Source: an uncultured Actinomycetota bacterium
Lineage (GTDB): Bacteria > Actinomycetota > Actinomycetes > Mycobacteriales > SCTD01
Assembly (NCBI GenBank): GCA_963761695.1
Contig: CAVXIB010000010.1
Coordinates: 69,559-133,558 of the forward strand
Length of the DNA stretch: 64,000 bases
Direction: 5' to 3'
Shown: positions 1 to 64,000 of the stretch, in pieces
How positions within the stretch are numbered: position 1 is the first letter of the stretch
How the letters are laid out: the number at the start of each line of letters is the position of its first letter
Position numbers and translations under genes: made by a program
Notes under the pieces: model-generated
Told to the model about the DNA's origin: nothing
Database searches by the model: none
What the model saw: the letters and a program-made list of their open reading frames with translations, nothing else

Positions 1-169
1 CGATGGCGTCGCGCTGGCGCCGGAGCAGCACGACGCTGCCCAGCGCCGACAGCACCAGGGCTCCGACGATGGCGAGCAGGTTGCGCACACCCGCCACGAG
101 CAGCACGCCGTAGGCCCCGCAGAACAGCACGAAGCGCAGGAGCGTGTAGACGACGACAGGACGCAGCAC
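1..169 (-). CDS. Small membrane protein, DUF4229-like (N-terminal part only; gene runs off the window start)
   Basis: GTG at 169, then VLRPVVVYTLLRFVLFCGAYGVLLVAGVRNLLAIVGALVLSALGSVVLLRRQRDAI. Two hydrophobic helices followed by RRQRD. Absent from the ORF track because it is truncated. Confidence 0.4.
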   Translation of the reverse strand, partial: MLRPVVVYTLLRFVLFCGAYGVLLVAGVRNLLAIVGALVLSALGSVVLLRRQRDAI

Positions 170-230
170 GCCGACCAGCCTAGGCCGGTCGGCGTGCTGC
201 TGCAGCGTGGCGGGCGCAGGGCCCGCCGGG

Positions 231-2249
231 TCAGTCCTGGGCGACCCGGCGACGCCGGACGACGGCGGCGCCACCGGCCAGGAGCAGGCCGAGAACGGCG
301 AGGCCGGCGCTCGCGCCGGTGCGGGGCAGGCTGAGCGGGCTGGTCTGCGGGCCGGCGGCCGTCGGGTCGGCTCCGGTCGGCGCCCCGCTGGTCGGAGCGC
401 CCGTGGTCGGGGTTGCCGTGCCGGCCGCCGTCACGGCGGGGCGGAACCGGGCCCCCTCGGACAGGCTGCCGAAGCCCAGCGTGGTCGGCGTGCTGGTCAG
501 CAGGTCCCCGACGGCGAGGGCGCCGAGGCCCCCCGGGACGACGGCCTTCGGCAGCAGCGACAGGCCCGGGAGGGCGAGCGCACCGGGGAGCGCCACCTCC
601 ACGGGAAGGGTGATGGCGGGGACGGTCACCGTGAGGCCGGTGATCGTCGTGCCCGCGGTGCCGTAGTCGCCGTCCACCGCCGTGGTGGCCGCCTTGGTGA
701 GCAGCTGCACAGTCGGCGCGGGGACCTTCAGCGCCGGCAGGCCCGGGACGCTGGACAGCACCGACGACAGCGCTCCGGTGAGCCCGGCGACCGCCTGGCC
801 GACCGTCGCGAGGGTCGGGCCGGTGGTGGCGGCGAGGTCGAGGGTGCGGCCCTGCAGGACATCGGTGCCGAGGACCTCGAGCCCCTCGACGGTGCCTCCC
901 TCGACGACCGCCCGCTGCTGTCCCGAACCGGCCCCGGTGACGACCGACTCGGTGCTGACGGCGACCCGGCGCAGCGACAGGACGGGGGTGCCGTCGAGCA
1001 CGTCCATGAGGGCGTCGAGCAGGGCCTGCAGCTGCGGGGCGAGCAGGCGGCTGAGGTCGGTGAGCGCCTGCTGCGCCGTGTCGAGCAGCCGGTTGGCCGC
1101 GGCCAGCGCGCTCTGCGCGAGGGTGACGGCCTGCTGCGCTGCGGCCAGGGCAGCCGCGGTGAGCTCGGCCGCGGTGGAGGCCGCCGCGAGCTGGGTGGCA
1201 GCCTGCCCGGCCGCGGACTGCGCCTGCGCGACCAGCGCGTCGGCCTCGGTCACCGCCCCGGTCAGCGTGGGGTCGACCGCCTGGAGCGCTCCCCCGAGGC
1301 CGGGCACCGGGCGCAGCAGCGCCTGCGCCGCGGCGAGCGCCGAGCGCGCGGCCGCCGCGGCCTGCTGACGCTCAGCCAGCTGGGCGTCGGCCGCGGTGAC
1401 CGCGTCCTGCGCCGCCTTCTGCGCCGCAGCCTGGCCGAGGACACCCCGGGTCAGCGGGTCCAGGGCGGCGGTCGCGGCGGAGAGGTCCTTTCCGGCGGCC
1501 TGCACGTCGGCGAGCCGCGCTGCGACCTGGGCGGTGGCCGCGTCCGTGGTCGCACCGAGGGCGGCCTGCGCGGCGTCCAGGGCCGCGTTGGCCGTGGCCA
1601 CGGTGCCGTTGGCGAGGTCGAGGCGGGCCACCAGGTCGTCGAGCACGCCCGCGGGGAGCTTGCCGAGGTCCAGGCCGAGGGCGGCGAGCAGGTCGGCGAT
1701 GCTGGGCAGCTCGACGTCGCTGACCTCCAGGGTCTTGGCCGAGCGGGCGGCCCGGCCGTCGACGGCCGAGCCCGCGGTGAGCAGCCCGTGCACGTCGATC
1801 GGCAGTCCGAGGACCTCCAGACGGCCCAGCGAGGTGGCACCGGCCACGGTGCTGGCGGCGCCGTCGACGACCGAGGCTCCGACCTCCAGAGCCGGGCCGG
1901 TCACCGAGGCGATGCCCGCGAGCGCGGGGACGGCGGCGCTGCTGCTCAGGGGCGCGACGGTGCGGCTGGTGCCGGCGTCGACGGTCTGCACGCCCAGCGC
2001 GACGCCGTCGGCCGTGAGCGGGGTGACGACGATCTGCGCCGAGGGGACGCCGCCGATCGTGTCGGTGACCAGGCGGACCCCACCGGCGGCGAGGTCGTGG
2101 CCGGCGGCGGAGACCGACAGGAGGCTGACCGCGGAGGTGGCGCGCCCGGCGGCGGGCACCTCCGGCGTCGCCGCGAGGGCCGGAGCCATGACGGAGGAGA
2201 CGAGCGCGACGACGGCGCAGGCGGCGGGAACGGAGGGACGGACGCGCAC
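231..2249 (-). CDS. LPXTG cell-wall-anchored surface protein with Ala-rich coiled-coil-like centre
   Basis: GTG 2249 is preceded by GGAGA. Signal peptide RVRPSVPAACAVVALVSSVMAPALA. C-terminal LPRTG, hydrophobic helix and RRRR sorting signal. The ORF track extends to 2333, but those extra codons often end in A/T, which is atypical here. Confidence 0.7.
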   Translation of the reverse strand: MRVRPSVPAACAVVALVSSVMAPALAATPEVPAAGRATSAVSLLSVSAAGHDLAAGGVRLVTDTIGGVPSAQIVVTPLTADGVALGVQTVDAGTSRTVAPLSSSAAVPALAGIASVTGPALEVGASVVDGAASTVAGATSLGRLEVLGLPIDVHGLLTAGSAVDGRAARSAKTLEVSDVELPSIADLLAALGLDLGKLPAGVLDDLVARLDLANGTVATANAALDAAQAALGATTDAATAQVAARLADVQAAGKDLSAATAALDPLTRGVLGQAAAQKAAQDAVTAADAQLAERQQAAAAARSALAAAQALLRPVPGLGGALQAVDPTLTGAVTEADALVAQAQSAAGQAATQLAAASTAAELTAAALAAAQQAVTLAQSALAAANRLLDTAQQALTDLSRLLAPQLQALLDALMDVLDGTPVLSLRRVAVSTESVVTGAGSGQQRAVVEGGTVEGLEVLGTDVLQGRTLDLAATTGPTLATVGQAVAGLTGALSSVLSSVPGLPALKVPAPTVQLLTKAATTAVDGDYGTAGTTITGLTVTVPAITLPVEVALPGALALPGLSLLPKAVVPGGLGALAVGDLLTSTPTTLGFGSLSEGARFRPAVTAAGTATPTTGAPTSGAPTGADPTAAGPQTSPLSLPRTGASAGLAVLGLLLAGGAAVVRRRRVAQD

Positions 2250-2375
2250 GGGATCTCCAGGCGGCAGGACGTGCGGACGCGGCGGCGTCCGGGACTGCTT
2301 CCCAGGATCACCAGGTGACGCGCGTCGCACCATGACCCGTTGTGACCATCTCCGACCAGATCGACCCGGAGCGGG

Positions 2376-2879
2376 TCAGGCTGCCCCGGTTGCGTCCGGG
2401 GTGGGAGGGATCGTGCCGGGCACCCGGCGCCGGGCCTCGAAGCGGCCGCTCAGCACCACGGTGGTCCGCGTGCGCGCCACGCTCGGGATCCGGCGCAGCA
2501 CCCCCAGGGTGCGCTCGAGGTCGTCGACGTCCTCGACCCGCACCTTCACCACGAACGCCTCCTCGCCGGCGACCGACCAGCAGTCCTCCACCTCGGGCAC
2601 CTCGGCCAGGCTGGTCGCGAGGTCCTCCTGCTCGGCGTCCTCCCGCTGGTGGACCGCCACGAGCGCACTCACCCCCAGTCCGAGCAGCGCGCTGTCGACG
2701 ACGGCGGTGTAGCCGCGCAGCACGCCGGCGCGCTCGAGCCGCCGCACCCGCTCGAGCACCGACGGCGGCGACAGCCCCACCTGGCGCGCCAGGTCGGCGT
2801 TGGACGTGCGGGCGTCGTCCACCAGCGCGGCCACCAGCTGACGATCGATGTCGTCCATGTCACTACGACGGACGCTCAC
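2376..2879 (-). CDS. Lrp/AsnC family transcriptional regulator
   Basis: N-terminal HTH (IDRQLVAALVDDARTSNADLARQVGLSPPSVLERVRRLERAGVLRGY) followed by an AsnC-type ligand domain. 167 aa. Confidence 0.85.
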   Translation of the reverse strand: MSVRRSDMDDIDRQLVAALVDDARTSNADLARQVGLSPPSVLERVRRLERAGVLRGYTAVVDSALLGLGVSALVAVHQREDAEQEDLATSLAEVPEVEDCWSVAGEEAFVVKVRVEDVDDLERTLGVLRRIPSVARTRTTVVLSGRFEARRRVPGTIPPTPDATGAA

Positions 2880-2943
2880 GGTTTCGCTCCTTCTGTCGTT
2901 AGGAGTAGTGTCACGTCAACCTACTGATCGAAGGAAGAATCTC

Positions 2944-3093
2944 ATGAACACCGTGTACGACGGCCAGAGCCTGCAGTCCTACGGCCTTCGCCTGCAGACC
3001 GAGGCCCGCCGTCCCGTGGAGCGCGGGGCCCGCAGCGCCGGTCGCAGCCTCGCACCCCGGCTGCGCGACCTCGTGGCCCGCCGCTCCCACTAG
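2944..3093 (+). CDS. Hypothetical small protein (49 aa), divergent from the Lrp gene
   Basis: ATG 2944 with GAAGGAAG upstream, next to the only AT-rich stretch in this area (2881-2943). No recognisable family. Could be non-coding. Confidence 0.2.
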   Translation: MNTVYDGQSLQSYGLRLQTEARRPVERGARSAGRSLAPRLRDLVARRSH

Positions 3094-3148
3094 GCGCTCC
3101 GGCCCCCCTCCCGGTACCGACGGGGCCGTTCGGCCCAGCCTGTCTGCT

Positions 3149-3175
3149 CCGTCCGGACCGTCCCGGTCCGGACGG
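3149..3175 (+). terminator. GC-rich hairpin (11-bp perfect stem, 5-nt loop)
   Basis: ccgtccggacc-gtccc-ggtccggacgg, downstream of the small ORF. No U-tract. Confidence 0.35.
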
Positions 3176-3266
3176 CTGTGCGGCCCGCGTCCCAGCCGTC
3201 ACCGCCGTCCGGTTCGCTCGTTACGGTGGGCGACGGGCCACCTCGGCCCGGGCACGAGGGGGAACC

Positions 3267-3560
3267 ATGACCGAGTCGATCACCAGCCGCACCGAGAAGG
3301 CGTCCCGTCCCACGGTGCCGCGCGACCGGCTGCTGACCCCCGGCGAGGTGGCCACCCTGTTCCGCGTCGACCCGAAGACGGTCACGCGCTGGGCCGCCGC
3401 CGGCCGGATCGGGTCCATCCGCACCCCGGGCGGCCACCGGCGCTTCCGGGAGGCCGAGGTCCACGCCCTGCTGCAGGGCGACGGCCTGCTCGAGGACCTG
3501 GCCTCCGTGGTCCCCGCGCAGCCCGTCGGCCCGGCGCGCACGGCGGCCCCCACCGCCTGA
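3267..3560 (+). CDS. bldC: BldC-like MerR/excisionase-family small DNA-binding protein
   Basis: LLTPGEVATLFRVDPKTVTRWAAAGRIGSIRTPGGHRRFREAEVHALL closely matches the BldC HTH core as I remember it from Streptomyces. Confidence 0.7.
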   Translation: MTESITSRTEKASRPTVPRDRLLTPGEVATLFRVDPKTVTRWAAAGRIGSIRTPGGHRRFREAEVHALLQGDGLLEDLASVVPAQPVGPARTAAPTA

Positions 3561-3600
3561 TCGCGCGTAGGGTCGGCCTCCCGTCCCAAGGAGGCCCGCT

Positions 3601-3960
3601 GTGCTGTACGGCTACGGGATCCTCGCGGTCGTCGAGATCACCCTGCTCGTCTACTGCGTCCTGAACATCGTCACCACCCCGCAGGAGCAGGTGCGGAACC
3701 TGCCCAAGCTGCTGTGGCTCGTCCTCGTGCTCTTCTTCCCGCTGATCGGCGGGGTCGCCTGGCTGGTGGCCGGCCGGCCCCAGGGCGGCGCCGGGGGGCG
3801 TGGACAGGGGGGTGGCCGGGGCCCGCGCGGAGGCGTGCGTCCACCGTCCGGGCCCGTGCGCCCGAGCAACCCCGACGACGACGAGGACTTCCTGCGCCAG
3901 CTGCGCCAGCGCGCGCAGGAGCAGCGCCGACGGGCCCGCGACGAGGACACCCCGCCCTGA
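3601..3960 (+). CDS. PLD nuclease N-terminal (PLDc_N) domain membrane protein
   Basis: Two TM helices with the LWLVLVLFFPLIGGVAWLVAGRP motif, then a Gly/Arg-rich acidic tail. Confidence 0.65.
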   Translation: MLYGYGILAVVEITLLVYCVLNIVTTPQEQVRNLPKLLWLVLVLFFPLIGGVAWLVAGRPQGGAGGRGQGGGRGPRGGVRPPSGPVRPSNPDDDEDFLRQLRQRAQEQRRRARDEDTPP

Positions 3961-3969
3961 GGATCTTCC

Positions 3970-4953
3970 TCAGGCGTAGCTGTGCAGGCCCACCACGAAG
4001 ATGTTGACCACGTAGTAGTCGACGATGAGGGCTCCGGCCGCCGCCACGGCGACCCAGGCCGCCTTGCGACCCTTCCAGCCGGCGGTGGCGCGCGCGTGCA
4101 GGTAGCCGGCGTACAGGACCCAGGTGATGAACGACCAGGTCTCCTTCGGGTCCCAGCCCCAGTACCGGCCCCAGGCCGCCTCGGCCCAGATGGCTCCGGC
4201 GACGATCGCGAAGGTCCAGACCGGGAACGCGAAGGCGATGACCGAGTAGGACGCCCGGTCCAGCGTGGACGCCGCCGGGAGCGACTGGCCGAGCGACAGG
4301 GGGAACCGGGGGGAGGCCCCGGCCGCGAGCGCGGCGTCGTAGCGCGCCCGGGTGAGGTACAGCAGGGCCACGACGCCCGACAGCAGGAACGCGCCGCTGC
4401 TCATCACCGCGGCGGCGACGTGGATCTTCAGCCAGTAGCTGTCGAGCGCCGGCACCAGCGGCCCCACCGGGGTGTAGAGCACCGTGCCGGCGAGTCCGAG
4501 GTAGAGCACCACCGGGACCATGACGAAGGCGCCGACCGTCCGTTCGACCCGGCCCTGCGCGATCAGCCACAGGAACGCGACGACGGCGACGAAGGCCACC
4601 GACACCGAGAACTCGTACATGTTGCCCCACGGCGGCCGCCCGGCCGCGATCCCGCGCAGAAGCAGCGAGACCGCGTGGACCACGGCGCCACCGGCGGTGA
4701 GGACCACCGCCAGGCGGCCGATCCCCCCGGGGCGGACCGGCTCGCGGACGGCCACCTCGGCCGGCGGCACGGGAGCTCCGGCACCCACGAGGACCTTCGC
4801 GGCCGACCGGGCCCGGCCAGCCGGCGCGGAGGTCGCCGCCCGGGCCTTGCGGGCCGCCTGCTCGCCGGCGAAGCACAGCATGGCGAGGGCGTAGACGACG
4901 ATGGTGGCGAACAGCAGCTTGTCGCTGATGCCGGCGAGGGACTGCACGGTCAC
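3970..4953 (-). CDS. ccsB: c-type cytochrome biogenesis protein CcsB/ResC
   Basis: Polytopic membrane protein ending in the WGRYWGWDPKETWSFITW tryptophan-rich heme-handling motif. GTG 4953 overlaps the resB stop (GTGA). Length is a multiple of 3. Confidence 0.9.
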   Translation of the reverse strand: MTVQSLAGISDKLLFATIVVYALAMLCFAGEQAARKARAATSAPAGRARSAAKVLVGAGAPVPPAEVAVREPVRPGGIGRLAVVLTAGGAVVHAVSLLLRGIAAGRPPWGNMYEFSVSVAFVAVVAFLWLIAQGRVERTVGAFVMVPVVLYLGLAGTVLYTPVGPLVPALDSYWLKIHVAAAVMSSGAFLLSGVVALLYLTRARYDAALAAGASPRFPLSLGQSLPAASTLDRASYSVIAFAFPVWTFAIVAGAIWAEAAWGRYWGWDPKETWSFITWVLYAGYLHARATAGWKGRKAAWVAVAAAGALIVDYYVVNIFVVGLHSYA

Positions 4954-6578
4954 ACGTCCTTGTCCAGGTCGGGGTGGGGCTCGGGGGCGAGGTCGGGAGA
5001 GGCGTCGGGCCCGCCGACGGCGGCGGTCTGCAGGCGCAGCCGTTCGGTGAGGGTCGCGAACTCCGCGGCGAACGACTCGGCGTCGGTGCGGGACAGGCCA
5101 CCCACCTCGACCACGGTACGGGCCGGACCGCCGTCCGGCGAGGTCCCGGGGACCGCCCGCACCCAGAGCCGCCGACGCCGGACGAACAGCGACAGCAGCA
5201 GGCCGAGGACCATCCCGCCGGAGGCCCACAGGGCGAGGACCTTGCCGGGGTCCTGGGTGACCTGGAAGGTGGCCCACTCGTCGGTGCCGGCGTAGGTGAT
5301 GCTCCCGCCGCCCGGCAGCGTCCAGGTCTCGCCCGGTCGCAGGGCCTGGGGCGGGGCGTCGACCTGCGTCATCCTGGCGGTCTTCTCCAGGGAGTACACC
5401 GAGGCGGGCACCCCGGCGTCCAGGCCGAGGTCGCCGCGGTAGGCCACCAGGGTCAGGGCCGGCACGCGGGGGGCCGGGTGCACGGAGGTGACCCGGCCGG
5501 TGGTGGGGTCCTGCACGGTGGTGGGGGTGAAGACGCCTTCGAAGGACAGCTGGTCCGGAGCGGCGTCGGGCGCCTTGATCGTGCAGTTGGACAGGAACTG
5601 CGGGTTGGCCGGCAGGCACGGCACCGACTGGTCCAGGGCCACCTGGCCCGCGCCGTCGCGCACCACGATCCGCGGCGCGTAGCCATGCCCGATCAGGTAC
5701 ACCTTCGTGCCGTTGCCGGTGACGAGCGGGTGGTTCACCCGCAGGCGGTACGGCCGCTCGGGGGCGTCGGCGGTCGGCGCCCACCGGACGTCGGCCTCGA
5801 AGGTGCGCGCGGCGCCGTCCTCGGTGTAGGTCGCGTCGAAGGCCGACAGCGCGAAGTGGAAGGGCGCCAGGGAGTCGGGGTCGAACCGCCGACCCGGCGT
5901 GATGTCGTCGTAGTTGAGCAGCGCGTTCGCGAAGCCGTCGCCCTCCTTGACCAGGACGGTGCCCTTGAACCCGAACAGCCCGCCGAGGGCGATGCCGACC
6001 AGCAGGGCGACCAGGCTCACGTGGAAGAGCAGGTTGCCGGTCTCCCGCAGGTAGCCCTTCTCCGCGCTGAGCCCGCTGCCGCGCACGACCGTCCGCCAGC
6101 GCGGCAGCCCGGCCCTGGCGGCGTCGAGCACCTGCTGCGGGCTGAGGTCGGTCTCCCAGCGCTCGGACGCCGCGAGCCGGCGCAGCGTGGTCGGCACCTT
6201 CGGCGGGGCGCTGCGCAGGGCCCGGACGTGCAGGCGGGTGCGCGGCACGATGCAGCCGACCAGAGAGACGAACAGCAGCAGGTAGATGGCGGCGAACCAG
6301 GGGCTGGCGAAGACGTCGAACAGCGATAGCCGGTCCAGCAGCGGACCCAGGGTGGGGTGGGCCGCGGTGTACTCCTGCACCCGGGCCGGCGCGAGGGCGC
6401 GCTGCGGCAGGAAGCCGCCGGGCACGCTCGCCAGCGCCAGCAGGAACAGCAGCAGCAGCGCGGTGCGCATGCTGGTCAGCTGGCGCCAGGCCCGACGGAA
6501 CGGCGCGATCGCCGACCCGCGGACGGGTGGCCCGACCTCCAGCGGCTGGGTGGTCAGCTGGTCGGTGAGCGCGGTCAT
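4950..6578 (-). CDS. resB: Cytochrome c biogenesis protein ResB/Ccs1
   Basis: N-terminal RRAWRQLTSMRTALLLLFLLALASVPG, a large extracytoplasmic domain and a C-terminal TM. ATG 6578 overlaps the ccdA stop (ATGA). Confidence 0.9.
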   Translation of the reverse strand: MTALTDQLTTQPLEVGPPVRGSAIAPFRRAWRQLTSMRTALLLLFLLALASVPGGFLPQRALAPARVQEYTAAHPTLGPLLDRLSLFDVFASPWFAAIYLLLFVSLVGCIVPRTRLHVRALRSAPPKVPTTLRRLAASERWETDLSPQQVLDAARAGLPRWRTVVRGSGLSAEKGYLRETGNLLFHVSLVALLVGIALGGLFGFKGTVLVKEGDGFANALLNYDDITPGRRFDPDSLAPFHFALSAFDATYTEDGAARTFEADVRWAPTADAPERPYRLRVNHPLVTGNGTKVYLIGHGYAPRIVVRDGAGQVALDQSVPCLPANPQFLSNCTIKAPDAAPDQLSFEGVFTPTTVQDPTTGRVTSVHPAPRVPALTLVAYRGDLGLDAGVPASVYSLEKTARMTQVDAPPQALRPGETWTLPGGGSITYAGTDEWATFQVTQDPGKVLALWASGGMVLGLLLSLFVRRRRLWVRAVPGTSPDGGPARTVVEVGGLSRTDAESFAAEFATLTERLRLQTAAVGGPDASPDLAPEPHPDLDKDV

Positions 6579-7366
6579 ACGACGGTCTGGTAGCTGCTGA
6601 CGAAGACCTGCATCTCCAGCACGATCCGGGCCCACAGCCCGCTGACCAGCAGGAGCCCGACCACCACGAGCAGCCCGCCACCCACCTTCATCACCAGTCC
6701 GTAGTGGCGCTTGACGACGTCGAACGCCCCGAGCGCCCGGCGCATGGCCAGCCCGGTGGCGATGAACGGCAGGCCCAGGCCCAGGCAGTAGGCCGCGGTG
6801 AGCAGCGCGCCCCGACCGGCACTGGCCTGGGTGTACGCCAGCGTCTGCACCGCCCCGAGCGTGGGCCCGAGGCAGGGTGTCCAGCCGACGCCGAACAGCA
6901 CCCCCAGCAGCGGGGCGCCCGCGAGGCCGGCATCGGGGAGGGCGTGGAAGCGCAGCTCGCGCTGCATGCCGGGGATCAGCCCGAGAAAGCTCAGGCCCAG
7001 CACCACCGTGAGCGCGCCGAGCACCCGGTCGACCACCGCCTTGTGCGCCACCAGGGCTCCGCCGAGGCCGCCGAACAGGGCGCCCGTGGTGACGAAGACC
7101 GCGCTGAAGCCCAGGACGAACAGCACGCTGCCGACCAGCACGCGGCCGCGGCGCACCCTGGTCTGCACGAGCGTGTCGCCGGCCGCCCCGCGGGTGTCGC
7201 CGAGCTCGGCGCCGGACAGCCCCGTCATGTAGGACAGGTAGCCGGGCACGAGCGGCAGCACGCACGGGGACAGGAACGACACGAGCCCCGCCGCAGCCGC
7301 CACCGGCAGCGCGAGCAGCACGGGCCCGCTGGTGACGGTGTCCACGAAGGTGTCCGCGATGCTCAC
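6575..7366 (-). CDS. ccdA: Cytochrome c biogenesis thiol-disulfide transporter CcdA (DsbD-family membrane domain)
   Basis: Conserved SPCVLPLVPGYL and WTPCLGP cysteine motifs in a 6-TM protein. GTG 7366 overlaps the upstream stop. Confidence 0.9.
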   Translation of the reverse strand: MSIADTFVDTVTSGPVLLALPVAAAAGLVSFLSPCVLPLVPGYLSYMTGLSGAELGDTRGAAGDTLVQTRVRRGRVLVGSVLFVLGFSAVFVTTGALFGGLGGALVAHKAVVDRVLGALTVVLGLSFLGLIPGMQRELRFHALPDAGLAGAPLLGVLFGVGWTPCLGPTLGAVQTLAYTQASAGRGALLTAAYCLGLGLPFIATGLAMRRALGAFDVVKRHYGLVMKVGGGLLVVVGLLLVSGLWARIVLEMQVFVSSYQTVV

Positions 7367-7992
7367 GACGACCCTCCCCCGGGGGGTTCCCCGAGCAGGA
7401 CCTGCACCGGCCCGTCGAGCTCGGCCTCGGTGACCCCGCCGATGAAGCGTCCCGCGATCCGGCCCTGCCGGTCCAGCAGCAGCGTGCTCGGCGGGGTCTG
7501 CGGCGCCAGGGCGCGGAACCGGGTGAGCACCAGGCCGGCCTGGTCGAACAGCGACGGGTAGGGCACCGCCTGCGTGCGCTCGAAGGCGCGGGCGGCGTCG
7601 GCGTCGTCCTTGATCGCGACGCCGACGAAGGAGACGCCCTCGGGCCCGCGGCGCTCGGCGACGGCCTTGAGGTTGGGGGCCTCGGCCCGGCAGGGGGCGC
7701 ACCAGGAGGCCCAGAAGTTGACGACGACCACCCTGCCGCGCATCGACGCCACGTCCAGCGCCTGGCCGTCGAGGGTGGTGCCCTTGATCTCGGGCGCCGC
7801 CTGCCGGTCGGCGATCCGGAAGACCCCGGTGGGGCCGGGGTCGAACACCTTCAGCTGCGGCGTGCCGGCCCGGTCGACGTCGACGGCGTTGCTCCCGGTG
7901 CAGCCGGACAGCGCGAGCACGGCGGCGAGAACCGCCCAGGCCGCGCGAGCCGGCGGGAGCACAGGTCGGGGCACCCCACCATCATCGGTCAT
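7363..7992 (-). CDS. TlpA/ResA-like thioredoxin-fold lipoprotein
   Basis: Lipobox LALSGC, thioredoxin motif FWASWCAPCRAE. First gene of the ccs operon. Confidence 0.85.
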   Translation of the reverse strand: MTDDGGVPRPVLPPARAAWAVLAAVLALSGCTGSNAVDVDRAGTPQLKVFDPGPTGVFRIADRQAAPEIKGTTLDGQALDVASMRGRVVVVNFWASWCAPCRAEAPNLKAVAERRGPEGVSFVGVAIKDDADAARAFERTQAVPYPSLFDQAGLVLTRFRALAPQTPPSTLLLDRQGRIAGRFIGGVTEAELDGPVQVLLGEPPGGGSS

Positions 7993-8047
7993 CGTGCGGC
8001 GCGTCGCCTACCCCGCGAAGGAGACCTGCGCGACGTGCGGTCGGCCG

Positions 8048-10111
8048 TCAGGTCCCGTCGACGCGCCAGACCGAGACCGAGACCGGCACACGGTGGGCCG
8101 CCCGGGGCCGCTCGAGGTCGCTCTCGTCCCACATCGGCAGGCTCAGGGTGAAGTCGTCGACGGGCGTCAGCCCGGCCGGGTCGACCCCCTCGGGCACCGT
8201 CTGCCTGGCCCCGACGACGAAGACGGGCATGTCCGGGAAGGCCCGCTCGTAGAGGGCGAGGATCTCCTCGCGGCGCTCGGGCAGGCTCGGCAGCAGCACC
8301 GACACCTGTCCGCGGGCCAGCCAGACCGGGGTGGCGAACAGCGCGGTGGCGTTGTTGGTGCGCAGCGTGTCCCACAGGAACAGGCCCTGCTCGTCCCCCG
8401 ACAGCGCGGCGATCCGGGCACTGGCCTGGAAGGAGCCCTTCCACTCGTCGTGCCGGCGCAGCGGGACGGACTGCGACAGGAAGACCGCCAGCAGGCCGGC
8501 CAGGGCCAGCCCGGCCAGCGGAGCGAGGACGGCCCGACCCCGGCGGCTGGAGAAGAAGGCGAAGGTGAGCACCAGGGCGATGAGCACGATCACGCCCGGC
8601 AGCACGGTGGGCACGTAGCGGCGGCTCCACCAGAGCATCCGGCTGGAGTTGCGGGCCGAGTAGGCGTAGAGCGGGAACAGCATCAGCGTCGGCAGCACCA
8701 CCACCCAGGCACTTGCCACCCAGCGGCGCAGCGCGACGACGGCGAGGCCGAGGCCCATCAGGGCGAACCCCGGCAGGGTGAGGAACCACGACAGCCGGCG
8801 CAGGACCTGCTCGTCGTAGCTGCGCAGGGTGCGGCCGTTGTAGTCGAAGTAGTCGATGCCGAACAGCCTCGTGCGCAGGAACCCCACGACGAGCAGCACC
8901 GCGGCAAACGAGCAGACGGCCAGGCCCACGGCCACCTGCGGACGCCGCTGTTCCAGCAGCCGCTGCAACGGGTCGAGCGCCACCCGGCCGAGCACCAGGC
9001 GCAGCACCAGGGCGACGACGAACAGCCCGACGACGAGCGCCACGACCTTCGGCAGCGAAGGGATGCCGTTGGCGTTGGAGTAGAACAGCGCGAGCCGGTA
9101 GGCCTGCAGCAGCGCGTGCGGGGTGACGACGGCGAGCCCCGCGACGAACCACCACGACCGGGCGTCCCAGCGACGCAGGGCCACCAGGGCCGCCCCGGTG
9201 CCGGCGGCCAGGAGCACCAGCAGCAGCCCGTCGGGCCGGTTGAGCCAGCCGATCCCGACGAAGAGCCCGGCCAGGGCCGCCGGTCCCCGGCGGCCGGTCT
9301 GCACGGCCAGGACGATCCCGAGCAGGGCGCCCAGGTACAGCGCCTGGGCCAGCACCTCCGTGGTGGGGTAGCGCGTCTGCCAGACCTGGAGCAGGTTCGT
9401 CGCCAGGAGCAGACCCCCGCACAGCCCCGCGACCACCCCCGGAGACCACCAGCGCCCGGTGCGCTCGGGCCAGAGCACGTCGCCGACGCGGCGCAGCAGG
9501 GCGACCAGCACGAGGACCGACAGCACCCCCATGAGCGACACCAGGGCGCGCAGCGCGTCGTAGCCGCCGAGGTCGAGCGAGGTGGCCAGCAGGGCCGGCC
9601 ACAGGTGATAGAACTGCGGCACCACGAGCCCGTCGGTCTCCGGTCCGCGCAGCCACACGCCCGGCATCCGGGCTCCCGGCGAGGCCAGCTGCACCGGCAG
9701 CGGCTTCCCGTCGATCCGGGCCGACAGCACGGGGTCGACAAACGAGTAGTCGCCGGTCCGCGCGATCTCGGCCGCGTGGGTGACGTAGCCGCCGGGGTCC
9801 TTGTCGGCGACGCCGTAGGAGAAGCCCGGGAACGCGAGCGCCGCCATGACGGCCGCCGCCGCCGCCGCGGCGGCCAGTCCCGGGCCGTCCGAGGCGAACC
9901 GGAGCCCGCGGCGCACGAGGACCGCTCCGGCGGCGAGGAGCACCGCAGCGGTGATCGCCACCGCGCCGACGCCGCTGTGCAGCCCCGTGTGCGCGAGCGC
10001 GAGGCTGACCCATCCGAGCAGGGCCACCGTCACCAGCGAGCCGAGGGCGACGGCGTCGAGCGCGGTCAGCGCCGGGCGGGGGCGCGGAACGGCACGGGGG
10101 TCCGCGGTCAC
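8048..10111 (-). CDS. Large polytopic membrane protein, probable GT-C-fold (ArnT/PMT-like) glycosyltransferase
   Basis: About 12 or more hydrophobic helices followed by a soluble C-terminal domain. GTG 10111 is in frame, just after the stop of the upstream phosphatase gene. The function is inferred from architecture alone. Confidence 0.45.
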   Translation of the reverse strand: MTADPRAVPRPRPALTALDAVALGSLVTVALLGWVSLALAHTGLHSGVGAVAITAAVLLAAGAVLVRRGLRFASDGPGLAAAAAAAAVMAALAFPGFSYGVADKDPGGYVTHAAEIARTGDYSFVDPVLSARIDGKPLPVQLASPGARMPGVWLRGPETDGLVVPQFYHLWPALLATSLDLGGYDALRALVSLMGVLSVLVLVALLRRVGDVLWPERTGRWWSPGVVAGLCGGLLLATNLLQVWQTRYPTTEVLAQALYLGALLGIVLAVQTGRRGPAALAGLFVGIGWLNRPDGLLLVLLAAGTGAALVALRRWDARSWWFVAGLAVVTPHALLQAYRLALFYSNANGIPSLPKVVALVVGLFVVALVLRLVLGRVALDPLQRLLEQRRPQVAVGLAVCSFAAVLLVVGFLRTRLFGIDYFDYNGRTLRSYDEQVLRRLSWFLTLPGFALMGLGLAVVALRRWVASAWVVVLPTLMLFPLYAYSARNSSRMLWWSRRYVPTVLPGVIVLIALVLTFAFFSSRRGRAVLAPLAGLALAGLLAVFLSQSVPLRRHDEWKGSFQASARIAALSGDEQGLFLWDTLRTNNATALFATPVWLARGQVSVLLPSLPERREEILALYERAFPDMPVFVVGARQTVPEGVDPAGLTPVDDFTLSLPMWDESDLERPRAAHRVPVSVSVWRVDGT

Positions 10112-10113
10112 CC

Positions 10114-10743
10114 TCAGGCTCCGAAGCCGGGACGCCGGGAGACCGCTCCCGCGGGCTCGCTGTAGGTGACGTGCAGCAGCCGGTCGTCCTCCCAGGTCAG
10201 CGACGTCAGGGAGGCCAGGCCGCACTGCCGCAGGTCGGGCCGGTGCCACAGCCTGCGACCCTCGACCCAGCGGCGGCAGGTCCAGATGGGCAGCTGGTGG
10301 CTCACGCAGACGGCCTCGTGGCCGAGCGCCGCGTCGCGGGCGGTCTCGGCCGCGGCGAGCATGCGCTGGGCCACCACCTGGTAGGGCTCGCCCCAGGACG
10401 GGGTGAACGGGTTCCACAGGAACGGCCAGTTCGCCGGGTGCTTGAGCGCGCCGTCGCCGACGCCGAAGGTCTTGCCCTCGAAGTGGTTGCTGCTCTCGAT
10501 CAGCCGCGCGTCGGTGGCGATCGGCAGCCCCAGGACCTCGCTCATCGGCGCGGCCGTCTCCTGGGCGCGCTGCAGCGGGCTGGCCACCAGGTGGGTGACG
10601 TCGCGGCCGCGCAGGGCCTCGGCGGCGTCGCGGGCCATCTGGTGGCCGGTCTCGGACAGCCCGAACCCGGGCAGCCGCCCGTAGAGCACGCCGCCGGGGT
10701 TCTCGACCTCGCCGTGCCGCAGCAGGTGCACCGTCGTCCTCAC
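10114..10743 (-). CDS. Histidine phosphatase (phosphoglycerate mutase) family protein
   Basis: Catalytic LLRHGE motif at the N-terminus and [10 protein letters not shown] further in. GTG 10743 overlaps the hemL stop (GTGA). Confidence 0.85.
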
Positions 10744-12116
10744 GCGCGGTCCTTCGCGGTGGCCGGGGTGGGGGTCTCGGCGGCGGGCACGGCGGCCGCC
10801 GCCCGCGCCGCGTACGGGACGGCGTCGGCGATCCGGGCGAGCGCGGCGTCGTCGTGCGCCGCGCTGACGAACCACGCCTCGTAGGCCGACGGCGGCAGGT
10901 ACACCCCGCGCGACAGCATCGCGTGGAAGAAGGCCGTGTAGCGCTCGGTCGCCTGCCGGGTCGCGCTCGCGTAGTCGACCACCTCGTGGTCGGCGAAGAA
11001 GATGCTGAACAGGCTGCCGGCGCGGTTCACCCGGTGGGCGACGCCCTCTGCCGTGAGCGCGTCGGAGGCCAGCGCCGCGACGGCGGCGGCCGTGGCGTCG
11101 ACGTGCGCGTAGACCTCGTCGGTGCAGGCGTCGAGCGTGGCCTTGCCGGCCGCGACCGCGAGCGGGTTCCCGGAAAGGGTGCCCGCCTGGTAGACCGGCC
11201 CGGCCGGTGCGAGGTTGGCCATGACGTCGGCCCGACCCCCGAAGGCGGCCGCCGGGAGCCCGCCGCCCATCACCTTGCCGAAGGTGAACAGGTCGGCGTC
11301 GACCCCTCCGCCCTCGGCGGGGTCCAGGCCGTAGTGGCCGGCCCGGCTGACCCGGAAGCCGGTCATGACCTCGTCGCTGATGAGCAGCGCGCCGTGGCGC
11401 CGGCAGAGCTCGAGCAGGCCGGCGTTGAAGCCGGGACGCGGCGGGACCACCCCCATGTTGGCGGCGGCCGCCTCGGTGATGACGCAGGCGATCGCGTCGC
11501 CGAACTCGGCGAAGGCTGCCTCGACGGCGGCCAGGTCGTTGTACGGCAGCACGATCGTGTCGGCGGCGCTCGCCCCGGTGACCCCGGGGGTGTCGGGCAG
11601 CCCGAAGGTGACCAGGCCCGAGCCGGCGCTGGCGAGCAGGGCGTCGACGTGGCCGTGGTAGCAGCCGGCGAACTTCACGACCTTGCTGCGACCGGTGGTG
11701 CCCCGGGCCAGCCGGACGGCGCTCATCGTCGCCTCGGTGCCGCTGTTGACCAGGCGCACCTGCTCGACAGGGGCGACCCGCGCCACGATCTCCTCGGCCA
11801 GGGCGACCTCACCGGGGCTCGGCGTGCCGTAGGACGTGCCGCGGGTGGCGGCGTCGCGCAGCGCCTCGACCACCGCGGGGTGGGCGTGGCCCAGGATCAT
11901 CGGGCCCCAGGAGCACACGAGGTCGACGTACTCGCGGCCGTCGGCGTCGGTCAGGTACGGGCCCGAACCGCTGACCATGAAGCGCGGGGTGCCGCCCACC
12001 GCGCGGAACGCCCGGACGGGGCTGTTGACCCCGCCGGGCACCACCGCGAGGGCACGGTCGAACAGCGCCTGGGACGCGGGGGCGTCGTAGGGGTAGGGCA
12101 GGGCCGGGGAGGTCAC
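10740..12116 (-). CDS. hemL: Glutamate-1-semialdehyde 2,1-aminomutase
   Basis: [20 protein letters not shown] and DEVMTGFR motifs with the PLP-lysine context [11 protein letters not shown] 12116 gives 458 aa. The longer track ORF runs into the neighbouring VOC gene. Confidence 0.95.
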
Positions 12117-12139
12117 CCCTCCAGTGTCGCCGACGCGGG

Positions 12140-12931
12140 TCAGTCCTGGCGCTCGGGGACCGGCTGCCCGGTGTTGTTCTCGTAGACCCAGAAGGTGGCG
12201 CCCTCGGGGTCGACGACCGGAGCCATCCGTCCGTAGGGGGTGTCGAACGGCGGCGCCGGCACCGTCCCACCGGCCGCGGTCGCCGCGGCGCAGGCGGCGT
12301 CGGCGCTCTCGACGGCGAAGTAGACCAGCCAGTGCGACGGGCCCTCGTCGCCCATCATCGGGCCGATCCCGCCGTAGGGGGCGGCGTCGGCGGCGGGTCC
12401 GAAGGTGACGTAGTCCGGGCCGGCCATCTCGACCGGCGTCGTCGCGAAGCCGAACAGCCCCGTGTAGAAGGCCTGCGCCGCGGCCGGCTCGGTCGAGCGC
12501 AGGTCCTCCCAGGCCAGGCAGCCCGGCTCGCCCACCAGCTGGCTGCCGACGAAGGTGCCCGCCTGCCAGAGGCCGAACATCGCTCCGGACGGGTCGGCGG
12601 CGATGACCATGCGACCGAGGTCCATCACGTCCCTCGCGGGGGCGACCAGGCTGCCGCCGTGCGCGGTGATCGCCGCCGAGGTCGCGTCGGCGTCCTCGGT
12701 GGCGAAGTACAGCGTCCAGGCCGTGCGGGCCCCCGGCTGAGTCGGGCCGATCCCCGCGGTCGAGGCGCCTGCCACGTGCGCGACGACGTAGCCGCCGAAC
12801 TGCTCGTCCGGCGCGGGCACCTCCCACCCGAGGACGGAGGCGTAGAAGCGCCCCGCCGCCTCGACGTCGTCGGCCATGAGGTCGGCCCAGCAGGGGGTTC
12901 CGGGGGTCCAGGGAGTGCTCCGGGTGCTCAT
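12140..12931 (-). CDS. Two-domain VOC (glyoxalase/bleomycin-resistance) family protein
   Basis: Duplicated VOC halves ([10 protein letters not shown] / FYTGLFGF followed by WLVYFAV-type strands). Confidence 0.75.
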
Positions 12932-12941
12932 GGGGCGGTGT

Positions 12942-14216
12942 CTAGCCCCGGGACAGCACCGCCGTCAACGCCTGCACCATGAGCGGCACGTCGGCGGCCG
13001 AGGCCAGCTCGCGGCACGAGTGCATCCCGAGCATCGGGCTCCCGACGTCGAGCGTGGAGATGCCCAGGCGCATTGCCGTGAGCGGCCCGATGGTCGACCC
13101 GCAGGGGAGGTCGGCGCGGGTCACGAACGACTGCACCGGCACGCCCGCGTCGCGGCACAGGGCGCTGAACCAGCCTCCGCTGCGGGCGTCGGTGGCGTAG
13201 CTCTGGTTGGCGTTCAGCTTGAGCACGGGGCCGCCACCGAGCACCGGGGCGTGCTGCGGCTCGTGCCGCTCGCCCTGGGTGGGGTGCTGCGCGTGGGCCA
13301 TGTCGGCGCTGACCAGCGTGCTGCGGGCGATCGCCACGTGCAGGTCCTGCGGGTCGGTCGACCCGGTGGCCGCCACCAGCCGGGCGACGACGTCGGCGAG
13401 GAAGCTGCCGCGGGCGCCCTCCATGGAGCCGCTGCCGACCTCCTCGTGGTCGTTGGCGACCCACAGCTGGGTGTGCGCGGCGGGCTCGGCGGCGAGCAGG
13501 GCCAGCAGGGCGCTGTGGCACGAGCCCAGGTTGTCCAGCCGCGGGCCGGCGATCCACGAACCGTCGGCCCCCGTGGCGGCCGCAGGCTGGGTGTCGGCCA
13601 GCACGAGGTCGTGCCCGACGACGTCGTCGGGGTCGACCCCCGCGACGGCGGCCAGCGACGCCAGCAGCGACGGCTCGCCGTGCCGGGCGCCCCACACGGG
13701 GACGAGCTGGTGCTGCGGGTCGAGCGTGAGCCCCTCCCGCACGCTGCGGTCGAGGTGGATGGCCAGGCTGGGCAGCCGGATCGGGCCCCCGGGCAGCAGC
13801 ACCGGGTGCAGGACGCCGTCGCTGGTGGCGAGCCGCCCGGCGACGGTCAGCTCGCGGTCGAGCCAGGTGTGGGCGAGCAGCCCGCCGTAGGGCTCGACGC
13901 CGATCAGCCGGTAGCCACCGCGGAGCACGTCGTAGCGGGGGCGCACCTTGAAGGTCGGCGAGTCGGTGTGGGTGCCGACCAGGCGCATCCCGGCGTCGGG
14001 CAGCGGTGCGGTGCCGACCCGGAAGGCGATCAGGCTGCCGCCGTCGCGGACGACGAACCGCGCGTCGCCGGGCGACAGGGTCCACCGTTCGTCCTCGCGC
14101 AGGGCCGTGAAGCCCGCGGCCCTGAGCCGCCGGGCGCTCTCGAGCACGGCGTGGAACGGCGACGGCGAGGCGTCGACGAAGGCGCGCAGGTCGGCGCCGG
14201 CGGTCTCGGGGGTCAT
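12942..14216 (-). CDS. M18 family aminopeptidase
   Basis: N-terminal FVDASPSPFHAV, then GTHTDSPTFKV and a C-terminal GSTIGP...GISTLDVG..MLGMHS motif, typical of aspartyl aminopeptidases. Confidence 0.85.
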   Translation of the reverse strand: MTPETAGADLRAFVDASPSPFHAVLESARRLRAAGFTALREDERWTLSPGDARFVVRDGGSLIAFRVGTAPLPDAGMRLVGTHTDSPTFKVRPRYDVLRGGYRLIGVEPYGGLLAHTWLDRELTVAGRLATSDGVLHPVLLPGGPIRLPSLAIHLDRSVREGLTLDPQHQLVPVWGARHGEPSLLASLAAVAGVDPDDVVGHDLVLADTQPAAATGADGSWIAGPRLDNLGSCHSALLALLAAEPAAHTQLWVANDHEEVGSGSMEGARGSFLADVVARLVAATGSTDPQDLHVAIARSTLVSADMAHAQHPTQGERHEPQHAPVLGGGPVLKLNANQSYATDARSGGWFSALCRDAGVPVQSFVTRADLPCGSTIGPLTAMRLGISTLDVGSPMLGMHSCRELASAADVPLMVQALTAVLSRG

Positions 14217-14225
14217 GCCCCGACG

Positions 14226-14602
14226 CTAGGTCGTGCGCAGCCACAGCAGCCCGAGGACCGGCAGCACCAGCGGGACGAAGCCGTACCCCGAGCCGTAGAC
14301 CGGACCAGACGGTCGCGTCGGGGAAGGCGGCCCGGTCGGCCAACGACAGGGTGCCGACCGTCAGGACACCGACCAGCTCGAACGCCACCGCCGTCAGGGC
14401 CGTCCGACGCTGCTCGCGCAGCAGCGCCACCGTCGCCACCAGGTACACCGCCGCCGCCAGCGCCGACAGCAGGTAGGCCAGCGGCGCCTGCCCGAACCGG
14501 GTCGCGAGCTGCACCGCGGCGCGGGCCCCCGCCGCGAGCGGTGAAGACGGCGTAGACCGCCACGAGCAGCCGCCCCGGCCCCGACGAGATGCGGCCCGTC
14601 AC
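14226..14602 (-). pseudogene. Small conserved-type 4-TM membrane protein, readable only across three frames (two frame disruptions as sequenced)
   Basis: GTG 14602 overlaps the upstream stop. ...GRLLVAVYAVF is in one frame, PLAAGARAAVQLATRFGQAPLAYLLSALAAAVYLVATVALL...DATVWSG in the next, and VYGSGYGFVPLVLPVLGLLWLRTT* in the third. Length is not a multiple of 3. Confidence 0.45.
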
Positions 14603-14946
14603 GCGGTCGCCTGCAGCCGCAGCTCGACGACGGCGACCACCAGGCAGCCGGCCCCGAGCACCAGGCTGCCGAACCGGGTCCGCTCCTCGACCGTCAACGC
14701 GAAGGCTCCGGGCAGCAGCAGCACCGACAGGAGCAGGTAGCCGGCGTAGGTGCCCGTGCTGGGCGGGGAGTCGCTCCCCTGCAGCAGCCGGTAGCCCTGC
14801 AGCGCCGCCTGCACCAGCAGCAGGGCCTGCAGCGCCAGGACGGCGCGCAGCAGCCCGCGGTCGGGCGCCCGGTCGCGCAGGCCGAGCACCGCCGCGTACA
14901 GCCCGACCAGCAGCGTGGCGAGCAGGACGGCGGGGAGCAGCAGCAC
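14599..14946 (-). CDS. Hypothetical membrane protein (115 aa, about 4 TM)
   Basis: The intact ORF is hydrophobic throughout and has high GC3. Its stop overlaps the next gene's start. Confidence 0.5.
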   Translation of the reverse strand: MLLLPAVLLATLLVGLYAAVLGLRDRAPDRGLLRAVLALQALLLVQAALQGYRLLQGSDSPPSTGTYAGYLLLSVLLLPGAFALTVEERTRFGSLVLGAGCLVVAVVELRLQATA

Positions 14947-14955
14947 CGGCGAACG

Positions 14956-15866
14956 CTAGCCCTGCGCCTGCACGAAGCCCACGACGGCGCTGACGACGGC
15001 GGACGCCACGACCTCCTGGCCCTTGCCGCTCACCAGGAGGTCGGCGTCGGCGGCGTCGCGCAGGTTGCCGACGTCGAGCGCGCACCACCGGGACGGTCGA
15101 CCGGTCGAACGGGCCCAGGCCGGAGCGCTCGTCGAGGCCGAACAGCCCGACGTCGTCGGCGTAGGCGAGCCCGGCCGACAGCAGGGCGTCCCGCAGGCCC
15201 ACGGCCAGTGCCCGCGACGGCCCGCGGACGTCGACCTGTGGCGCAGCCGCGGTGGGGACCGTGACCGAGAAGCCGTGACCGGTCGCCGTGGCGCCCTCGG
15301 CGTGCAGGGAGACCAGCAGGTCGGCCCGTTCCCGGGGCGCCACCGCCGCGCGCGCGTCCACGCACGGACCCACCCCGCGGTCGGACGGCCGGGTGAGCAC
15401 CACCCGCGCGCCGAGTGCCGTCAGGGAGCGCCGGGCTGCGGTGGCGATCCGCCAGACCACCGTCGACTCGGGGTACCCGGCGGCCGTCGCCGCCCCCGCG
15501 GTGCCGCAGGCGGTCCGGACGCCCCCGGCCTGCACCTCCCGCGAGAGCTGCTCGGGTCGCGTGTCGTCGTCGAGGTCGTGCCCGGGGTCCAGGACCACGG
15601 TGCGGCCGGCCAGCAGCTGCGGGAACGCTCCGGCCGTGGTGACGGTGGGGGTGGCGGCCGACGGCGTCGGTGTCGGCTGTCGGCGTCGGTGTCGACGTCG
15701 GGAGGCCGGGCCCGGACGGCAGGACCTGCACCGCTGGGGGGGCGGCGTCGGGCGGGGAACCGAGCTGCAGCCCCGCGTTCAGCAACAGGCCCAGTCCACC
15801 CACCAGGCAGCCGCCGGCGACCGCCGCGGTCAGGGCGAACCGCCAGGGAGCCCTCGGCACCGCCAT
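14956..15866 (-). pseudogene. N-acetylmuramoyl-L-alanine amidase (Amidase_3 type) with two frame disruptions as sequenced
   Basis: The signal/TM segment MAVPRAPWRFALTAAVAGGCLVGGLGLLL... is in one frame. The catalytic core ...RTVVLDPGHDLDDD...LLVSLHAEG... is in a second. The C-terminal ALDVGNLRDAADADLLVSGKGQEEVASAVVSAVVGFVQAQG* is in a third. Total length is 911 nt. Confidence 0.6.
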
Positions 15867-15947
15867 GCTCCTCCTCGGACCGGACGTCGACGGCGCCCCG
15901 GACGGACACTCCACCAGACTGGGCGTCCCCGCCGCGCAAGGAGCAGC

Positions 15948-16814
15948 ATGCCCGTCCCCGTCCTGCTCCCGTTCGTCCTCGTGTCGTTCGCGGCCAACTC
16001 GCTGATCACCCGGCACGTGGTCGCCGACGGCCTGCTCGACGCCGGGCTGCTGTCCGCCGTCCGCTTCGTCGCCGGCGCCGTCGTCCTGCTGGCGATCACG
16101 CTGGCCCGCCGGGAGCGGCCGGTGGTGGGCGCCGCCAACGTGCGGCCGGCCCTGTGGCTGGGCCTGTACGCGCTGGCGATCTCCTACGGCTACGCCAGGA
16201 TCGGGGCGGCCCCGGGCACGTTCGTGTTCTACGCCGCGGTGCTCCTGACCCTGGTGGCCGGCGACCTCGCCGGACGGGTCGAGGTGGCCCCCCGTCGTGC
16301 CGTCGGCGCCGCGGTGTCCCTCGTGGGACTCGGCGTGCTGGCCGCCGGCTCCATCGACACGGTCACCCCCGCGGGCGTGGCCCTGCTGGCTGCGACCGGC
16401 GTCTTCTGGGGGCTCTACACCGCGGCCGGTCGCACCGGGACCGACCCGCGGGTCGCCACCACCGGGCACTTCCTGCTGCTCGCGGCCGTCGTCGCCCTGC
16501 CCGCGGCGGCGGGGATGGCCGCAGGGCTGCACGTGACGGCGTCCGGCCTGGCCTGGGCAGCCGTGCTGGGCGCTGGTCCGACCGCCCTGGCCTACGTCGC
16601 CTGGTACGCCTGCCAGCGCACCCTGTCCGGGGCCACCGCCGGCTCGGTGCAGCTGGTCATCCCCCTGCTGACCACGGCCGGCGCCGTCGCCCTGCTGGAC
16701 GAACCCGTCACGGCGCGGCTGCTGGCGGCCGCCGTCCTCGTGGTGTCGGGCCTGTGGCTCGGACGGGCCCGCAGCGCCCCGACGCGAACCGAACCGGTGC
16801 GCGCTGCGTCCTAG
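15948..16814 (+). CDS. EamA/DMT family transporter
   Basis: About 10 TM helices in two EamA-like halves. ATG 15948 follows GGAG. Confidence 0.8.
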   Translation: MPVPVLLPFVLVSFAANSLITRHVVADGLLDAGLLSAVRFVAGAVVLLAITLARRERPVVGAANVRPALWLGLYALAISYGYARIGAAPGTFVFYAAVLLTLVAGDLAGRVEVAPRRAVGAAVSLVGLGVLAAGSIDTVTPAGVALLAATGVFWGLYTAAGRTGTDPRVATTGHFLLLAAVVALPAAAGMAAGLHVTASGLAWAAVLGAGPTALAYVAWYACQRTLSGATAGSVQLVIPLLTTAGAVALLDEPVTARLLAAAVLVVSGLWLGRARSAPTRTEPVRAAS

Positions 16815-16818
16815 CGGC

Positions 16819-17385
16819 ATGGACGCTCCGAACCGGCCCGACGGGCCGCCCGCCGACCGGGACCTCGAGGACTGGCTCGCCGAGCGCTACCCGACCGCCT
16901 TCCGCACCGCCTGCCTGGTGCTCGGCGACCCGCACGACGCGCAGGACGCCGTGCAGGAGGCCTACCTCAAGGTGTTCCGGTTCCGCGACGCGATCCCGGG
17001 CGGCGACGGTCGGCGGGCGTGGCTCTACCGCGTGGTGGTCAACGCCTGCCTGTCGCGCGTGCGGTCCGAGCAGGCCCGCACCGGGCGCGACGTCGGGCCG
17101 GCCGCCCTGGAGCTCCTCCAGGACGACGCCGCCGGACCCGACCGCTCGGCCGAGCGCAGCCAGCTCGCCGCCGACATGGTGGCTGCCCTGGCCGACCTGC
17201 CGGAGCACCTGCGGGTGCCGCTGGTCCTGCGCTTCTACGCGGGACTGTCGGAGAAGGAGATCGCCGTCGCGATCGACCGGCGCCCCGGAACCGTGAAGAG
17301 CCGCCTGCACGACGCGAGGCAGCGGCTGGCCCTGGACCCGCGGCTGTCCGCCTGGGTCCGCGACGACGAGCTGGAGACGGTCTGA
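16819..17385 (+). CDS. ECF (sigma-70 family) RNA polymerase sigma factor
   Basis: Region 2 (DAQDAVQEAYLKVFR...WLYRVVVNACL) and region 4 (LPEHLRVPLVLRFYAGLSEKEIAVAIDRRPGTVKSRL). Confidence 0.85.
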   Translation: MDAPNRPDGPPADRDLEDWLAERYPTAFRTACLVLGDPHDAQDAVQEAYLKVFRFRDAIPGGDGRRAWLYRVVVNACLSRVRSEQARTGRDVGPAALELLQDDAAGPDRSAERSQLAADMVAALADLPEHLRVPLVLRFYAGLSEKEIAVAIDRRPGTVKSRLHDARQRLALDPRLSAWVRDDELETV

Positions 17386-18536
17386 TGGGCACGTTCACCG
17401 ACGACGACCTGCGGCACCTGCTGGGCGAGGCTGCCGCCTCCTACGACGTGCCGGACGACGCCGCCGACGAGACGGTGGCCACCCTGGCCGAGGACCGGAC
17501 GGTCGTGCCGCTGCTGCGGCGCCGGCCGGTGCAGCTGATCTCGGCCGCCGCGGCCGTGGCGGTGGTCCTGCTCGGCATCGGGCTGTTCCAGGGGGACCGG
17601 GTCGACCGGGTCGGGCAGCTGGCCGGGTCGTCCGGGGACCTGCAGAGCGGAGCCGGCCGGGTGCCCGCCGCGGGGCCGGAAGCGCTGCCGAACACCAAGG
17701 GCCTCGACGACAGGGCCTTCACGTCCGACACTGCCGGCTCGAGCGGTGGCACGGCGCCCGGCGCGAGCGGTGGCACGGCGGCCAGCGCCGGCGTCGCCGC
17801 TGCTGCTCCCGTGCCGGTCGCGGGCGCCGTCGCCGGGAGCGCCGCGGCGGTGCCGACCGACGGCGCCCGGATCGTCAAGAAGGGTTCGGTCGCGCTGGTC
17901 GTCGACGACGGCCGGGTCAGCTCCACGCTGACCCGCGTCGCGGGGTTCGCCGACGCGGTCGACGGCCTCGTGGCCAGCGGCCGCACCGAGGAGGCCGGCG
18001 ACACGCCGTCGGGGTCGCTGACCCTGCGGGTGCCGGTGGACGCCTTCGAGCGGGTCGTGGACCAGGTGCGGGGCCTGCCCGGGGAGGTGAAGGCCGCCAC
18101 CACGAGCGGCCAGGACGTGACGGCGCAGTACGCCGACGTCGAGACGCAGCTGCGGACGCTCAAGGCGGCCCGGGAGCGTTTCCTGACGATTCTGGCCCGG
18201 GCGAACAGCATCGGCGACGTGCTCGCGGTGCAGCAGCGGGTCGACGAGGTCACGGGCCGGATCGACCGGCTCGAAGGCCAGCGACGGGTCCTGGCCGACC
18301 AGAGCGACACCGCCACCCTGGTGGTCACCGTGACCGAGGCGGCCGACGAGCCGGCGGTGGTGGAGCCCGACACCGGGTTGTCGAAGGCGTTCTCCGACGC
18401 CTGGACCGGGTTCACCAGCGGGGTGGAGGGGCTGATCCGGTTGTCCGGGCGCGGCGTTCTGCTGCTGCTGGTCCTGGGGCTGGGCTACGCCGCCGTGCGC
18501 GGGGGCCGGCGCGCGCTGCGGCGTCGGGCGCTCTGA
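17385..18536 (+). CDS. DUF4349-type membrane protein co-transcribed with the ECF sigma (possible anti-sigma or partner)
   Basis: ATG overlaps the sigma stop by 1 nt (TGATG). N-terminal cytoplasmic segment, TM, coiled-coil region (QYADVETQLRTLKAARERFLTIL...VLAVQQRVDEVTGRIDRLEGQRRVL) and a C-terminal TM. Confidence 0.65.
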   Translation: MGTFTDDDLRHLLGEAAASYDVPDDAADETVATLAEDRTVVPLLRRRPVQLISAAAAVAVVLLGIGLFQGDRVDRVGQLAGSSGDLQSGAGRVPAAGPEALPNTKGLDDRAFTSDTAGSSGGTAPGASGGTAASAGVAAAAPVPVAGAVAGSAAAVPTDGARIVKKGSVALVVDDGRVSSTLTRVAGFADAVDGLVASGRTEEAGDTPSGSLTLRVPVDAFERVVDQVRGLPGEVKAATTSGQDVTAQYADVETQLRTLKAARERFLTILARANSIGDVLAVQQRVDEVTGRIDRLEGQRRVLADQSDTATLVVTVTEAADEPAVVEPDTGLSKAFSDAWTGFTSGVEGLIRLSGRGVLLLLVLGLGYAAVRGGRRALRRRAL

Positions 18537-18602
18537 CCGGCTCGCCGGTATTGCTGCCGCGGCGGGGGCGTGCCCCGACCGGGGGGCGGGCACGGACTGC
18601 CC

Positions 18603-18758
18603 ATGACCGAGATCCCGAGTGGCCCCGCCGACGACAAGACCCTGACCGCTGACGAGGCCCGGGCGGCCTCCCTGCCCGACGACAGCCCGCTGAAGCCCGG
18701 CATCGCCGCCCAGGTGGTCGACCCCGCCACCGGCGAGAGCCACACCGGCGCGCAGTAG
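18603..18758 (+). CDS. Hypothetical small acidic protein (51 aa)
   Basis: ATG 18603. No family recognised. Weak call. Confidence 0.2.
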   Translation: MTEIPSGPADDKTLTADEARAASLPDDSPLKPGIAAQVVDPATGESHTGAQ

Positions 18759-18779
18759 ACCGGTGCGCAGTAGACCGGC

Positions 18780-20330
18780 CTAGGACCCCGCACCCTCCGT
18801 CACCCAGCCCCACTCGTCCAAGACCCGTCCATCCCGGAGCCGCAGCCGATGGTGCCCGTCGTGGACGTCGTGGTGGTGGTGCTCGCAGATGGGCACCAGG
18901 TCCTTCAGCGCGGTCTCCCGGCTCTTCCAGAACGGCTCCGCGTGGTGCGGGACGTCCCCGGGCAGGCCGCAGCCGTTGACGGCGCAGGTGCGTCCCCAGG
19001 CGGCCTGCAGCGCTCGGCGCTCCCGCGGGGTGGCGTGCCGGTGCTTCCCGCCTGCCGCAACCGGTCTGCCCCGGGCGTCGAGGAGAACGGCGGACAGCAG
19101 GCTCCCGCAGGCCAGCCGCCGCAGGTGAGGCGTCGTCAGTGGAACATCGCCCTTCGCCGTCCGCAGCACCCCCGAGGGCGCTCCCGGTCGACCGTCCCAG
19201 GCGTCGAGCGGAGCGATGATCGTCAGCGAGGCGGGGGGTGGGACGCCCGAACCGGGCACCACCGCGGCGAGGTCGGCGAGCAGCTGTCCGAGGGCGTCGT
19301 GCCACTGCTGGTCGTGGGAGCCGAGGGGAGTCCCCTGGACGACCGGGCCGGCACCGCCGGTGAGGTGGTCCTCGAACGCAGCGAGCGGCGTCCCGGGTCC
19401 CGCGGCGCCGAAGCAGTCCGAGCTGTCGCTGCTGTCGGCTGCTCCGATCCCACCCGGTCCGGCGCCGTCCTGTCCCGGCTGCGGCGCGGGCCGTCGCCGC
19501 CGAGCGGTGAGCTCCGCGTGCAGCAGCTGGCCGGTCTCGTCGGTCAGGTGGGCCCGCAGCGACCACCCACCGTCCGAGAGCCTGCGCAGCGTCAGCCCGC
19601 GCGAGCGGTACTCCTGCTCCGCGGCGTCCTGAACGGCGGCCTCCGGCTGCAGGGCGTCGACGAGGACCGAAAGACCCGGCAGCAGCTCGGCGGGCGGTAG
19701 CACCCGCGCGGCGACCACGAAGGCCGGCTCCAGCTGACCGGCGGCCTCCGACCAGCCGTCACTCAGTCCCGCTTGCACGGCCGCGGCCAGGACCTGGCGA
19801 CGACGGTCGAACTCGGCCTCCTGCGCAGCCGTGGGGCTCAGGCAGGCCGCTCCCGCCCAGACCCGCAGCAGGTCACCGAGGCCGTCGACCAGCACCGCCT
19901 CGAGCTGGGATGCCGGGACGCAGGCCGGAACCCGGGCGAGCTCACGGGCGATCAGGGTCGCCGTGCGGACCGACACCTGGCCGTCTGCCAGGGCGGTAGC
20001 CAACAGCGGTCGGTCCGCCAGCAGACGCGCCGCCGACAGCTGCCCCCGGTCACCGCAGGGCAGCGTCCGCAGCCAGGTGCGGGTCGATCCGGCCGCCCGC
20101 TCGCGCCACAGGTCACGGCGCTCGACGTCGGCCACGGCCTGCAGCGCGGCCGCCGCCAGCCGCTCCTGCAGGGCCAGCAGGCTCTCGGCCCGCGCGACCG
20201 CGTCCTGCGGGGCAAGGGCGGTCGGTACGACGGCCAGGGCCTGCTCGACCGCGGCGGTGAGCGCCGCAATGTCAGCCGCGGGACCCTGTGGGGGCTCGGG
20301 CGACGAGGACGGGCCGACGCCGAACGGCAC
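18780..20330 (-). CDS. DUF222 / HNH endonuclease protein (13E12-repeat-family-like selfish gene)
   Basis: The N-terminal DUF222-like region (ESLLALQERLAAAALQAVADVERRDLW...TRTWL) and the C-terminal HNH motif (CAVNGCGLPGDVPHHAEPFW...LVPICEHHHHDVH) are both present. Confidence 0.85.
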   Translation of the reverse strand: MPFGVGPSSSPEPPQGPAADIAALTAAVEQALAVVPTALAPQDAVARAESLLALQERLAAAALQAVADVERRDLWRERAAGSTRTWLRTLPCGDRGQLSAARLLADRPLLATALADGQVSVRTATLIARELARVPACVPASQLEAVLVDGLGDLLRVWAGAACLSPTAAQEAEFDRRRQVLAAAVQAGLSDGWSEAAGQLEPAFVVAARVLPPAELLPGLSVLVDALQPEAAVQDAAEQEYRSRGLTLRRLSDGGWSLRAHLTDETGQLLHAELTARRRRPAPQPGQDGAGPGGIGAADSSDSSDCFGAAGPGTPLAAFEDHLTGGAGPVVQGTPLGSHDQQWHDALGQLLADLAAVVPGSGVPPPASLTIIAPLDAWDGRPGAPSGVLRTAKGDVPLTTPHLRRLACGSLLSAVLLDARGRPVAAGGKHRHATPRERRALQAAWGRTCAVNGCGLPGDVPHHAEPFWKSRETALKDLVPICEHHHHDVHDGHHRLRLRDGRVLDEWGWVTEGAGS

Positions 20331-20790
20331 GCCCGGGCCCGGACAACGCGTGGGCGGCCGGACCGAACGGCACGCCGGGCGCGGACCAGCCGTCGTGTGT
20401 CGCTGCGACCGACATGACTGCCCCCTCCCCGCTCGGTGAGAACAGTGTCTGTCCCGGGTCCGACAGAATCGGGCCGATCCCGGCCGTCCCGATCATCGAG
20501 TTGGACATCGTTTCGGGCGCCCCGAGCGAGACCGCACCGCACCCCACGCGTAGCACCGTCGGGGACCGCACGCCGCACCGTCCGCGACAGGACGCACCCA
20601 GACGAAGGACCAGCCCGAGACCGACGTCGTCAATACGCCCCTCGGCGACGTCTCCGACGCAGGACAGAGCTCCGGGACGACGACTGGGTGCAGACCGTCG
20701 CGTTGCTGCGCCAGCCGTACTGCCCAGGGACATGGGTCAGGGGCGTGTAGCGACACGGCCCAGGGCAGGTGGGTGAGCTGAACGACCCTG

Positions 20791-21780
20791 CTAGCGCAGC
20801 CACCCCGCGGCCTCGGTGGCCCAGTAGGTGAGGATCGTGCCCGCGCCGGCCCGCCGGATGCCCACGAGCTGCTCGAGGATGATGCGCTCCCGGTCGATCC
20901 AGCCCCGCGCGGCGGCCGCCTCGACCATCGCGTACTCGCCGCTCACCTGGTAGGCCGCCACCGGCACATCCACGGCCTCGGCGACCGCGCGCACGACGTC
21001 GAGGTAGGCCCCCGCGGGCTTGACCATGACCGCATCGGCGCCCTCGGACACGTCCTGCAGGGCCTCCCGCACGCCCTCGTCGGCGCCGCGGGCGCCGTCC
21101 TGCTGGTAGCTGCTGCGGTCACCGAAGCTCGGTGCGCACTCGGCGGCGTCGCGGAACGGTCCGTAGTAGGCGCTGGCGTACTTCGTGGAGTACGACCAGA
21201 TGGGGACGTCGAGGAACCCGGCGGCGTCGAGTCCGGCGCGGATCGCGGTGACCTGGCCGTCCATCATCCCGCTGGGGGCGACCACCTGCGAGCCCGCCCG
21301 GGCCTGCGCGACAGCCGCCGAGGCGTACCGGACGAGGGTCGCGTCGTTGTCGACCTCGCCGTCGTCGGTGAGCAGGCCGCAGTGGCCGTGGTCGGTGTAC
21401 TCGTCCAGGCACAGGTCGCTCATGACGACCAGGGCGTCCCCCACCTCGGCGACCACGTCGGCGAGCGCCTGCTGCACGATGCCGTCCGGGTCGTCGGCCC
21501 CGCTGCCGCGGGCGTCCTTCACCGCCGGGATGCCGAACAGGATGACCCCGCCGACGCCGGCCTGCGCCGCGTCGTGCGCCGCTGCCCGCACCGAGTCGCG
21601 AGTGTGCTGCACGACGCCGGGCATCGAGGCGATCGGCGCCGGGGCGTCGATGCCCTCCTTGACGAACACGGGCAGCACCAGGTCGGACGGCCGCACGTGC
21701 ACGTCGGCCACCAGCCGACGCAGCGCCGGGGTGCGGCGCAGGCGTCGCGGCCGCGGACCGCTCCAGGCAGGGGGAGTCAT
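20791..21780 (-). CDS. hemB: Porphobilinogen synthase (delta-aminolevulinate dehydratase)
   Basis: RRLRRTPALRRLV...DLVLPVFV, active-site MVKPA and YQVSGEYAM motifs. ATG overlaps the upstream stop. Confidence 0.95.
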   Translation of the reverse strand: MTPPAWSGPRPRRLRRTPALRRLVADVHVRPSDLVLPVFVKEGIDAPAPIASMPGVVQHTRDSVRAAAHDAAQAGVGGVILFGIPAVKDARGSGADDPDGIVQQALADVVAEVGDALVVMSDLCLDEYTDHGHCGLLTDDGEVDNDATLVRYASAAVAQARAGSQVVAPSGMMDGQVTAIRAGLDAAGFLDVPIWSYSTKYASAYYGPFRDAAECAPSFGDRSSYQQDGARGADEGVREALQDVSEGADAVMVKPAGAYLDVVRAVAEAVDVPVAAYQVSGEYAMVEAAAARGWIDRERIILEQLVGIRRAGAGTILTYWATEAAGWLR

Positions 21781-23339
21781 CGCTGCGCCTTGGCCGCCTT
21801 GGCCAGCTTCTTGCGACGCGCGGCCGACGGCAGGCCGCCCTCGCGCTGCGCGGCATGCTCGGCGAGCGCCTCGACCAGGGCGCCGATCTCGGGCTGCGGC
21901 GCCACGACGTCGACCCGCAGCCCGAGCTCCTGCGCGGTGGCCACGGTGGCCGGCCCGATGCAGGCGAGCACCGTCGACTCGTGCGGCTTGCCGGCGATGC
22001 CGACGAGGTTGCGCACCGTGGACGACGACGTGAACAGCACAGCGTCGAACCCGCCGCCCTTGAGGGCCTCGCGGGTCTCCGCGGCCGGCGGGGCGGCCCG
22101 CACGGTGCGGTAGGCCGTCACGTCGTCCACCTGCCAGCCGAGGTCCCGAAGGCCCGCGAGCAGCGTGTCGGTGGCGATGTCGGCACGCGGCAGCAGCACC
22201 CGGTCGAGGGGGTCGAAGACGCTGTCGTGGGCCTGCCAGTCGGCGAGCAGCCCCTCGGAGGACTGCTGGCCCGAGGGCACGAGGTCGGGGCGGACGCCGA
22301 ACTCGACCAGGGCGGCAGCGGTGGCGTCCCCGACGGCGGCCACCTTCACCCCGGCGAGGCTGCGCGCGTCGAGACCGAACTCCTCGAGCTTCTCCCGCAC
22401 GGCCTTGACGGCGTTGGTCGAGGTGAAGGCGACCCAGAGGTAGCGCCCGGTGACCAGACCGCGCACGGCGCGCTCCATCGGCGCGGGGGTCCGGGGCGGC
22501 TCGACCGCGATGGTCGGCACCTCCACCGGGATCGCCCCGTGCCCGCGCAGGGCCTGGCTGAGCACCCCGGCCTGGTCGCGCGTGCGCGGCACGAGGACGC
22601 GCCAGCCGTACAGGGGCCGCGACTCGTACCAGCCGAGCCGGTCGACCTTCTTGACCGCGGCACCGACGACGACGACGACCTCGCCGGACAGCTCGCCGGT
22701 CTCGGCGTCGGCGGCGTCGAGGGTGGTGACGACCGTGCGCTGCTCGTCGCCGGTGCCCCCGGCGGTGACGGCGACCGCCTCGGTGGGCTTGCGGCCGTGC
22801 TCGACGAGCGCGCTGGCCGCCTTGCCGACCTCGCTCGCGTCACCGAGGAGCACCAGCGTGCCGGGGGCGGCGGCCAGGCCGCGCCAGTCGGTGGTGTCGC
22901 CCAGGCGCGCGACCGTCCGGGGCAGTCCCACGGGCACGCCGGCCAGAGCGGGGACGGCGACCGGTGCGGGCACGCCCGGCACCACTTCCAGGCGCAGCTT
23001 GGCCCGGACGACGGCCTCGGCCTCGGGAGCCCCCTGCGGCGTCGCGTACGGGTCGCCGGGTAGCAGGCGGACGACCGACCGGCCGGCCTTGGCCGCGGCC
23101 ACGATCTGGGCACCCTGCGGCTCGCCGGCCGCCGTGACGACGACCTCGGCGGTCGCGCCGATCCGCCCGAGCACCCCGCCGCTGACGCACTCGTCGACGA
23201 GCACCAGGTCGGCGCCGGCGAGGACCTCGGCGGCCCGCAGGGTCAGCAGGCCGGGGCTGCCGGCGCCGGCGCCGACGAGCGCGACGCCACCGAGCACCTT
23301 CCGGGCGGTCTTCTTGGGGCTGCTGGGGGCGGCGGTCAT
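21777..23339 (-). CDS. Bifunctional uroporphyrinogen-III C-methyltransferase / uroporphyrinogen-III synthase
   Basis: N-terminal TP-methylase domain ([29 protein letters not shown]...LLPGDPY) fused to a HemD domain ([12 protein letters not shown]...[12 protein letters not shown]). ATG 23339 overlaps the hemC stop. Confidence 0.9.
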
Positions 23340-24265
23340 GCGGTTCCTCCGGGGACGGGGACGTCGTTCATCAGGTCTGCGGCACCGAGGTCGAGCAGCT
23401 CGGCGGCCAGGCGGCGTCCGATCCCCTCGGCGTCGGCCACGGGTCCGGTCGCGGACAGGCGCAGGGCGTCGCTGCCGTCCGGGGCGAGGACGAGGCCGCG
23501 CAGGAACACCTCGTCGCCGTCGTCGCCCTCGGCGACCTCGGCGAGGGCGCCCACCGGTGCGGTGCAGCCGGCCTCGAGGGCGCCGAGCAGGGCACGCTCC
23601 GCGGCGACGGCCGTGCGGGTGTCGGCGTGGTCCAGCCGTTCGAGCAGGGCGATCATCTCGACGTCGTCGGCGCGGCACTCCACCGCGAGGGCGCCCTGCG
23701 CCGGCGCGGGCAGCAGCTGCAGCGGGTCGAGGACCTCGGTCACCTCGTCCAGGCGGCCGAGCCGCGCCAGGCCGGCCCGGGCGAGGACCACGGCGTCGAG
23801 CGCCCCGCTGGTGACGAAACCGATGCGGGTGTCGACGTTGCCACGCACCGGCACGACCTCGAACCCGAGCCCGAGCGCCTGCAGCTGCGCCGTGCGGCGC
23901 GGGGACCCAGTACCGATCCGCGCGCCTGCGGGCAGCTCGCCGAGCGAGCGCCCACCGGAGGCGACGAGCACGTCGCGGGGGTCCTCGCGGGGCGGCACCG
24001 CGGCGATCACGAGCCCGGGAGCGGGCGCGGTGGGGAGGTCCTTGAAGGAGTGCACGGCGAGGTCGCACTCCCCGCGCAGCAGCGCCTCACGCAGAGCGGT
24101 GACGAAGACCCCGGTCCCGCCGATCTGGGCGATCGCGGCCGACGACGTGTCGCCGGAGGTCACCACCCGGTGCAGCTCGACGTCGGCGCCGAGGGCGCGC
24201 AGCGCGTCCGCCACGTGACCGGACTGGGTCAGCGCGAGGGCGCTGCCGCGCGTGCCGAGCCTCAT
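23336..24265 (-). CDS. hemC: Hydroxymethylbilane synthase (porphobilinogen deaminase)
   Basis: [14 protein letters not shown]..., [19 protein letters not shown] and the cofactor cysteine context [11 protein letters not shown]. Confidence 0.95.
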
Positions 24266-25552
24266 GACAGCTCCAGCCCGGTGGCCACGACCGCGGCCGG
24301 GGTCTTGCGGTCGAGGCCGAACAGCTCGTGCAGGGCCTCGGTGTAGACGCCGCCGTTGGTGTCGGCCAGCTCCTTCACCCGCACGGTGGGGGTGTGCAGC
24401 AGCTTGTCGACGACGCGGCGTACCGCCTGCTCGACCTCGGCGCGGTCGTGGTCGGACAGCCCCGGGGCGCGCCCGGTCAGACGGGTCGAGCTCGGCCGCC
24501 ACCACCGACTCGGCCCGGGCCCGCAGCGCCGCCACGGTCGGCGCGACGCGGGAGGCCCGCTGCCAGGACAGGAACTTGCCGACCTCCTCCGCGACGATCG
24601 CGCGGACCGCCTCGACGTCGGCTCCGGCCGAGGTGCCCTTCAGCACCTGGCCGAGCTGCTCGAGGTCGACCAGGGTGACGCCGTCGAGCCCCGCCACCGA
24701 CGCCTCGACGTCGCGGGGGAGCGCCAGGTCGAGCAGCGCGAGCGGTCGGCCACCCCGGCGGGCCACCGCCCGGGCCACGAGCGCCTCGGACAGCACCACG
24801 CCGGTGGCACCGGTCGACGAGACGACGACGTCGGCCTCGACCAACGCGTCCTCCAGGGCCTCCAGACCCACGGCGCGGCCTTCGAGCGAGGTCGCGAGGC
24901 GGGCGGCGTTGTCCAGGCTCCGGTTGGCGACGACGACGTCGGTGACGCCGCCCCGGCGCAGGGTCGCACCCGCGAGCGCGCCCATCGACCCGGCGCCCAC
25001 GATCAGCGCGGCCCGCCCCTCGAGCGGACCGACGACGGCCATGGCGTGCTCGAGGCCGACCGTGACGAGCGACCGCCCGGCGGCGTCGATGCCGGTCTCG
25101 CTGTGGGCGCGCTTGCCGACATTGAGCGCCTTCTGGAACAGCTCGTGCAGGGTGCGGCCGGCCCCCTCGGCAGCCGACCCGTAGGAGCGCCGCAGCTGGC
25201 CGAGGATCTGCGCCTCACCCACGACCATCGAGTCCAGGCCGCAGGCCACCTGGAACAGGTGCAGCACCGCCTGGTCCTCGTAGTGCACGTACAGGTGCTT
25301 CTTGAGCTCCTCGAGGCTGACCCCGCTTTTCGCCACCAGCAGGTCGGTCACCTCGTCGAGGCCGCCGTGGAAGGTGGCGACGTCGGCGTAGACCTCCACC
25401 CGGTTGCAGGTCGACAGCAGGACGGCCTCGCCGACGACGTCGCCCCGCAGCTCCTGGGCCAGCGCCCCGGAGTCGCCGACCCCGACGGTCACCTTCTCCA
25501 GCAGCGAGACCGGGGCGCTGCGGTGCGAGACCCCCACGATGAGCACGCTCAT
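24262..25552 (-). pseudogene. hemA: Glutamyl-tRNA reductase, one extra base as sequenced (frameshift at 24483-24485)
   Basis: The first ~350 aa are intact ([20 protein letters not shown]...[10 protein letters not shown]...GAGSMG...). After ...VVAAELD the conserved tail [41 protein letters not shown]...GLELS* continues in the +1 frame and ends in an ATGA overlap with hemC. Length is 1291 nt. Confidence 0.85.
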
Positions 25553-26379
25553 GCGGTGACCCTCGCGGCGCTCTTGCGGTGCTCGTGGAAGCTCAGGATC
25601 TGCAGCTCGAGCGCGAGGTCGACCTTGCGGACGTCCACCCCGTCCGGCACCTGCAGCACGACCGGCGCGAAGTTCAGGACGCTGGTGACCCCCGCCGCCA
25701 CGAGCCGGTCGCACACCGCCTGCGCGGCCCCCGCCGGTGTCGCGATGACGCCGATGCTGACCCCCGTCTCGGCGACCACGCGCTCGAGCTCGGACAGCGG
25801 GAGCACCGTCTGACCGGCCACGCGCTCGCCCACCCGGGCGGGGTCGACGTCGAGCAGGGCCGCCATGCGAAAGCCGCGTCCGGCGAAGCCGCCGTAGCCG
25901 GCGAGGGCGTGGCCCAGGTTGCCGACGCCGACCAGCACCACCGACCAGCCCTCGGTGAGCCCCAGCTCGCGGCTGATGTGGAAGACCAGCTCCTGCACCT
26001 CGTAGCCGACGCCCCGGGTGCCGTAGGACCCCAGGTGCGACAGGTCCTTGCGGACCTTCGCCGAACCGACACCGGCCCGCTCGGCCAACCCCTCGCTGCT
26101 CACCGTGGTGCGGCCCGACTCGGCCAGCTCGTGCAGCGCGCGCAGGTACACCGGCAGCCGGGCCACGGTCGCCTCGGGCACCGCGCGGCTGCGACTGCGG
26201 ACGGCGGCGTCGGGCTCCTGGTCGGCGCCGGGGTCGGGCTGCGGTGCGGCGTCGAGCTGCGGGCCGGCGTCGAGCTGCGGGCCGGCGTCGGGCTGCGGGC
26301 CGGCGTCGGGCTGCGGGCCGGCGTCGGGCTGCGGCGCGGCTCTGCCGTCCGGCCGGACGCGCGGCGCGTGCTCAGACAC
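25549..26379 (-). CDS. rex: Redox-sensing transcriptional repressor Rex with a repeat-containing N-terminal extension
   Basis: The core [16 protein letters not shown]...[12 protein letters not shown]...VLNFAP is typical Rex. Its stop overlaps the hemA start. The N-terminus carries [12 protein letters not shown] hexapeptide repeats. Confidence 0.9.
26230..26340 (-). repeat. 18-bp in-frame tandem repeat (about 6 units) inside the 5' end of rex
   Basis: Units ggcgtcg(a/g)gctgcgg(g/c)(c/g)c at 26248, 26266, 26284, 26302 and 26320, plus a degenerate unit before them. They encode (P-Q-P/L-D-A-G)n. Confidence 0.85.
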
Positions 26380-26455
26380 GGGCGGCTGACACGGACGGCT
26401 CCTGCCGGCCGCACTGCGGCCGCGACGAAGGACGGGGTGGGCTCAGATTACGCGC

Positions 26456-26474
26456 TTGTGAACGCGTGCACGAA
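26456..26474. promoter_or_regulatory. Rex operator (ROP-like inverted repeat) upstream of rex-hem operon
   Basis: TTGTGAACGCGTGCACGAA versus the Streptomyces ROP consensus TTGTGAACGCGTTCACAA. It lies about 77 nt upstream of the rex start. Confidence 0.65.
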
Positions 26475-26606
26475 GTCCTGTCGCGGAGGTCACAGCCACC
26501 CCTGTCTCCGCCGTCCGGCCACCTCCTCGGCCTCCTCGCCCGCCGACCCCTCCTCGCACACCCCTCCCCGCAGACCCCGTCCCGCAGACCCCTTCCCGCA
26601 GACCCT

Positions 26607-27045
26607 CCCCGCTGCGTCAGGGTCCGGGCAGCCGCCCACGCTCCCGATCCCCTGACGCAAGGGAGCTCCGGCCTGGGCCAGCGCTCCGCCGATGCCCCTC
26701 CCCGTCGCCCACCCCGCTGCGTCAGGGTCCGGGCAGCCGCCCACGCTCCCGATCCCCTGACGCAAGGGAGCTCCGGCCTGGACGAGCCCAGGGCAACCCC
26801 GCTGCGTCAGGGTCCTGGCAGCGGCCCACGCTGCCGATCCCCTGACGCAAGGGGGCTCCGGTCGGGCCAGTGCTCCGCCGATGCCTCTCCCCGTCGCCAA
26901 CCGCACTGCGTCAGGGTCTGGGCAGCGGCCCACGCTCCCGATGCCCTGACGCAGGGGCTTCCGGCCTGGACGAGCCCAAGGGGACCCCCGCTACGTCAGG
27001 GTCTGGGCAGCGGGCCACGCTCCAGAAGTTCTGACGCAAAGCGAT
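26607..27045. repeat. Array of five palindrome-containing repeat units (alternating ~105/85-bp spacing, i.e. a ~190-bp super-unit x2.5)
   Basis: Each unit has the form ccccgctgcgtcaggg-N27-ccctgacgcaaggg (arms gcgtcaggg / ccctgacgc). Units start near 26607, 26712, 26797, 26901 and 26986. Confidence 0.8.
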
Positions 27046-27167
27046 CCGCGGGGCAGGGACGACGGCGGCAAGGCCAACCGCGGAACAGGGACGACGGCGG
27101 CAAGGCGAACCGCGGGGCAGGCGAACCGCGGGGCAGGGACAACCGCGGCGCGGAAACGGCGAGGCGG

Positions 27168-27425
27168 TCAGCCGCGCAGGGCCCGGCGCAGGACCCGCTC
27201 GTCGACCTGCCAGTAGGCGTGCTCGACCCCGTCGAGGAGCACGACGGGGACCCGGTCGGTCCAGGTCGCCCGCAGGGTCGCGTCCGCGTCGACGTCGAGC
27301 ACCTGCAGGACCAGCCCCGCATCGGTCGCGGCCCGGCGCACCACCGGCTCGGCCGCCTCGCACAGGGTGCACCCCGCGCGGGTCACGAGAGCGATGCTCG
27401 ACGGCGGGCGCCGGCGGCGGAGCAC
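27168..27425 (-). CDS. Glutaredoxin-like small protein (DUF836-type, CxxC)
   Basis: VTRAGCTLCEAAEPVV...VPVVLLDGVEHAYWQVDE. Its start abuts the stop of the upstream acyl-CoA synthetase gene. Confidence 0.65.
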   Translation of the reverse strand: MLRRRRPPSSIALVTRAGCTLCEAAEPVVRRAATDAGLVLQVLDVDADATLRATWTDRVPVVLLDGVEHAYWQVDERVLRRALRG

Positions 27426-28934
27426 CTAGGCGCCTGCGGCGCGGAGCTTGCCCTTGCTGACCTTGCCGGTGGCGGTCTGCGGGAGGGACGCGACGAACTC
27501 CACGGAGGTCGGGCACTTGAAGCGGGCCAGCGACCGCGAGCAGTGCGCGATGACCTCCTCGGCGGACAGCCGGGCGCCCGGTCGCAGCACCACCAGCGCC
27601 TTGACCGACTCACCCGTGTACGGGTGGGGCAGACCGAGGACCGCCGCCTCGACCACGTCGGGGTGCCCCGTGAGCACCTGCTCGACCTCACGCGGGTACA
27701 CGTTGAAGCCGCTCACCAGCACCATCTCCCGTCGCCGGTCGATGAGGTGGAGGTCGCCGTCGTCGTCCAGGACGCCGATGTCGCCCGTGGCGAACCAGCC
27801 CTGCTCGTCCGGTCCGTCGATGCCGTCGGGCCAGTAGCCGGAGAACAGGTTGTCGCCGCGCACGACGACCTCACCCGGGTCGCCGTCGTCGACGGCCCGT
27901 CCCTCCTCGTCGACCAGCCGCATCTCGACGCCGGGAATGGGCCGGCCGACCGAGCCGGCCTTGGCCACCTCGCTGCGCAGGGTGGTGGTCAGCACGGGAG
28001 CGGTCTCGGTCAGGCCGTAGCCCTCGAAGACGTGGTGCCCGGACGTGTCGAGCATGCGGTGGAGCACGGTGGCCGGCAGCGGCGCGGCCCCGGACAGCGC
28101 CAGGCGCACGCTGCTGAAGGCGTCACCGAGGTCGGGCAGCATGGACCAGGCGACGTACATGGGCGGCGCCCCCACCAGAGCGGTCACCTCGCAGCGGCGG
28201 ACCTGCTCCAGCGTCTCCACCGGGTCGAACCGCTCCACCAGCACCCCCGTGGCGGCCTGGTGCGCGACCAGGCCCAGCGCGCCGTTGAGCCCGTACACGT
28301 GGAACAGCGGCAGGACGAGCAGCACGACGTCGTCGGGGGCGACCACCGGCGGGTCGATCTCGGCGCACTGGTCGAGGTTGGCCCGCAGGGCCCGGTGGCT
28401 CAGCATCGCGCCGCGGGGCGTGCCGCTGGTCCCGCTGGTGTAGAGCACGACCGCGATCTGCTCACCGCCGTCGGCGCTCCCGGGGACCGGCGCGGATCCG
28501 GCCAGGAGCGCCTCCAGAGACCCGGGCCCGCTCCCGCCCACCAGCACCACGTGCTCCAGCGACGGCGCCTGCTCCCGTACCGCCTCTGCGTCGTCGGCGG
28601 CCGCGCGCGAGGTGATCAGGGCGCGCGCTCCGCTGTCGGCCACCAGGTGGCGAAGCTCGTCGCGGGTGTACCCGGTGTTGGCCGGCACGGCGACGAGCCC
28701 GGCCCGCAGGATGCCGAAGTAGGCGACCGGGAACTCGAGGGTGTTGCCGACCTGCAGCGCCACCCGGTCGCCCACCTCGAGCCCGAGCGCCCGCAGCCCC
28801 GCCGCGCAGCGGTCGATCTGCGCGTCGGTCTGCGCCCACGTCAGGGTGAGGTCGCGGTCGAGGAAGGCCGCCTTGTCCGGGTGGGCCCGGGCGGCGTCCC
28901 GCACCAGGTCGTCCAGGCGCGGTGCAGCGGTCAC
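27426..28934 (-). CDS. AMP-dependent synthetase / long-chain fatty-acid-CoA ligase
   Basis: AMP-binding signature YTSGTSGTPRGAM, GYGLTE, the TGDIGVLDDDGDLHLIDRRREM hinge and a C-terminal GKVSKGKLR. Confidence 0.85.
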   Translation of the reverse strand: MTAAPRLDDLVRDAARAHPDKAAFLDRDLTLTWAQTDAQIDRCAAGLRALGLEVGDRVALQVGNTLEFPVAYFGILRAGLVAVPANTGYTRDELRHLVADSGARALITSRAAADDAEAVREQAPSLEHVVLVGGSGPGSLEALLAGSAPVPGSADGGEQIAVVLYTSGTSGTPRGAMLSHRALRANLDQCAEIDPPVVAPDDVVLLVLPLFHVYGLNGALGLVAHQAATGVLVERFDPVETLEQVRRCEVTALVGAPPMYVAWSMLPDLGDAFSSVRLALSGAAPLPATVLHRMLDTSGHHVFEGYGLTETAPVLTTTLRSEVAKAGSVGRPIPGVEMRLVDEEGRAVDDGDPGEVVVRGDNLFSGYWPDGIDGPDEQGWFATGDIGVLDDDGDLHLIDRRREMVLVSGFNVYPREVEQVLTGHPDVVEAAVLGLPHPYTGESVKALVVLRPGARLSAEEVIAHCSRSLARFKCPTSVEFVASLPQTATGKVSKGKLRAAGA

Positions 28935-29040
28935 GGCAGAGCTCCTCGGCGGGCGGTAGGTCCGGCGGTCAGGGTCGAATCGGTCAGGGTCAGATCGGTC
29001 AGGGGCGGGCGCTCAGGGTCGGGCGCTCAGGTCGGATCGA

Positions 29041-31434
29041 TCAGGGATCCGGCCGGGCGGACACGGTCCCACGGCCGGCGCCAGGTGGCGCGGGACTCCC
29101 CGGAGGCCCGGGCAGCAGGGTCGGCTGCGGAGCAGGGGACGGCGGCGGGTCGTCCGGCGGCGGGCTCGCCTGCGGCTCCTCGGTGGCCGGCTGGGGCGAC
29201 GGGACCGCCGACGGCCGCTGCACGACCACCGGCGGGGGCGTCGACCGACGACGGCGACGCCGCGTCTCGGCGGTGGCGTCCGTCGAGGGCACGACCTGCG
29301 ACGACGGTGAGGCCGACGGTGGTCGCGGCGCCGCGCGCCCGGCCTGGATCTCGCGCAGGATGCCGAACGAGCGGTCGAAGATCCGCGCCGGGAGCGTCCC
29401 GCCGTAGACCTGCGGCACGCCGTGGATCCCCTTCATGCCTCCGCAGGAAGAGCTGGCCTGCACGCCCTTGCAGGTGATGTCCTCGTAGCCCATCCACACG
29501 GCGAGGCACAGGTTCTGGGGTGACCGCGCGCAGCCGATCCACCAGGCGTCGGTGCTGTCGTTGGTCGTGCCGGTCTTGCCGAAGACCTCGAACGCCTGCG
29601 CCGCGGCGCGGCCGGTACCGCGGGTGACGACGTCGCGCATGGCGGAGACCACCCGGTCGGCGACGTCGACCGGGAGCACGCGCTCACCCGCGGGCTTGGC
29701 CGGCTCGGCGTCGACCACCTGCGACGGCGCCCCCGCCTCGCCGGTGCGGCGGATCTCGGTGAAGAAGCGGGGCGGCACGCTCACGCCGTGGTTGGCCAGG
29801 GTGCCGTAGGCGTTGGCCATCGACAGCGGCGTGACCAGCGCGGTCGTTCCCAGGCCGAAGCTCTCCGGGTTCGGGTCCAGCGGCAGGCGCGGGCCGTCGC
29901 CGTCGGGGTCCAGCGCCTTGACCCCGGCGTCGAGCATGGTCTGGCGCACCTTGCTGTGGCCGGCCTCGTCGGCCAGCGGCACGAAGATCGTGTTGACGGA
30001 GCTCGCGAGCGCGCTGCGCAGCGAGAAGGTGCCCTGCTCCCCGCCGTCGCTGTTGCAGTACTCGCCCTTCTCCCGCTTGTCCTGGTAGGGCCGGCACTGG
30101 GGCGCGTAGCGGGTCTCGGACAGCCGGCGGCCCTGCTCCAGCGCCGTGGCCAGCGTGAAGGGCTTGATGGTCGACCCGGTCGAGCGGTAGGCGTTGGTCG
30201 CCAGGTTGTAGCCGTCGCGCTGGTAGCCCGAGACGGCCGGCCGCGGCGCCCGCACCCGGCCCTTGCTGTCCGGCTCGTAGGTCTTGGCGGGGTGCCGGCG
30301 CAGCGTGGTCATCGCCTTGACGTCGCCGTTGCGGATGTCGATCGCCACGACGGCGGTCTGCGGGTCGCGGTCGTCGGGGAGCACCTCCCGCGCGGCGCGC
30401 GAGACGGCCTCCTGCAGGTCGAGGTCGAGCGTGGTCCGCACCCGCAGGCCGCCGCGGAAGAGCACGTCCTCGTCGTTCTCGAACTTCGCCCGCAGCTGCG
30501 CCTTGACCAGGTCGGCGTACTCCGGGGCCGAGGTCGGCGGCTCCGGCGGCGTCTCCTGCAGGGGCTTGACGCCCCGGTCGGCGGCCCGGCTGGCGTCGGC
30601 GCTGTCGATGTACCCCGCGATCACCATGCGGTTGAGCGTGTACTTCTGCCGCGTCTTGGAGGTCGCGAAGTCGCGCACCGGGTTCCAGGCCGACGGCGCG
30701 GGCGCCATGCCGGCCAGCAGGCTGGCCCGGGCGAGCTCGAGGTTGGGGTCCCTCTCCCCGGTGCCCTCGTTGAGCGCGAGGTCCTTCACCGGCACGCCGA
30801 AGTAGTAGCGGGCCGCAGCATCGACGCCGTAGGTGCCGTTGCCGAGGTACAGGGCGTTGAGGTAGTCGGTGAGGATCTCCTCCTTCGACTTCTCCCCCTC
30901 GAGCCGCACCGCGAGCGCCGCCTCCCGCACCTTGCGCAGCAGGGTGCGGTCGTTGCCGACGTAGGCGTTCTTGACGTACTGCTGGGTGAGGGTCGAACCG
31001 CCCTGGCGCCGGCCGCCGGACAGGTCGCGGTAGGCGGCGCGGACGGTGGCGAGCGGGTCGACGCCGTCGTGGTCGAGGAAGCGCTCGTCCTCGGCCGAGA
31101 TGATCGCCTCGCGCATCACCGGCGGGATCTCCTCGGCCGGCACCACCTTGCGGCGGGTCGGCGGCGGGATCGAGGCGAACTGGGTCTTGCCGTCCGCGGC
31201 CAGCAGCAGCACGGACTTCTGCTCGGGCAGGATGTCCTTGCTGAAGTCGGCGGGGGCCGCGAGCAGCCCGCCCACGAAGGTGGACGTGCCGACGAGCACG
31301 GCCAGGACCAGGACCAGGACCACCCGGGCGGCCCGGCGGCCCCGACGGCGGCGTCGGGCGGCGCGGGACAGCCGCGGCCGCGGCGCGGACGGGTCGGCAC
31401 GACGCGGGGCTCGGACCGGACCCGCGGACGCCAT
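29041..31434 (-). CDS. Class A penicillin-binding protein (transglycosylase + transpeptidase) with Pro-rich C-terminal tail
   Basis: GT51 motifs (AIISAEDERFLDHDGVD, RQGGSTLTQQYVKN), transpeptidase STIKPF and KTGTTND. ATG 31434 is in frame. Confidence 0.9.
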   Translation of the reverse strand: MASAGPVRAPRRADPSAPRPRLSRAARRRRRGRRAARVVLVLVLAVLVGTSTFVGGLLAAPADFSKDILPEQKSVLLLAADGKTQFASIPPPTRRKVVPAEEIPPVMREAIISAEDERFLDHDGVDPLATVRAAYRDLSGGRRQGGSTLTQQYVKNAYVGNDRTLLRKVREAALAVRLEGEKSKEEILTDYLNALYLGNGTYGVDAAARYYFGVPVKDLALNEGTGERDPNLELARASLLAGMAPAPSAWNPVRDFATSKTRQKYTLNRMVIAGYIDSADASRAADRGVKPLQETPPEPPTSAPEYADLVKAQLRAKFENDEDVLFRGGLRVRTTLDLDLQEAVSRAAREVLPDDRDPQTAVVAIDIRNGDVKAMTTLRRHPAKTYEPDSKGRVRAPRPAVSGYQRDGYNLATNAYRSTGSTIKPFTLATALEQGRRLSETRYAPQCRPYQDKREKGEYCNSDGGEQGTFSLRSALASSVNTIFVPLADEAGHSKVRQTMLDAGVKALDPDGDGPRLPLDPNPESFGLGTTALVTPLSMANAYGTLANHGVSVPPRFFTEIRRTGEAGAPSQVVDAEPAKPAGERVLPVDVADRVVSAMRDVVTRGTGRAAAQAFEVFGKTGTTNDSTDAWWIGCARSPQNLCLAVWMGYEDITCKGVQASSSCGGMKGIHGVPQVYGGTLPARIFDRSFGILREIQAGRAAPRPPSASPSSQVVPSTDATAETRRRRRRSTPPPVVVQRPSAVPSPQPATEEPQASPPPDDPPPSPAPQPTLLPGPPGSPAPPGAGRGTVSARPDP

Positions 31435-31651
31435 GGGCCAAGGGTACGTCCGGGCACCCTTTCCGCCCGCGGTCCTCAACAGTGCGACCAGGTCTGCCGA
31501 TGGGCTGTCAGGAGGCCCTCGAAGCCTTAGCATCTGGCGAAGCCGCGCTCCCCGCCCCCCTCCCGGGTCGACGGCCCGTCGTCCGTCCGAGCCTGGAGAG
31601 GTCCGTCATGTCCCGGCCCGCGCCCGTCGACCCCGTGGCCTGCGCCGCGCG

Positions 31652-32542
31652 GTGCGCGCCGTGAGCCGGCCGTCGCGGGGGCCGTCCCAGCGTGCCGGCC
31701 TGGCCGCACTGTCCGCCGCGGTCCGCGAGGTGCAGGTCGACCAGGTGCGGCGCCGCGCGCGGGCGTCCCTGCTCGCCGCCTCGGGTGACCCGGGCGAGAT
31801 CGTGGCGGCCCGGTACCGCATCGCGACCGAGCGGGTCGGTGGGCTCGGCGGGCCCCCCGCCGTCGTCGAGGTCACCGTCCCCACGCCCGCACCGGCCGGC
31901 GACGACGACCCCGCCCTGGGCGGCGACGTCGCGATCCCCGGCCAGCTTGCCGGGGGGACCGTGGCCGCCGCGGAGGGCGACGTCGCCGTCGCGCTGGCCC
32001 TGGTGCACCGCGCGCAGGCGGGCGACGCCGAGGCCTTCGGCGAGCTCTACGACCGCTACGTCGACCTCGTCTACCGCTACGTCTACTACCGGGTGAGCAG
32101 CCAGCAGCTGGCCGAGGACCTCACCAGCGAGACCTTCCTGCGGGCGCTGCGCCGGATCAGCTCGTTCACCTGGCAGGGCCGCGACGTCGGCGCGTGGTTC
32201 GTGACCATCGCCCGCAACCTCATCGCCGACCACTACAAGAGCAGCCGCTACCGCCTCGAGGCGACCACGGACGACGTCACCACGTCGGTCCCCACCGCCC
32301 GCCTGACCCAGGACGGCCCCGAGGACTCGGTGCTGGAGGCCATGCAGAACAAGGTGCTGCTCGAGGCGGTCAAGCAGCTCGGCCCCGAGCAGCAGGAGTG
32401 CATCGTGCTGCGCTTCCTGCAGGGCCTGTCGGTCGCCGAGACCGCCCAGGTCATGGGCAAGAACGAGGGGGCGATCAAGGCGCTGCAGTACCGCGCCGTA
32501 CGCGCGCTCGGCCGCCTGCTCCCCGAGGGGGTGCAGGTGTGA
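31652..32542 (+). CDS. Sigma-70/ECF-type sigma factor with N-terminal extension (start uncertain: GTG 31652, 31661 or later)
   Basis: Region 2 (FGELYDRYVDLVYRYVYYRV...AEDLTSETFLRAL...WFVTIARNLIADHYK) and region 4 (QQECIVLRFLQGLSVAETAQVMGKNEGAIKALQYRAVRAL). The longer track ORF overlaps the PBP gene on the other strand. Confidence 0.8.
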   Translation: MRAVSRPSRGPSQRAGLAALSAAVREVQVDQVRRRARASLLAASGDPGEIVAARYRIATERVGGLGGPPAVVEVTVPTPAPAGDDDPALGGDVAIPGQLAGGTVAAAEGDVAVALALVHRAQAGDAEAFGELYDRYVDLVYRYVYYRVSSQQLAEDLTSETFLRALRRISSFTWQGRDVGAWFVTIARNLIADHYKSSRYRLEATTDDVTTSVPTARLTQDGPEDSVLEAMQNKVLLEAVKQLGPEQQECIVLRFLQGLSVAETAQVMGKNEGAIKALQYRAVRALGRLLPEGVQV

Positions 32543-32675
32543 GGAGCCGGATGCGTGCGTTCCTGGTCACATCGGGTCATCCTGGGCGTCCACCCGTTGC
32601 CTGCGAGGGGGTCCCCTCGTTGACCTCTCCGACGACCGGCGCGGTCGGCACGACGTTCCGAGGGGAGACCGCACG

Positions 32676-34094
32676 ATGAGCGTGTTCGGCACCCGCTCGG
32701 CCGCAGCCGAGCTCGCCCGCCTGCTCGATGCCGCCTCGACCGGGCTGACGGCCGGGATCGCCACCGGCCCCGCTCCGGCTGCCGGCTCCCCCGCCCGGCT
32801 GGCCGACCTGGCCCTGCGCCTGCAGGCCAGCGCCCCCGCGCTGGCCGCCGCGGCGGCTCCCCGAGCCGACTTCCGGGCCACGCTGCGCACCCGTCTGGTC
32901 GCCGTCGCCTCGGTCCAGTCCTACGCCCCGACCGCCGTCGAGGGCGCCGGTGCCGTGCGTGCGGCGGCCCGTGAGGCCGCGCTGTCCTGGAGCCAGGGCG
33001 CCCGGGCCCGCCGGGCCGCCGGTGTCGCGGTCGGCGCCATGGCCGGCGTCGTCGTCGTGGCCGGGATCGGCGCGGCCGGCGCCCAGTCGCTGCCGGGCGA
33101 CCCCTTCTACGGCGTGAAGAAGGCCGGCGAGTCGGCCGAGCTGCGCGCCGCCGACGGCCCGGCCGAGCGCGGCACGACGCACCTGCGACAGGCCACCCGG
33201 CGGCTCGACGAGGTCACCCGCCTCACCCGCGGCCGCGACGCCGTGTCGGTCGCGGCGCTCGGCGGGTCCGGGCCGGTCGCCGGGGGCGCGACCACCGAGC
33301 TGGTCGTCGACACCCTCACCGCCATGGACGACGCCACCCGCGAGGGGTCGCGGCTGCTCCTGCAGGTCGCCGACGCCGAGAACCGGCCCGCGCTGCTCGA
33401 GCGCGTGACCACCTTCTCGGCGCGCCAGGACCGCGCGCTGCAGGCGTTGGTCCCCGGGCTGCCGCTCGCGGCCGCCTACCGCGTCCAGCAGAGCCGCGTG
33501 CTGGTGGGCGAGATCGGCACCACCGCGCTGACCCAGCTGCTCGAGGACCTTCCGGTCCCTTCCACCGTCACCGCGCCGCCGACCGCCCCCGGCGCCGACG
33601 TGCCTGCGCCCCCGTCCGCCGCCGTCGACGGCTCCACTCCGGCCGAGGTCACCCCCCGCCCTGCCGCGGCGACCACCCCGACGGCGCAGGCCGAGCCGAC
33701 GCCGGCCCCCGCCGCGTCCGGGCCCGGCTCGACGTCGACCGCCCCGGCCCCGACGCCGACCCGCATGCCCTCGCCGAGGCCCACGTCGGGCCTGCCGGTC
33801 CCCGGGCCGGTGGTCTCCTTCCCGGTGACCCTCCCGGTGCCCGTGCCGACCGCACTGCCCTCGGTGCCGCTGCCCTCGCTGCCGCTGCCTTCCGTGCCGC
33901 TGCCTTCCGTGCCGGCGCTGCCGGTGCCGCTGCCCTCGGTGCCGGCGCTGCCGACGGCGACTCCGTCGTTGCCGGCCCTCCCCCCGCTGCCGGGCCTGCC
34001 GGTGGTCCCGACGCTGCCGGGGCTCCCCGGTCTCCCGGCGCTGCAGGTGGTCCCGGCGGTGCCGAGTCCGTCCGCCGGTCCCGCGGCCTCCTGA
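32676..34094 (+). CDS. DUF5667-like membrane protein downstream of the sigma factor (possible anti-sigma) with Pro-rich repeat tail
   Basis: TM AAGVAVGAMAGVVVVAGIGAAGA followed by LPGDPFYGVKKAGE. The C-terminus has LPSVPLPS / LPGLPG repeats. Confidence 0.55.
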   Translation: MSVFGTRSAAAELARLLDAASTGLTAGIATGPAPAAGSPARLADLALRLQASAPALAAAAAPRADFRATLRTRLVAVASVQSYAPTAVEGAGAVRAAAREAALSWSQGARARRAAGVAVGAMAGVVVVAGIGAAGAQSLPGDPFYGVKKAGESAELRAADGPAERGTTHLRQATRRLDEVTRLTRGRDAVSVAALGGSGPVAGGATTELVVDTLTAMDDATREGSRLLLQVADAENRPALLERVTTFSARQDRALQALVPGLPLAAAYRVQQSRVLVGEIGTTALTQLLEDLPVPSTVTAPPTAPGADVPAPPSAAVDGSTPAEVTPRPAAATTPTAQAEPTPAPAASGPGSTSTAPAPTPTRMPSPRPTSGLPVPGPVVSFPVTLPVPVPTALPSVPLPSLPLPSVPLPSVPALPVPLPSVPALPTATPSLPALPPLPGLPVVPTLPGLPGLPALQVVPAVPSPSAGPAAS

Positions 34095-34283
34095 TCCCGT
34101 CGCCCTGACCCTGTTTCCGACAGGGCGCGTCCGGCGAGGCCCTGGTCGCTGCCGGCTGCCCTCCGGAGCGAGGCCACCCGGCGCGAAGCAGTCCTGTGGC
34201 ACCCGTCACCGCCGGGACGGCCGCTCGTTGAGGTGTCCGAGCAGCCGCGCCGCGCGGCCCCCGTTCGTGGAAGAGGACCCTGG

Positions 34284-35747
34284 ATGACCGCCCCCGCCCG
34301 CAGCACCCGCACCCTCGCGCTTGCCCTCGCGACCGGCACCCTGTTCGCCGCCGGAACCGGGAGCGCCCTCGCCGCCCCCGCTCCCGCACCTCTGGTGGCC
34401 GCCGCGGGCACGGGCTCGGCGCTCGAGATCACCCTCAACCTGCCCACCGGGATCAGCCTCCCGGGCCTTGGCTCCTCCGTGACCCAGACGATCGCGCTGA
34501 CCGACGGATCGGTCTCCACCGTGGGGACCGCCAGTGCGGTCACGAGCGCACTGCTCGGCAAGGGCGCCACTCCGGTGCTGTCCCAGCTGCTCGCCGCCTC
34601 GACCTCCGCCTCGCTGACCGCTCCCGAGCAGCGCAGCGCGGCCGGTCCGACGCTGGACCAGGCCGGCCTGAAGCTGGCGCTGCTCCCCCTGCTCAGCCGG
34701 GTCCAGGACCCGACCCGCGACGGCGTCCTCGCCCAGAGCACCAGCGGCATCGCCCGGCTGGCCGTCACCGGCGACCTGCTTCCGGCCCAGCTCGACGCCG
34801 TCACCGCACCCGTCCAGGCGGTCCTCGCTCCGGCGCTCGAGCAGGTCTCCGGCACGGCCACCGAGGCCACGACCACGGTGGCGCAGACGGTCGGCACCGC
34901 CGTCGACACGCTCAACGACGCCCTCGCCCCCACCCCGGCCGGCGCGCCCACCGCTCCCCTCACCGGGGCGGCCAAGGACGCCGTGACCGACGCCGTCGCG
35001 GCCCTCAACAGCACGCTGACCGGCCTCACCGACACGCTGGCCCACCTCGACGACGTCACCAGCCTGGTGTCCCTCGGCGCGGTCTCGAGCGACCAGACGA
35101 TCACCCGCAAGGGCTCGGCGGTCACCTCGACGGTCGCCAACACCGTCACGTCCCTCGACGTCCTCGGCGGACTGGTCGCCATCGACGCGATCACCTCCCG
35201 CGCCGTGGCGACCGCCGGCGGTTCCGCCGGTTCCGGCAAGGCCTCCTTCACCGCGCCGGTCCTGGACATCAAGGTCGCCGACGGCGCCCTCGGCTTCCGG
35301 ATCGACGAGGCCGGGGCGCAGCTGACCGGCCTGGTCACCGACGCCCTGCCAGCCGACCTCAAGCCCGTCGTCGACGGCGCGCTCGGCTCCGTCAACGGCC
35401 TGCTGTCGCAGCTCGCCGGCGTCGAGGTCTCCTACGGCAAGGGCCTGACCGAGATCGCTCCCGACGGCACGTCCTCGGCCTCGGAGGTCGCCGCCACGAC
35501 GCTGACGGTCAACCCGGCCGGGCTCGCCGCCCTCATGCCCGCCGGCAAGAAGTTCCTGACCGTCCGCCTGGTCCAGGCCAAGGCCAGCGCCTCCAGCCGG
35601 CTCGTCGCCGCGCCGGTGACGGCTCCCGTGACCGCCCCCAAGGCGCTTCCGCGCACCGGCGGCGCCCCGCTGGCCGCCGTCGTCGCCTCGGCCCTGGTGG
35701 GCCTGGCCCTGGTGGTCCGCCGCCGCCGGGTCGGCCTGCAGGGGTAG
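34284..35747 (+). CDS. LPXTG cell-wall-anchored surface protein (same sorting-signal type as 231-2249)
   Basis: ATG 34284 follows GAAGAGGA. Signal peptide TLALALATGTLFAAGTGSALA. C-terminal LPRTG, hydrophobic helix and RRRR. Confidence 0.7.
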   Translation: MTAPARSTRTLALALATGTLFAAGTGSALAAPAPAPLVAAAGTGSALEITLNLPTGISLPGLGSSVTQTIALTDGSVSTVGTASAVTSALLGKGATPVLSQLLAASTSASLTAPEQRSAAGPTLDQAGLKLALLPLLSRVQDPTRDGVLAQSTSGIARLAVTGDLLPAQLDAVTAPVQAVLAPALEQVSGTATEATTTVAQTVGTAVDTLNDALAPTPAGAPTAPLTGAAKDAVTDAVAALNSTLTGLTDTLAHLDDVTSLVSLGAVSSDQTITRKGSAVTSTVANTVTSLDVLGGLVAIDAITSRAVATAGGSAGSGKASFTAPVLDIKVADGALGFRIDEAGAQLTGLVTDALPADLKPVVDGALGSVNGLLSQLAGVEVSYGKGLTEIAPDGTSSASEVAATTLTVNPAGLAALMPAGKKFLTVRLVQAKASASSRLVAAPVTAPVTAPKALPRTGGAPLAAVVASALVGLALVVRRRRVGLQG

Positions 35748-35761
35748 CCCTCCGCCGCTCG

Positions 35762-35796
35762 CAGCGCCCCCGTCCGCACCTCGGACGGGGGCGCTG
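35762..35796 (+). terminator. Strong hairpin (15-bp perfect stem, 5-nt loop) after the LPXTG gene
   Basis: cagcgcccccgtccg-cacct-cggacgggggcgctg, starting 15 nt after the stop codon. Confidence 0.6.
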
Positions 35797-36010
35797 CCGC
35801 GTTCCGCTCCTGCTCAGCCCGCTTCTCGCCCGCTGCTTCTTGCCCGCTCCTTGCCCGCTTCTTGCCCGCTGATCTTCCCCTCGGTGCGGCCGACCCGCCG
35901 CGGCGGACCACCACGGGTCGACGCTCGACGCGAGGGAAGCGCGGCCTAGATTGGGGCCGCCCGACCGACAGCCCGCACCGACCGACAGCCCGCACCGACT
36001 GGAGTCCCCC

Positions 36011-36964
36011 GTGCCGAGCCCTCTGAGCCTGCGCCGCCGACGTCCGGGCGGGGAGGACGGGGTCGCCGCCGTGCTGGCCGGAGCGGCGTCGGCGGCCGCC
36101 GCCGAGGTGGAGGCCTCGATCGGTGTGTCCCCCGACCCCACCGCGGCGGCCTTCTTCGACTGCGACAACACCATGATCCGCGGCGCCTCGATCTACTTCT
36201 TCGGCAAGGGCATGGCCGGGCGGGGACTGATCAGCACGGGCGACATCCTGCGGTTCGGCTGGGAGCAGCTGCGCTTCCGGGTGCGCGGCAAGGAGGACCT
36301 CGAGGCGGTGGCCGAGGCCCGCGACAAGGCGCTCGGCCTCGTCGCCGGCAAGTCGGTCTCGGAGATCGTCACCTACGGCGAGGAGATCTACGACGAGCTC
36401 ATGGAGCGACGGATCTGGTCCGGCACCCGGGCGCTCGCCCAGCAGCACCTCGACGCCGGTCAGCGCGTCTGGCTGGTGACCGCCACCCCCGTGGAGCTCG
36501 CCCGGATCATCGCGCAGCGGCTCGGCCTCACCGGTGCGCTCGGGACGGTCAGCGAGGTCGAGGACGGCCTCTACACCGGGCGTCTGGTCGGCGAGCCGCT
36601 GCACGGTCCGGCCAAGGCCGAGGCCGTCCGCGCGCTGGCCGAGCGGGAGGGGCTCGACCTGTCGCGCTGCACCGCCTACAGCGACTCCTCCAACGACATC
36701 CCGCTGTTCGAGGCGGTCGGCCACGCCGTGGCCATCAACCCGGACTCCGCCCTGCGTGCCACGGCTCGTGAGCGGGGCTGGGTCGTCCGTGACTTCCGCA
36801 CCGGACGCCGCGCGGCGAAGATCGGCGTCCCCACGGCCGCCGGCGTGGGGGCACTCGCGGGCGGCATCGTCGGGGGGCTGGCCCTGCAGCGACGGCACGC
36901 GGGCCACGGTCACCTCGAGCAGTGGCGCCGGGCCGCGCGGCACCCGGTACGCCACTTCCGCTGA
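36011..36964 (+). CDS. HAD-IB family hydrolase (SerB-like) with C-terminal membrane-like tail
   Basis: Motif I FFDCDNT, motif II VTATP, motif [19 protein letters not shown] 36011 follows GGAG. Confidence 0.8.
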
Positions 36965-37234
36965 CCGCATCGGAGCGGGCTCCGGAGGGTCGCGGTCCTG
37001 AGCGCCCGAGTGTCCGAATGTCCGAGCGCAGGTGCTGCCAGGCCGTGACCTGCCATGCCGTGATCTCCCCAGCCCCGTGAGCTGCCTGGCGGGTGACCTC
37101 CCCAGCCCCGTGCGACGGACTGCACCCGGACGGGGCGGCACCGGACCGCAGGACCCGCCGGGAGCCTCAGGAGTTGCCCCAGGTCACAGGTCTGGGCGCA
37201 CGCCGTCGCACGCCACCCCGCGTCGCGGTAACGG

Positions 37235-38246
37235 TCAGCCGAGCCGGGTCCCGATCGACTCCCGCCCCGCAGACGGCTCCGGCGCGTCCGCAGCCCCACC
37301 CTCGGACCCACCCCCGGGCACTCCTGCCGGCGCCCCGGCCGCCGCTGCGAGGTCGGGCCCGGCCAGCGCAGCGGCCACCCCGGCCCGCGGTCGCCGCCCG
37401 GCCAGGTAGGCCCCCGCCAGCACCAGCACGAGTCCCAGCGCCCCGAGGGCGGTGACCCGCTCGTCCCGCAGCACCACCCCGTACCCCACCGCGAACACCG
37501 GGGCGAGGTAGGTGACCAGGACGGTCCGCTCGGGTCCGACCTCGTCGACGAGCCAGTAGAAGCCGACGAAGGCCAGCCCGGTGCCGACCAGGCCGAGCAC
37601 CGCGACGGCGGCGACCCCGCGGCCGCTCGGCAGCCGGTTCGGCAGGTCGAGCAGGAACGGGGGCAGCAGCAGGACGCTGCTGGCCGTGAGGACGCCGGTG
37701 AGCAGCGCCTGCCGCGGGATGTCCGGGAAGCGCACCGCCGTCCAGGACGCCCCGACGGCGTAGCCCGCCGCGGCCAGCAGCACCAGACCGCAGCCCACGA
37801 GGCCGTCCCGACCGGCGGCCTGGGCACCCAGCAGCAGCCCGACCCCCAAGATCCCGACGAGCAGGCCGGCCCAGACCAGGCCGCGGGGCGCCGGACGGCC
37901 GAGGGCCGGCGCCAGCAGCGCCCCCCACAGCGGGGTGCTCGCCACCAGCGTCCCCGCGAGACCGCTCGGGATGCTCGCGCTCCCCCACGGCGATCAGCAG
38001 CATGGGCGCCGCCTGCTGGACGAGCGCCAGCAGGAAGACCGCCCGCCACCGGCCGCGCAGGGCGCCGAGCTGACGACGGGAGAGCAGACCCACCAGGACG
38101 GCGGCGGGGACGAACCGGAACAGGGTGAGCGCCGCCGGCGTCGTGGAGTCGAGCGCCACCGAGATCAGCAGGTAGGAGCCGCCCCAGGTCGCGGCCAGGC
38201 CGAGCAGGACGAGCAGGGGCAGCAGGCGGGTCGACCGGGGAGTCAC
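37235..38246 (-). pseudogene. EamA/DMT family transporter, one extra base as sequenced (C5 run at 37982-37986)
   Basis: The N-terminal half MTPRSTRLLPLLVLLGLAATWGGSYLLI...LLIAVG is in one frame. The continuation SIPSGLAGTLVASTPLWGALL... is in the next. Removing one base from the run restores IAVGSASIPSGLAG. Length is 1012 nt. Confidence 0.7.
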
Positions 38247-38327
38247 CCCGGCAGGTTCGCACCGGCGACCCGGTAGATCCAGCGACGAGTTCTGACGAAC
38301 ACATCACGTCCGCTGTACGGTCGCGCC

Positions 38328-39239
38328 ATGCTCGACCTCCGGCGGCTCCGCGTGCTGCGCACCGTGGTGCGGTCGGGATCGATGGCGGCCGCCGCGGCCG
38401 AGCTCGGCTACACCCCGAGCGCGGTCAGCCAGCACGTGAGCGCCCTGGAGCGGGAGACCGGCACGGTCCTGCTCGAGAAGGCCGGCCGGGGGGTGCGGCC
38501 CACGCCGGCCGCCCTGCTGCTCGCCGAGGTCGCCGACGACGTGCTCGCCCGCCTGGCCGACGCCGAGACCCACCTCGCTGCCCTGCGCGCGGGCCGTACC
38601 GGCCGCCTGCACCTGACGAGCTTCCCGAGCGCCGGCGCGTCCCTCGTGCCGCCTGCCGTGGCGGCCCTGCGGCGGCGCCACCCCGACGTCGAGCTGGCCC
38701 TCGGCATGGCCGAGCCCGACGAGGCGCTGCGGGCGCTGCGGGCCGGCGCGAGCGACGTCGCCGTGGTCGTCCCGCCCGCCCACGTCGGCGACGACCTCCT
38801 GCTGGTCCACCTGCTCGACGACCCGTACTCGGTGCTCCTGCCCGCCGACCACCCGCTGGCCGGACGGTCCGCGGTCGACCTCGCCGACCTGGCCGGGGAG
38901 CACTGGGTGGGGACGGCGTCGGCGCCCGGACACTGCCAGCAGGCAGCCCTCGACGCATGTGCCGCGGCCGGCTTCACGCCGTCGTACACGGTCCAGGCCG
39001 ACGAGTACCCGACCACCCAGGGCTTCGTCGCCGCGGGGCTGGGGGTCGCCCTGGTCCCGGGGCTGGCGCTCGGCCTGCTGCACGAGCGGGTCGTGGCCCG
39101 CCCCCTCGTCGGGGCGCAGCCGTCGCGCCGGGTCTGCGCGGCCGTGCGCCGGGCCCGTGCCGACGACGTCGTCGTCCGCGCGGTGCTGCACGCCCTGGCC
39201 GACGCCGCAGCCCACCGGCCGCTGACCGCGGGACGTTGA
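38328..39239 (+). CDS. LysR family transcriptional regulator (divergent from the DMT gene)
   Basis: [44 protein letters not shown] plus a LysR substrate-binding domain. Confidence 0.9.
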
Positions 39240-39287
39240 CCGCGGGACGTTGACTCGGCGTTGACCCCTTCGCGCTGAACTGACGCC

Positions 39288-40811
39288 ATGCTCCGTCGGC
39301 GGCTGGCTCTCGCGGGCGCAGCGTGCGTGCTGCTGGCCGGCCCCGCCACCGGAGCCTCCGCCACCGAGTACCGCGGTTTCGACGACGACGACGTCGTGCA
39401 CGCGTGCTTCCACGTCGACACCGGGGCCGTCCGCATCGACGACCTCGAGGGGCGCGGCTGCAACGGGGCCGAGCAGCCCGTGGTGTGGGCCCGCGCGGGA
39501 GAGCAGGGCGACGCCGGCGCCACGGGCGCCCCGGGCGCCGAGGGCCAGCGTGGGGAGACCGGTGCCGCCGGCCCGCAGGGCCAGGCCGGCGAGCCGGGTC
39601 CGCAAGGGCCTGCGGGCGACGCCGGCCCGCAGGGCGCCGACGGTCCGGCCGGCCCTCCCGGCCCTCCCGGTCCGACCGGCCCGCAGGGCGACCCCGGGCC
39701 GACAGGCCCCTCCGGCGCAGCGGGCGCGGACGGCCCCCGCGGCCCGGCCGGCCCCCAGGGCACCCCGGGTCCGGCCGGCCCGACCGGACCCGCCGGATCC
39801 CCCGGACCGGCCGGGCAGCAGGGGTCACCGGGGGCGCCGGGCTCGCCCGGTCCGCAGGGCACCCCCGGTCCTCAGGGACCGGCCGGGTCGCCGGGTCCGT
39901 CGGGGCCCCAGGGCGTGTCCGGGCCCACGGGCTCGCCCGGTCCCTCCGGCGCCCCTGGTCCCGAGGGCTCGCCCGGTCCGCCCGGACCGCAGGGCCCGGC
40001 CGGGCCGATGGGCTCGCCCGGGCCGCCCGGCCCGCAGGGGTCACCCGGTCCGCAGGGGTCGCCGGGTCCGCAGGGAGCACCCGGCTCACCGGGCCCGGAC
40101 GGCTCACCCGGCCCCACCGGGCCGAGCGGACCGGCCGGACCGCAGGGGTTCGCCGGGCCGACGGGATCACCCGGACCGTCCGGCCCCCAGGGGTCTCCCG
40201 GCCCGCAGGGGTCGGCCGGCCCGGCCGGCTCCCCGGGTCCCGCCGGGCCGGACGGTTCGCCCGGACCGCAGGGCTCGCCCGGACCGCAGGGGGTGCCCGG
40301 CGGCCCCGGCCCCAGCGGTCCGCCCGGGCCGACCGGCGCCCGCGGCAACGACGGACCCACCGGCGACCAGGGCGCCCCCGGGCCCACGGGGTCGCCGGGT
40401 CCTGCCGGCCAGGACGCCGTCCTGCTGCGTCAGCAGGTCGTGTTCCAGACCGGCGAGCCGGGCATCACGACCGGCGCCGTGCGGTGTCCGGACGGCTACG
40501 TGGTGGTGTCCGGCGGCGCGCAGCAGGCCACCAGCAGCACCGGCAACCTGGTCGCGAGCTACCCCGCGTCGGACCTGGTCTGGCAGAGCACCGTCCGCAA
40601 CATCGGCGCCGACGAGCAGGTGACCTTCTTCGCCGTCTGCCTGCAGGGGGTGACCGCGAACGCCCCCGCGTCGCCGGCCGCCTCCGTCGCTCCGGCCCTC
40701 GTCCCCGCGCCACCCGCGAGGGTGACGACCGCGACGGACTCCGGCCCGTCGCTGCTCGAGCGGCTGCTGCTGCGTCCGCTGCGGCTCGGCCTCGGCCGCC
40801 TGCTCCGATGA
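39288..40811 (+). CDS. Secreted collagen-like triple-helix-repeat protein 1
   Basis: Signal peptide, a Cys-containing N-domain, 102 uninterrupted Gly-X-Y triplets (aa 71-376, counted by hand) and a 131-aa C-terminal domain with two Cys. Confidence 0.85.
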
Positions 40812-42211
40812 GGCGTCTGCTGCTCGCCGCCGCCGTCGCCGTGGCCCTGGTCGCCGTCGCGAACGGGGTCGCCCCGGCCGCCACGGTGGACCCGGCCGCC
40901 GGCCCCGGGGGCGTCCGCGGCTGCTTCGACGCGCAGGCCGGACGGCTGCGGATGGACGACCGCCAGGACTGCCTGAGCTACGAGGTCCCGCTGGCCTGGG
41001 CGATGCAGGGAGGTCCTGGGGCGCCCGGGGTCGCCGGACCGCCGGGGCAGCCGGGCGCGGCCGGCCCCACCGGCGCCGCGGGTCCGGAGGGGGACCGCGG
41101 AGCAGAGGGGGCAGCGGGTCCGGCCGGTCTGCCGGGTCTTCCGGGACCGGTCGGGGACGGCGGCCCGTCCGGCACGGCCGGTCCCCGGGGAGCCGTCGGG
41201 TCGCCCGGTGACCCCGGGCCGGGCGGCGCGGGCGGGGCCGCCGGCGCCGCCGGACCGCAGGGCGCCAGGGGGTCCTCCGGACCGGCCGGCGCCACGGGTC
41301 CGTCCGGCAGCCCGGGCTCCCGGGGGGACGCCGGATCGGCGGGGCCCACCGGCTCCGCCGGCCCCACGGGCACCCCTGGACCGGCCGGCGCCACCGGCAC
41401 CCAGGGGCCCGCCGGCGGCCGTGGCACGGCCGGGCCGGACGGGGCCGCCGGGAGCACCGGCGACACCGGCGCGCCGGGGGCCCCCGGGCCCTCAGGCTCG
41501 CCCGGCCCCCGCGGACCGGCCAACCCGCAGGGCGTCGTCGGCCCGGCAGGCGAGCCCGGGCCGGGCGGGCCGCCAGGTGTCCGGGGGCCGGCGGGCGCAC
41601 CCGGTGAGGCAGGGGCCGAGGGCGCCATGGGCCCGGCTGGTGCGCGCGGCCAGTCCGGCCCCCCTGGCTCCACGGGGCCGGCCGGGCCGCCGGGAATTCC
41701 GGGGGCGGTCGGTGGCCCCGGACCGTCCGGGCCGCCCGGATCGGCCGGGCCCGTCGGCACGCCCGGACAACCCGGCGGGCCGGGACCTCGAGGAACGCCA
41801 GGCCCGGACGGGCCGGCCGGGGAAGCGGGCACGACCGGACCCGCCGGCATCGATGGCCGGCAGGGACGCACGGGACCCATCGGGTCCCCGGGACCCGCCG
41901 GCCCGACCGGCGCCGACGGCAGCGGCCCGGCCGGCTACGTCCGGATCGTCGAGGTGCACCGCCTCGAGGCCGGCCCCAGCAGCGTGACGGCCACCTGCCC
42001 GAGCGGGCTCGTCGCGCTCGGTGGCGGTCCCCAGGTGCTGGACGCCGCGTCGCGCGTGCTGGTCACCTCGTCCTACCCGGACGTCTCCGTCTGGCGGGTG
42101 GACGTCGTCGTCGCGCCGCTCACACGGCGGGAGACCCGGCCCCGCGCCGACGTCTGGGTGGTGTGCGCGCAGACGCGGACGCCCCAGACGCTGTCGTCCG
42201 TGACAGGGTGA
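40808..42211 (+). CDS. Secreted collagen-like triple-helix-repeat protein 2 (paralogue)
   Basis: ATGA overlap with gene 1. Signal peptide, related N-domain ([14 protein letters not shown]...C), 57 + 44 Gly-X-Y triplets split by one NPQ, and a related C-domain ([14 protein letters not shown]...VWVVCAQ). Confidence 0.85.
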
Positions 42212-43926
42212 CGCCCGTGACCGCTGTCGCCGCAGGCGGACCGACCACCCGGTCCCTGCGCCTGGGCCTTCTCGTCCTGGGCCTGTCCCTGCTCCTGCTG
42301 GCCTTCCTCGACCTGGTGCTCCTGTCGTCGTCGGAGAACGCGCCGTTCCACGTCCTGGCGCTGTTCGTCGTCGAGGGCGTGCTGTGGTGCACCACCGGCC
42401 TGATCGCCTGGAGCCGCCGCCCCAGCAACCGGACCGGCCTGCTGCTGGTCGGCGGGGGCTGCGCCTTCCTGGTGTCCGCCCTCGGCAACGTCCCGCAGCG
42501 CCCGATCGCGGCCGTCGGCGCCCTGCTCGCCAGCCTCCCCCTCGCCCTGAACGTGCACCTGCTGATGGCGTTCCCGTCCGGGCGGCTGCGCGGCCGCGGC
42601 ATCCTCGCCCTCGTCGTCGTGATCTACGTCCTGGCCGGGCTCGGGCCGCTGCCCCAGCGGCTGTTCACCCCGGGCGGCCCGGCCTTCATCGCCGACCTGC
42701 CGGGTCTGGCCCAGGTCAGCGAGACCGCGGCACGTCTGGGACGCGTCGTGTCGATCGGGGTCGCCGCCGTGCTGCTCGCTCGCCTGCGGGGGACGCCCCC
42801 CGCGCAGCGGCGCACCCTCGGACCGCTGTACCTCTACGGCGCCGTCGCCCTGGTGGCCGTGAGCTTCGCCGCGCAGCTGCAGGAGGCGGCCGGGATCTCG
42901 ACCGACCTCCGTTTCAGCCTGCAGGTGGCCGCCCTGGCCGTCATCCCGGTGGCCTTCACCGCCGTGCTGCTGCGTGGGGGGTTCGCCCGCGCCGGCGCCG
43001 TCGAGGAGATGAGCCTGCTCCTGAGCAACGAGCAGGCTCCGACGCAGGACGTGCTCGCCGCCGTGCTGGGCGACAGCTCCCTGACCCTGCTGCACTGGTT
43101 GCCCGACGAGCAGACCTGGGTCGACGGCGACGGGCAGCTGTGCGACCTGCCGCGCGCGGACGCCCGGCACGGCGTGGTCGAGGTGACCGCCGGCCCGCGC
43201 CTGCTGGGGGCGATCACCTACGACGCCCTCCTGCTCCCCGACGCCGATCTGGTGCGCCTCGCCGCCCGCCCGGCCGGGCTGGCCCTGGAGGCCGAGCGTC
43301 TGTCGGTGGAGCTGCGCCGGTCGCGCGCCCGCCTGGTGGCCACGGCCGACGACGAGCGACGGAGGCTGGCCGGCAACCTGCACGACGGACTGCAGGTGCG
43401 GCTGGTCCTGCTGGCCCTGCAGGCCGGCACCCTGGCCGCGTCGGCGACCGACCCCACGACCGCCCAGGCCTTCGCCGACCTGCGCCGTGAGGCCGACGAG
43501 GCGGCAGCCGAGCTGCGCCGGACGGTGCACGCGCTCCTCCCGGCGGCCCTGGTCGAGCGGGGGCTCGCGCCGGCGGTGGAGGACCTCGTCGACCGGCTCC
43601 CCCTGCGGTCCAGCCTGGTGGTCAGGCAGGTGCCCGGCGACCTGCGGGTCGACGTGGTGACCGCCGCCTGGTACGTCGTCACCGAGTCGGTCAGCAACGC
43701 CCTCAAGCACGCCGACGCGTCCCGGCTCGACGTGGAGCTCGGCACGGCCGACGGCCGGCTGGTGGTCATCGTCGACGACGACGGCGCCGGGGGCGCCACG
43801 CTCGTCGGGGGAACGGGCCTGCGCGGACTGGTCGACCGGCTCGACGTCGTCGGAGGACTGCTCCATCTCGACAGCCCGCTCGGCCGCGGGACCCGGGTGC
43901 GGGCCGAGATCCCGTGCCCCGCCTGA
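42208..43926 (+). CDS. Membrane sensor histidine kinase (HisKA_3 / NarL-type)
   Basis: GTGA overlap with collagen-like gene 2. Multi-TM N-terminal half, H-box [14 protein letters not shown], and ATPase motifs ([31 protein letters not shown]). Confidence 0.85.
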
Positions 43927-44570
43927 TGCGGCTGGTCGTCGCCGAGGACGAGGCCCTGCTGCGCCGTGGCCTGGTGCTGATGCTGGAGCAGGCCGGCCAC
44001 ACGGTCGTGGGTGAGGCCGCCGACGCCGAGGAGCTTGTCCGCCTGGTGGACGCCGAACTGCCGGACCTGCTCGTCACCGACATCCGGATGCCCCCTCGCG
44101 GCTCCGACGACGGCCTGCTGGCAGCTCTGGAGGTCCGGGCCCGCCATCCCGCCCTCGGTGTGCTCGTGCTCTCGCAGCACGTGCAGCGCAGCTACGCCCA
44201 GGAGCTGCTCCGGCACTGCCCCGACGCCGTCGGCTACCTGCTCAAGCAGCGGATCTCCGACGTCACGCAGTTCCTGGCCGACCTGCAGGCGGTGGGCGAC
44301 GGCGCCATCGTGCTCGACCCGGACGTCGTGGACGTGGCGATGGCGCGGGCCCGGGCCGAGGCCGCGGGGGTGGACCGGCTGACCGAGCGGCAGCGCGAGG
44401 TGCTGGGGCTGATGGCCCAGGGCCGCAGCAATGCGGCGATCGCCCGCAGCCTGTTCGTGTCCGAAAAGGCCGTGGTGGTGCACGCCTCCAACATCTACGC
44501 CGCGCTCGACCTCCCGCCGAGCGGTGACGACCACCGGCGGGTGCTCGCCGTCCTGCAGCTGCTCGGCTGA
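43926..44570 (+). CDS. LuxR/NarL-family response regulator
   Basis: The REC domain ([13 protein letters not shown]...DLLVTDIRMP) is followed by a LuxR HTH (LTERQREVLGLMAQGRSNAAIARSLFVSEKAVVVHASNIY). The start overlaps the kinase stop by 1 nt (TGATG). Confidence 0.9.
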   Translation: MRLVVAEDEALLRRGLVLMLEQAGHTVVGEAADAEELVRLVDAELPDLLVTDIRMPPRGSDDGLLAALEVRARHPALGVLVLSQHVQRSYAQELLRHCPDAVGYLLKQRISDVTQFLADLQAVGDGAIVLDPDVVDVAMARARAEAAGVDRLTERQREVLGLMAQGRSNAAIARSLFVSEKAVVVHASNIYAALDLPPSGDDHRRVLAVLQLLG

Positions 44571-44577
44571 CGCCCGG

Positions 44578-45504
44578 TCAGCCGACCGCGAGCTCCTGCA
44601 GAAGGGAGGCGTAGTCGCCCTCCGCACGGTCGGCGGCCATCTGGTCGTCGTCGGCGCGCAGCGAGGCCACGAGGACCCGCCACAGCGCATCGGAGTGCCG
44701 GTCGACGGCCAGGCCCCGCCGTGCGGCGCGCACGGCCGGCCCGGTCTGCCCGCGCCGATAGCGCAGCACCGCAAGCTCGTGCGAGGCGCCCGCCATCCGC
44801 TGCCGCCACTGCTCGCGGGGCTCGACCACCCACTCGGCCGGCCCCTCCTCCTCCAGGAGGTCGCCGGCGTACAGGTCGAGCGCCGACTCGTAGGCGGCGT
44901 CGACCTCGCGGGACGGTGCATGGCGGGCCTGCTCCAGCGACCGTTCGGCGAGCGCGATGTCGGTCACCACCACCTCGGGCAGGAGCCGGTAGGCCGCCCC
45001 GTCCCGGACGAGCGCTCCGGCCGCGGGGGTCATCGCCAGGACTCCGCGCAGGGACGACAGCGTGGTGAGCATCGACCGGGCGGCCGAGGCCTGGTCGGCT
45101 CTCGGGCCACAGAGCGGACAGCAGGACCTCGCGGTGAAGGGGTCGGCCGCCCTGCAGCGCGAGCAGCCGCAGGACGCTGCGCGCCCGCGGGCGCAGACTG
45201 CCCAGAGGGAGGGGTCGGCCCCGGCGGACAGCGAGAAGGAGCCGAAGCAGGCTGCCCGGGCAGGGGTGTCCCGGCTCGGGACGTCTGCCCGGGTCGCCGC
45301 CCCGTGCCGGCAGGCGAGAGCGACGGCAGCACGACGGAGGTCGTCGGCGGCGACGCCGTCACCATCCCGGTCGGCCTCCGCAGCCTCGATCCGGAGCGCC
45401 TCCAGCAGGGCCTGCACCTCCCGGACGGCGCCGGACGGCTGCTGCGGCAGGGCCCGGAGCGCCACGACACAGGACGTCGCCGGTGTTCGGCTGCCGATCT
45501 CCAT
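44578..45504 (-). CDS. BTAD-domain (SARP/AfsR-like) putative transcriptional regulator
   Basis: The C-terminal half resembles a bacterial transcriptional activation domain (VVVTDIALAERSLEQA...YESALDLYAGDLLEEE...EWVVEPREQWRQR...LAVDRHSDALWRVLV). The N-terminal winged-helix part is degenerate and Cys-rich, and may also be frame-damaged. Confidence 0.5.
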   Translation of the reverse strand: MEIGSRTPATSCVVALRALPQQPSGAVREVQALLEALRIEAAEADRDGDGVAADDLRRAAVALACRHGAATRADVPSRDTPARAACFGSFSLSAGADPSLWAVCARGRAASCGCSRCRAADPFTARSCCPLCGPRADQASAARSMLTTLSSLRGVLAMTPAAGALVRDGAAYRLLPEVVVTDIALAERSLEQARHAPSREVDAAYESALDLYAGDLLEEEGPAEWVVEPREQWRQRMAGASHELAVLRYRRGQTGPAVRAARRGLAVDRHSDALWRVLVASLRADDDQMAADRAEGDYASLLQELAVG

Positions 45505-45567
45505 GCGCTACCCCCCGAAAGTGCGACAAAGGGAGCGAACCGCAGAACGGGCCCGAGGGCACTAGAC

Positions 45568-46964
45568 CTAGGTCCCCGATCCGTCGGCCGCCGACCTCGG
45601 CGACGGCGAGGGCAGGGGCTGCGCCGTCCTCGCCGGCTCTGGGGCGGCTGCCGGGGCCGGCGCAACCGGTCCCGGCTCGGGAGCAGGCGTCGACACCGGG
45701 ACCGTGCGCACGGTGCCGGTCACGAGGAGGGCGGCGTCGCAGGGATCCCCCTCGGGGTTGCGGCACAGGACGGTGAACTGCAGCGTCGAGGCCGGGCCGA
45801 AGGCGACGGGTGCCGGCAGGGTGAAGACCTGGGTGTCGCCGAGCCGCGCCGTCAGCAGCGCCGCGCCGTCACGCAGGACCGTCATCTCGCCCCGGTCGCC
45901 GTTGGGCTGCAGGACGAAGCCCGCGATCGACAGCGACTCGTCGGGCGCCACCCGCAGGAACGGCCCGCTGTCGGCGCCCCGGACCTGCAGGCGTGAGGTG
46001 AACGGGCCGGCCCGACCGGCGTCACGGCGCGGGCCGGAGCCGCGGAAGGGGCTGCACCGGTCGGCGCCGCACCCCGTCGGGCCGTGGTGTCCTGCACCGT
46101 CCGGCGGGCCGCGTCGGCGTCGGCGGCGGCCTCCAGCGTCGTGTCGTCCAGCGGCGCGGGGCTCGCCTGCTCGCTGACCGCGGCGGCGTCCTCCCGAGCG
46201 GCGTCGCCCGCCGGGCTCAGCCGCGGCTGCACCAGCACCAGCAGCGCCAGCAGTCCGAGGCCCACCAGCAGCGCCCGACCGAGCAGTCTCGGCAGCGACT
46301 GCGGGAGCAGCGCCGTGGAGCTGAGCGTGCCGGGCAGCTCGATCGGCTCGGCCGAACCGGGCACCTGCACCAGGACGAGGAAGCCCCGGGTCAGGGGCGG
46401 TCCACGCCAGTAGGTGCCCTGGCCCCGGGCGAGCAGCGTGCCGAAGACCGCGCCCCCGGGCGGGCACTCCAGCTGCGACTGACCGACGGCCAGCACGAGG
46501 TCCTGGTCCGGGTCGTAGGCGTCCAGGGTCACCGTCAGCGGCGCGTTCCCCCGGTTGTCGATGGCCACGACGAAGCTGGCCCGGCGCCGGCTGCGGGCGG
46601 TGCGGCTGCGCGGGACGAGCTCGGCGTCGACGTCCACGAAGGGCAGGACCTCGAGCACGGCCTCCTCCACGCAGCCGCCCGACGGGTCCTCCCGGCAGGT
46701 GGCACGCAGCCCCAGCACCGACAGTCCGGTCGAGGTGGCGCTCGCCCGCGGCGGTGACACCACCAGGTCCACGTCGCGCTTGCGCCCCGGGAGCAGACGC
46801 ACCTCGGGCGGCTCGACCCGGGCCCACCCCTCGGGCAGGCCGACCACGTCCAGAGCGATCGCGTCGACCACGTTGCCGGTGTTGGTGACGACGGCCCGGA
46901 CCGTCAGCGTCTCGCCCGGGACGACCTCGAGGCTGGCGTCGGCGAGGACGACGGAGGCGCTCAT
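45568..46964 (-). pseudogene. Bitopic membrane protein with beta-sandwich-like domains on both sides of one TM; one frame disruption near 46000-46015 as sequenced
   Basis: The N-terminal part MSASVVLADASLEVVPGETLTVRAVVTNTGNVVDAIALDVVGLPEGW... has two NEW3/CARDB-like repeats. TM is LLGRALLVGLGLLALLVLV. The C-terminal part FTSRLQVRGADSGPFLRVAPDESLSIAGFVLQPNGDRGEMTVL... is in another frame with high GC3 and no nearby start. Length is 1397 nt. Confidence 0.55.
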
Positions 46965-47113
46965 GGCCCCAGCCTGGACCGGTCGCGGCCGGGTGTTGAG
47001 GTCGGGCGGGTGCCCGTTGGGGCAGACCCGGATGCCCGTTGTGCCGGTGTTGACCGTCGGGCGGTTCAGTGCCGCTGACCCGTTCGGGTCAGTGGTCGAA
47101 GGAGGTGGACCGG

Positions 47114-47764
47114 ATGTCCGTGCCCGTGCCGTCCGTGGTGGTCGAGCTCGTCCGGGTCGTGGTGCTCGCCGACGACCCCGTGTCACGCAGCGGCGTCGTC
47201 GCCGGGTTGCGCGAGGTGCGCACGCTGCACGTGGTCGACGACCGCGAGGCCGCGCGCGCCGACGTCGTCGTGTGCATCGCCGACGACCCGGTGCGCGCCG
47301 CGCTGCTGGTCCGGCAGGTCCTCGCGAGTGGCGCCCGCCGCGCGGTCGCCGTGGTCGGGGCGCTCGACGACGCCGCGCTGCTGACCCTCGTCGAGGCGGG
47401 CGCGTGCGGACTGCTGCGCCGCAGCGACGCGACCCCGGAGGCCCTTGCCCACGCCGTCCGCACAGCCGACGACGGCGACGGCACCCTCCCGCCGGACCTG
47501 CTCGGCCGCCTGCTCGAGCACGTGCAGCGGCTCGGCCGCGACGTGCTCGCACCGCGGGGGCTGACGTCGTCGGGCCTCACGTCGCGGGAGACGCAGGTGC
47601 TGCAGCTGCTCGCCGACGGCGAGGACACCCATGGCGTCGCCCGGCAGCTGGCCTACAGCGAGCGGACCGTGAAGTCGGTCGTCCACGACCTCACCAGCCG
47701 CCTGGGTGTGCGCAACCGGACGCAGGCGGTGGCGCATGCGCTGCGGCACGGCCTCATCTCGTGA
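47114..47764 (+). CDS. LuxR-family regulator (REC-like N-domain + LuxR HTH), first gene of the CIS locus
   Basis: ATG 47114 follows GAAGGAGG. C-terminal LTSRETQVLQLLADGEDTHGVARQLAYSERTVKSVVHDL. Confidence 0.8.
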   Translation: MSVPVPSVVVELVRVVVLADDPVSRSGVVAGLREVRTLHVVDDREAARADVVVCIADDPVRAALLVRQVLASGARRAVAVVGALDDAALLTLVEAGACGLLRRSDATPEALAHAVRTADDGDGTLPPDLLGRLLEHVQRLGRDVLAPRGLTSSGLTSRETQVLQLLADGEDTHGVARQLAYSERTVKSVVHDLTSRLGVRNRTQAVAHALRHGLIS

Positions 47765-48378
47765 TCGGGGCCGTCGACGAAGCGCTGCGGCGGGCCGTGC
47801 GGGAGGCGGTGCCGGACGGCGCCGTCGCTGTCAGTTTCGAGGCACCGACCAAGGACTGGGCCGCCCGCCGGAACGGACCGGCGGTGGACCTGTACCTGTA
47901 CGACGTGCACGAGGTCGTCGCCCGGCGCCACGCCGGACGGGTGCCGCTGCGTGAGGACGGCCGCGTGGTGGGTGTCCGGTCGCCGCAACGCTGGTACGCC
48001 CTGTCCTACCTGCTCACCTGCTGGACGTCGCGGCCGGAGGACGAGCACGCGCTCCTGTCGGCCTGCCTCGTCGGGCTCCTCCGCCACGAGTCGCTGCCGC
48101 CCGCGTGGCTGGACAGCGGTGGCGTCGCCCTGGACCAGGCCTGCCAGCTGCAGGTGGCGCAGCCGCCGCCGACCGACCGCAAGTCGCCCGACCTGTGGTC
48201 CGCGCTCGGCGGTGAGCTCAAGCCGTCCCTGCACCTCGAAGTCGTCGTCGCGCTGGACGCAGGTCGCACCACGGCGCTCGCCCTCCCGGTGACGCAGCCC
48301 CCCGTGCTGCAGACGGACTCCCGCACCCCTGGGATCGGTGGCAGCGAGAGCAGGTCGGGGCGTCAGCGGGTCGGCTGA
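47761..48378 (+). CDS. DUF4255 (Pvc16/Afp16 N-terminal type) protein, putative tail terminator/cap
   Basis: GTGA overlap with the LuxR gene. VSFEAPTKDW...AVDLYLYDVHE...WYALSYLLTCW is the usual DUF4255 pattern. Confidence 0.7.
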   Translation: MIGAVDEALRRAVREAVPDGAVAVSFEAPTKDWAARRNGPAVDLYLYDVHEVVARRHAGRVPLREDGRVVGVRSPQRWYALSYLLTCWTSRPEDEHALLSACLVGLLRHESLPPAWLDSGGVALDQACQLQVAQPPPTDRKSPDLWSALGGELKPSLHLEVVVALDAGRTTALALPVTQPPVLQTDSRTPGIGGSESRSGRQRVG

Positions 48379-48383
48379 GGCGG

Positions 48384-50355
48384 TCACGTCGAGGCGAGCT
48401 GCCCGCTCCAGGCGGCGAAGTCGGCAGGCGCGGTCAGCCGTCCGAGCTTGCGGTACTCCTGCTGGACGGCCCGCACCAGGTCCAGCGTCGTCAGCGTCCG
48501 CCGGGCTGCCGCGGTCACCGTCACCGCTGTGACGGCGACGTTCCGGATCTCCCCTCCGGACAGGTCGAAGCGGGCCAGCGCGTCGAGGTCCAGGTCGGGG
48601 TCGCGGGGAACGAGCCGGCCGAGGCATGCGGCGAACAGCGCCCGTCGGGCCACGGCGTCAGGCCGGGGGAAGTCGACGATCACGTCGATGCGGCGGGCGA
48701 ACGCCTCGTCCAGGTTGCTCCGTAGGTTGGTGGCCAGCACGGCAAGGCCGTCGAAGTCCTCCAGGCGTTGCAGCAGATAGGCGACCCCCAGGTTCGCGTG
48801 CCGGTCCTTGGCCTCGCTGACCTGCCCGCGGCGACCGAACAGCGCGTCGGCCTCGTCGAAGAACAGCACGCCGTTGACGCCCGCGGCCTGCGTGAAGATC
48901 CGCTCGAGGTTCTTCTCGGTCTCGCCGACGTACTTGTCGACGACGGTCGACAGGTCGACGGCGTACACGTCGACGCCGAGCTCGTGCGCCAGCACCTCGA
49001 CCGCCAACGTCTTGCCGGTGCCGGGCGGGCCGCCGAACAGCGCGGTGACGCCCCGGGAGATCGACGAGGGCCCGCCCACGCCGTAGGCCCGCAGGGCATC
49101 CCGGTGCCGGAAGCGGGCCACCAGCTCGGCCAGCAGGCGTCGCGGTTCGTCGGGCAGGACCAGGTCGTCGGGACCGGCCTGGGGCCGGATGCGTCGCGCC
49201 AGCCGTTCCAGGCCCGACCCGTTCTGCCGCTGCGCACCACGCACGAGCGCGTCGTAGGACACCGGGACGCCGTCGGCAGCGGCGGCGAGCGCTGCGGCGG
49301 ACACGGCGCGCACGACCTGGACACTGCCCAGGCGCAGGTGGGCCAGGCGGACGGCCAGGGCCGGCGCCTCGGGCACGCCCCCCTGCTCGAGGGCCTGCTG
49401 CCAGAGCAGCTCCCTGCTGTCCCCTCCGCGGCTCGTGACGTCGACCTCCACCGGCACCTGCGAGGTCCAGGCCGGGTCCCACGGGCGTGCGCCGTGCAGA
49501 ACCACGGGCCAGCCTGAGCGGGCGAGCAGCCGCAGCGCCGGCACCACCTGCTCGACGGGGACGTCGTCGACCGGACCCACCACCAGTCCCCGGGCGGTGA
49601 GCTGCGCGTCACGCAGCGCGGTGCGCACCAGGTCGGTGACATCGGCTGCCGGAAGCACCAGGGCGAGGTCCAGCACGAACGGCGAGCCCATCACGGGACC
49701 GAGCGCCGCCTGAGCGCGTGAGGGCGCGAGACCCCCGGCGCGCTCACGCAGGTAGGTGAGGCGGGCGCCCGCGTCGAAGGCGCAACGCAGCCGGTCCGCC
49801 TCCTCGCACGGCACGGCCGGGACCTCGACGAGCACGTCGGCCAGTGCGGGGTCGTGGCCGGTACCCCCCAGAAGCGCGTCCAGGACCGTGGGCGGGACCG
49901 TCCACGGTCGACGCAGCATCGGTCCACTGCCGCGGGCGCTCCAGCAGGCCCTCCACCAGGAGCGCACCGTCGTCGCCGAGGTCGGCACGGGCCGACGCCT
50001 CCCACGCCGGGACGTCGGCCAGGCACAGCACGAGCTCTGCGGTCGCGTGCCGCAGGTCCGGCTGGCCGGCCAGCGCGGCGTAGAGGTCGCCGAACCGCGC
50101 GTCGAGGTCCGGGGCGGCGGCGACCAGAAGGGCCGTCACCTGCAGCTCGGACAGTCCGAAGACGGCCTGCACCTCGCGCAGCCGGACGCGCCCGCCCCCC
50201 GCCTGCGCCTCGTCCGCCCGGCACTCCGCAGCGGCCATCAGCGCGGTGGCCTCCTGGGGGACGGCCGCGCCGTCGATCAGGGACACGAGCTGCGCCTCGA
50301 GGGCGGCCATCCGGCCGAGGACGTACGCGGCCGACGGGTCGAGCGGGGCCGACAC
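48384..50355 (-). pseudogene. CIS-associated AAA+ ATPase (Afp15/Pvc15-like), one extra base as sequenced (GGG at 49934-49936)
   Basis: The C-terminal AAA module has Walker A GPPGTGKT and Walker B VLFFDEADAL. The N-terminal 140 aa (GTG 50355) are in another frame. Deleting one base joins ...LLVEGLLER to RGSGPMLRRPWTVPPTVLDALLGG. Length is 1972 nt. Confidence 0.8.
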
Positions 50356-50358
50356 GGG

Positions 50359-50811
50359 TCAGGCGCCCTCGGCGGCCGCGACGGCGTCGGCGGGGGAGGC
50401 GGTCCCCGCGACGACGGCCGCCACCGCGGGCAGGTACATGGCGGCCGTGGTCAGGGCGTCGCGGACGAGCCGGGCCAGGAGCGGACCGGTCGGCTGCTGC
50501 AGCTGCAGGTCCAGGCTCGCTCTCGTGCGCACCTCGCCGTCATCGAGGTCCAGCTCGACCGTGACGCCGAGCAGACCCCAGTTGGCCCGGGCGGCGACCT
50601 GCGCGACGTCGGCCCGCCGGGCCTGCGGCACGACGTCGTCCGCGACCGCGTAGACGAGCAGCGCCTCGTCCTCCTCGTCCACGACGACGGCGACGTGGAG
50701 CACCTCGTCGCCGACCTCGAACGCCCCGCGCAGGACACCCGCCTCCGGGTCGCGCTCGAGGTCGAGGTCCGCACTGGTCAGCAGGTCGGCGACCTCGTCG
50801 AACCGGCTCAT
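50359..50811 (-). CDS. YbjN-like (type III secretion chaperone-fold) protein
   Basis: A 150-aa acidic protein (...FEVGDEVLHVAVVVDEEDEALLVYAVADDVV...ANWGLLGVTVELDLDDGEV...). It lies 3 nt upstream of the ATPase gene. Confidence 0.55.
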   Translation of the reverse strand: MSRFDEVADLLTSADLDLERDPEAGVLRGAFEVGDEVLHVAVVVDEEDEALLVYAVADDVVPQARRADVAQVAARANWGLLGVTVELDLDDGEVRTRASLDLQLQQPTGPLLARLVRDALTTAAMYLPAVAAVVAGTASPADAVAAAEGA

Positions 50812-50824
50812 GCCGGCACTCCGG

Positions 50825-52567
50825 TCACGCCCGTACCGGCTTGCGCTTCATCAGTCCGGCGCCGACCAGCGCCTCCTCCAGCCGCTGCTCCCGGTCCGCC
50901 TGGTCGCCGGGGTTGCGGCGCTTCGGCCGTCTCGGCGCAGGTCCGGCGACGACGGGCGCCGCGGCCGGCACGACGGGGGCGGGAGGCGGGTCGGCAGGCA
51001 GCGCCAGGGGGGTGAGCTTGTGGCTCGCTCCGCTCCTGGCCATGTCCTGGAACTCGGCCGCCTTCTTGAGGTAGCCACCGTGTGCGGTGTCTGCTGTGGC
51101 GTCGGCGTAGGCGGCGTCGTCCCAGTCCGTGACCAGCTTGCCGTCCTTCTTCAGGCCCTTGACGTGCTTCTTGACATGCTGGAAGCGCCGGACGGCGTCC
51201 TTCACCGTGGCGTCGTCGAGCCGCGCCGGATCGTCGGCGCGACCTTGGACCACCTTGCGGTACTGCTTGCTCCGCATCCCCAGCAACCGTTCGGCGGTAC
51301 CCGCGTCGACCTGCTGGGGCAGGCCGAAGTAGCTGTCCCGCTCCTCGTTGAGCTCCTTGGGGTCGTACCGCCCGCCCTGCCCGGCGAACCGGCGGTCGAA
51401 CGCCTGGTCGTTGTCGATGCCCCTGGCCCTGCCGGTCTTGGTGTTGATCATGATGTTACCGCCGTGCCGGTCGCTCTGGCCGGTGATGGCGTCCTGCAGC
51501 TGCAGGTCAGCCAGCGACTTCTGCGTGGCAGGGTTCTTGAAGTCGTGCTCCAGGACGTGCTCGCTCCCCTTCCACATCAGCGTGCCGTCGACCCGCTTGA
51601 CGGTGCCCTCCGGGTACATCCACTCCTCGCCCTCGGCGATCGGCGTGTCGTAGTTGCCCTGCACCAGGGGTGCGTGTCCGGCGCCGAGGTCCGCCGATAC
51701 CGAACCCTTCTCCGTGCCGTGCACGGCGAACTCCTCGCGCGCGAGCTGACGAAAGCCCAGCGCGCGGTCGACGCGGGAGGACGCCACAGCCCGGGCCGAG
51801 TTGCCCTCCTGGCTGAACGCCGACTGACCATCGGGCTTGAAGTAGCCCTTCCGGCTCCCGCCGGCGATCCGGCTCTTGTAGGCCACCTTGTGCACAGGGT
51901 TGACCGAGCCTCCGTCACCGCGCTGCATCGAGACCAGGTCCGCGGAGGTCTTCCCCCACTTCTCACCGTCGGTGGTGTCGTCCGACTCGGGGGTCGGAAG
52001 CGGTGTCGGTGCGGGCGGTAACGGCTGGGCCTGGGCGGGGGAACCCTTCCTCCCGGCCTTGCGCTTGATCCAGTCCAACGGACCCAGCTGGAGCGCGGCG
52101 GCCGGTGCCGCGCTCACGGCGATCTCCCCCCCGCTCACCGCCCGCGCCTCGGCTGCGCCTGCCTCGCGCTCGGACGCGTCGTGCGTGGCGCTCACCGCCC
52201 TGGCGGCGGCACTCCCGCCACGGTTCTGCAGCACGTGGGTGACCTCGTGAGCGACCTCGTGCAGGGCGGGCTGGTCGTTGCCGAAGACGACCGTGTCCTG
52301 CAGCGTCGCGGCACCCGCACCGATCCGGACCATCTCGTCCCGGGCTCCGGTGCGCACGGTCACGTCCGACAGGTCCGCGCCGAACGAGCGCTCGAGCCTC
52401 GCGCGGAACGGCAGCGTCGAGGGCCGGCCCAGGCGCTGCAGCGCCGCGGTGCCACCGGCCACCAGCGTTCGGGCCGCCCGCTCCGGGGCCGACACTTCGG
52501 TCTGCCGGTCTGCAGGCGTTGTCCGCCGGGATGGCGCTTCGTGGTCGTGCTGGACCTGCTGCTGCAC
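50825..52567 (-). CDS. DUF4157 (HExxH) domain fused to a PI3/PI4-kinase-like catalytic domain; candidate CIS cargo/effector
   Basis: GTG 52567 lies 6 nt after GGGGGAGG. The DUF4157 part is LPFRARLERSFGADLSDVTVRTG...HEVAHEVTHVLQ. The kinase-like part has KGYFKPDG, GQSDRHGGNIMIN and GIDNDQAF (DRHxxN catalytic loop plus IDND in the DFG position). G+C is lower than in the neighbouring genes. Confidence 0.65.
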   Translation of the reverse strand: MQQQVQHDHEAPSRRTTPADRQTEVSAPERAARTLVAGGTAALQRLGRPSTLPFRARLERSFGADLSDVTVRTGARDEMVRIGAGAATLQDTVVFGNDQPALHEVAHEVTHVLQNRGGSAAARAVSATHDASEREAGAAEARAVSGGEIAVSAAPAAALQLGPLDWIKRKAGRKGSPAQAQPLPPAPTPLPTPESDDTTDGEKWGKTSADLVSMQRGDGGSVNPVHKVAYKSRIAGGSRKGYFKPDGQSAFSQEGNSARAVASSRVDRALGFRQLAREEFAVHGTEKGSVSADLGAGHAPLVQGNYDTPIAEGEEWMYPEGTVKRVDGTLMWKGSEHVLEHDFKNPATQKSLADLQLQDAITGQSDRHGGNIMINTKTGRARGIDNDQAFDRRFAGQGGRYDPKELNEERDSYFGLPQQVDAGTAERLLGMRSKQYRKVVQGRADDPARLDDATVKDAVRRFQHVKKHVKGLKKDGKLVTDWDDAAYADATADTAHGGYLKKAAEFQDMARSGASHKLTPLALPADPPPAPVVPAAAPVVAGPAPRRPKRRNPGDQADREQRLEEALVGAGLMKRKPVRA

Positions 52568-52833
52568 GGCAGACCTCCCCCTCGTGTTGAGCTGCGAGCC
52601 TCCCACTGCCGAGCCCCTCCGGCTCCTGCCTCTTGGGGCGGTACGGGTGGCGCACCTCCGCGACGCCGTCGTCCAGCTGGGCCGGTCAACGGTGTCCTCG
52701 CTCGCCACCCCCAACGAGGCGCACTGCCCCGACGGGCAGGTCCGACCGCCCCTTCCGACGCACCGCCGGTCGTGCGCCCGGGCCGTCCCCCTCGACAGTC
52801 TGGGCGCACACCAGACATCCCGAGGGGGCCGCA

Positions 52834-54387
52834 ATGCCGCAGTACCTGTCGCCGGGCGTGTTCGTCGAGGAGCTGCCGCCCGCAGCCCGGCCGATCGAGG
52901 GCGTCAGCACCTCGGTCGCCGCCTTCGTGGGCCTGGCGGCCTCCGGACCGTTCGACACGCCCGTGCTCGTCACCAACTGGACCCAGTTCTGCAAGAGCTT
53001 CGGCGACTTCGTCGAGGGCAGCTACCTGGCGCACGCCGTCTACGGCTTCTTCACCAACGGCGGGTCCACCTGCTACGTGGTCCGCGTCGGGGCGGCGGCC
53101 GCGAAGGCCGAGCCCGCGGAGCTGCCGCCGGCCGCCGCCGAGCTCAACGGCACCGACAAGACGCCGGCCTACACGGTCCGAGCCCTGGCGGCGGGCGCCG
53201 AGGGCAGCACGCTCAGCGTCGACGTCAACCCGGCACCGGCGACCGAGGGCGGCGACGAGACCTACACCGTCGTCGTGCGTCGCGGCACCGAGGCCGTGGA
53301 GACCTTCGAGGGCCTCACGACCAAGCGCGGCAGGACCAACGTCGCGACCACGGTCAACGCCCAGTCCAAGCTGATCAAGATCGAAGAGGTCGCCAAGGCC
53401 GGGACGATCGAGAAGCTCGCTCCCGGCAGCACCGCCCTGGCGGCCCCCGCCTCGGCGCTGATCCCCGCGCAGGCTGCGGTCGGCCCGGACGACTACGTCG
53501 GCTCGGCCGCGAACCGCACCGGCTTCGGCGTCCTCGAGACGCTCGAGGACGTCACCATGGTCGCGGTCCCGGACCTGGTCGCCGCGCTGCAGCAGGGAGC
53601 CATCGACCTCGAGGGCTTCAAGGCCGTGCAGCTCGGGATCATCAACCACTGCGAGCTCATGGGCGACCGGATGGCCATCCTGGACCCGCCCCCCGGGCTC
53701 GGCGCGCAGCAGGTCAAGGACTGGCGGACCGACGTCGCCGGCTACGACAGCAAGTACGCGGCGCTCTACTGGCCGCAGGTCAAGGTCTTCGACCCGCTGT
53801 CCGGTCGCAACGTCTTCATCCCGCCGTCGGGCCACCTCGCGGGCATGTGGAGCCGCAGCGACGCCGAGCGCGGCGTGCACAAGGCTCCCGCCAACGAGGT
53901 GCTCCGCGGCGTCGTCGACGTCGAGGCGACCCTCACCCGCGGCGAGCACGACCAGCTCAACCCGATCGGCGTCAACGTCATCAAGTCCTTCCCGGGCCGC
54001 GGCATCCGCGTCTGGGGCGCCCGCACCCTGTCGAGCGACCCGGGCTGGCGCTACATCAACGTCCGTCGCCTGTTCTCCTTCGTCGAGGACTCGCTGCTGG
54101 GTTCCATGGACTGGGTCGTGTTCGAGCCGAACGACCGCGACCTGTGGGCCCGCATCTCGCGCGAGGTCAACGCGTTCCTCTACCGCCTCTGGCAGTCCGG
54201 CGCCCTGTTCGGGAACTCCCCGGACGAGGCGTACTACGTGCGCTGCAACGACGAGACGAACCCCTCCGAGAACATCGAGGCGGGTCTGGTGACCACCGAG
54301 ATCGGCCTGGCCGCGGTCAAGCCGGCCGAGTTCGTCGTCTTCCGCCTGGCCAGCCTGCCGACCGGCACGGCGTCGGTCTCCGAGTGA
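52834..54387 (+). CDS. Contractile tail sheath protein
   Basis: MPQYLSPGVFVEE...STSVAAFVG at the N-terminus and NPIGVNVIKSFPGRGIRVWGARTL in the C-terminal sheath domain. 517 aa. Confidence 0.95.
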   Translation: MPQYLSPGVFVEELPPAARPIEGVSTSVAAFVGLAASGPFDTPVLVTNWTQFCKSFGDFVEGSYLAHAVYGFFTNGGSTCYVVRVGAAAAKAEPAELPPAAAELNGTDKTPAYTVRALAAGAEGSTLSVDVNPAPATEGGDETYTVVVRRGTEAVETFEGLTTKRGRTNVATTVNAQSKLIKIEEVAKAGTIEKLAPGSTALAAPASALIPAQAAVGPDDYVGSAANRTGFGVLETLEDVTMVAVPDLVAALQQGAIDLEGFKAVQLGIINHCELMGDRMAILDPPPGLGAQQVKDWRTDVAGYDSKYAALYWPQVKVFDPLSGRNVFIPPSGHLAGMWSRSDAERGVHKAPANEVLRGVVDVEATLTRGEHDQLNPIGVNVIKSFPGRGIRVWGARTLSSDPGWRYINVRRLFSFVEDSLLGSMDWVVFEPNDRDLWARISREVNAFLYRLWQSGALFGNSPDEAYYVRCNDETNPSENIEAGLVTTEIGLAAVKPAEFVVFRLASLPTGTASVSE

Positions 54388-54415
54388 TCACCCCCTACGT
54401 CCGAGGAGCACGAGC

Positions 54416-54895
54416 ATGACCACGCCCGCCGTCGGGATGAACCCGACCCAGAACGTCGCCGTCACCACCTGGTACCTCGACGCGAGCGGCACGTCGCTCG
54501 CGGCCTTCAAGACGATCTCCGGCATCAGCCTGGAGCTCAACGTCGTGGAGATGCAGCACACGATCAAGGGCGGCAAGACGTCCATCATGAAGTCGGTCAA
54601 CGCCGGCGGTGTGAAGCCCGGGAAGCTCACCTGCACCCGCGGCCTGATCCTCGACGACTCCATGTGGACCTGGATCCAGGACGCCATCGACGGCAACATG
54701 GCCAAGGCCCGCAAGAACATCACCATCATCCTGTACAACGCGGACGGCAGCGAGAGCAAGCGGTACGAGTTCCGCAACGCGTTCCCGTCCGGATGGTCGC
54801 TCGGTGACCTCGACGCGGCTGGCACCGACGCCCTCATGGAGACCCTCACGATCGAGCACGAGGGCTTCAGCCTCAAGGGCAAGAACGGCTTCTAG
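54416..54895 (+). CDS. Tail tube protein (T4 gp19 / Afp1-like)
   Basis: A 159-aa protein directly after the sheath gene. WYLDASG...FKTISGISLELNVVEM...YEFRNAFPSGWSLGDLDA is the tube-family pattern. Confidence 0.9.
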   Translation: MTTPAVGMNPTQNVAVTTWYLDASGTSLAAFKTISGISLELNVVEMQHTIKGGKTSIMKSVNAGGVKPGKLTCTRGLILDDSMWTWIQDAIDGNMAKARKNITIILYNADGSESKRYEFRNAFPSGWSLGDLDAAGTDALMETLTIEHEGFSLKGKNGF

Positions 54896-54901
54896 GCCAC
54901 C

Positions 54902-55360
54902 GTGGAGCGGACCGTGCGAGGACCGTCGGCGCTGCTGCCGCCGCGGCCCCCCGAGCACAGCGACCAGCAGCCGCACGGTCCGCAGGAGGGCCTCAGCACG
55001 GAGTTCTCGTTCGTGCTGCCCCGGGGGTACGTCGACGAGGACGGCCGGGTGCACCGCGAGGGCGTCATGCGCCTCGCGACCGCACGCGATGAGATCGCCC
55101 CGCTCCGCGATCCCCGGGTGCAGCAGAACGAGGCGTACCTGACCGTGCTGCTGCTCGCCCGCGTGGTCGAGCGGCTGGGCAGCCTCGACGTCGTCGATCC
55201 CCGGGTGGTCGAGGGCCTGTTCGCCGTCGACCTCGCTTTCCTGCAGGACCTGTACCGGCGGGTCAACCAGGAGGGCCACACGCAGGCCCTCGTCACCTGC
55301 CCGTCCTGCGAGCACGAGTTCACGGTGGACGTGGCGGGGAGCGGCCAGGGGGGGTCCTGA
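54902..55360 (+). CDS. CIS/phage tail assembly protein (chaperone-position gene) with C-terminal CxxC
   Basis: EFSFVLPRGYVDEDGRVHREGVMRLATARDEIAPLRDPRVQQNEAYLTVLLLARVV...VTCPSCEHEF. It sits between the tube and the tape-measure-position gene. Confidence 0.65.
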   Translation: MERTVRGPSALLPPRPPEHSDQQPHGPQEGLSTEFSFVLPRGYVDEDGRVHREGVMRLATARDEIAPLRDPRVQQNEAYLTVLLLARVVERLGSLDVVDPRVVEGLFAVDLAFLQDLYRRVNQEGHTQALVTCPSCEHEFTVDVAGSGQGGS

Positions 55361-55527
55361 CGTACGCGGCCGACCGCCTGCTCGAGGAGGTCGCGTACGT
55401 CGCCTACCACTTCCACTGGCCTCTGGCGGACATCCTCGACCTCGAGCACCCGCTGCGTCAGCAGTTCATCCAGCACATCGGTCGACTGAACGGCGCCGCG
55501 GGAGGTGAGCAGGGGTGGGACGGCTGA
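55357..55527 (+). CDS. DUF6760-like small protein in the -1 frame, no canonical start codon (CTG start or -1 frameshift extension of 54902-55360)
   Basis: The translation LTYAADRLLEEVAYVAYHFHWPLADILDLEHPLRQQFIQHIGRLNG... matches the small conserved CIS protein that normally begins MTY... There is no ATG/GTG/TTG in this frame in the 24 codons upstream. The GGGGGGG run at 55348-55354 is in X_XXY_YYZ phase. Confidence 0.5.
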   Translation: MTYAADRLLEEVAYVAYHFHWPLADILDLEHPLRQQFIQHIGRLNGAAGGEQGWDG

Positions 55528-58500
55528 GGGACGCCCTGCGTGGTCGTTCGACGTCGGTGCTGCTCGCCGGCGCGGGGTCACAGGCAGCGCTCCCGTCCGT
55601 GCCGGGCGAGGCCGGGAGCGCCGTCCCGCCGGCGGTCCTGACGACCGCCGCTCCGCGCGCACGGCAGGCCTCGGTGCGCGCGGCCTGGCGCGACGCCGCA
55701 CCCCTCGTCCCCCTGCTCGCGCAGCCCCTGGCCTGGGAGGCGGGCGCCGGGTTCACGCGCTCGCTCGCCACCGCGCCGCACCCTGCCGCGTGCTCTGGCC
55801 CCGCTCGGCCACGAGCTGCGCCAGGATGCCCCGCGCGGTCTGCTCGTCGGCGTCGCGAGGTCGCACGCGCCGGGCCTGGTCCCCGACGCGCTGCCCCTGC
55901 CGCGTCAGCGTGCAGGCCTCGACGGCGACACTGCACCCCGCGACACCGCATTCGGCGACACCGCATTCGGCGACACCGTGCCGACCAGCGTCGCGCCGCC
56001 CGCACCTGCCCGCACCGGCGACCGGCTGCTGCGCCGGGTCCGGCAGCGGCGGGCGACGCCGTCACCGACCGACGTCGTGCCTGCCGCCCCCGGCCGGGAC
56101 GAGCGGGCGCCCGTCGCCGCACCGGAGAGCCGCGCCGTCGCGCCTGCAGCAGCAGCCCTCGACGCACCCGCGGGCGAGGCGGTGCCGGCGCTGCCGCAGC
56201 CGTGGGCTGCCCGTCGCCTGTCCCTCACCCGTTCCACTGCCGGTGCTACTGCCGGTGCCGCTGCCACTGCTATGGCCGGTGCTACTGCCGCTGCCGCTGC
56301 CGCTGCCGCTGCCGGTGCCACTGCCGGTGCCGGTGCCGGTGCCGGTGCCGGACCGACGGTGCCCGTCGGCCGCGTGACGCTGCCGACGGCCCGCCGCCTG
56401 CCCAGCGTCGCGGCCGAGCTGCCCCGGGTCGGCGGGCCGGCCGACGTGGCGGGACCGCGCCGCGCGAGCGGACCCGCGAGCCCGCTCGGCCCGGGCCTAC
56501 CTCTCCCGGTCGCACCGCTGCTGCCCTCACCGGAAGGGACCCCCGCCGACAGCCGCACGGCCCCGGCCGAGGCGACCACGGCGCCACCGCAGCCGGCCCC
56601 GGCAGCCGGCCCGACGGCGCCACCCGTGGAGCGCGGGGCGCCGCCGCGCGCAGGTCGTGGTCCCGAGTCTGCGACCCCCGCCGTCCCGTCGCCCCTTCCT
56701 CCTGCCGTCGAGACCCCTCGTCGACCGGGTCCGGGGCGCAGTCGGCTGGGGGCACCCCTGCGCGGAGCGACGCCGCCGTCACCTGCACCTGCGACTGCGG
56801 CTGCGGCTGCCTGCTCCTGCCCCTGACGCCGACGCCTACGGCGACGGCAGACCCGCAGACCGCCGCCACGAATGGCCCCTCGACGGTGGCGCACCAGGTC
56901 CCCACCCGGACACCAGCTGCCCCCGACCCGGCCACGCTGCCGCAGCGCCCTCCGGGCGAGGGACCTCCCCCCGCCGAGGCGGTACCGGTTCCGTCCGGCA
57001 CGCATCCGCCGCCGACGCCGACGCCGACGTCCTCCAGCAGCATCTCGCCGGTCGAGCGGTCCCCGCTCGCACCGGCCCGCGGCGTCTCCGGACCCGTCAC
57101 TGCCGACGAGGCACACCCCACGTCACTGATGACAGCACCGCCGGTCGAGCCCGGGCACGAGGGGCTGCTGCCGCTGGCTGCGTCGACCCCCCTGACGCCT
57201 GCTGGCCTCACCGTCCCGCACGAGGTCGGGCCGCCCTCCGCGGACGGGCTGGTCGACCTGCCGCCGGCCCGCGGCGCACGTGCGGGCTCGCCGGAGGCCC
57301 TCCCGGGAGGGCCTGGCGCGTCGGGAACATCCGTCCCGTCCTCGCTCCCCGGAGCGGGCCCGACCGCCATGCCGGTCGGCCCGGCCGTCGGCCTGCCGCC
57401 GTCCGCCTCGGCACGTCCCACCCCTGGAGGTGCCGACCCTGCAGGTCCTGCCGCCACCCGTCCCGACCCTGCAGGTCCCGTCCTGCCCCTCACGGGAGCC
57501 GGCCCGACCGCACCGGCCGCTCCGCCGTTGTCGACGCCCGTCCCGCAGCTGCCCGTCGGCGAGGGGGATCCGCCGCCGGCCGCCGCCGGCCCGCTGACCC
57601 AGCGGGCGGCCACCCCCCCAGCGCAGCCTGACGAGCCTGGACCCCGACCGCTGTCGCCGACGTCCCCCGCCGCCCTGCCGCTGACGTCCGCCACGCCGCT
57701 GACCGTGACCGACCTGACCTCCCGTCGTCTGTCCGGCCCCGCGTCCGTCCCGGCCGGGCCCCCGTCCGCGCTCCTCCCGAGCCCCGCGCTCCTCCCGAGC
57801 CCCGCGGTCCTCCCGAGCCCCGCGGTCACCCGCGCGCCCCATGCCCCCGTGCCCGATTCCTCCGTGCCCCCGCCCGCCCCGCTGTCCGGCGACGGCGGCG
57901 CGCGCCCGACCACGATCCCCGACCTCACCCGTGCCTCGAGCACCGGCCCGTCGGCCCCGACCTTCGACCGGCATGAGGCCGGGTCCGGGCCGAAGGACCG
58001 TTCCGGCGTGCCCGCGCAGCAGCCGCTCGAGCAGTCGCTCGTGACGCGGCGCCCCGCCCCGGCAGCCCCGGCCTCCCCGGTGACGCGCCCGTCGACCACC
58101 CCCGACGCCGGGCCTCCCGCGCCCCCCGCCGGCGCCCCCGAGCCGGTCTCCGCGGACGGGGCCACCGAGCCGCCCGCCACCGCGCGGCCCCTGGTGGGGG
58201 CCGAGCGCACGTCCACCCTGCCCTCGGACATGGACGCGGGCCACCCTGTTCCCGGGGCCGGTCCCGCGGCACTCGTCCCGGCCGACCTGGTGCCCCTCGT
58301 GCTTCGCCGACCCGGCCAGCAGGGCGACCAGCCCCCGGCACCGGGGCCGCTGCCCGCCGACGCCGGGGGCATCTCACGCGGAGCAGCCGACCGGCCGATG
58401 GCCGCCCCAGGCACGCCGCCCGTTCGCACGCCCGTGACCGCTCCTGCCGCGTCCGCGACGCCGGTGGCGCCGTCCGTCCAGCCGGGGCCGGTGAGCATGC

Positions 58501-60158
58501 CGAGCCTGCTGCCGACCGTCGGCGTGACACCCGCCTCGGTCCTGCGGCCACCGACCGACGTCCCGCCGGCAGCACCGGCCCAGCCCGGGAGTCGGCCGGT
58601 CGGCCAGCTGCCGTCCTCGCGCGCTGCGGTCAGTGCCGCCCTGCCGCACGCGCCGCAGCCGCCCCTGACCGACCGCGCCGCCGCACGCGAACCGGACTCC
58701 CGACCGCAGGCCCCACCGCCGCAGCCCGCCCGCGCCCTCGACGACGTCGCGCCCGGCGAGCCCGCCACGAGCCGACGGGCGACGGCACTCCCCTCGCCGG
58801 TCGACGGTGTCCGCCCGCTCGTCGGCACCCGTGAGGTAGCAGCACCACGGAGCGGCGAAGAGGTGGTCCCGTCGGACCGCAGCGCCGCGACGACGTCGGC
58901 CCAGCCCCTCCCGGGAGCAGCCGCGGCGCCGGGCGCCCACCACGACCTGGCGGGAGCCACCGACGCTCCCCGACCGGCAGCCGCCCGACCCTCGGCGCCT
59001 GCCCTGCAGGCTCCCGGCGCCCGCAACGACAACGACAACGGCACGTCTGCGGTCGCCGCACCGACTGCGCGTCCACTCGCCGGGCGGCCCCGGACGCGCC
59101 TCGGCGCACCCCTCACCGAGGCCGGCGCGCGCCCGTCGCCCTCGTCCGACCCTGCCCACCCCCGGACCCTCCTGCCGCCGACCGGCCAGGGAGCGCTCCC
59201 TGCAGACGCCGACCAGGCGGCCCGCCCGGTGTCGACCGTCCCGAACCGGGACGACGCCGTCCGGTCCCCCACCGCCCTGCAGCCCGCCCGGGCAGGAGTG
59301 CCCTACGAGGTGCGCCCCTCCAGCCTGGCAGGGCCCACGCAGGACCCTGGCTCCGGGCCGGCCGCCGAGCAGCGGGCCGTCGAGCGGGCGGTCCAGACGG
59401 TGGAGCGGCGCACCGGCCGGCCGCTGCCCCCGGTGCTGCTGGACCGGAGCACGGCGAGCGCTGCGGCCCTGCGCCCGGCGTCCGCCCTCGCCGCCGCCAC
59501 CGGTCAGCGGGTCGTGCTCCCCCTCGCGGCCGGCCCGCTCACCGGTCCACGCGCCGCCGGGCTGCTCGCCCACGAGCTCACGCACCTCGCGCAGCAGGCG
59601 GCCGGGCGCCTGGAGGCGACCCCGGAACAGGACGAGCAGCAGGCCCGGTCGGCCGAGGCTGCCGCCGGGGGTCGGCCGGCGACTCGCGTGCTCACCGCCA
59701 CCCGTCCGGCGGCGGACCGCAGCCCTGCGCCTACTCCTGCCCTGCCGCACCAGCAGGGACGTGAGACGGAGCACGAGGGCGGTGACGCCGGATCACCGGT
59801 GCGCCGCGCCGCGGCCGTCGCTGCCCAGCTGGAGCGGGCGACGCGCGCACCGGCACCAGCCGCAACCCGTGCACCAGCACCCGCACCAGCACCCGCACCA
59901 GCACCCGCACCCGCACCTGCACCCGCACCCGCACCCGCGGCCGCGCCCGTGCAGCTCGCCGAGTCCGACACCTCCCGGCGACCGGCCGCGCCGTCCTCAC
60001 CGGCACCAGCCGCGCCGGTCGACCCCCTGGCCGCCCTCACTCCCGCCTCCCTCGACCACCTCGCGGCCCGCCTCTACGGACGACTGCGCAGCCAGCTCCG
60101 CAGCGAGCTGCTCGCCGACCGCGACCGCACCTCCGACCTCGCCGACCTGTGGACCTGA
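55515..60158 (+). CDS. Giant Pro/Ala-rich protein with internal DUF4157 (HExxH) domain in the tape-measure position; middle ~1 kb reads better in another frame
   Basis: GTG 55515 follows GGAGG. The DUF4157-like core is ...VERRTGRPLPPVLLDRS...GQRVVLPL...LLAHELTHLAQQ. The conserved-looking C-terminus is LDHLAARLYGRLRSQLRSELLADRDRTSDLADLW. Between about 55780 and 56810, frame +1 has higher GC3 and natural sequence. Confidence 0.65.
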   Translation: MGRLRDALRGRSTSVLLAGAGSQAALPSVPGEAGSAVPPAVLTTAAPRARQASVRAAWRDAAPLVPLLAQPLAWEAGAGFTRSLATAPHPAACSGPARPRAAPGCPARSARRRREVARAGPGPRRAAPAASACRPRRRHCTPRHRIRRHRIRRHRADQRRAARTCPHRRPAAAPGPAAAGDAVTDRRRACRPRPGRAGARRRTGEPRRRACSSSPRRTRGRGGAGAAAAVGCPSPVPHPFHCRCYCRCRCHCYGRCYCRCRCRCRCRCHCRCRCRCRCRTDGARRPRDAADGPPPAQRRGRAAPGRRAGRRGGTAPRERTREPARPGPTSPGRTAAALTGRDPRRQPHGPGRGDHGATAAGPGSRPDGATRGARGAAARRSWSRVCDPRRPVAPSSCRRDPSSTGSGAQSAGGTPARSDAAVTCTCDCGCGCLLLPLTPTPTATADPQTAATNGPSTVAHQVPTRTPAAPDPATLPQRPPGEGPPPAEAVPVPSGTHPPPTPTPTSSSSISPVERSPLAPARGVSGPVTADEAHPTSLMTAPPVEPGHEGLLPLAASTPLTPAGLTVPHEVGPPSADGLVDLPPARGARAGSPEALPGGPGASGTSVPSSLPGAGPTAMPVGPAVGLPPSASARPTPGGADPAGPAATRPDPAGPVLPLTGAGPTAPAAPPLSTPVPQLPVGEGDPPPAAAGPLTQRAATPPAQPDEPGPRPLSPTSPAALPLTSATPLTVTDLTSRRLSGPASVPAGPPSALLPSPALLPSPAVLPSPAVTRAPHAPVPDSSVPPPAPLSGDGGARPTTIPDLTRASSTGPSAPTFDRHEAGSGPKDRSGVPAQQPLEQSLVTRRPAPAAPASPVTRPSTTPDAGPPAPPAGAPEPVSADGATEPPATARPLVGAERTSTLPSDMDAGHPVPGAGPAALVPADLVPLVLRRPGQQGDQPPAPGPLPADAGGISRGAADRPMAAPGTPPVRTPVTAPAASATPVAPSVQPGPVSMPSLLPTVGVTPASVLRPPTDVPPAAPAQPGSRPVGQLPSSRAAVSAALPHAPQPPLTDRAAAREPDSRPQAPPPQPARALDDVAPGEPATSRRATALPSPVDGVRPLVGTREVAAPRSGEEVVPSDRSAATTSAQPLPGAAAAPGAHHDLAGATDAPRPAAARPSAPALQAPGARNDNDNGTSAVAAPTARPLAGRPRTRLGAPLTEAGARPSPSSDPAHPRTLLPPTGQGALPADADQAARPVSTVPNRDDAVRSPTALQPARAGVPYEVRPSSLAGPTQDPGSGPAAEQRAVERAVQTVERRTGRPLPPVLLDRSTASAAALRPASALAAATGQRVVLPLAAGPLTGPRAAGLLAHELTHLAQQAAGRLEATPEQDEQQARSAEAAAGGRPATRVLTATRPAADRSPAPTPALPHQQGRETEHEGGDAGSPVRRAAAVAAQLERATRAPAPAATRAPAPAPAPAPAPAPAPAPAPAPAAAPVQLAESDTSRRPAAPSSPAPAAPVDPLAALTPASLDHLAARLYGRLRSQLRSELLADRDRTSDLADLWT

Positions 60159-60159
60159 C

Positions 60160-60708
60160 ATGACGATGCCCCAGCAGCGCCCCGCTCCCCCGCCCCCGCC
60201 GCGCCCCACGCTGCCCGCGCCCAAGCCCTTCGGCCGCTACACCAGCGTCCCGCGCCCGACGTCGAGCGACGCGGCCCCGCGGCACATGACGGGCTTCTGG
60301 GTGGTCGTCGACGGCGTCTCCCTGCCGACCTTCACCGAGTGCACCGGCCTGGCCGCCGAGTACGGGGTCGAGCCATGGACCGAGGGCGGCCAGAACGAGT
60401 TCATCCACCAGCTCCCGGGACGGATCTCCTACACACCGGTGAGCCTCACCCGCTACGTCGACGGTGCGAGCGGCGGGCTGGCCGCCTGGTTCAGCAGCGT
60501 CGCCGACATCAGCCAGAAGTACCGCACGGCGCGCATCAGCGCCGTCGACGCCGCCGGCGACCCGGTCGCGCACTGGGACCTCACCGACGTCTTCCCGTCG
60601 AAGTACACCGGGCCCAGCTTCACCGTCGGCGGGACGACCGCCGCCTCCGAGACGCTCGACCTCGTCCACCACGGGTTCGTCTTCGCCTACGACGCGCCGA
60701 GGGGCTGA
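60160..60708 (+). CDS. Second tail tube family protein (gp19/Afp5-like) with Pro-rich N-terminal extension
   Basis: FWVVVDGVSLPTFTECTGLAAEYGVEPWTEGGQNEFIHQLPGRISYTPVSLTRY...HWDLTDVFPSKYTGPSF. An alternative start is the internal ATG before TGFWVVV. Confidence 0.85.
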   Translation: MTMPQQRPAPPPPPRPTLPAPKPFGRYTSVPRPTSSDAAPRHMTGFWVVVDGVSLPTFTECTGLAAEYGVEPWTEGGQNEFIHQLPGRISYTPVSLTRYVDGASGGLAAWFSSVADISQKYRTARISAVDAAGDPVAHWDLTDVFPSKYTGPSFTVGGTTAASETLDLVHHGFVFAYDAPRG

Positions 60709-60709
60709 G

Positions 60710-61384
60710 ATGGCCGCGATCGCCAAGCTCACCCTGCGCCCGAAGACCGGGGGTGGCGCCGCGCTCGAGCTGCCCTACAACCCGGAGTCGCTGACCTTCT
60801 CGGCCAGCGCGACGTTCAACGACGTCCCCGCCGGAGCCGACGTCGCCGGCGTGCAGTTCATGGAGCGCCAGGCCCGGTCGACGTCGGTGACCGCACGTCT
60901 CGACGCCCGGGCCCTGACGCGCAGCGTCGCCGACACGGTGCAGCAGGTGTTCGACTGGCTGGAGCCGACGGAGGAGTCGGTGAAGCGCAACGCGCCGTCG
61001 CCGCCGCTGCTGGACCTGAGCTGGGGCAAGCACTGGTTCGACGTCGTGCTCGAGTCGGCGAGCGCGGAGTTCACCTTGTTCTCCGCCGACGGCGCCCCCA
61101 CCCGCGCGACGGTGATGATGACGCTCAAGGAGGTGCCGCTCAAGGAGAAGCGGCAGAACCCGACGTCGGGGAGCCTCGTGGGCCGCCGCTCGCACCAGGT
61201 GGTCTCGGGCGACAGCCTGCACTCGATCGCCACGGCCGAGTACGGCGACCCGCGGCACTGGCGCGACCTCGCCCTGGCGAACCGCCTGGACGACCCGCTG
61301 GCCCTGCGGCCGGGTACCCGGGTGCTGCTCCCGGACCTCGCCGAGCTGCCCTCCTCGCTGATCCGGACGGTGTCCCCGTGGTGA
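60710..61384 (+). CDS. Tube-initiator-like protein with C-terminal LysM domain (Afp7/Pvc7-like)
   Basis: N-terminal tube-like fold (LELPYNPESLTFSASA...). C-terminal LysM (HQVVSGDSLHSIATAEYGDPRHWRDLALANRLDDPLALRPGTRVLLP). Confidence 0.8.
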   Translation: MAAIAKLTLRPKTGGGAALELPYNPESLTFSASATFNDVPAGADVAGVQFMERQARSTSVTARLDARALTRSVADTVQQVFDWLEPTEESVKRNAPSPPLLDLSWGKHWFDVVLESASAEFTLFSADGAPTRATVMMTLKEVPLKEKRQNPTSGSLVGRRSHQVVSGDSLHSIATAEYGDPRHWRDLALANRLDDPLALRPGTRVLLPDLAELPSSLIRTVSPW

Positions 61385-63090
61385 CCACGGCCGGAACCGA
61401 GCTGGGCCACGAGCCGGTCGTCAAGGTCCTGGGATCGCCGCTGCGCGAGGAGGTCGCGAGCGCCGTCGAGCGGATCGTCGTCGACCTCGCCGTCGGGCTC
61501 CCGGCCAGCGCCACGGTCCACCTGCGCGACCCGGATCTGCGCGCCCTCGGCAACGCCGGGCTCCAGGTCGGGAGCCCCGTGCAGATCGCCCTGAACAGCC
61601 TGGGCGACCCCCGGCACGTCACGCTGTTCGACGGCGAGGTGACGGCTCTGGAGTACGAGTACGACGCCCGGGGCTCGCTGGTGGTCGCGCGCTGCCACGA
61701 CAAGCTCCACCGCCTCACCCGCGGCCGGCGCACCCGCTCGTGGACGCAGACCGACGACGCGAGCGTGGCCCGCGCGGTCCTGTCCGGCGCCGGGCTGCCG
61801 ATCGGGACCGTGGAGGGAGCGACGCTGCGCCACGACCACGTCGCCCAGCTGGACGTGAGCGACTTCGACTTCCTGTCGGCGCGGGCGCGCGAGACGGGCC
61901 GCGTCCTGGTGATGGACGACGGCAAGGCGCACGTCCGGGTCCGCCCGACGACGGCCGGCGGCACACCGGTGGAGCTCGAGGTCGGGCGCGAGCTCGAGCG
62001 CCTGCGGGTGCGGGTGACGAGCGCGGGGCAGGTCAAGGCCGTCACGGTCGACGGCTGGGACCCCGCGACCCAGAAGGCCGTCTCAGGACAGGCGCCGCTG
62101 CAGGGGACGGCCGCGAAGGCGGGGGTCAAGCACGCCTCCCTGGCATCCCGGTTCGGCCCCGCGCCGGCCCACGTCGGCAGCCCCGTGCTGCGGACGGCCG
62201 CGGAGGCGAAGGCGCACGCCGACGGGCTCGCCGTCCGGCTGTCGGACGTGCACGCCGAGGTCGAGGGCGAGTGCGGCGGCGACCCGCGCCTTGTGCCCGG
62301 CGGCGCCGTGAAGATCGTGGGTACGGGCCCGGCCCACGACGGCACCTACGTGCTCAGCCGGGTGCAGCACGTCTCCGACCGGGACGGCTACCGGACGCGG
62401 ATCGAGTGCGCCGGCGGCGAGGACCGCAGCCTGCGCGGGCTGCTGGGGAGCGGACGCCCCGGCGCGCCGACCGGCAGCGGCAACCGTCCCGTACCGGGCG
62501 TGACGGTCGGCGTCGTGACCGACCTGAAGGACCCGACGAGGAAGGGCCGGGTCAAGGTGAAGTTCCCGTGGCTGTCCGGTGAGTACGCCACCGACTGGGC
62601 CCGGGTCGCCGCGCCGGGTGCCGGCAAGGACCGGGGTCTGGCCTGGCTGCCCGAGGTCAACGACGAGGTGCTCGTGGCGTTCGACCACGGCGACACGCGC
62701 ACGCCCTACGTCGTCGGCGGGCTGTGGAGCGCGCGGTCGGCCCCTCCGCTCGCCGCGACCCTCGTCGACGGGACCGGCGCGACGGCCGTCCGGGCGCTGC
62801 GAAGCCGGACCGGGCAGCGCCTGGTGCTGTCGGACGAGACCGGTCGCAGCGGCGCCCTGCTGTCGTCGGGCGACGACAAGATGGTGGTCAGGCTCGACGG
62901 CAGCCAGACCACGGTCACCATCGACAGCAAGGGCAAGGTCGTCGTGTCCGGGAGCCAGGACGTCTCCGTGACCTCGATGTCGCGGCTGCTGCTCGAAGGC
63001 AAGGCGGGCGTCGAGATCAAGGGCGCCACGGTCAAGGTCGACGCGCAGGGGCCGGTGACCGTCAAGGGCGCCGTCATCCAGCTCAACTGA
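61378..63090 (+). CDS. VgrG-like baseplate hub/spike (gpD + gp5 OB-fold + beta-helix)
   Basis: The gpD-like N-terminal half is followed by an OB-fold (GVTVGVVTDLKDPTRKGRVKVKFPWLS...WARVAAPGAGKDRGLAWLPEVNDEVLVAFDHGDTRTPYVVGGLW) and a C-terminal beta-strand repeat region. Confidence 0.9.
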   Translation: MVTTAGTELGHEPVVKVLGSPLREEVASAVERIVVDLAVGLPASATVHLRDPDLRALGNAGLQVGSPVQIALNSLGDPRHVTLFDGEVTALEYEYDARGSLVVARCHDKLHRLTRGRRTRSWTQTDDASVARAVLSGAGLPIGTVEGATLRHDHVAQLDVSDFDFLSARARETGRVLVMDDGKAHVRVRPTTAGGTPVELEVGRELERLRVRVTSAGQVKAVTVDGWDPATQKAVSGQAPLQGTAAKAGVKHASLASRFGPAPAHVGSPVLRTAAEAKAHADGLAVRLSDVHAEVEGECGGDPRLVPGGAVKIVGTGPAHDGTYVLSRVQHVSDRDGYRTRIECAGGEDRSLRGLLGSGRPGAPTGSGNRPVPGVTVGVVTDLKDPTRKGRVKVKFPWLSGEYATDWARVAAPGAGKDRGLAWLPEVNDEVLVAFDHGDTRTPYVVGGLWSARSAPPLAATLVDGTGATAVRALRSRTGQRLVLSDETGRSGALLSSGDDKMVVRLDGSQTTVTIDSKGKVVVSGSQDVSVTSMSRLLLEGKAGVEIKGATVKVDAQGPVTVKGAVIQLN

Positions 63091-63103
63091 GGAGGACGGG
63101 ACC

Positions 63104-63487
63104 GTGGGAACACCTGCCGCCGTCATGGGCGACCGCATCACCGGCATCTGCCCGAACCACCTCATCCCAGGACCGCTGGGGGTGCCGGTCCCGGCCGGCC
63201 CGCTCCCGTTCTCGGCACCGGTCGTCGTCGGTGTCGTGCCGACCGTCCTCATCACCGGCAAGGCGGCGGTCACCGCGACCTGCTCGGGCCTGAACACCCC
63301 GCCGCACGTCGGCCTGCACCCGAGCGACCCGTTCCTCGGCCCGCCCGTGCAGATCGGACGCGTGCTGGTGGGCAGCCCCACGGTGCTCGCGGGCGGGAAG
63401 CCGCTGGCCCGCCTCGGGTCGAGCGTCACCTGCTGCGTCGCACCGGGCGTGCTCGCGGCGTCGGCGTCCACGGTGCTGGTCGCGTGA
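63104..63487 (+). CDS. PAAR-like spike-tip protein
   Basis: A 127-aa protein immediately after the spike gene. AAVMGDRITGIC...VLITGKAAV...VLVGSPTVLAGGKPLARLGSSVTCC is PAAR-like. Confidence 0.75.
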   Translation: MGTPAAVMGDRITGICPNHLIPGPLGVPVPAGPLPFSAPVVVGVVPTVLITGKAAVTATCSGLNTPPHVGLHPSDPFLGPPVQIGRVLVGSPTVLAGGKPLARLGSSVTCCVAPGVLAASASTVLVA

Positions 63488-63897
63488 GCACGCCGCAGAA
63501 CGGCTCGCCCTTCACCGGCCGGGGCTGGGCGTTCCCGCTGCGCACGACGGCGAGCGGCGGCATCGCGCTGGTCGACGGCGACACCGAGATCGCCGAGGCG
63601 ATCCGCCTGGTGCTCGGCACCGCCAAGGGCGAGCGGCCGATGCGACCGGAGTTCGGCTGCGGCATCCACGACCTCGTCTTCGCCCCGACCGACCCCGCCC
63701 TGCTCGGTCAGATCGAGGCCGAGGTGCGGGCCTCGCTGCGCCGCTGGGAACCGCGGATCCTCGTCACCGAGGTGGCCGCCAGCCCGGACGGCGACGACAG
63801 CGGAACCGTCTGGATCACCGTCCGCTACCTGGTGCTCGACACCGACGACCCCCGCAACCTGGTCTTCCCCTTCTACTCACTGCCTCCGGAGGAGTGA
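63484..63897 (+). CDS. GPW/gp25 baseplate wedge protein
   Basis: GRGWAFPL...IALVDGDTEIAEAIRLVLGTAKGERPMRPEFGCGIHDLVF is the canonical gp25 core. Start overlaps the PAAR gene stop by 4 nt (GTGA). Confidence 0.9.
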   Translation: MSTPQNGSPFTGRGWAFPLRTTASGGIALVDGDTEIAEAIRLVLGTAKGERPMRPEFGCGIHDLVFAPTDPALLGQIEAEVRASLRRWEPRILVTEVAASPDGDDSGTVWITVRYLVLDTDDPRNLVFPFYSLPPEE

Positions 63898-63899
63898 AC

Positions 63900-64000
63900 G
63901 TGGCCCTCCCCGCGCCCGACCTCGACGACCGCCGCTTCCAGGACCTCGTCGACGACGCCAAGCGCCTGGTCCAGCAGCGCTGCCCCGAGTGGACCGACCA
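63900..64000 (+). CDS. Baseplate J (gp6)-like protein, first 33 codons only
   Basis: GTG 63900, then VALPAPDLDDRRFQDLVDDAKRLVQQRCPEWTD, the usual N-terminus of CIS baseplate-J-like proteins. Truncated by the window end. Confidence 0.6.
   Translation, partial: MALPAPDLDDRRFQDLVDDAKRLVQQRCPEWTD

What the first reader, a model, noticed from the sequence alone, without database searches (positions are those of the whole stretch)
55515..60158. 1547-codon Pro/Ala-rich DUF4157 protein in the tape-measure position, with a ~1-kb internal segment that codes in another frame
**Seen:**
- One open frame spans 4.6 kb between the chaperone pair and the second tube gene. It is mostly low-complexity P/A/S/T.
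- It has recurring R-P-L-V-G-x-R ... L-P motifs.
- It contains a DUF4157-type block (LLAHELTHLAQQ) about 250 aa from the end, (AP)n repeats, and a conserved-looking C-terminal helix (LDHLAARLYGRLRSQLRSELLADRDR).
- Between about 55780 and 56810 the annotated frame gives implausible Arg/Cys strings (CRCRCRCRCHCRCR).
- In the same interval the +1 frame (track ORF 55978-56826 and upstream) gives natural sequence. It includes RSRLGAPL, which recurs later in the main frame as RTRLGAPL.
- GC3 by hand count over 56401-56460 is 19/20 in the +1 frame versus 14/20 in the annotated frame.

**Inference:** either two compensating indels (assembly error or real), or three separate genes. A disordered, DUF4157-containing tape-measure analogue of this size would itself be unusual.
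Basis: partly seen in the sequence, partly recalled or inferred. Interest (0 to 1): 0.6.

Follow-up and report, generated by a model that had tools for sequence, protein, structure and literature searches.

The report
Injection-system gene broken by assembly errors
This is one real gene for a very long, floppy proline/alanine-rich protein that sits in the "tape-measure" slot of a phage-tail-like injection machine, and the 1-kb stretch that reads in another frame is almost certainly two single-base errors in an error-prone long-read genome assembly, not biology.

Summary
The 4.6-kb ORF 55515-60158 is open. It carries a DUF4157/eCIS-core domain and a conserved C-terminal helix. From about 55779 to 56810 the real coding frame is +1.

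The cause is very probably assembly error.
- A clean same-genus assembly (G001) reads straight across the first junction in one frame. G000 has one extra base there.
- G000 shows about 12-18 frameshift-like frame switches per 100 kb. Two complete genomes and G001 show 0-0.5.
- hemA and the locus's own AAA ATPase are also frame-split in this window.
- The sister genome G002 is broken in the same gene. It is a Nanopore-only Microflora Danica MAG.
- The second junction (56761-56826) has no orthologue support. No reads could be inspected.

"Three genes" is rejected. At least 14 relatives in cleaner assemblies have one ORF running from the N-terminal motifs to the C-terminal helix.

The gene belongs to a conserved family annotated only as "eCIS core domain-containing protein". 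The family always lies between a conserved 152-aa protein plus DUF6760 pair and the second tube gene. Members are usually 530-920 aa, so this one is unusually long. The closest studied relative in kind is Tme of Streptomyces davawensis. A tape-measure role remains inference. Interest is low.

The parts
55515..55778 (+). Segment 1 of the gene, annotated frame (f0). It runs from the start codon GTG through '...AAWRDAAPLVPLLAQPLAWEAGAGFTRSLATA'.
   Evidence: The start context GTGGGACGGCTG (MGRL.D.L) is conserved in G001 and G002. Both the generic and the family-trained codon models prefer f0 here.
55771..55790 (+). Junction 1. G000 has one extra base relative to the clean same-genus assembly G001, and this moves the reading frame to +1.
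   Evidence: DNA alignment. G001 reads FTRTLATQRSLPRALAPLGHELR in one frame and stays in that frame for 220 aa to its contig end. G002 lacks one base about 15 nt further on, an indel of opposite sign.
55779..56810 (+). Segment 2. True coding is in the +1 frame, with codons starting at 55780. It contains LPRALAPLGHELRQDAPRGLLVG (55795-), GDRLLRRVRQRR (56020-56046) and RSRLGAPL (56737-56760).
   Evidence: tblastn of intact homologues hits f1 at 55786-55926. Family-model Viterbi scan. Amino-acid composition. The motifs match G001 and the wider family.
56234..56351 (+). (CTGCCG)x19 tandem array. It reads CRCR in f0, an Ala-rich AGATAAAA string in f1, and (P-L/P-V)n in f2. The frame inside the array is unresolved.
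   Evidence: Tandem Repeats Finder. The Viterbi scan switches to f2 here only at low switching penalty. G001 has an Ala/Pro/Ser-rich stretch at the equivalent place, which mildly favours f1.
56761..56826 (+). Junction 2 zone. The reading returns from +1 to f0 somewhere after the RSRLGAPL motif and before the f1 stop codon at 56824-56826. The exact base is unknown.
   Evidence: The Viterbi switch falls at 56810/56811. Sequence inspected. No clean orthologue covers this part, because G001's contigs end inside the gene.
56811..60158 (+). Segment 3, frame f0. It holds a long P/A/T/S-rich low-complexity region, the DUF4157 domain, the (AP)n repeat, the C-terminal helix and the stop codon.
59391..59606 (+). 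eCIS core (DUF4157) domain with an intact HExxH motif (HELTH, about 59571-59585).
   Evidence: Pfam PF13699, E 5.9e-8. tblastn against the G040 homologue, 2e-9. H, E, H, QQ and downstream E residues are invariant in the family alignment. The AF2 model has pLDDT 83-94 over this domain.
59871..59949 (+). (GCACCC)x13 array encoding (AP)n. It uses the rare GCA codon, so f0 scores poorly on codon usage here, but f0 is still the right frame.
   Evidence: Clean G001 reads APAPAP...APAVQLA continuous with its C-terminal helix in one frame.
60042..60155 (+). Conserved C-terminal helix LDHLAARLYGRLRSQLRSELLADRDRTSDLADLWT. This is the signature of the family.
   Evidence: Alignments. A back-translated pattern of this helix found 17 loci in public genomes. 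The AF2 model gives a helix at residues 293-329 with pLDDT 87-93.
54902..55527 (+). Upstream pair that always precedes the family gene: a 152-aa protein (54902-55360) and a DUF6760 small protein (55354-55527).
   Evidence: tblastn synteny in 9 loci. The 152-aa protein is 64-74% identical across phyla. DUF6760 by Pfam, E 1.6e-7.
60160..61384 (+). Downstream partners: a second gp19-type tube gene (60160-60708) and a CIS_tube+LysM hub gene (about 60704-61384). VgrG, PAAR and gp25 follow.
   Evidence: Pfam. Synteny.

Best explanation
Window 55515-60158 is a single gene.

**What it encodes**
- The product is about 1546 aa and almost entirely low-complexity (A 21%, P 19.5%). It has only 1 Lys, 3 Ile, 4 Phe, 2 Tyr and no Cys.
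- It belongs to a family found in contractile-injection-system (CIS) loci.
- The family shares N-terminal short motifs (W..L.PL, F..SL, LAPLGH..AP.GLV, RLL.R, RR.LGAPL).
- These are followed by a variable disordered Pro/Ala-rich body and an optional DUF4157/eCIS-core zincin-like domain with HExxH.
- An invariant C-terminal helix (L..LA.RLY.RLR..LR.ELL.DRER) closes the protein.

**The frame excursion**
- The +1-frame reading over 55779-56810 comes from two single-base indels. One is an extra base near 55771-55790. The other is a compensating indel within 56761-56826.
- They are most probably consensus errors of an unpolished long-read metagenome assembly.
- The long ORF stays open only because stop codons are rare in every frame at 80% GC.

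**Function (inferred, not shown)**
- The protein occupies the slot that a tape-measure protein has in phage tails: after the tube gene and a chaperone-like pair, and before the tube initiator, LysM hub and spike.
- I infer that it is loaded into the tube lumen during assembly.
- The C-terminal helix would dock on the hub/spike complex, and the disordered chain would extend up the lumen.
- The protein would be expelled on contraction, as shown for the DUF4157 protein Tme of Streptomyces davawensis.
- Whether it also sets tube length is open.
For: **Frame path**
- Family-trained Viterbi scan gives f0, then f1, then f0 with switches at 55778/55779 and 56810/56811.
- tblastn of intact homologues places the N motif in f1 at 55786-55926, DUF4157 in f0 at 59391-59672, and the C helix in f0 at 60051-60149.
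- Composition and Cys distribution agree.

**Junction 1 is one extra base**
- Shown by the G000/G001/G002 DNA alignment.
- G001 stays in one frame for 220 aa from the start codon.

**The assembly is error-ridden**
- 396 of 1507 same-strand frame switches in G000 have the upstream frame's stop more than 90 nt beyond the switch.
- Rates per 100 kb of coding sequence are 17-18 in G000, 6-18 in G002 and 12.6 in G007. They are 0 and 0.5 in the complete genomes G040 and G028, and 0 in G001.
- The events are spread evenly over all contigs and are not linked to GC content.
- At about 12 per 100 kb of sequence, roughly 0.6 events are expected in a 4.6-kb gene, and P(>=2) is about 0.11.

**Independent proof in this window**
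- The hemA GlutR_dimer profile is split between two frames, positions 2-42 and 43-99.
- A G000-specific extra base at about 24487, relative to G002, explains this.
- In the CIS AAA ATPase, the WHD and AAA domains lie in different frames.

**Provenance of the sister genomes**
- G002 is CAVXHI01, MFD02581.bin. MFD long-read MAGs are Nanopore-only, assembled with Flye and polished with one Medaka round (PMC12313526).
- G002 and G007 are also frame-broken in this gene.
- At least 14 relatives have one intact ORF.

**Family and slot**
- Synteny is identical in 9 loci from Actinomycetota, Dormibacterota and Acidobacteriota.
- The N-terminal profile finds 111 cluster representatives.
- The AF2 model is confident only over DUF4157 and the C helix.
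- Tme is the precedent for a large disordered DUF4157 protein in this slot that co-purifies with the spike and tube initiator (PMC11126660).
Against: - Error versus real mutation is therefore argued from rates and relatives, not seen directly.
- G000's own sequencing platform is not known to me. It is inferred from the contig count, the error signature and its sister MAG.
- Junction 2 has no clean orthologue, and its position is known only to about +/-30 nt.
- Neither junction lies in a long homopolymer, the classic Nanopore error site.
- G000 and G002 are both broken within about 15 nt of each other at junction 1, with opposite signs. That is somewhat coincidental for random errors.
- The function is entirely inferred. 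The protein has no predicted helical ruler region, no TM segment (best 19-aa Kyte-Doolittle window is 1.5), no Pfam tape-measure match and no PDB relative.
Confidence: 0.8

Rival explanations
1. The two indels are real. The gene would then be a recently inactivated pseudogene in this population, or the product would carry about 344 residues of out-of-frame Arg/Cys-rich sequence.
For: No reads were available to exclude it. Three related MAGs (G000, G002, G007) all have frame breaks in this gene. Low-complexity repeat genes mutate quickly.
Against: All three MAGs carry frameshift-like breaks genome-wide, whereas clean assemblies have none. The breaks include hemA and the locus's ATPase. The breaks in G000 and G002 are different events with opposite signs. 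The +1 segment still has family motifs, family-like composition and no stop codon. The rest of the CIS locus looks functional.
Confidence: 0.1
2. There are two or three separate genes. For example, an N-terminal gene ending at the f1 stop codon (56824-56826), and a second gene starting in f0 shortly after.
For: The +1 ORF has its own stop codon at 56826. Junction 2 has no orthologue evidence. G002 has an in-frame stop codon in mid-gene.
Against: The conserved N-terminal block is continuous across junction 1 in G001. In every clean relative the N motifs and the C helix lie in one ORF of 611-1633 aa. Synteny shows one gene in this slot. The low-complexity composition runs unchanged across junction 2. 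G002 is itself an error-prone assembly.
Confidence: 0.05
3. Programmed ribosomal frameshifting or another form of recoding joins the frames.
For: Phage tail-assembly genes next to tape-measure genes are known to use programmed frameshifts. This point rests on general knowledge.
Against: The shift lies inside a conserved protein block that relatives encode in one frame. No shared slippery site exists, because G000 and G002 differ in position and sign. Two compensating programmed shifts 1 kb apart have no precedent known to me.
Confidence: 0.02

Closest known systems
Tme (BN159_7576), the tape-measure-related effector of the Streptomyces davawensis CIS (Nagakubo et al. 2024, PMC11126660)
   Same: It is the largest ORF of its CIS cluster and lies just upstream of the tube-initiator, hub and spike genes. 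It contains DUF4157 and is about 70% predicted disordered. It is proposed to be loaded like a tape measure and ejected.
   Different: Tme is 2247 aa with DUF4157 near the N-terminus. It has predicted TM helices and coiled coils, remote similarity to phage tape-measure proteins, and a C-terminal EndA-like nuclease. The protein here has DUF4157 about 250 aa from the C-terminus. It has no TM-like segment and no enzymatic C-terminal domain, and it ends in a family-specific helix. Sequence homology to Tme could not be tested.
DUF4157 / eCIS-core-domain cargo proteins (Cgo1 and Cgo2 of AlgoCIS; eCIS-associated toxins; Geller 2021 PMC8213781; Xu 2022 PMC8894135; PROCIS preprint 10.64898/2026.05.27.728243)
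   Same: The architecture is a disordered N-terminal region followed by a DUF4157 domain with HExxH. The genes are encoded in CIS loci, and Cgo1/2 are loaded into the tube lumen.
   Different: In those proteins the disordered N-terminal region is short and a folded effector domain follows DUF4157. Here the disordered region is about 1290 aa and only about 180 aa follow, ending in a single helix. Some family members lack DUF4157 altogether. The gene sits inside the structural operon, not at its 3' end.
Afp14 / Pvc14 / Alg14 (Cis14) tape-measure proteins of lineage-I eCIS
   Same: The role would be analogous by gene order relative to the tube, hub and spike genes. Length is highly variable between relatives.
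   Different: Cis14 proteins have a central alpha-helical ruler. This protein is about 40% Pro plus Ala and has no confident structure outside two small regions. There is no sequence match. Published surveys state that lineage-II and Streptomyces CIS lack an Afp14 homologue (PMC6899500, PMC10066040, PMC12237407).
Indel errors in Nanopore-only metagenome-assembled genomes (Sereika et al. 2022 PMC9262707; MFD-LR catalogue PMC12313526)
   Same: Single-base indels are scattered through coding sequence. They split conserved genes into adjacent frames. They are seen in few-contig MAGs and not in complete genomes or a short-contig MAG of the same genus.
   Different: The two junctions here are not in long homopolymers, and G000's platform is inferred rather than documented.

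Membership tests
Pfam PF13699 eCIS_core (DUF4157) | Profile match above the curated gathering score | tested here: met
   33.2 bits against a cut-off of 22, E 5.9e-8, aa 1293-1364.
Pfam PF13699 eCIS_core (DUF4157) | HExxH zinc-binding motif | tested here: met
   HELTH is present. H, E and H are invariant in the 8-sequence family alignment. The best fold matches are zincins (Wss1, aminopeptidase N) but they are not significant (E 0.34).
Pfam PF13699 eCIS_core (DUF4157) | Encoded in a CIS/eCIS locus | tested here: met
   Sheath, two gp19 tube genes, CIS_tube+LysM, VgrG, PAAR, gp25 and an AAA ATPase flank it.
Conserved 'tape-measure-slot' family (N motifs plus C-terminal helix; annotated only as eCIS core domain-containing protein) | C-terminal helix L..LA.RLY.RLR..LR.ELL.DRER | tested here: met
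   Alignments A1 and A3. A DNA pattern built from the helix retrieved 17 loci.
Conserved 'tape-measure-slot' family (N motifs plus C-terminal helix; annotated only as eCIS core domain-containing protein) | N-terminal motif block (W..L.PL, LAPLGH..AP.GLV) and the RR.LG(L)GAPL motif | tested here: met
   The motifs are present but split between f0 and f1. The very N-terminus (MGRL.D.L) differs from the common MRWPFRR.
Conserved 'tape-measure-slot' family (N motifs plus C-terminal helix; annotated only as eCIS core domain-containing protein) | Synteny: sheath, tube, 152-aa protein, DUF6760, [gene], tube2, tube/LysM, VgrG | tested here: met
   tblastn of the window's neighbouring genes against 9 loci.
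Tme-like effectors (Nagakubo 2024) | Largest ORF of the cluster, immediately upstream of the baseplate and spike genes | tested here: met
Tme-like effectors (Nagakubo 2024) | DUF4157 in the N-terminal region | tested here: not met
   The domain is at aa 1293-1364 of 1547. It lies in the middle or C-terminal half in other family members.
Tme-like effectors (Nagakubo 2024) | Predicted TM helices, and a C-terminal enzymatic (nuclease) domain | tested here: not met
   The best 19-aa hydropathy window is 1.5 and contains prolines. No Pfam domain follows DUF4157. The C-terminus is a single helix.
Tme-like effectors (Nagakubo 2024) | Remote homology to phage tape-measure proteins | tested here: inconclusive
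   No tape-measure family appears in Pfam or NCBIfam at E<=1.
Afp14/Cis14 tape-measure proteins | Sequence or profile similarity to Afp14/gp29, and a central alpha-helical ruler | tested here: not met
   No Pfam hit. The body is Pro/Ala-rich. The AF2 model of the last 330 aa is confident only over DUF4157 and the terminal helix.
Afp14/Cis14 tape-measure proteins | Protein length determines particle length | not testable with these tools
   This needs EM of particles from length variants.
Programmed ribosomal frameshift | The shift site and slippery sequence are conserved in relatives that need the same shift | tested here: not met
   G001 needs no shift. G002 has an indel of opposite sign about 15 nt away.

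The most novel reading that the evidence does not exclude
This family would be the missing lumen scaffold, or length determinant, of lineage-II and actinobacterial contractile injection systems. Those systems are reported to lack an Afp14-type tape measure yet build particles of uniform length (268 nm in S. coelicolor, PMC12237407). The ruler would be intrinsically disordered and proline-rich rather than alpha-helical. It would be anchored by its conserved C-terminal helix and often carry a zincin-like domain. Its 611-1633-aa length range would predict very different particle lengths between species.
Probability: 0.25. Interest if true: 0.6.

Novelty: new member of a known kind. Interest (0 to 1): 0.22.

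Why it matters
**Practical point**
- This MAG, and its sisters G002 and G007, carry roughly one frameshift-like error per 5-8 kb.
- Any frame-based oddity in these genomes (fused genes, start-less ORFs, "overlapping" genes, candidate recoding) must first be treated as a possible artefact.
- In 80% GC DNA an indel does not truncate the ORF. Gene callers will therefore silently emit a protein with a nonsense insert. Here that insert is 344 wrong residues containing every Cys of the annotated protein.

**Biological point**
- The gene belongs to a conserved but uncharacterised family in the tape-measure slot of CIS loci. That family is a reasonable candidate for an open question, namely what fills the tube and sets its length in systems that lack Afp14.
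- This window adds only an unusually long member, not a new principle.

Tried and rejected
- **Generic codon-usage Viterbi (7 states):** it labelled the whole gene 55498-60222 as non-coding, because the composition is too far from ordinary genes. I replaced it with a family-trained three-frame model.
- **Plain GC3 and generic sliding-window scores:** ambiguous in the repeats, and they wrongly disfavour f0 in the (AP)n array. G001 shows that f0 is correct there.
- **The search for homologous proteins on the C-terminal 308 aa:** no hit, because low-complexity words dominated.
- **The search for related loci with C-helix alignments:** A hand-made degenerate DNA pattern worked instead.
- **Metagenome scan with a 23-mer at junction 1:** only a chance hit in a short-chain dehydrogenase, which shares a GFTRSLA motif.
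- **PDB sequence searches:** nothing for the C helix, the C-terminal 308 aa or the 152-aa neighbour. The Foldseek search of the AF2 model gave no significant match.
- **hemA in G001:** the gene is not in that incomplete MAG, so G002 was used instead.
- **rpoB:** intact in G000, so errors do not hit every long gene.
- **An f2 reading ((P-L/P-V)n) of the 56234-56351 array:** considered but left unresolved.
Full report
**1. What is at the coordinates**

The window is 64 kb of contig C10 of a 3.2-Mb, 23-contig, 74% GC genome bin, G000.

Positions 55515-60158 (+) form one 1547-codon open frame inside a contractile-injection-system (CIS) locus. The surrounding genes are:

| Position | Strand | Gene |
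|---|---|---|
| 48384-50135 | − | AAA ATPase |
| 50362-50847 | − | YbjN-like |
| 50828-52903 | − | second DUF4157 protein |
| 52633-54387 | + | sheath |
| 54416-54895 | + | gp19 tube |
| 54902-55360 | + | conserved 152-aa protein |
| 55354-55527 | + | DUF6760 small protein |
| 55515-60158 | + | the big ORF |
| 60160-60708 | + | second gp19 tube |
| ~60704-61384 | + | CIS_tube+LysM |
| 61378-63897 | + | VgrG, PAAR, gp25 |

The ORF lies in a region that reaches 78-83% GC. There all six frames carry ORFs of hundreds of codons, including a 996-aa ORF on the reverse strand. An open frame by itself therefore means little.

**2.

- Pfam PF13699 (eCIS_core, formerly DUF4157) matches aa 1293-1364 above the curated cut-off.
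- The (AP)n repeat is a (GCACCC)x13 array, and the CRCR string is a (CTGCCG)x19 array.
- In 55779-56810 the annotated frame is 25% Arg and 9.6% Cys. The +1 frame is A 25%, P 18%, G 10.5%, R 10%, like the remainder of the protein.
- Along the path f0, then +1, then f0 the protein has no Cys at all.
- A three-frame Viterbi scan was trained on five intact homologues plus the undisputed part of this gene. It returns f0 for 55515-55778, f1 for 55779-56810 and f0 for 56811-60155 at switching penalties of 10 or more.
- tblastn of intact homologues puts the conserved N-terminal motif in f1 (55786-55926). It puts DUF4157 and the C-terminal helix in f0.
In Pro/Ala/Gly/Arg-rich coding sequence, codon positions 1 and 2 are as GC-rich as position 3.

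**3. One gene, not three**

The same-genus genome G001 is a 550-contig bin, titled a Frankiales MAG in the public record. From the conserved start it reads MGRLKDAL…AEWRDLAPLMPLLVRPLAWDAGVGFTRTLATQRSLPRALAPLGHELRRDAPRGLVVG…ERLLRRVRSRR in a single frame for 220 aa, up to its contig end.

G000 encodes the first half of this block in f0 and the second half in f1. The DNA alignment shows one extra base in G000 within GCCACCGCG.

More distant relatives have one ORF containing both the N motifs and the C-terminal helix. Their lengths are:
- 660, 807, 895, 1192 and 1633 aa;
- 611-1001 aa in nine further loci.

**4. Why I call it an assembly artefact**

I built a crude frameshift detector. It is a 7-state codon-usage Viterbi scan. 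It counts direct same-strand frame switches where the upstream frame's stop codon lies more than 90 nt beyond the switch.

| Genome sample | Events per 100 kb coding |
|---|---|
| G000 (two 200-kb contig samples) | 17-18 |
| G002 (few contigs) | 6-18 |
| G007 (few contigs) | 12.6 |
| G040 (complete genome) | 0 |
| G028 (complete genome) | 0.5 |
| G001 | 0 |
| G000, chopped to G001-like pieces | 11 |

Over the whole of G000, 396 of 1507 switches are of this kind. The events are spread evenly over all contigs and are not GC-dependent.

Two events in this very window were verified by homology.
- The hemA dimerisation domain (PF00745) is split, with profile positions 2-42 in one frame and 43-99 in another. 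A G000-specific extra base at about 24487, relative to G002, explains the split.
- The CIS ATPase has its winged-helix domain and its AAA domain in different frames, switching near 49900.

G002 is publicly titled MFD02581.bin. The Microflora Danica long-read MAGs are Nanopore-only, assembled with Flye and polished with one Medaka round (PMC12313526).

G002 and G007 are also frame-broken in this gene, at other places. G002 lacks a base about 15 nt from G000's extra base, has an Arg/Cys junk segment and has one in-frame stop codon. G007 has its C-terminal helix out of frame.

At about 12 detected events per 100 kb of sequence, a 4.6-kb gene expects about 0.6 events. Two or more would occur in about 11% of such genes, so nothing special is needed to explain this case.

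**Caveats**
- G000's platform is inferred.
- Junction 2 (56761-56826) has no clean orthologue, because G001's contigs break inside the gene.
- The frame inside the (CTGCCG)n array is unresolved between f1 (Ala-rich) and f2 ((P-L/P-V)n).

**5. What the gene is**

A degenerate DNA pattern for the C-terminal helix found 17 loci. They come from:
- Actinomycetota: Micromonospora, Actinophytocola, Amycolatopsis, Actinokineospora, Planosporangium, Marmoricola, Pseudonocardiaceae and Acidimicrobiia;
- a Dormibacterota MAG;
- a Terriglobales MAG.

Intact members share the following features:
- MRWPFRR at the N-terminus;
- a W..LPP motif;
- L.PLGH..AP.GLV;
- (N/T)LGQSRRLGLGAPL;
- PVQR-type repeats;
- an optional DUF4157 domain, found in 5 of the 7 members scanned and absent in the two non-actinobacterial members;
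- the helix LDELA.RLYDRLR.RLR.ELLVDRERAGLLTDFR.

The +1-frame RSRLGAPL in this window is this genus's version of the GLGAPL motif, which independently supports f1 up to 56760.

Synteny is invariant: sheath, tube, 152-aa protein (64-74% identical across phyla), DUF6760, [this gene], tube 2 (one or two copies), tube/LysM, VgrG.

A profile of the N-terminal 300 aa finds 111 cluster representatives among 1.84 billion proteins. Most are 530-920 aa and the longest is 1333 aa. Named members are annotated only as DUF4157 or eCIS core domain-containing protein, and they include Streptomyces and Kitasatospora.

An AF2 model of the last 330 aa is confident only over DUF4157 (pLDDT 83-94) and the terminal helix (87-93). 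Its best, non-significant fold matches are minimal zincins. No TM-like segment is predicted.

**6. How it probably works (inference)**

The gene order matches the phage-tail arrangement of tube, chaperones, tape measure and hub.

The published precedent is Tme of S. davawensis. It is a 2247-aa, about 70% disordered DUF4157 protein in the same slot. It co-purifies with the spike and tube initiator and is proposed to be ejected (PMC11126660).

AlgoCIS DUF4157 cargos with disordered N-termini sit in the tube lumen (PMC8894135; the PROCIS preprint).

I therefore infer that the protein is lumen-loaded, docked through its invariant C-terminal helix to the hub/spike complex, and expelled on contraction.

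Papers on lineage-II and Streptomyces CIS state that no Afp14-type tape measure is present (PMC6899500, PMC10066040), although particles are uniform in length (PMC12237407). A ruler role for this family is an attractive but untested idea.

It is not a member of the Afp14 family. It also fails three of the published defining features of Tme-like genes: N-terminal DUF4157, TM helices and a C-terminal nuclease.

**7. Verdict**

The sequence anomaly is real but artefactual. The gene is a long member of a conserved family that is annotated but uncharacterised, within the known class of DUF4157 CIS proteins. Interest is low. The main value is the warning about this assembly.

Noticed in passing
whole genome G000 (and G002, G007): The assembly carries about 12 frameshift-like frame switches per 100 kb (396 in 3.2 Mb), spread evenly over all contigs. 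Two complete genomes and a clean same-genus MAG show 0-0.5 per 100 kb. Any frame-based finding in this genome needs this caveat.
   Followed up: yes
window 23339-26371 (-), break near 24487: hemA (glutamyl-tRNA reductase) has a G000-specific extra base inside its dimerisation domain. The downstream frame then runs on into hemC, giving an artificial 1011-aa hemA-hemC 'fusion' ORF.
   Followed up: yes
window 48387-50358 (-), break near 49900: The CIS AAA ATPase is frame-split. The winged-helix domain (PF22977) lies in the frame of 49747-50358 and the AAA domain in the frame of 48387-50135.
   Followed up: partly
window ~14301, ~15081, ~37971, ~46083: Four further frameshift-like switches were flagged by the codon-usage scan. 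They were not checked by homology. The one near 46083 lies in the NEW3/CARDB-like membrane protein gene.
   Followed up: no
window 50828-52903 (-): A second DUF4157 protein (eCIS_core, E 6.5e-14) has a weak PI3/PI4-kinase-like match. It is divergent from the sheath operon, and a YbjN-like gene (50362-50847) lies downstream of it.
   Followed up: no
window 55344-55365: The sequence CAG GGG GGG TCC TGA CGT ACG at the junction of the 152-aa gene and the DUF6760 gene is identical in G001 (a clean assembly) and G002. This includes the G7 run and CTG in place of ATG. This junction is therefore not an assembly error, whatever its meaning.
   Followed up: partly
window 54902-55360: The 152-aa protein upstream is the most conserved neighbour, 64-74% identical from Actinomycetota to Acidobacteriota and Dormibacterota. 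It matches no Pfam, NCBIfam or PDB entry. Together with DUF6760 it may be the chaperone pair for the big protein.
   Followed up: partly
L013 (G002:C10:103000-113000) and L014 (G007:C10:220500-230500): The orthologous genes in both sister long-read MAGs are also patchworks of frames. G002 has a 1-nt deletion near the N motif, an Arg/Cys junk segment of about 1 kb and an in-frame stop codon. G007 has its C-terminal helix out of frame, so its ORF runs on into the downstream genes.
   Followed up: partly
window 59871-59949: The (AP)n array is encoded with the rare Ala codon GCA (3% of Ala codons genome-wide). Codon-usage methods therefore mis-score a frame that the clean orthologue confirms.
   Followed up: yes
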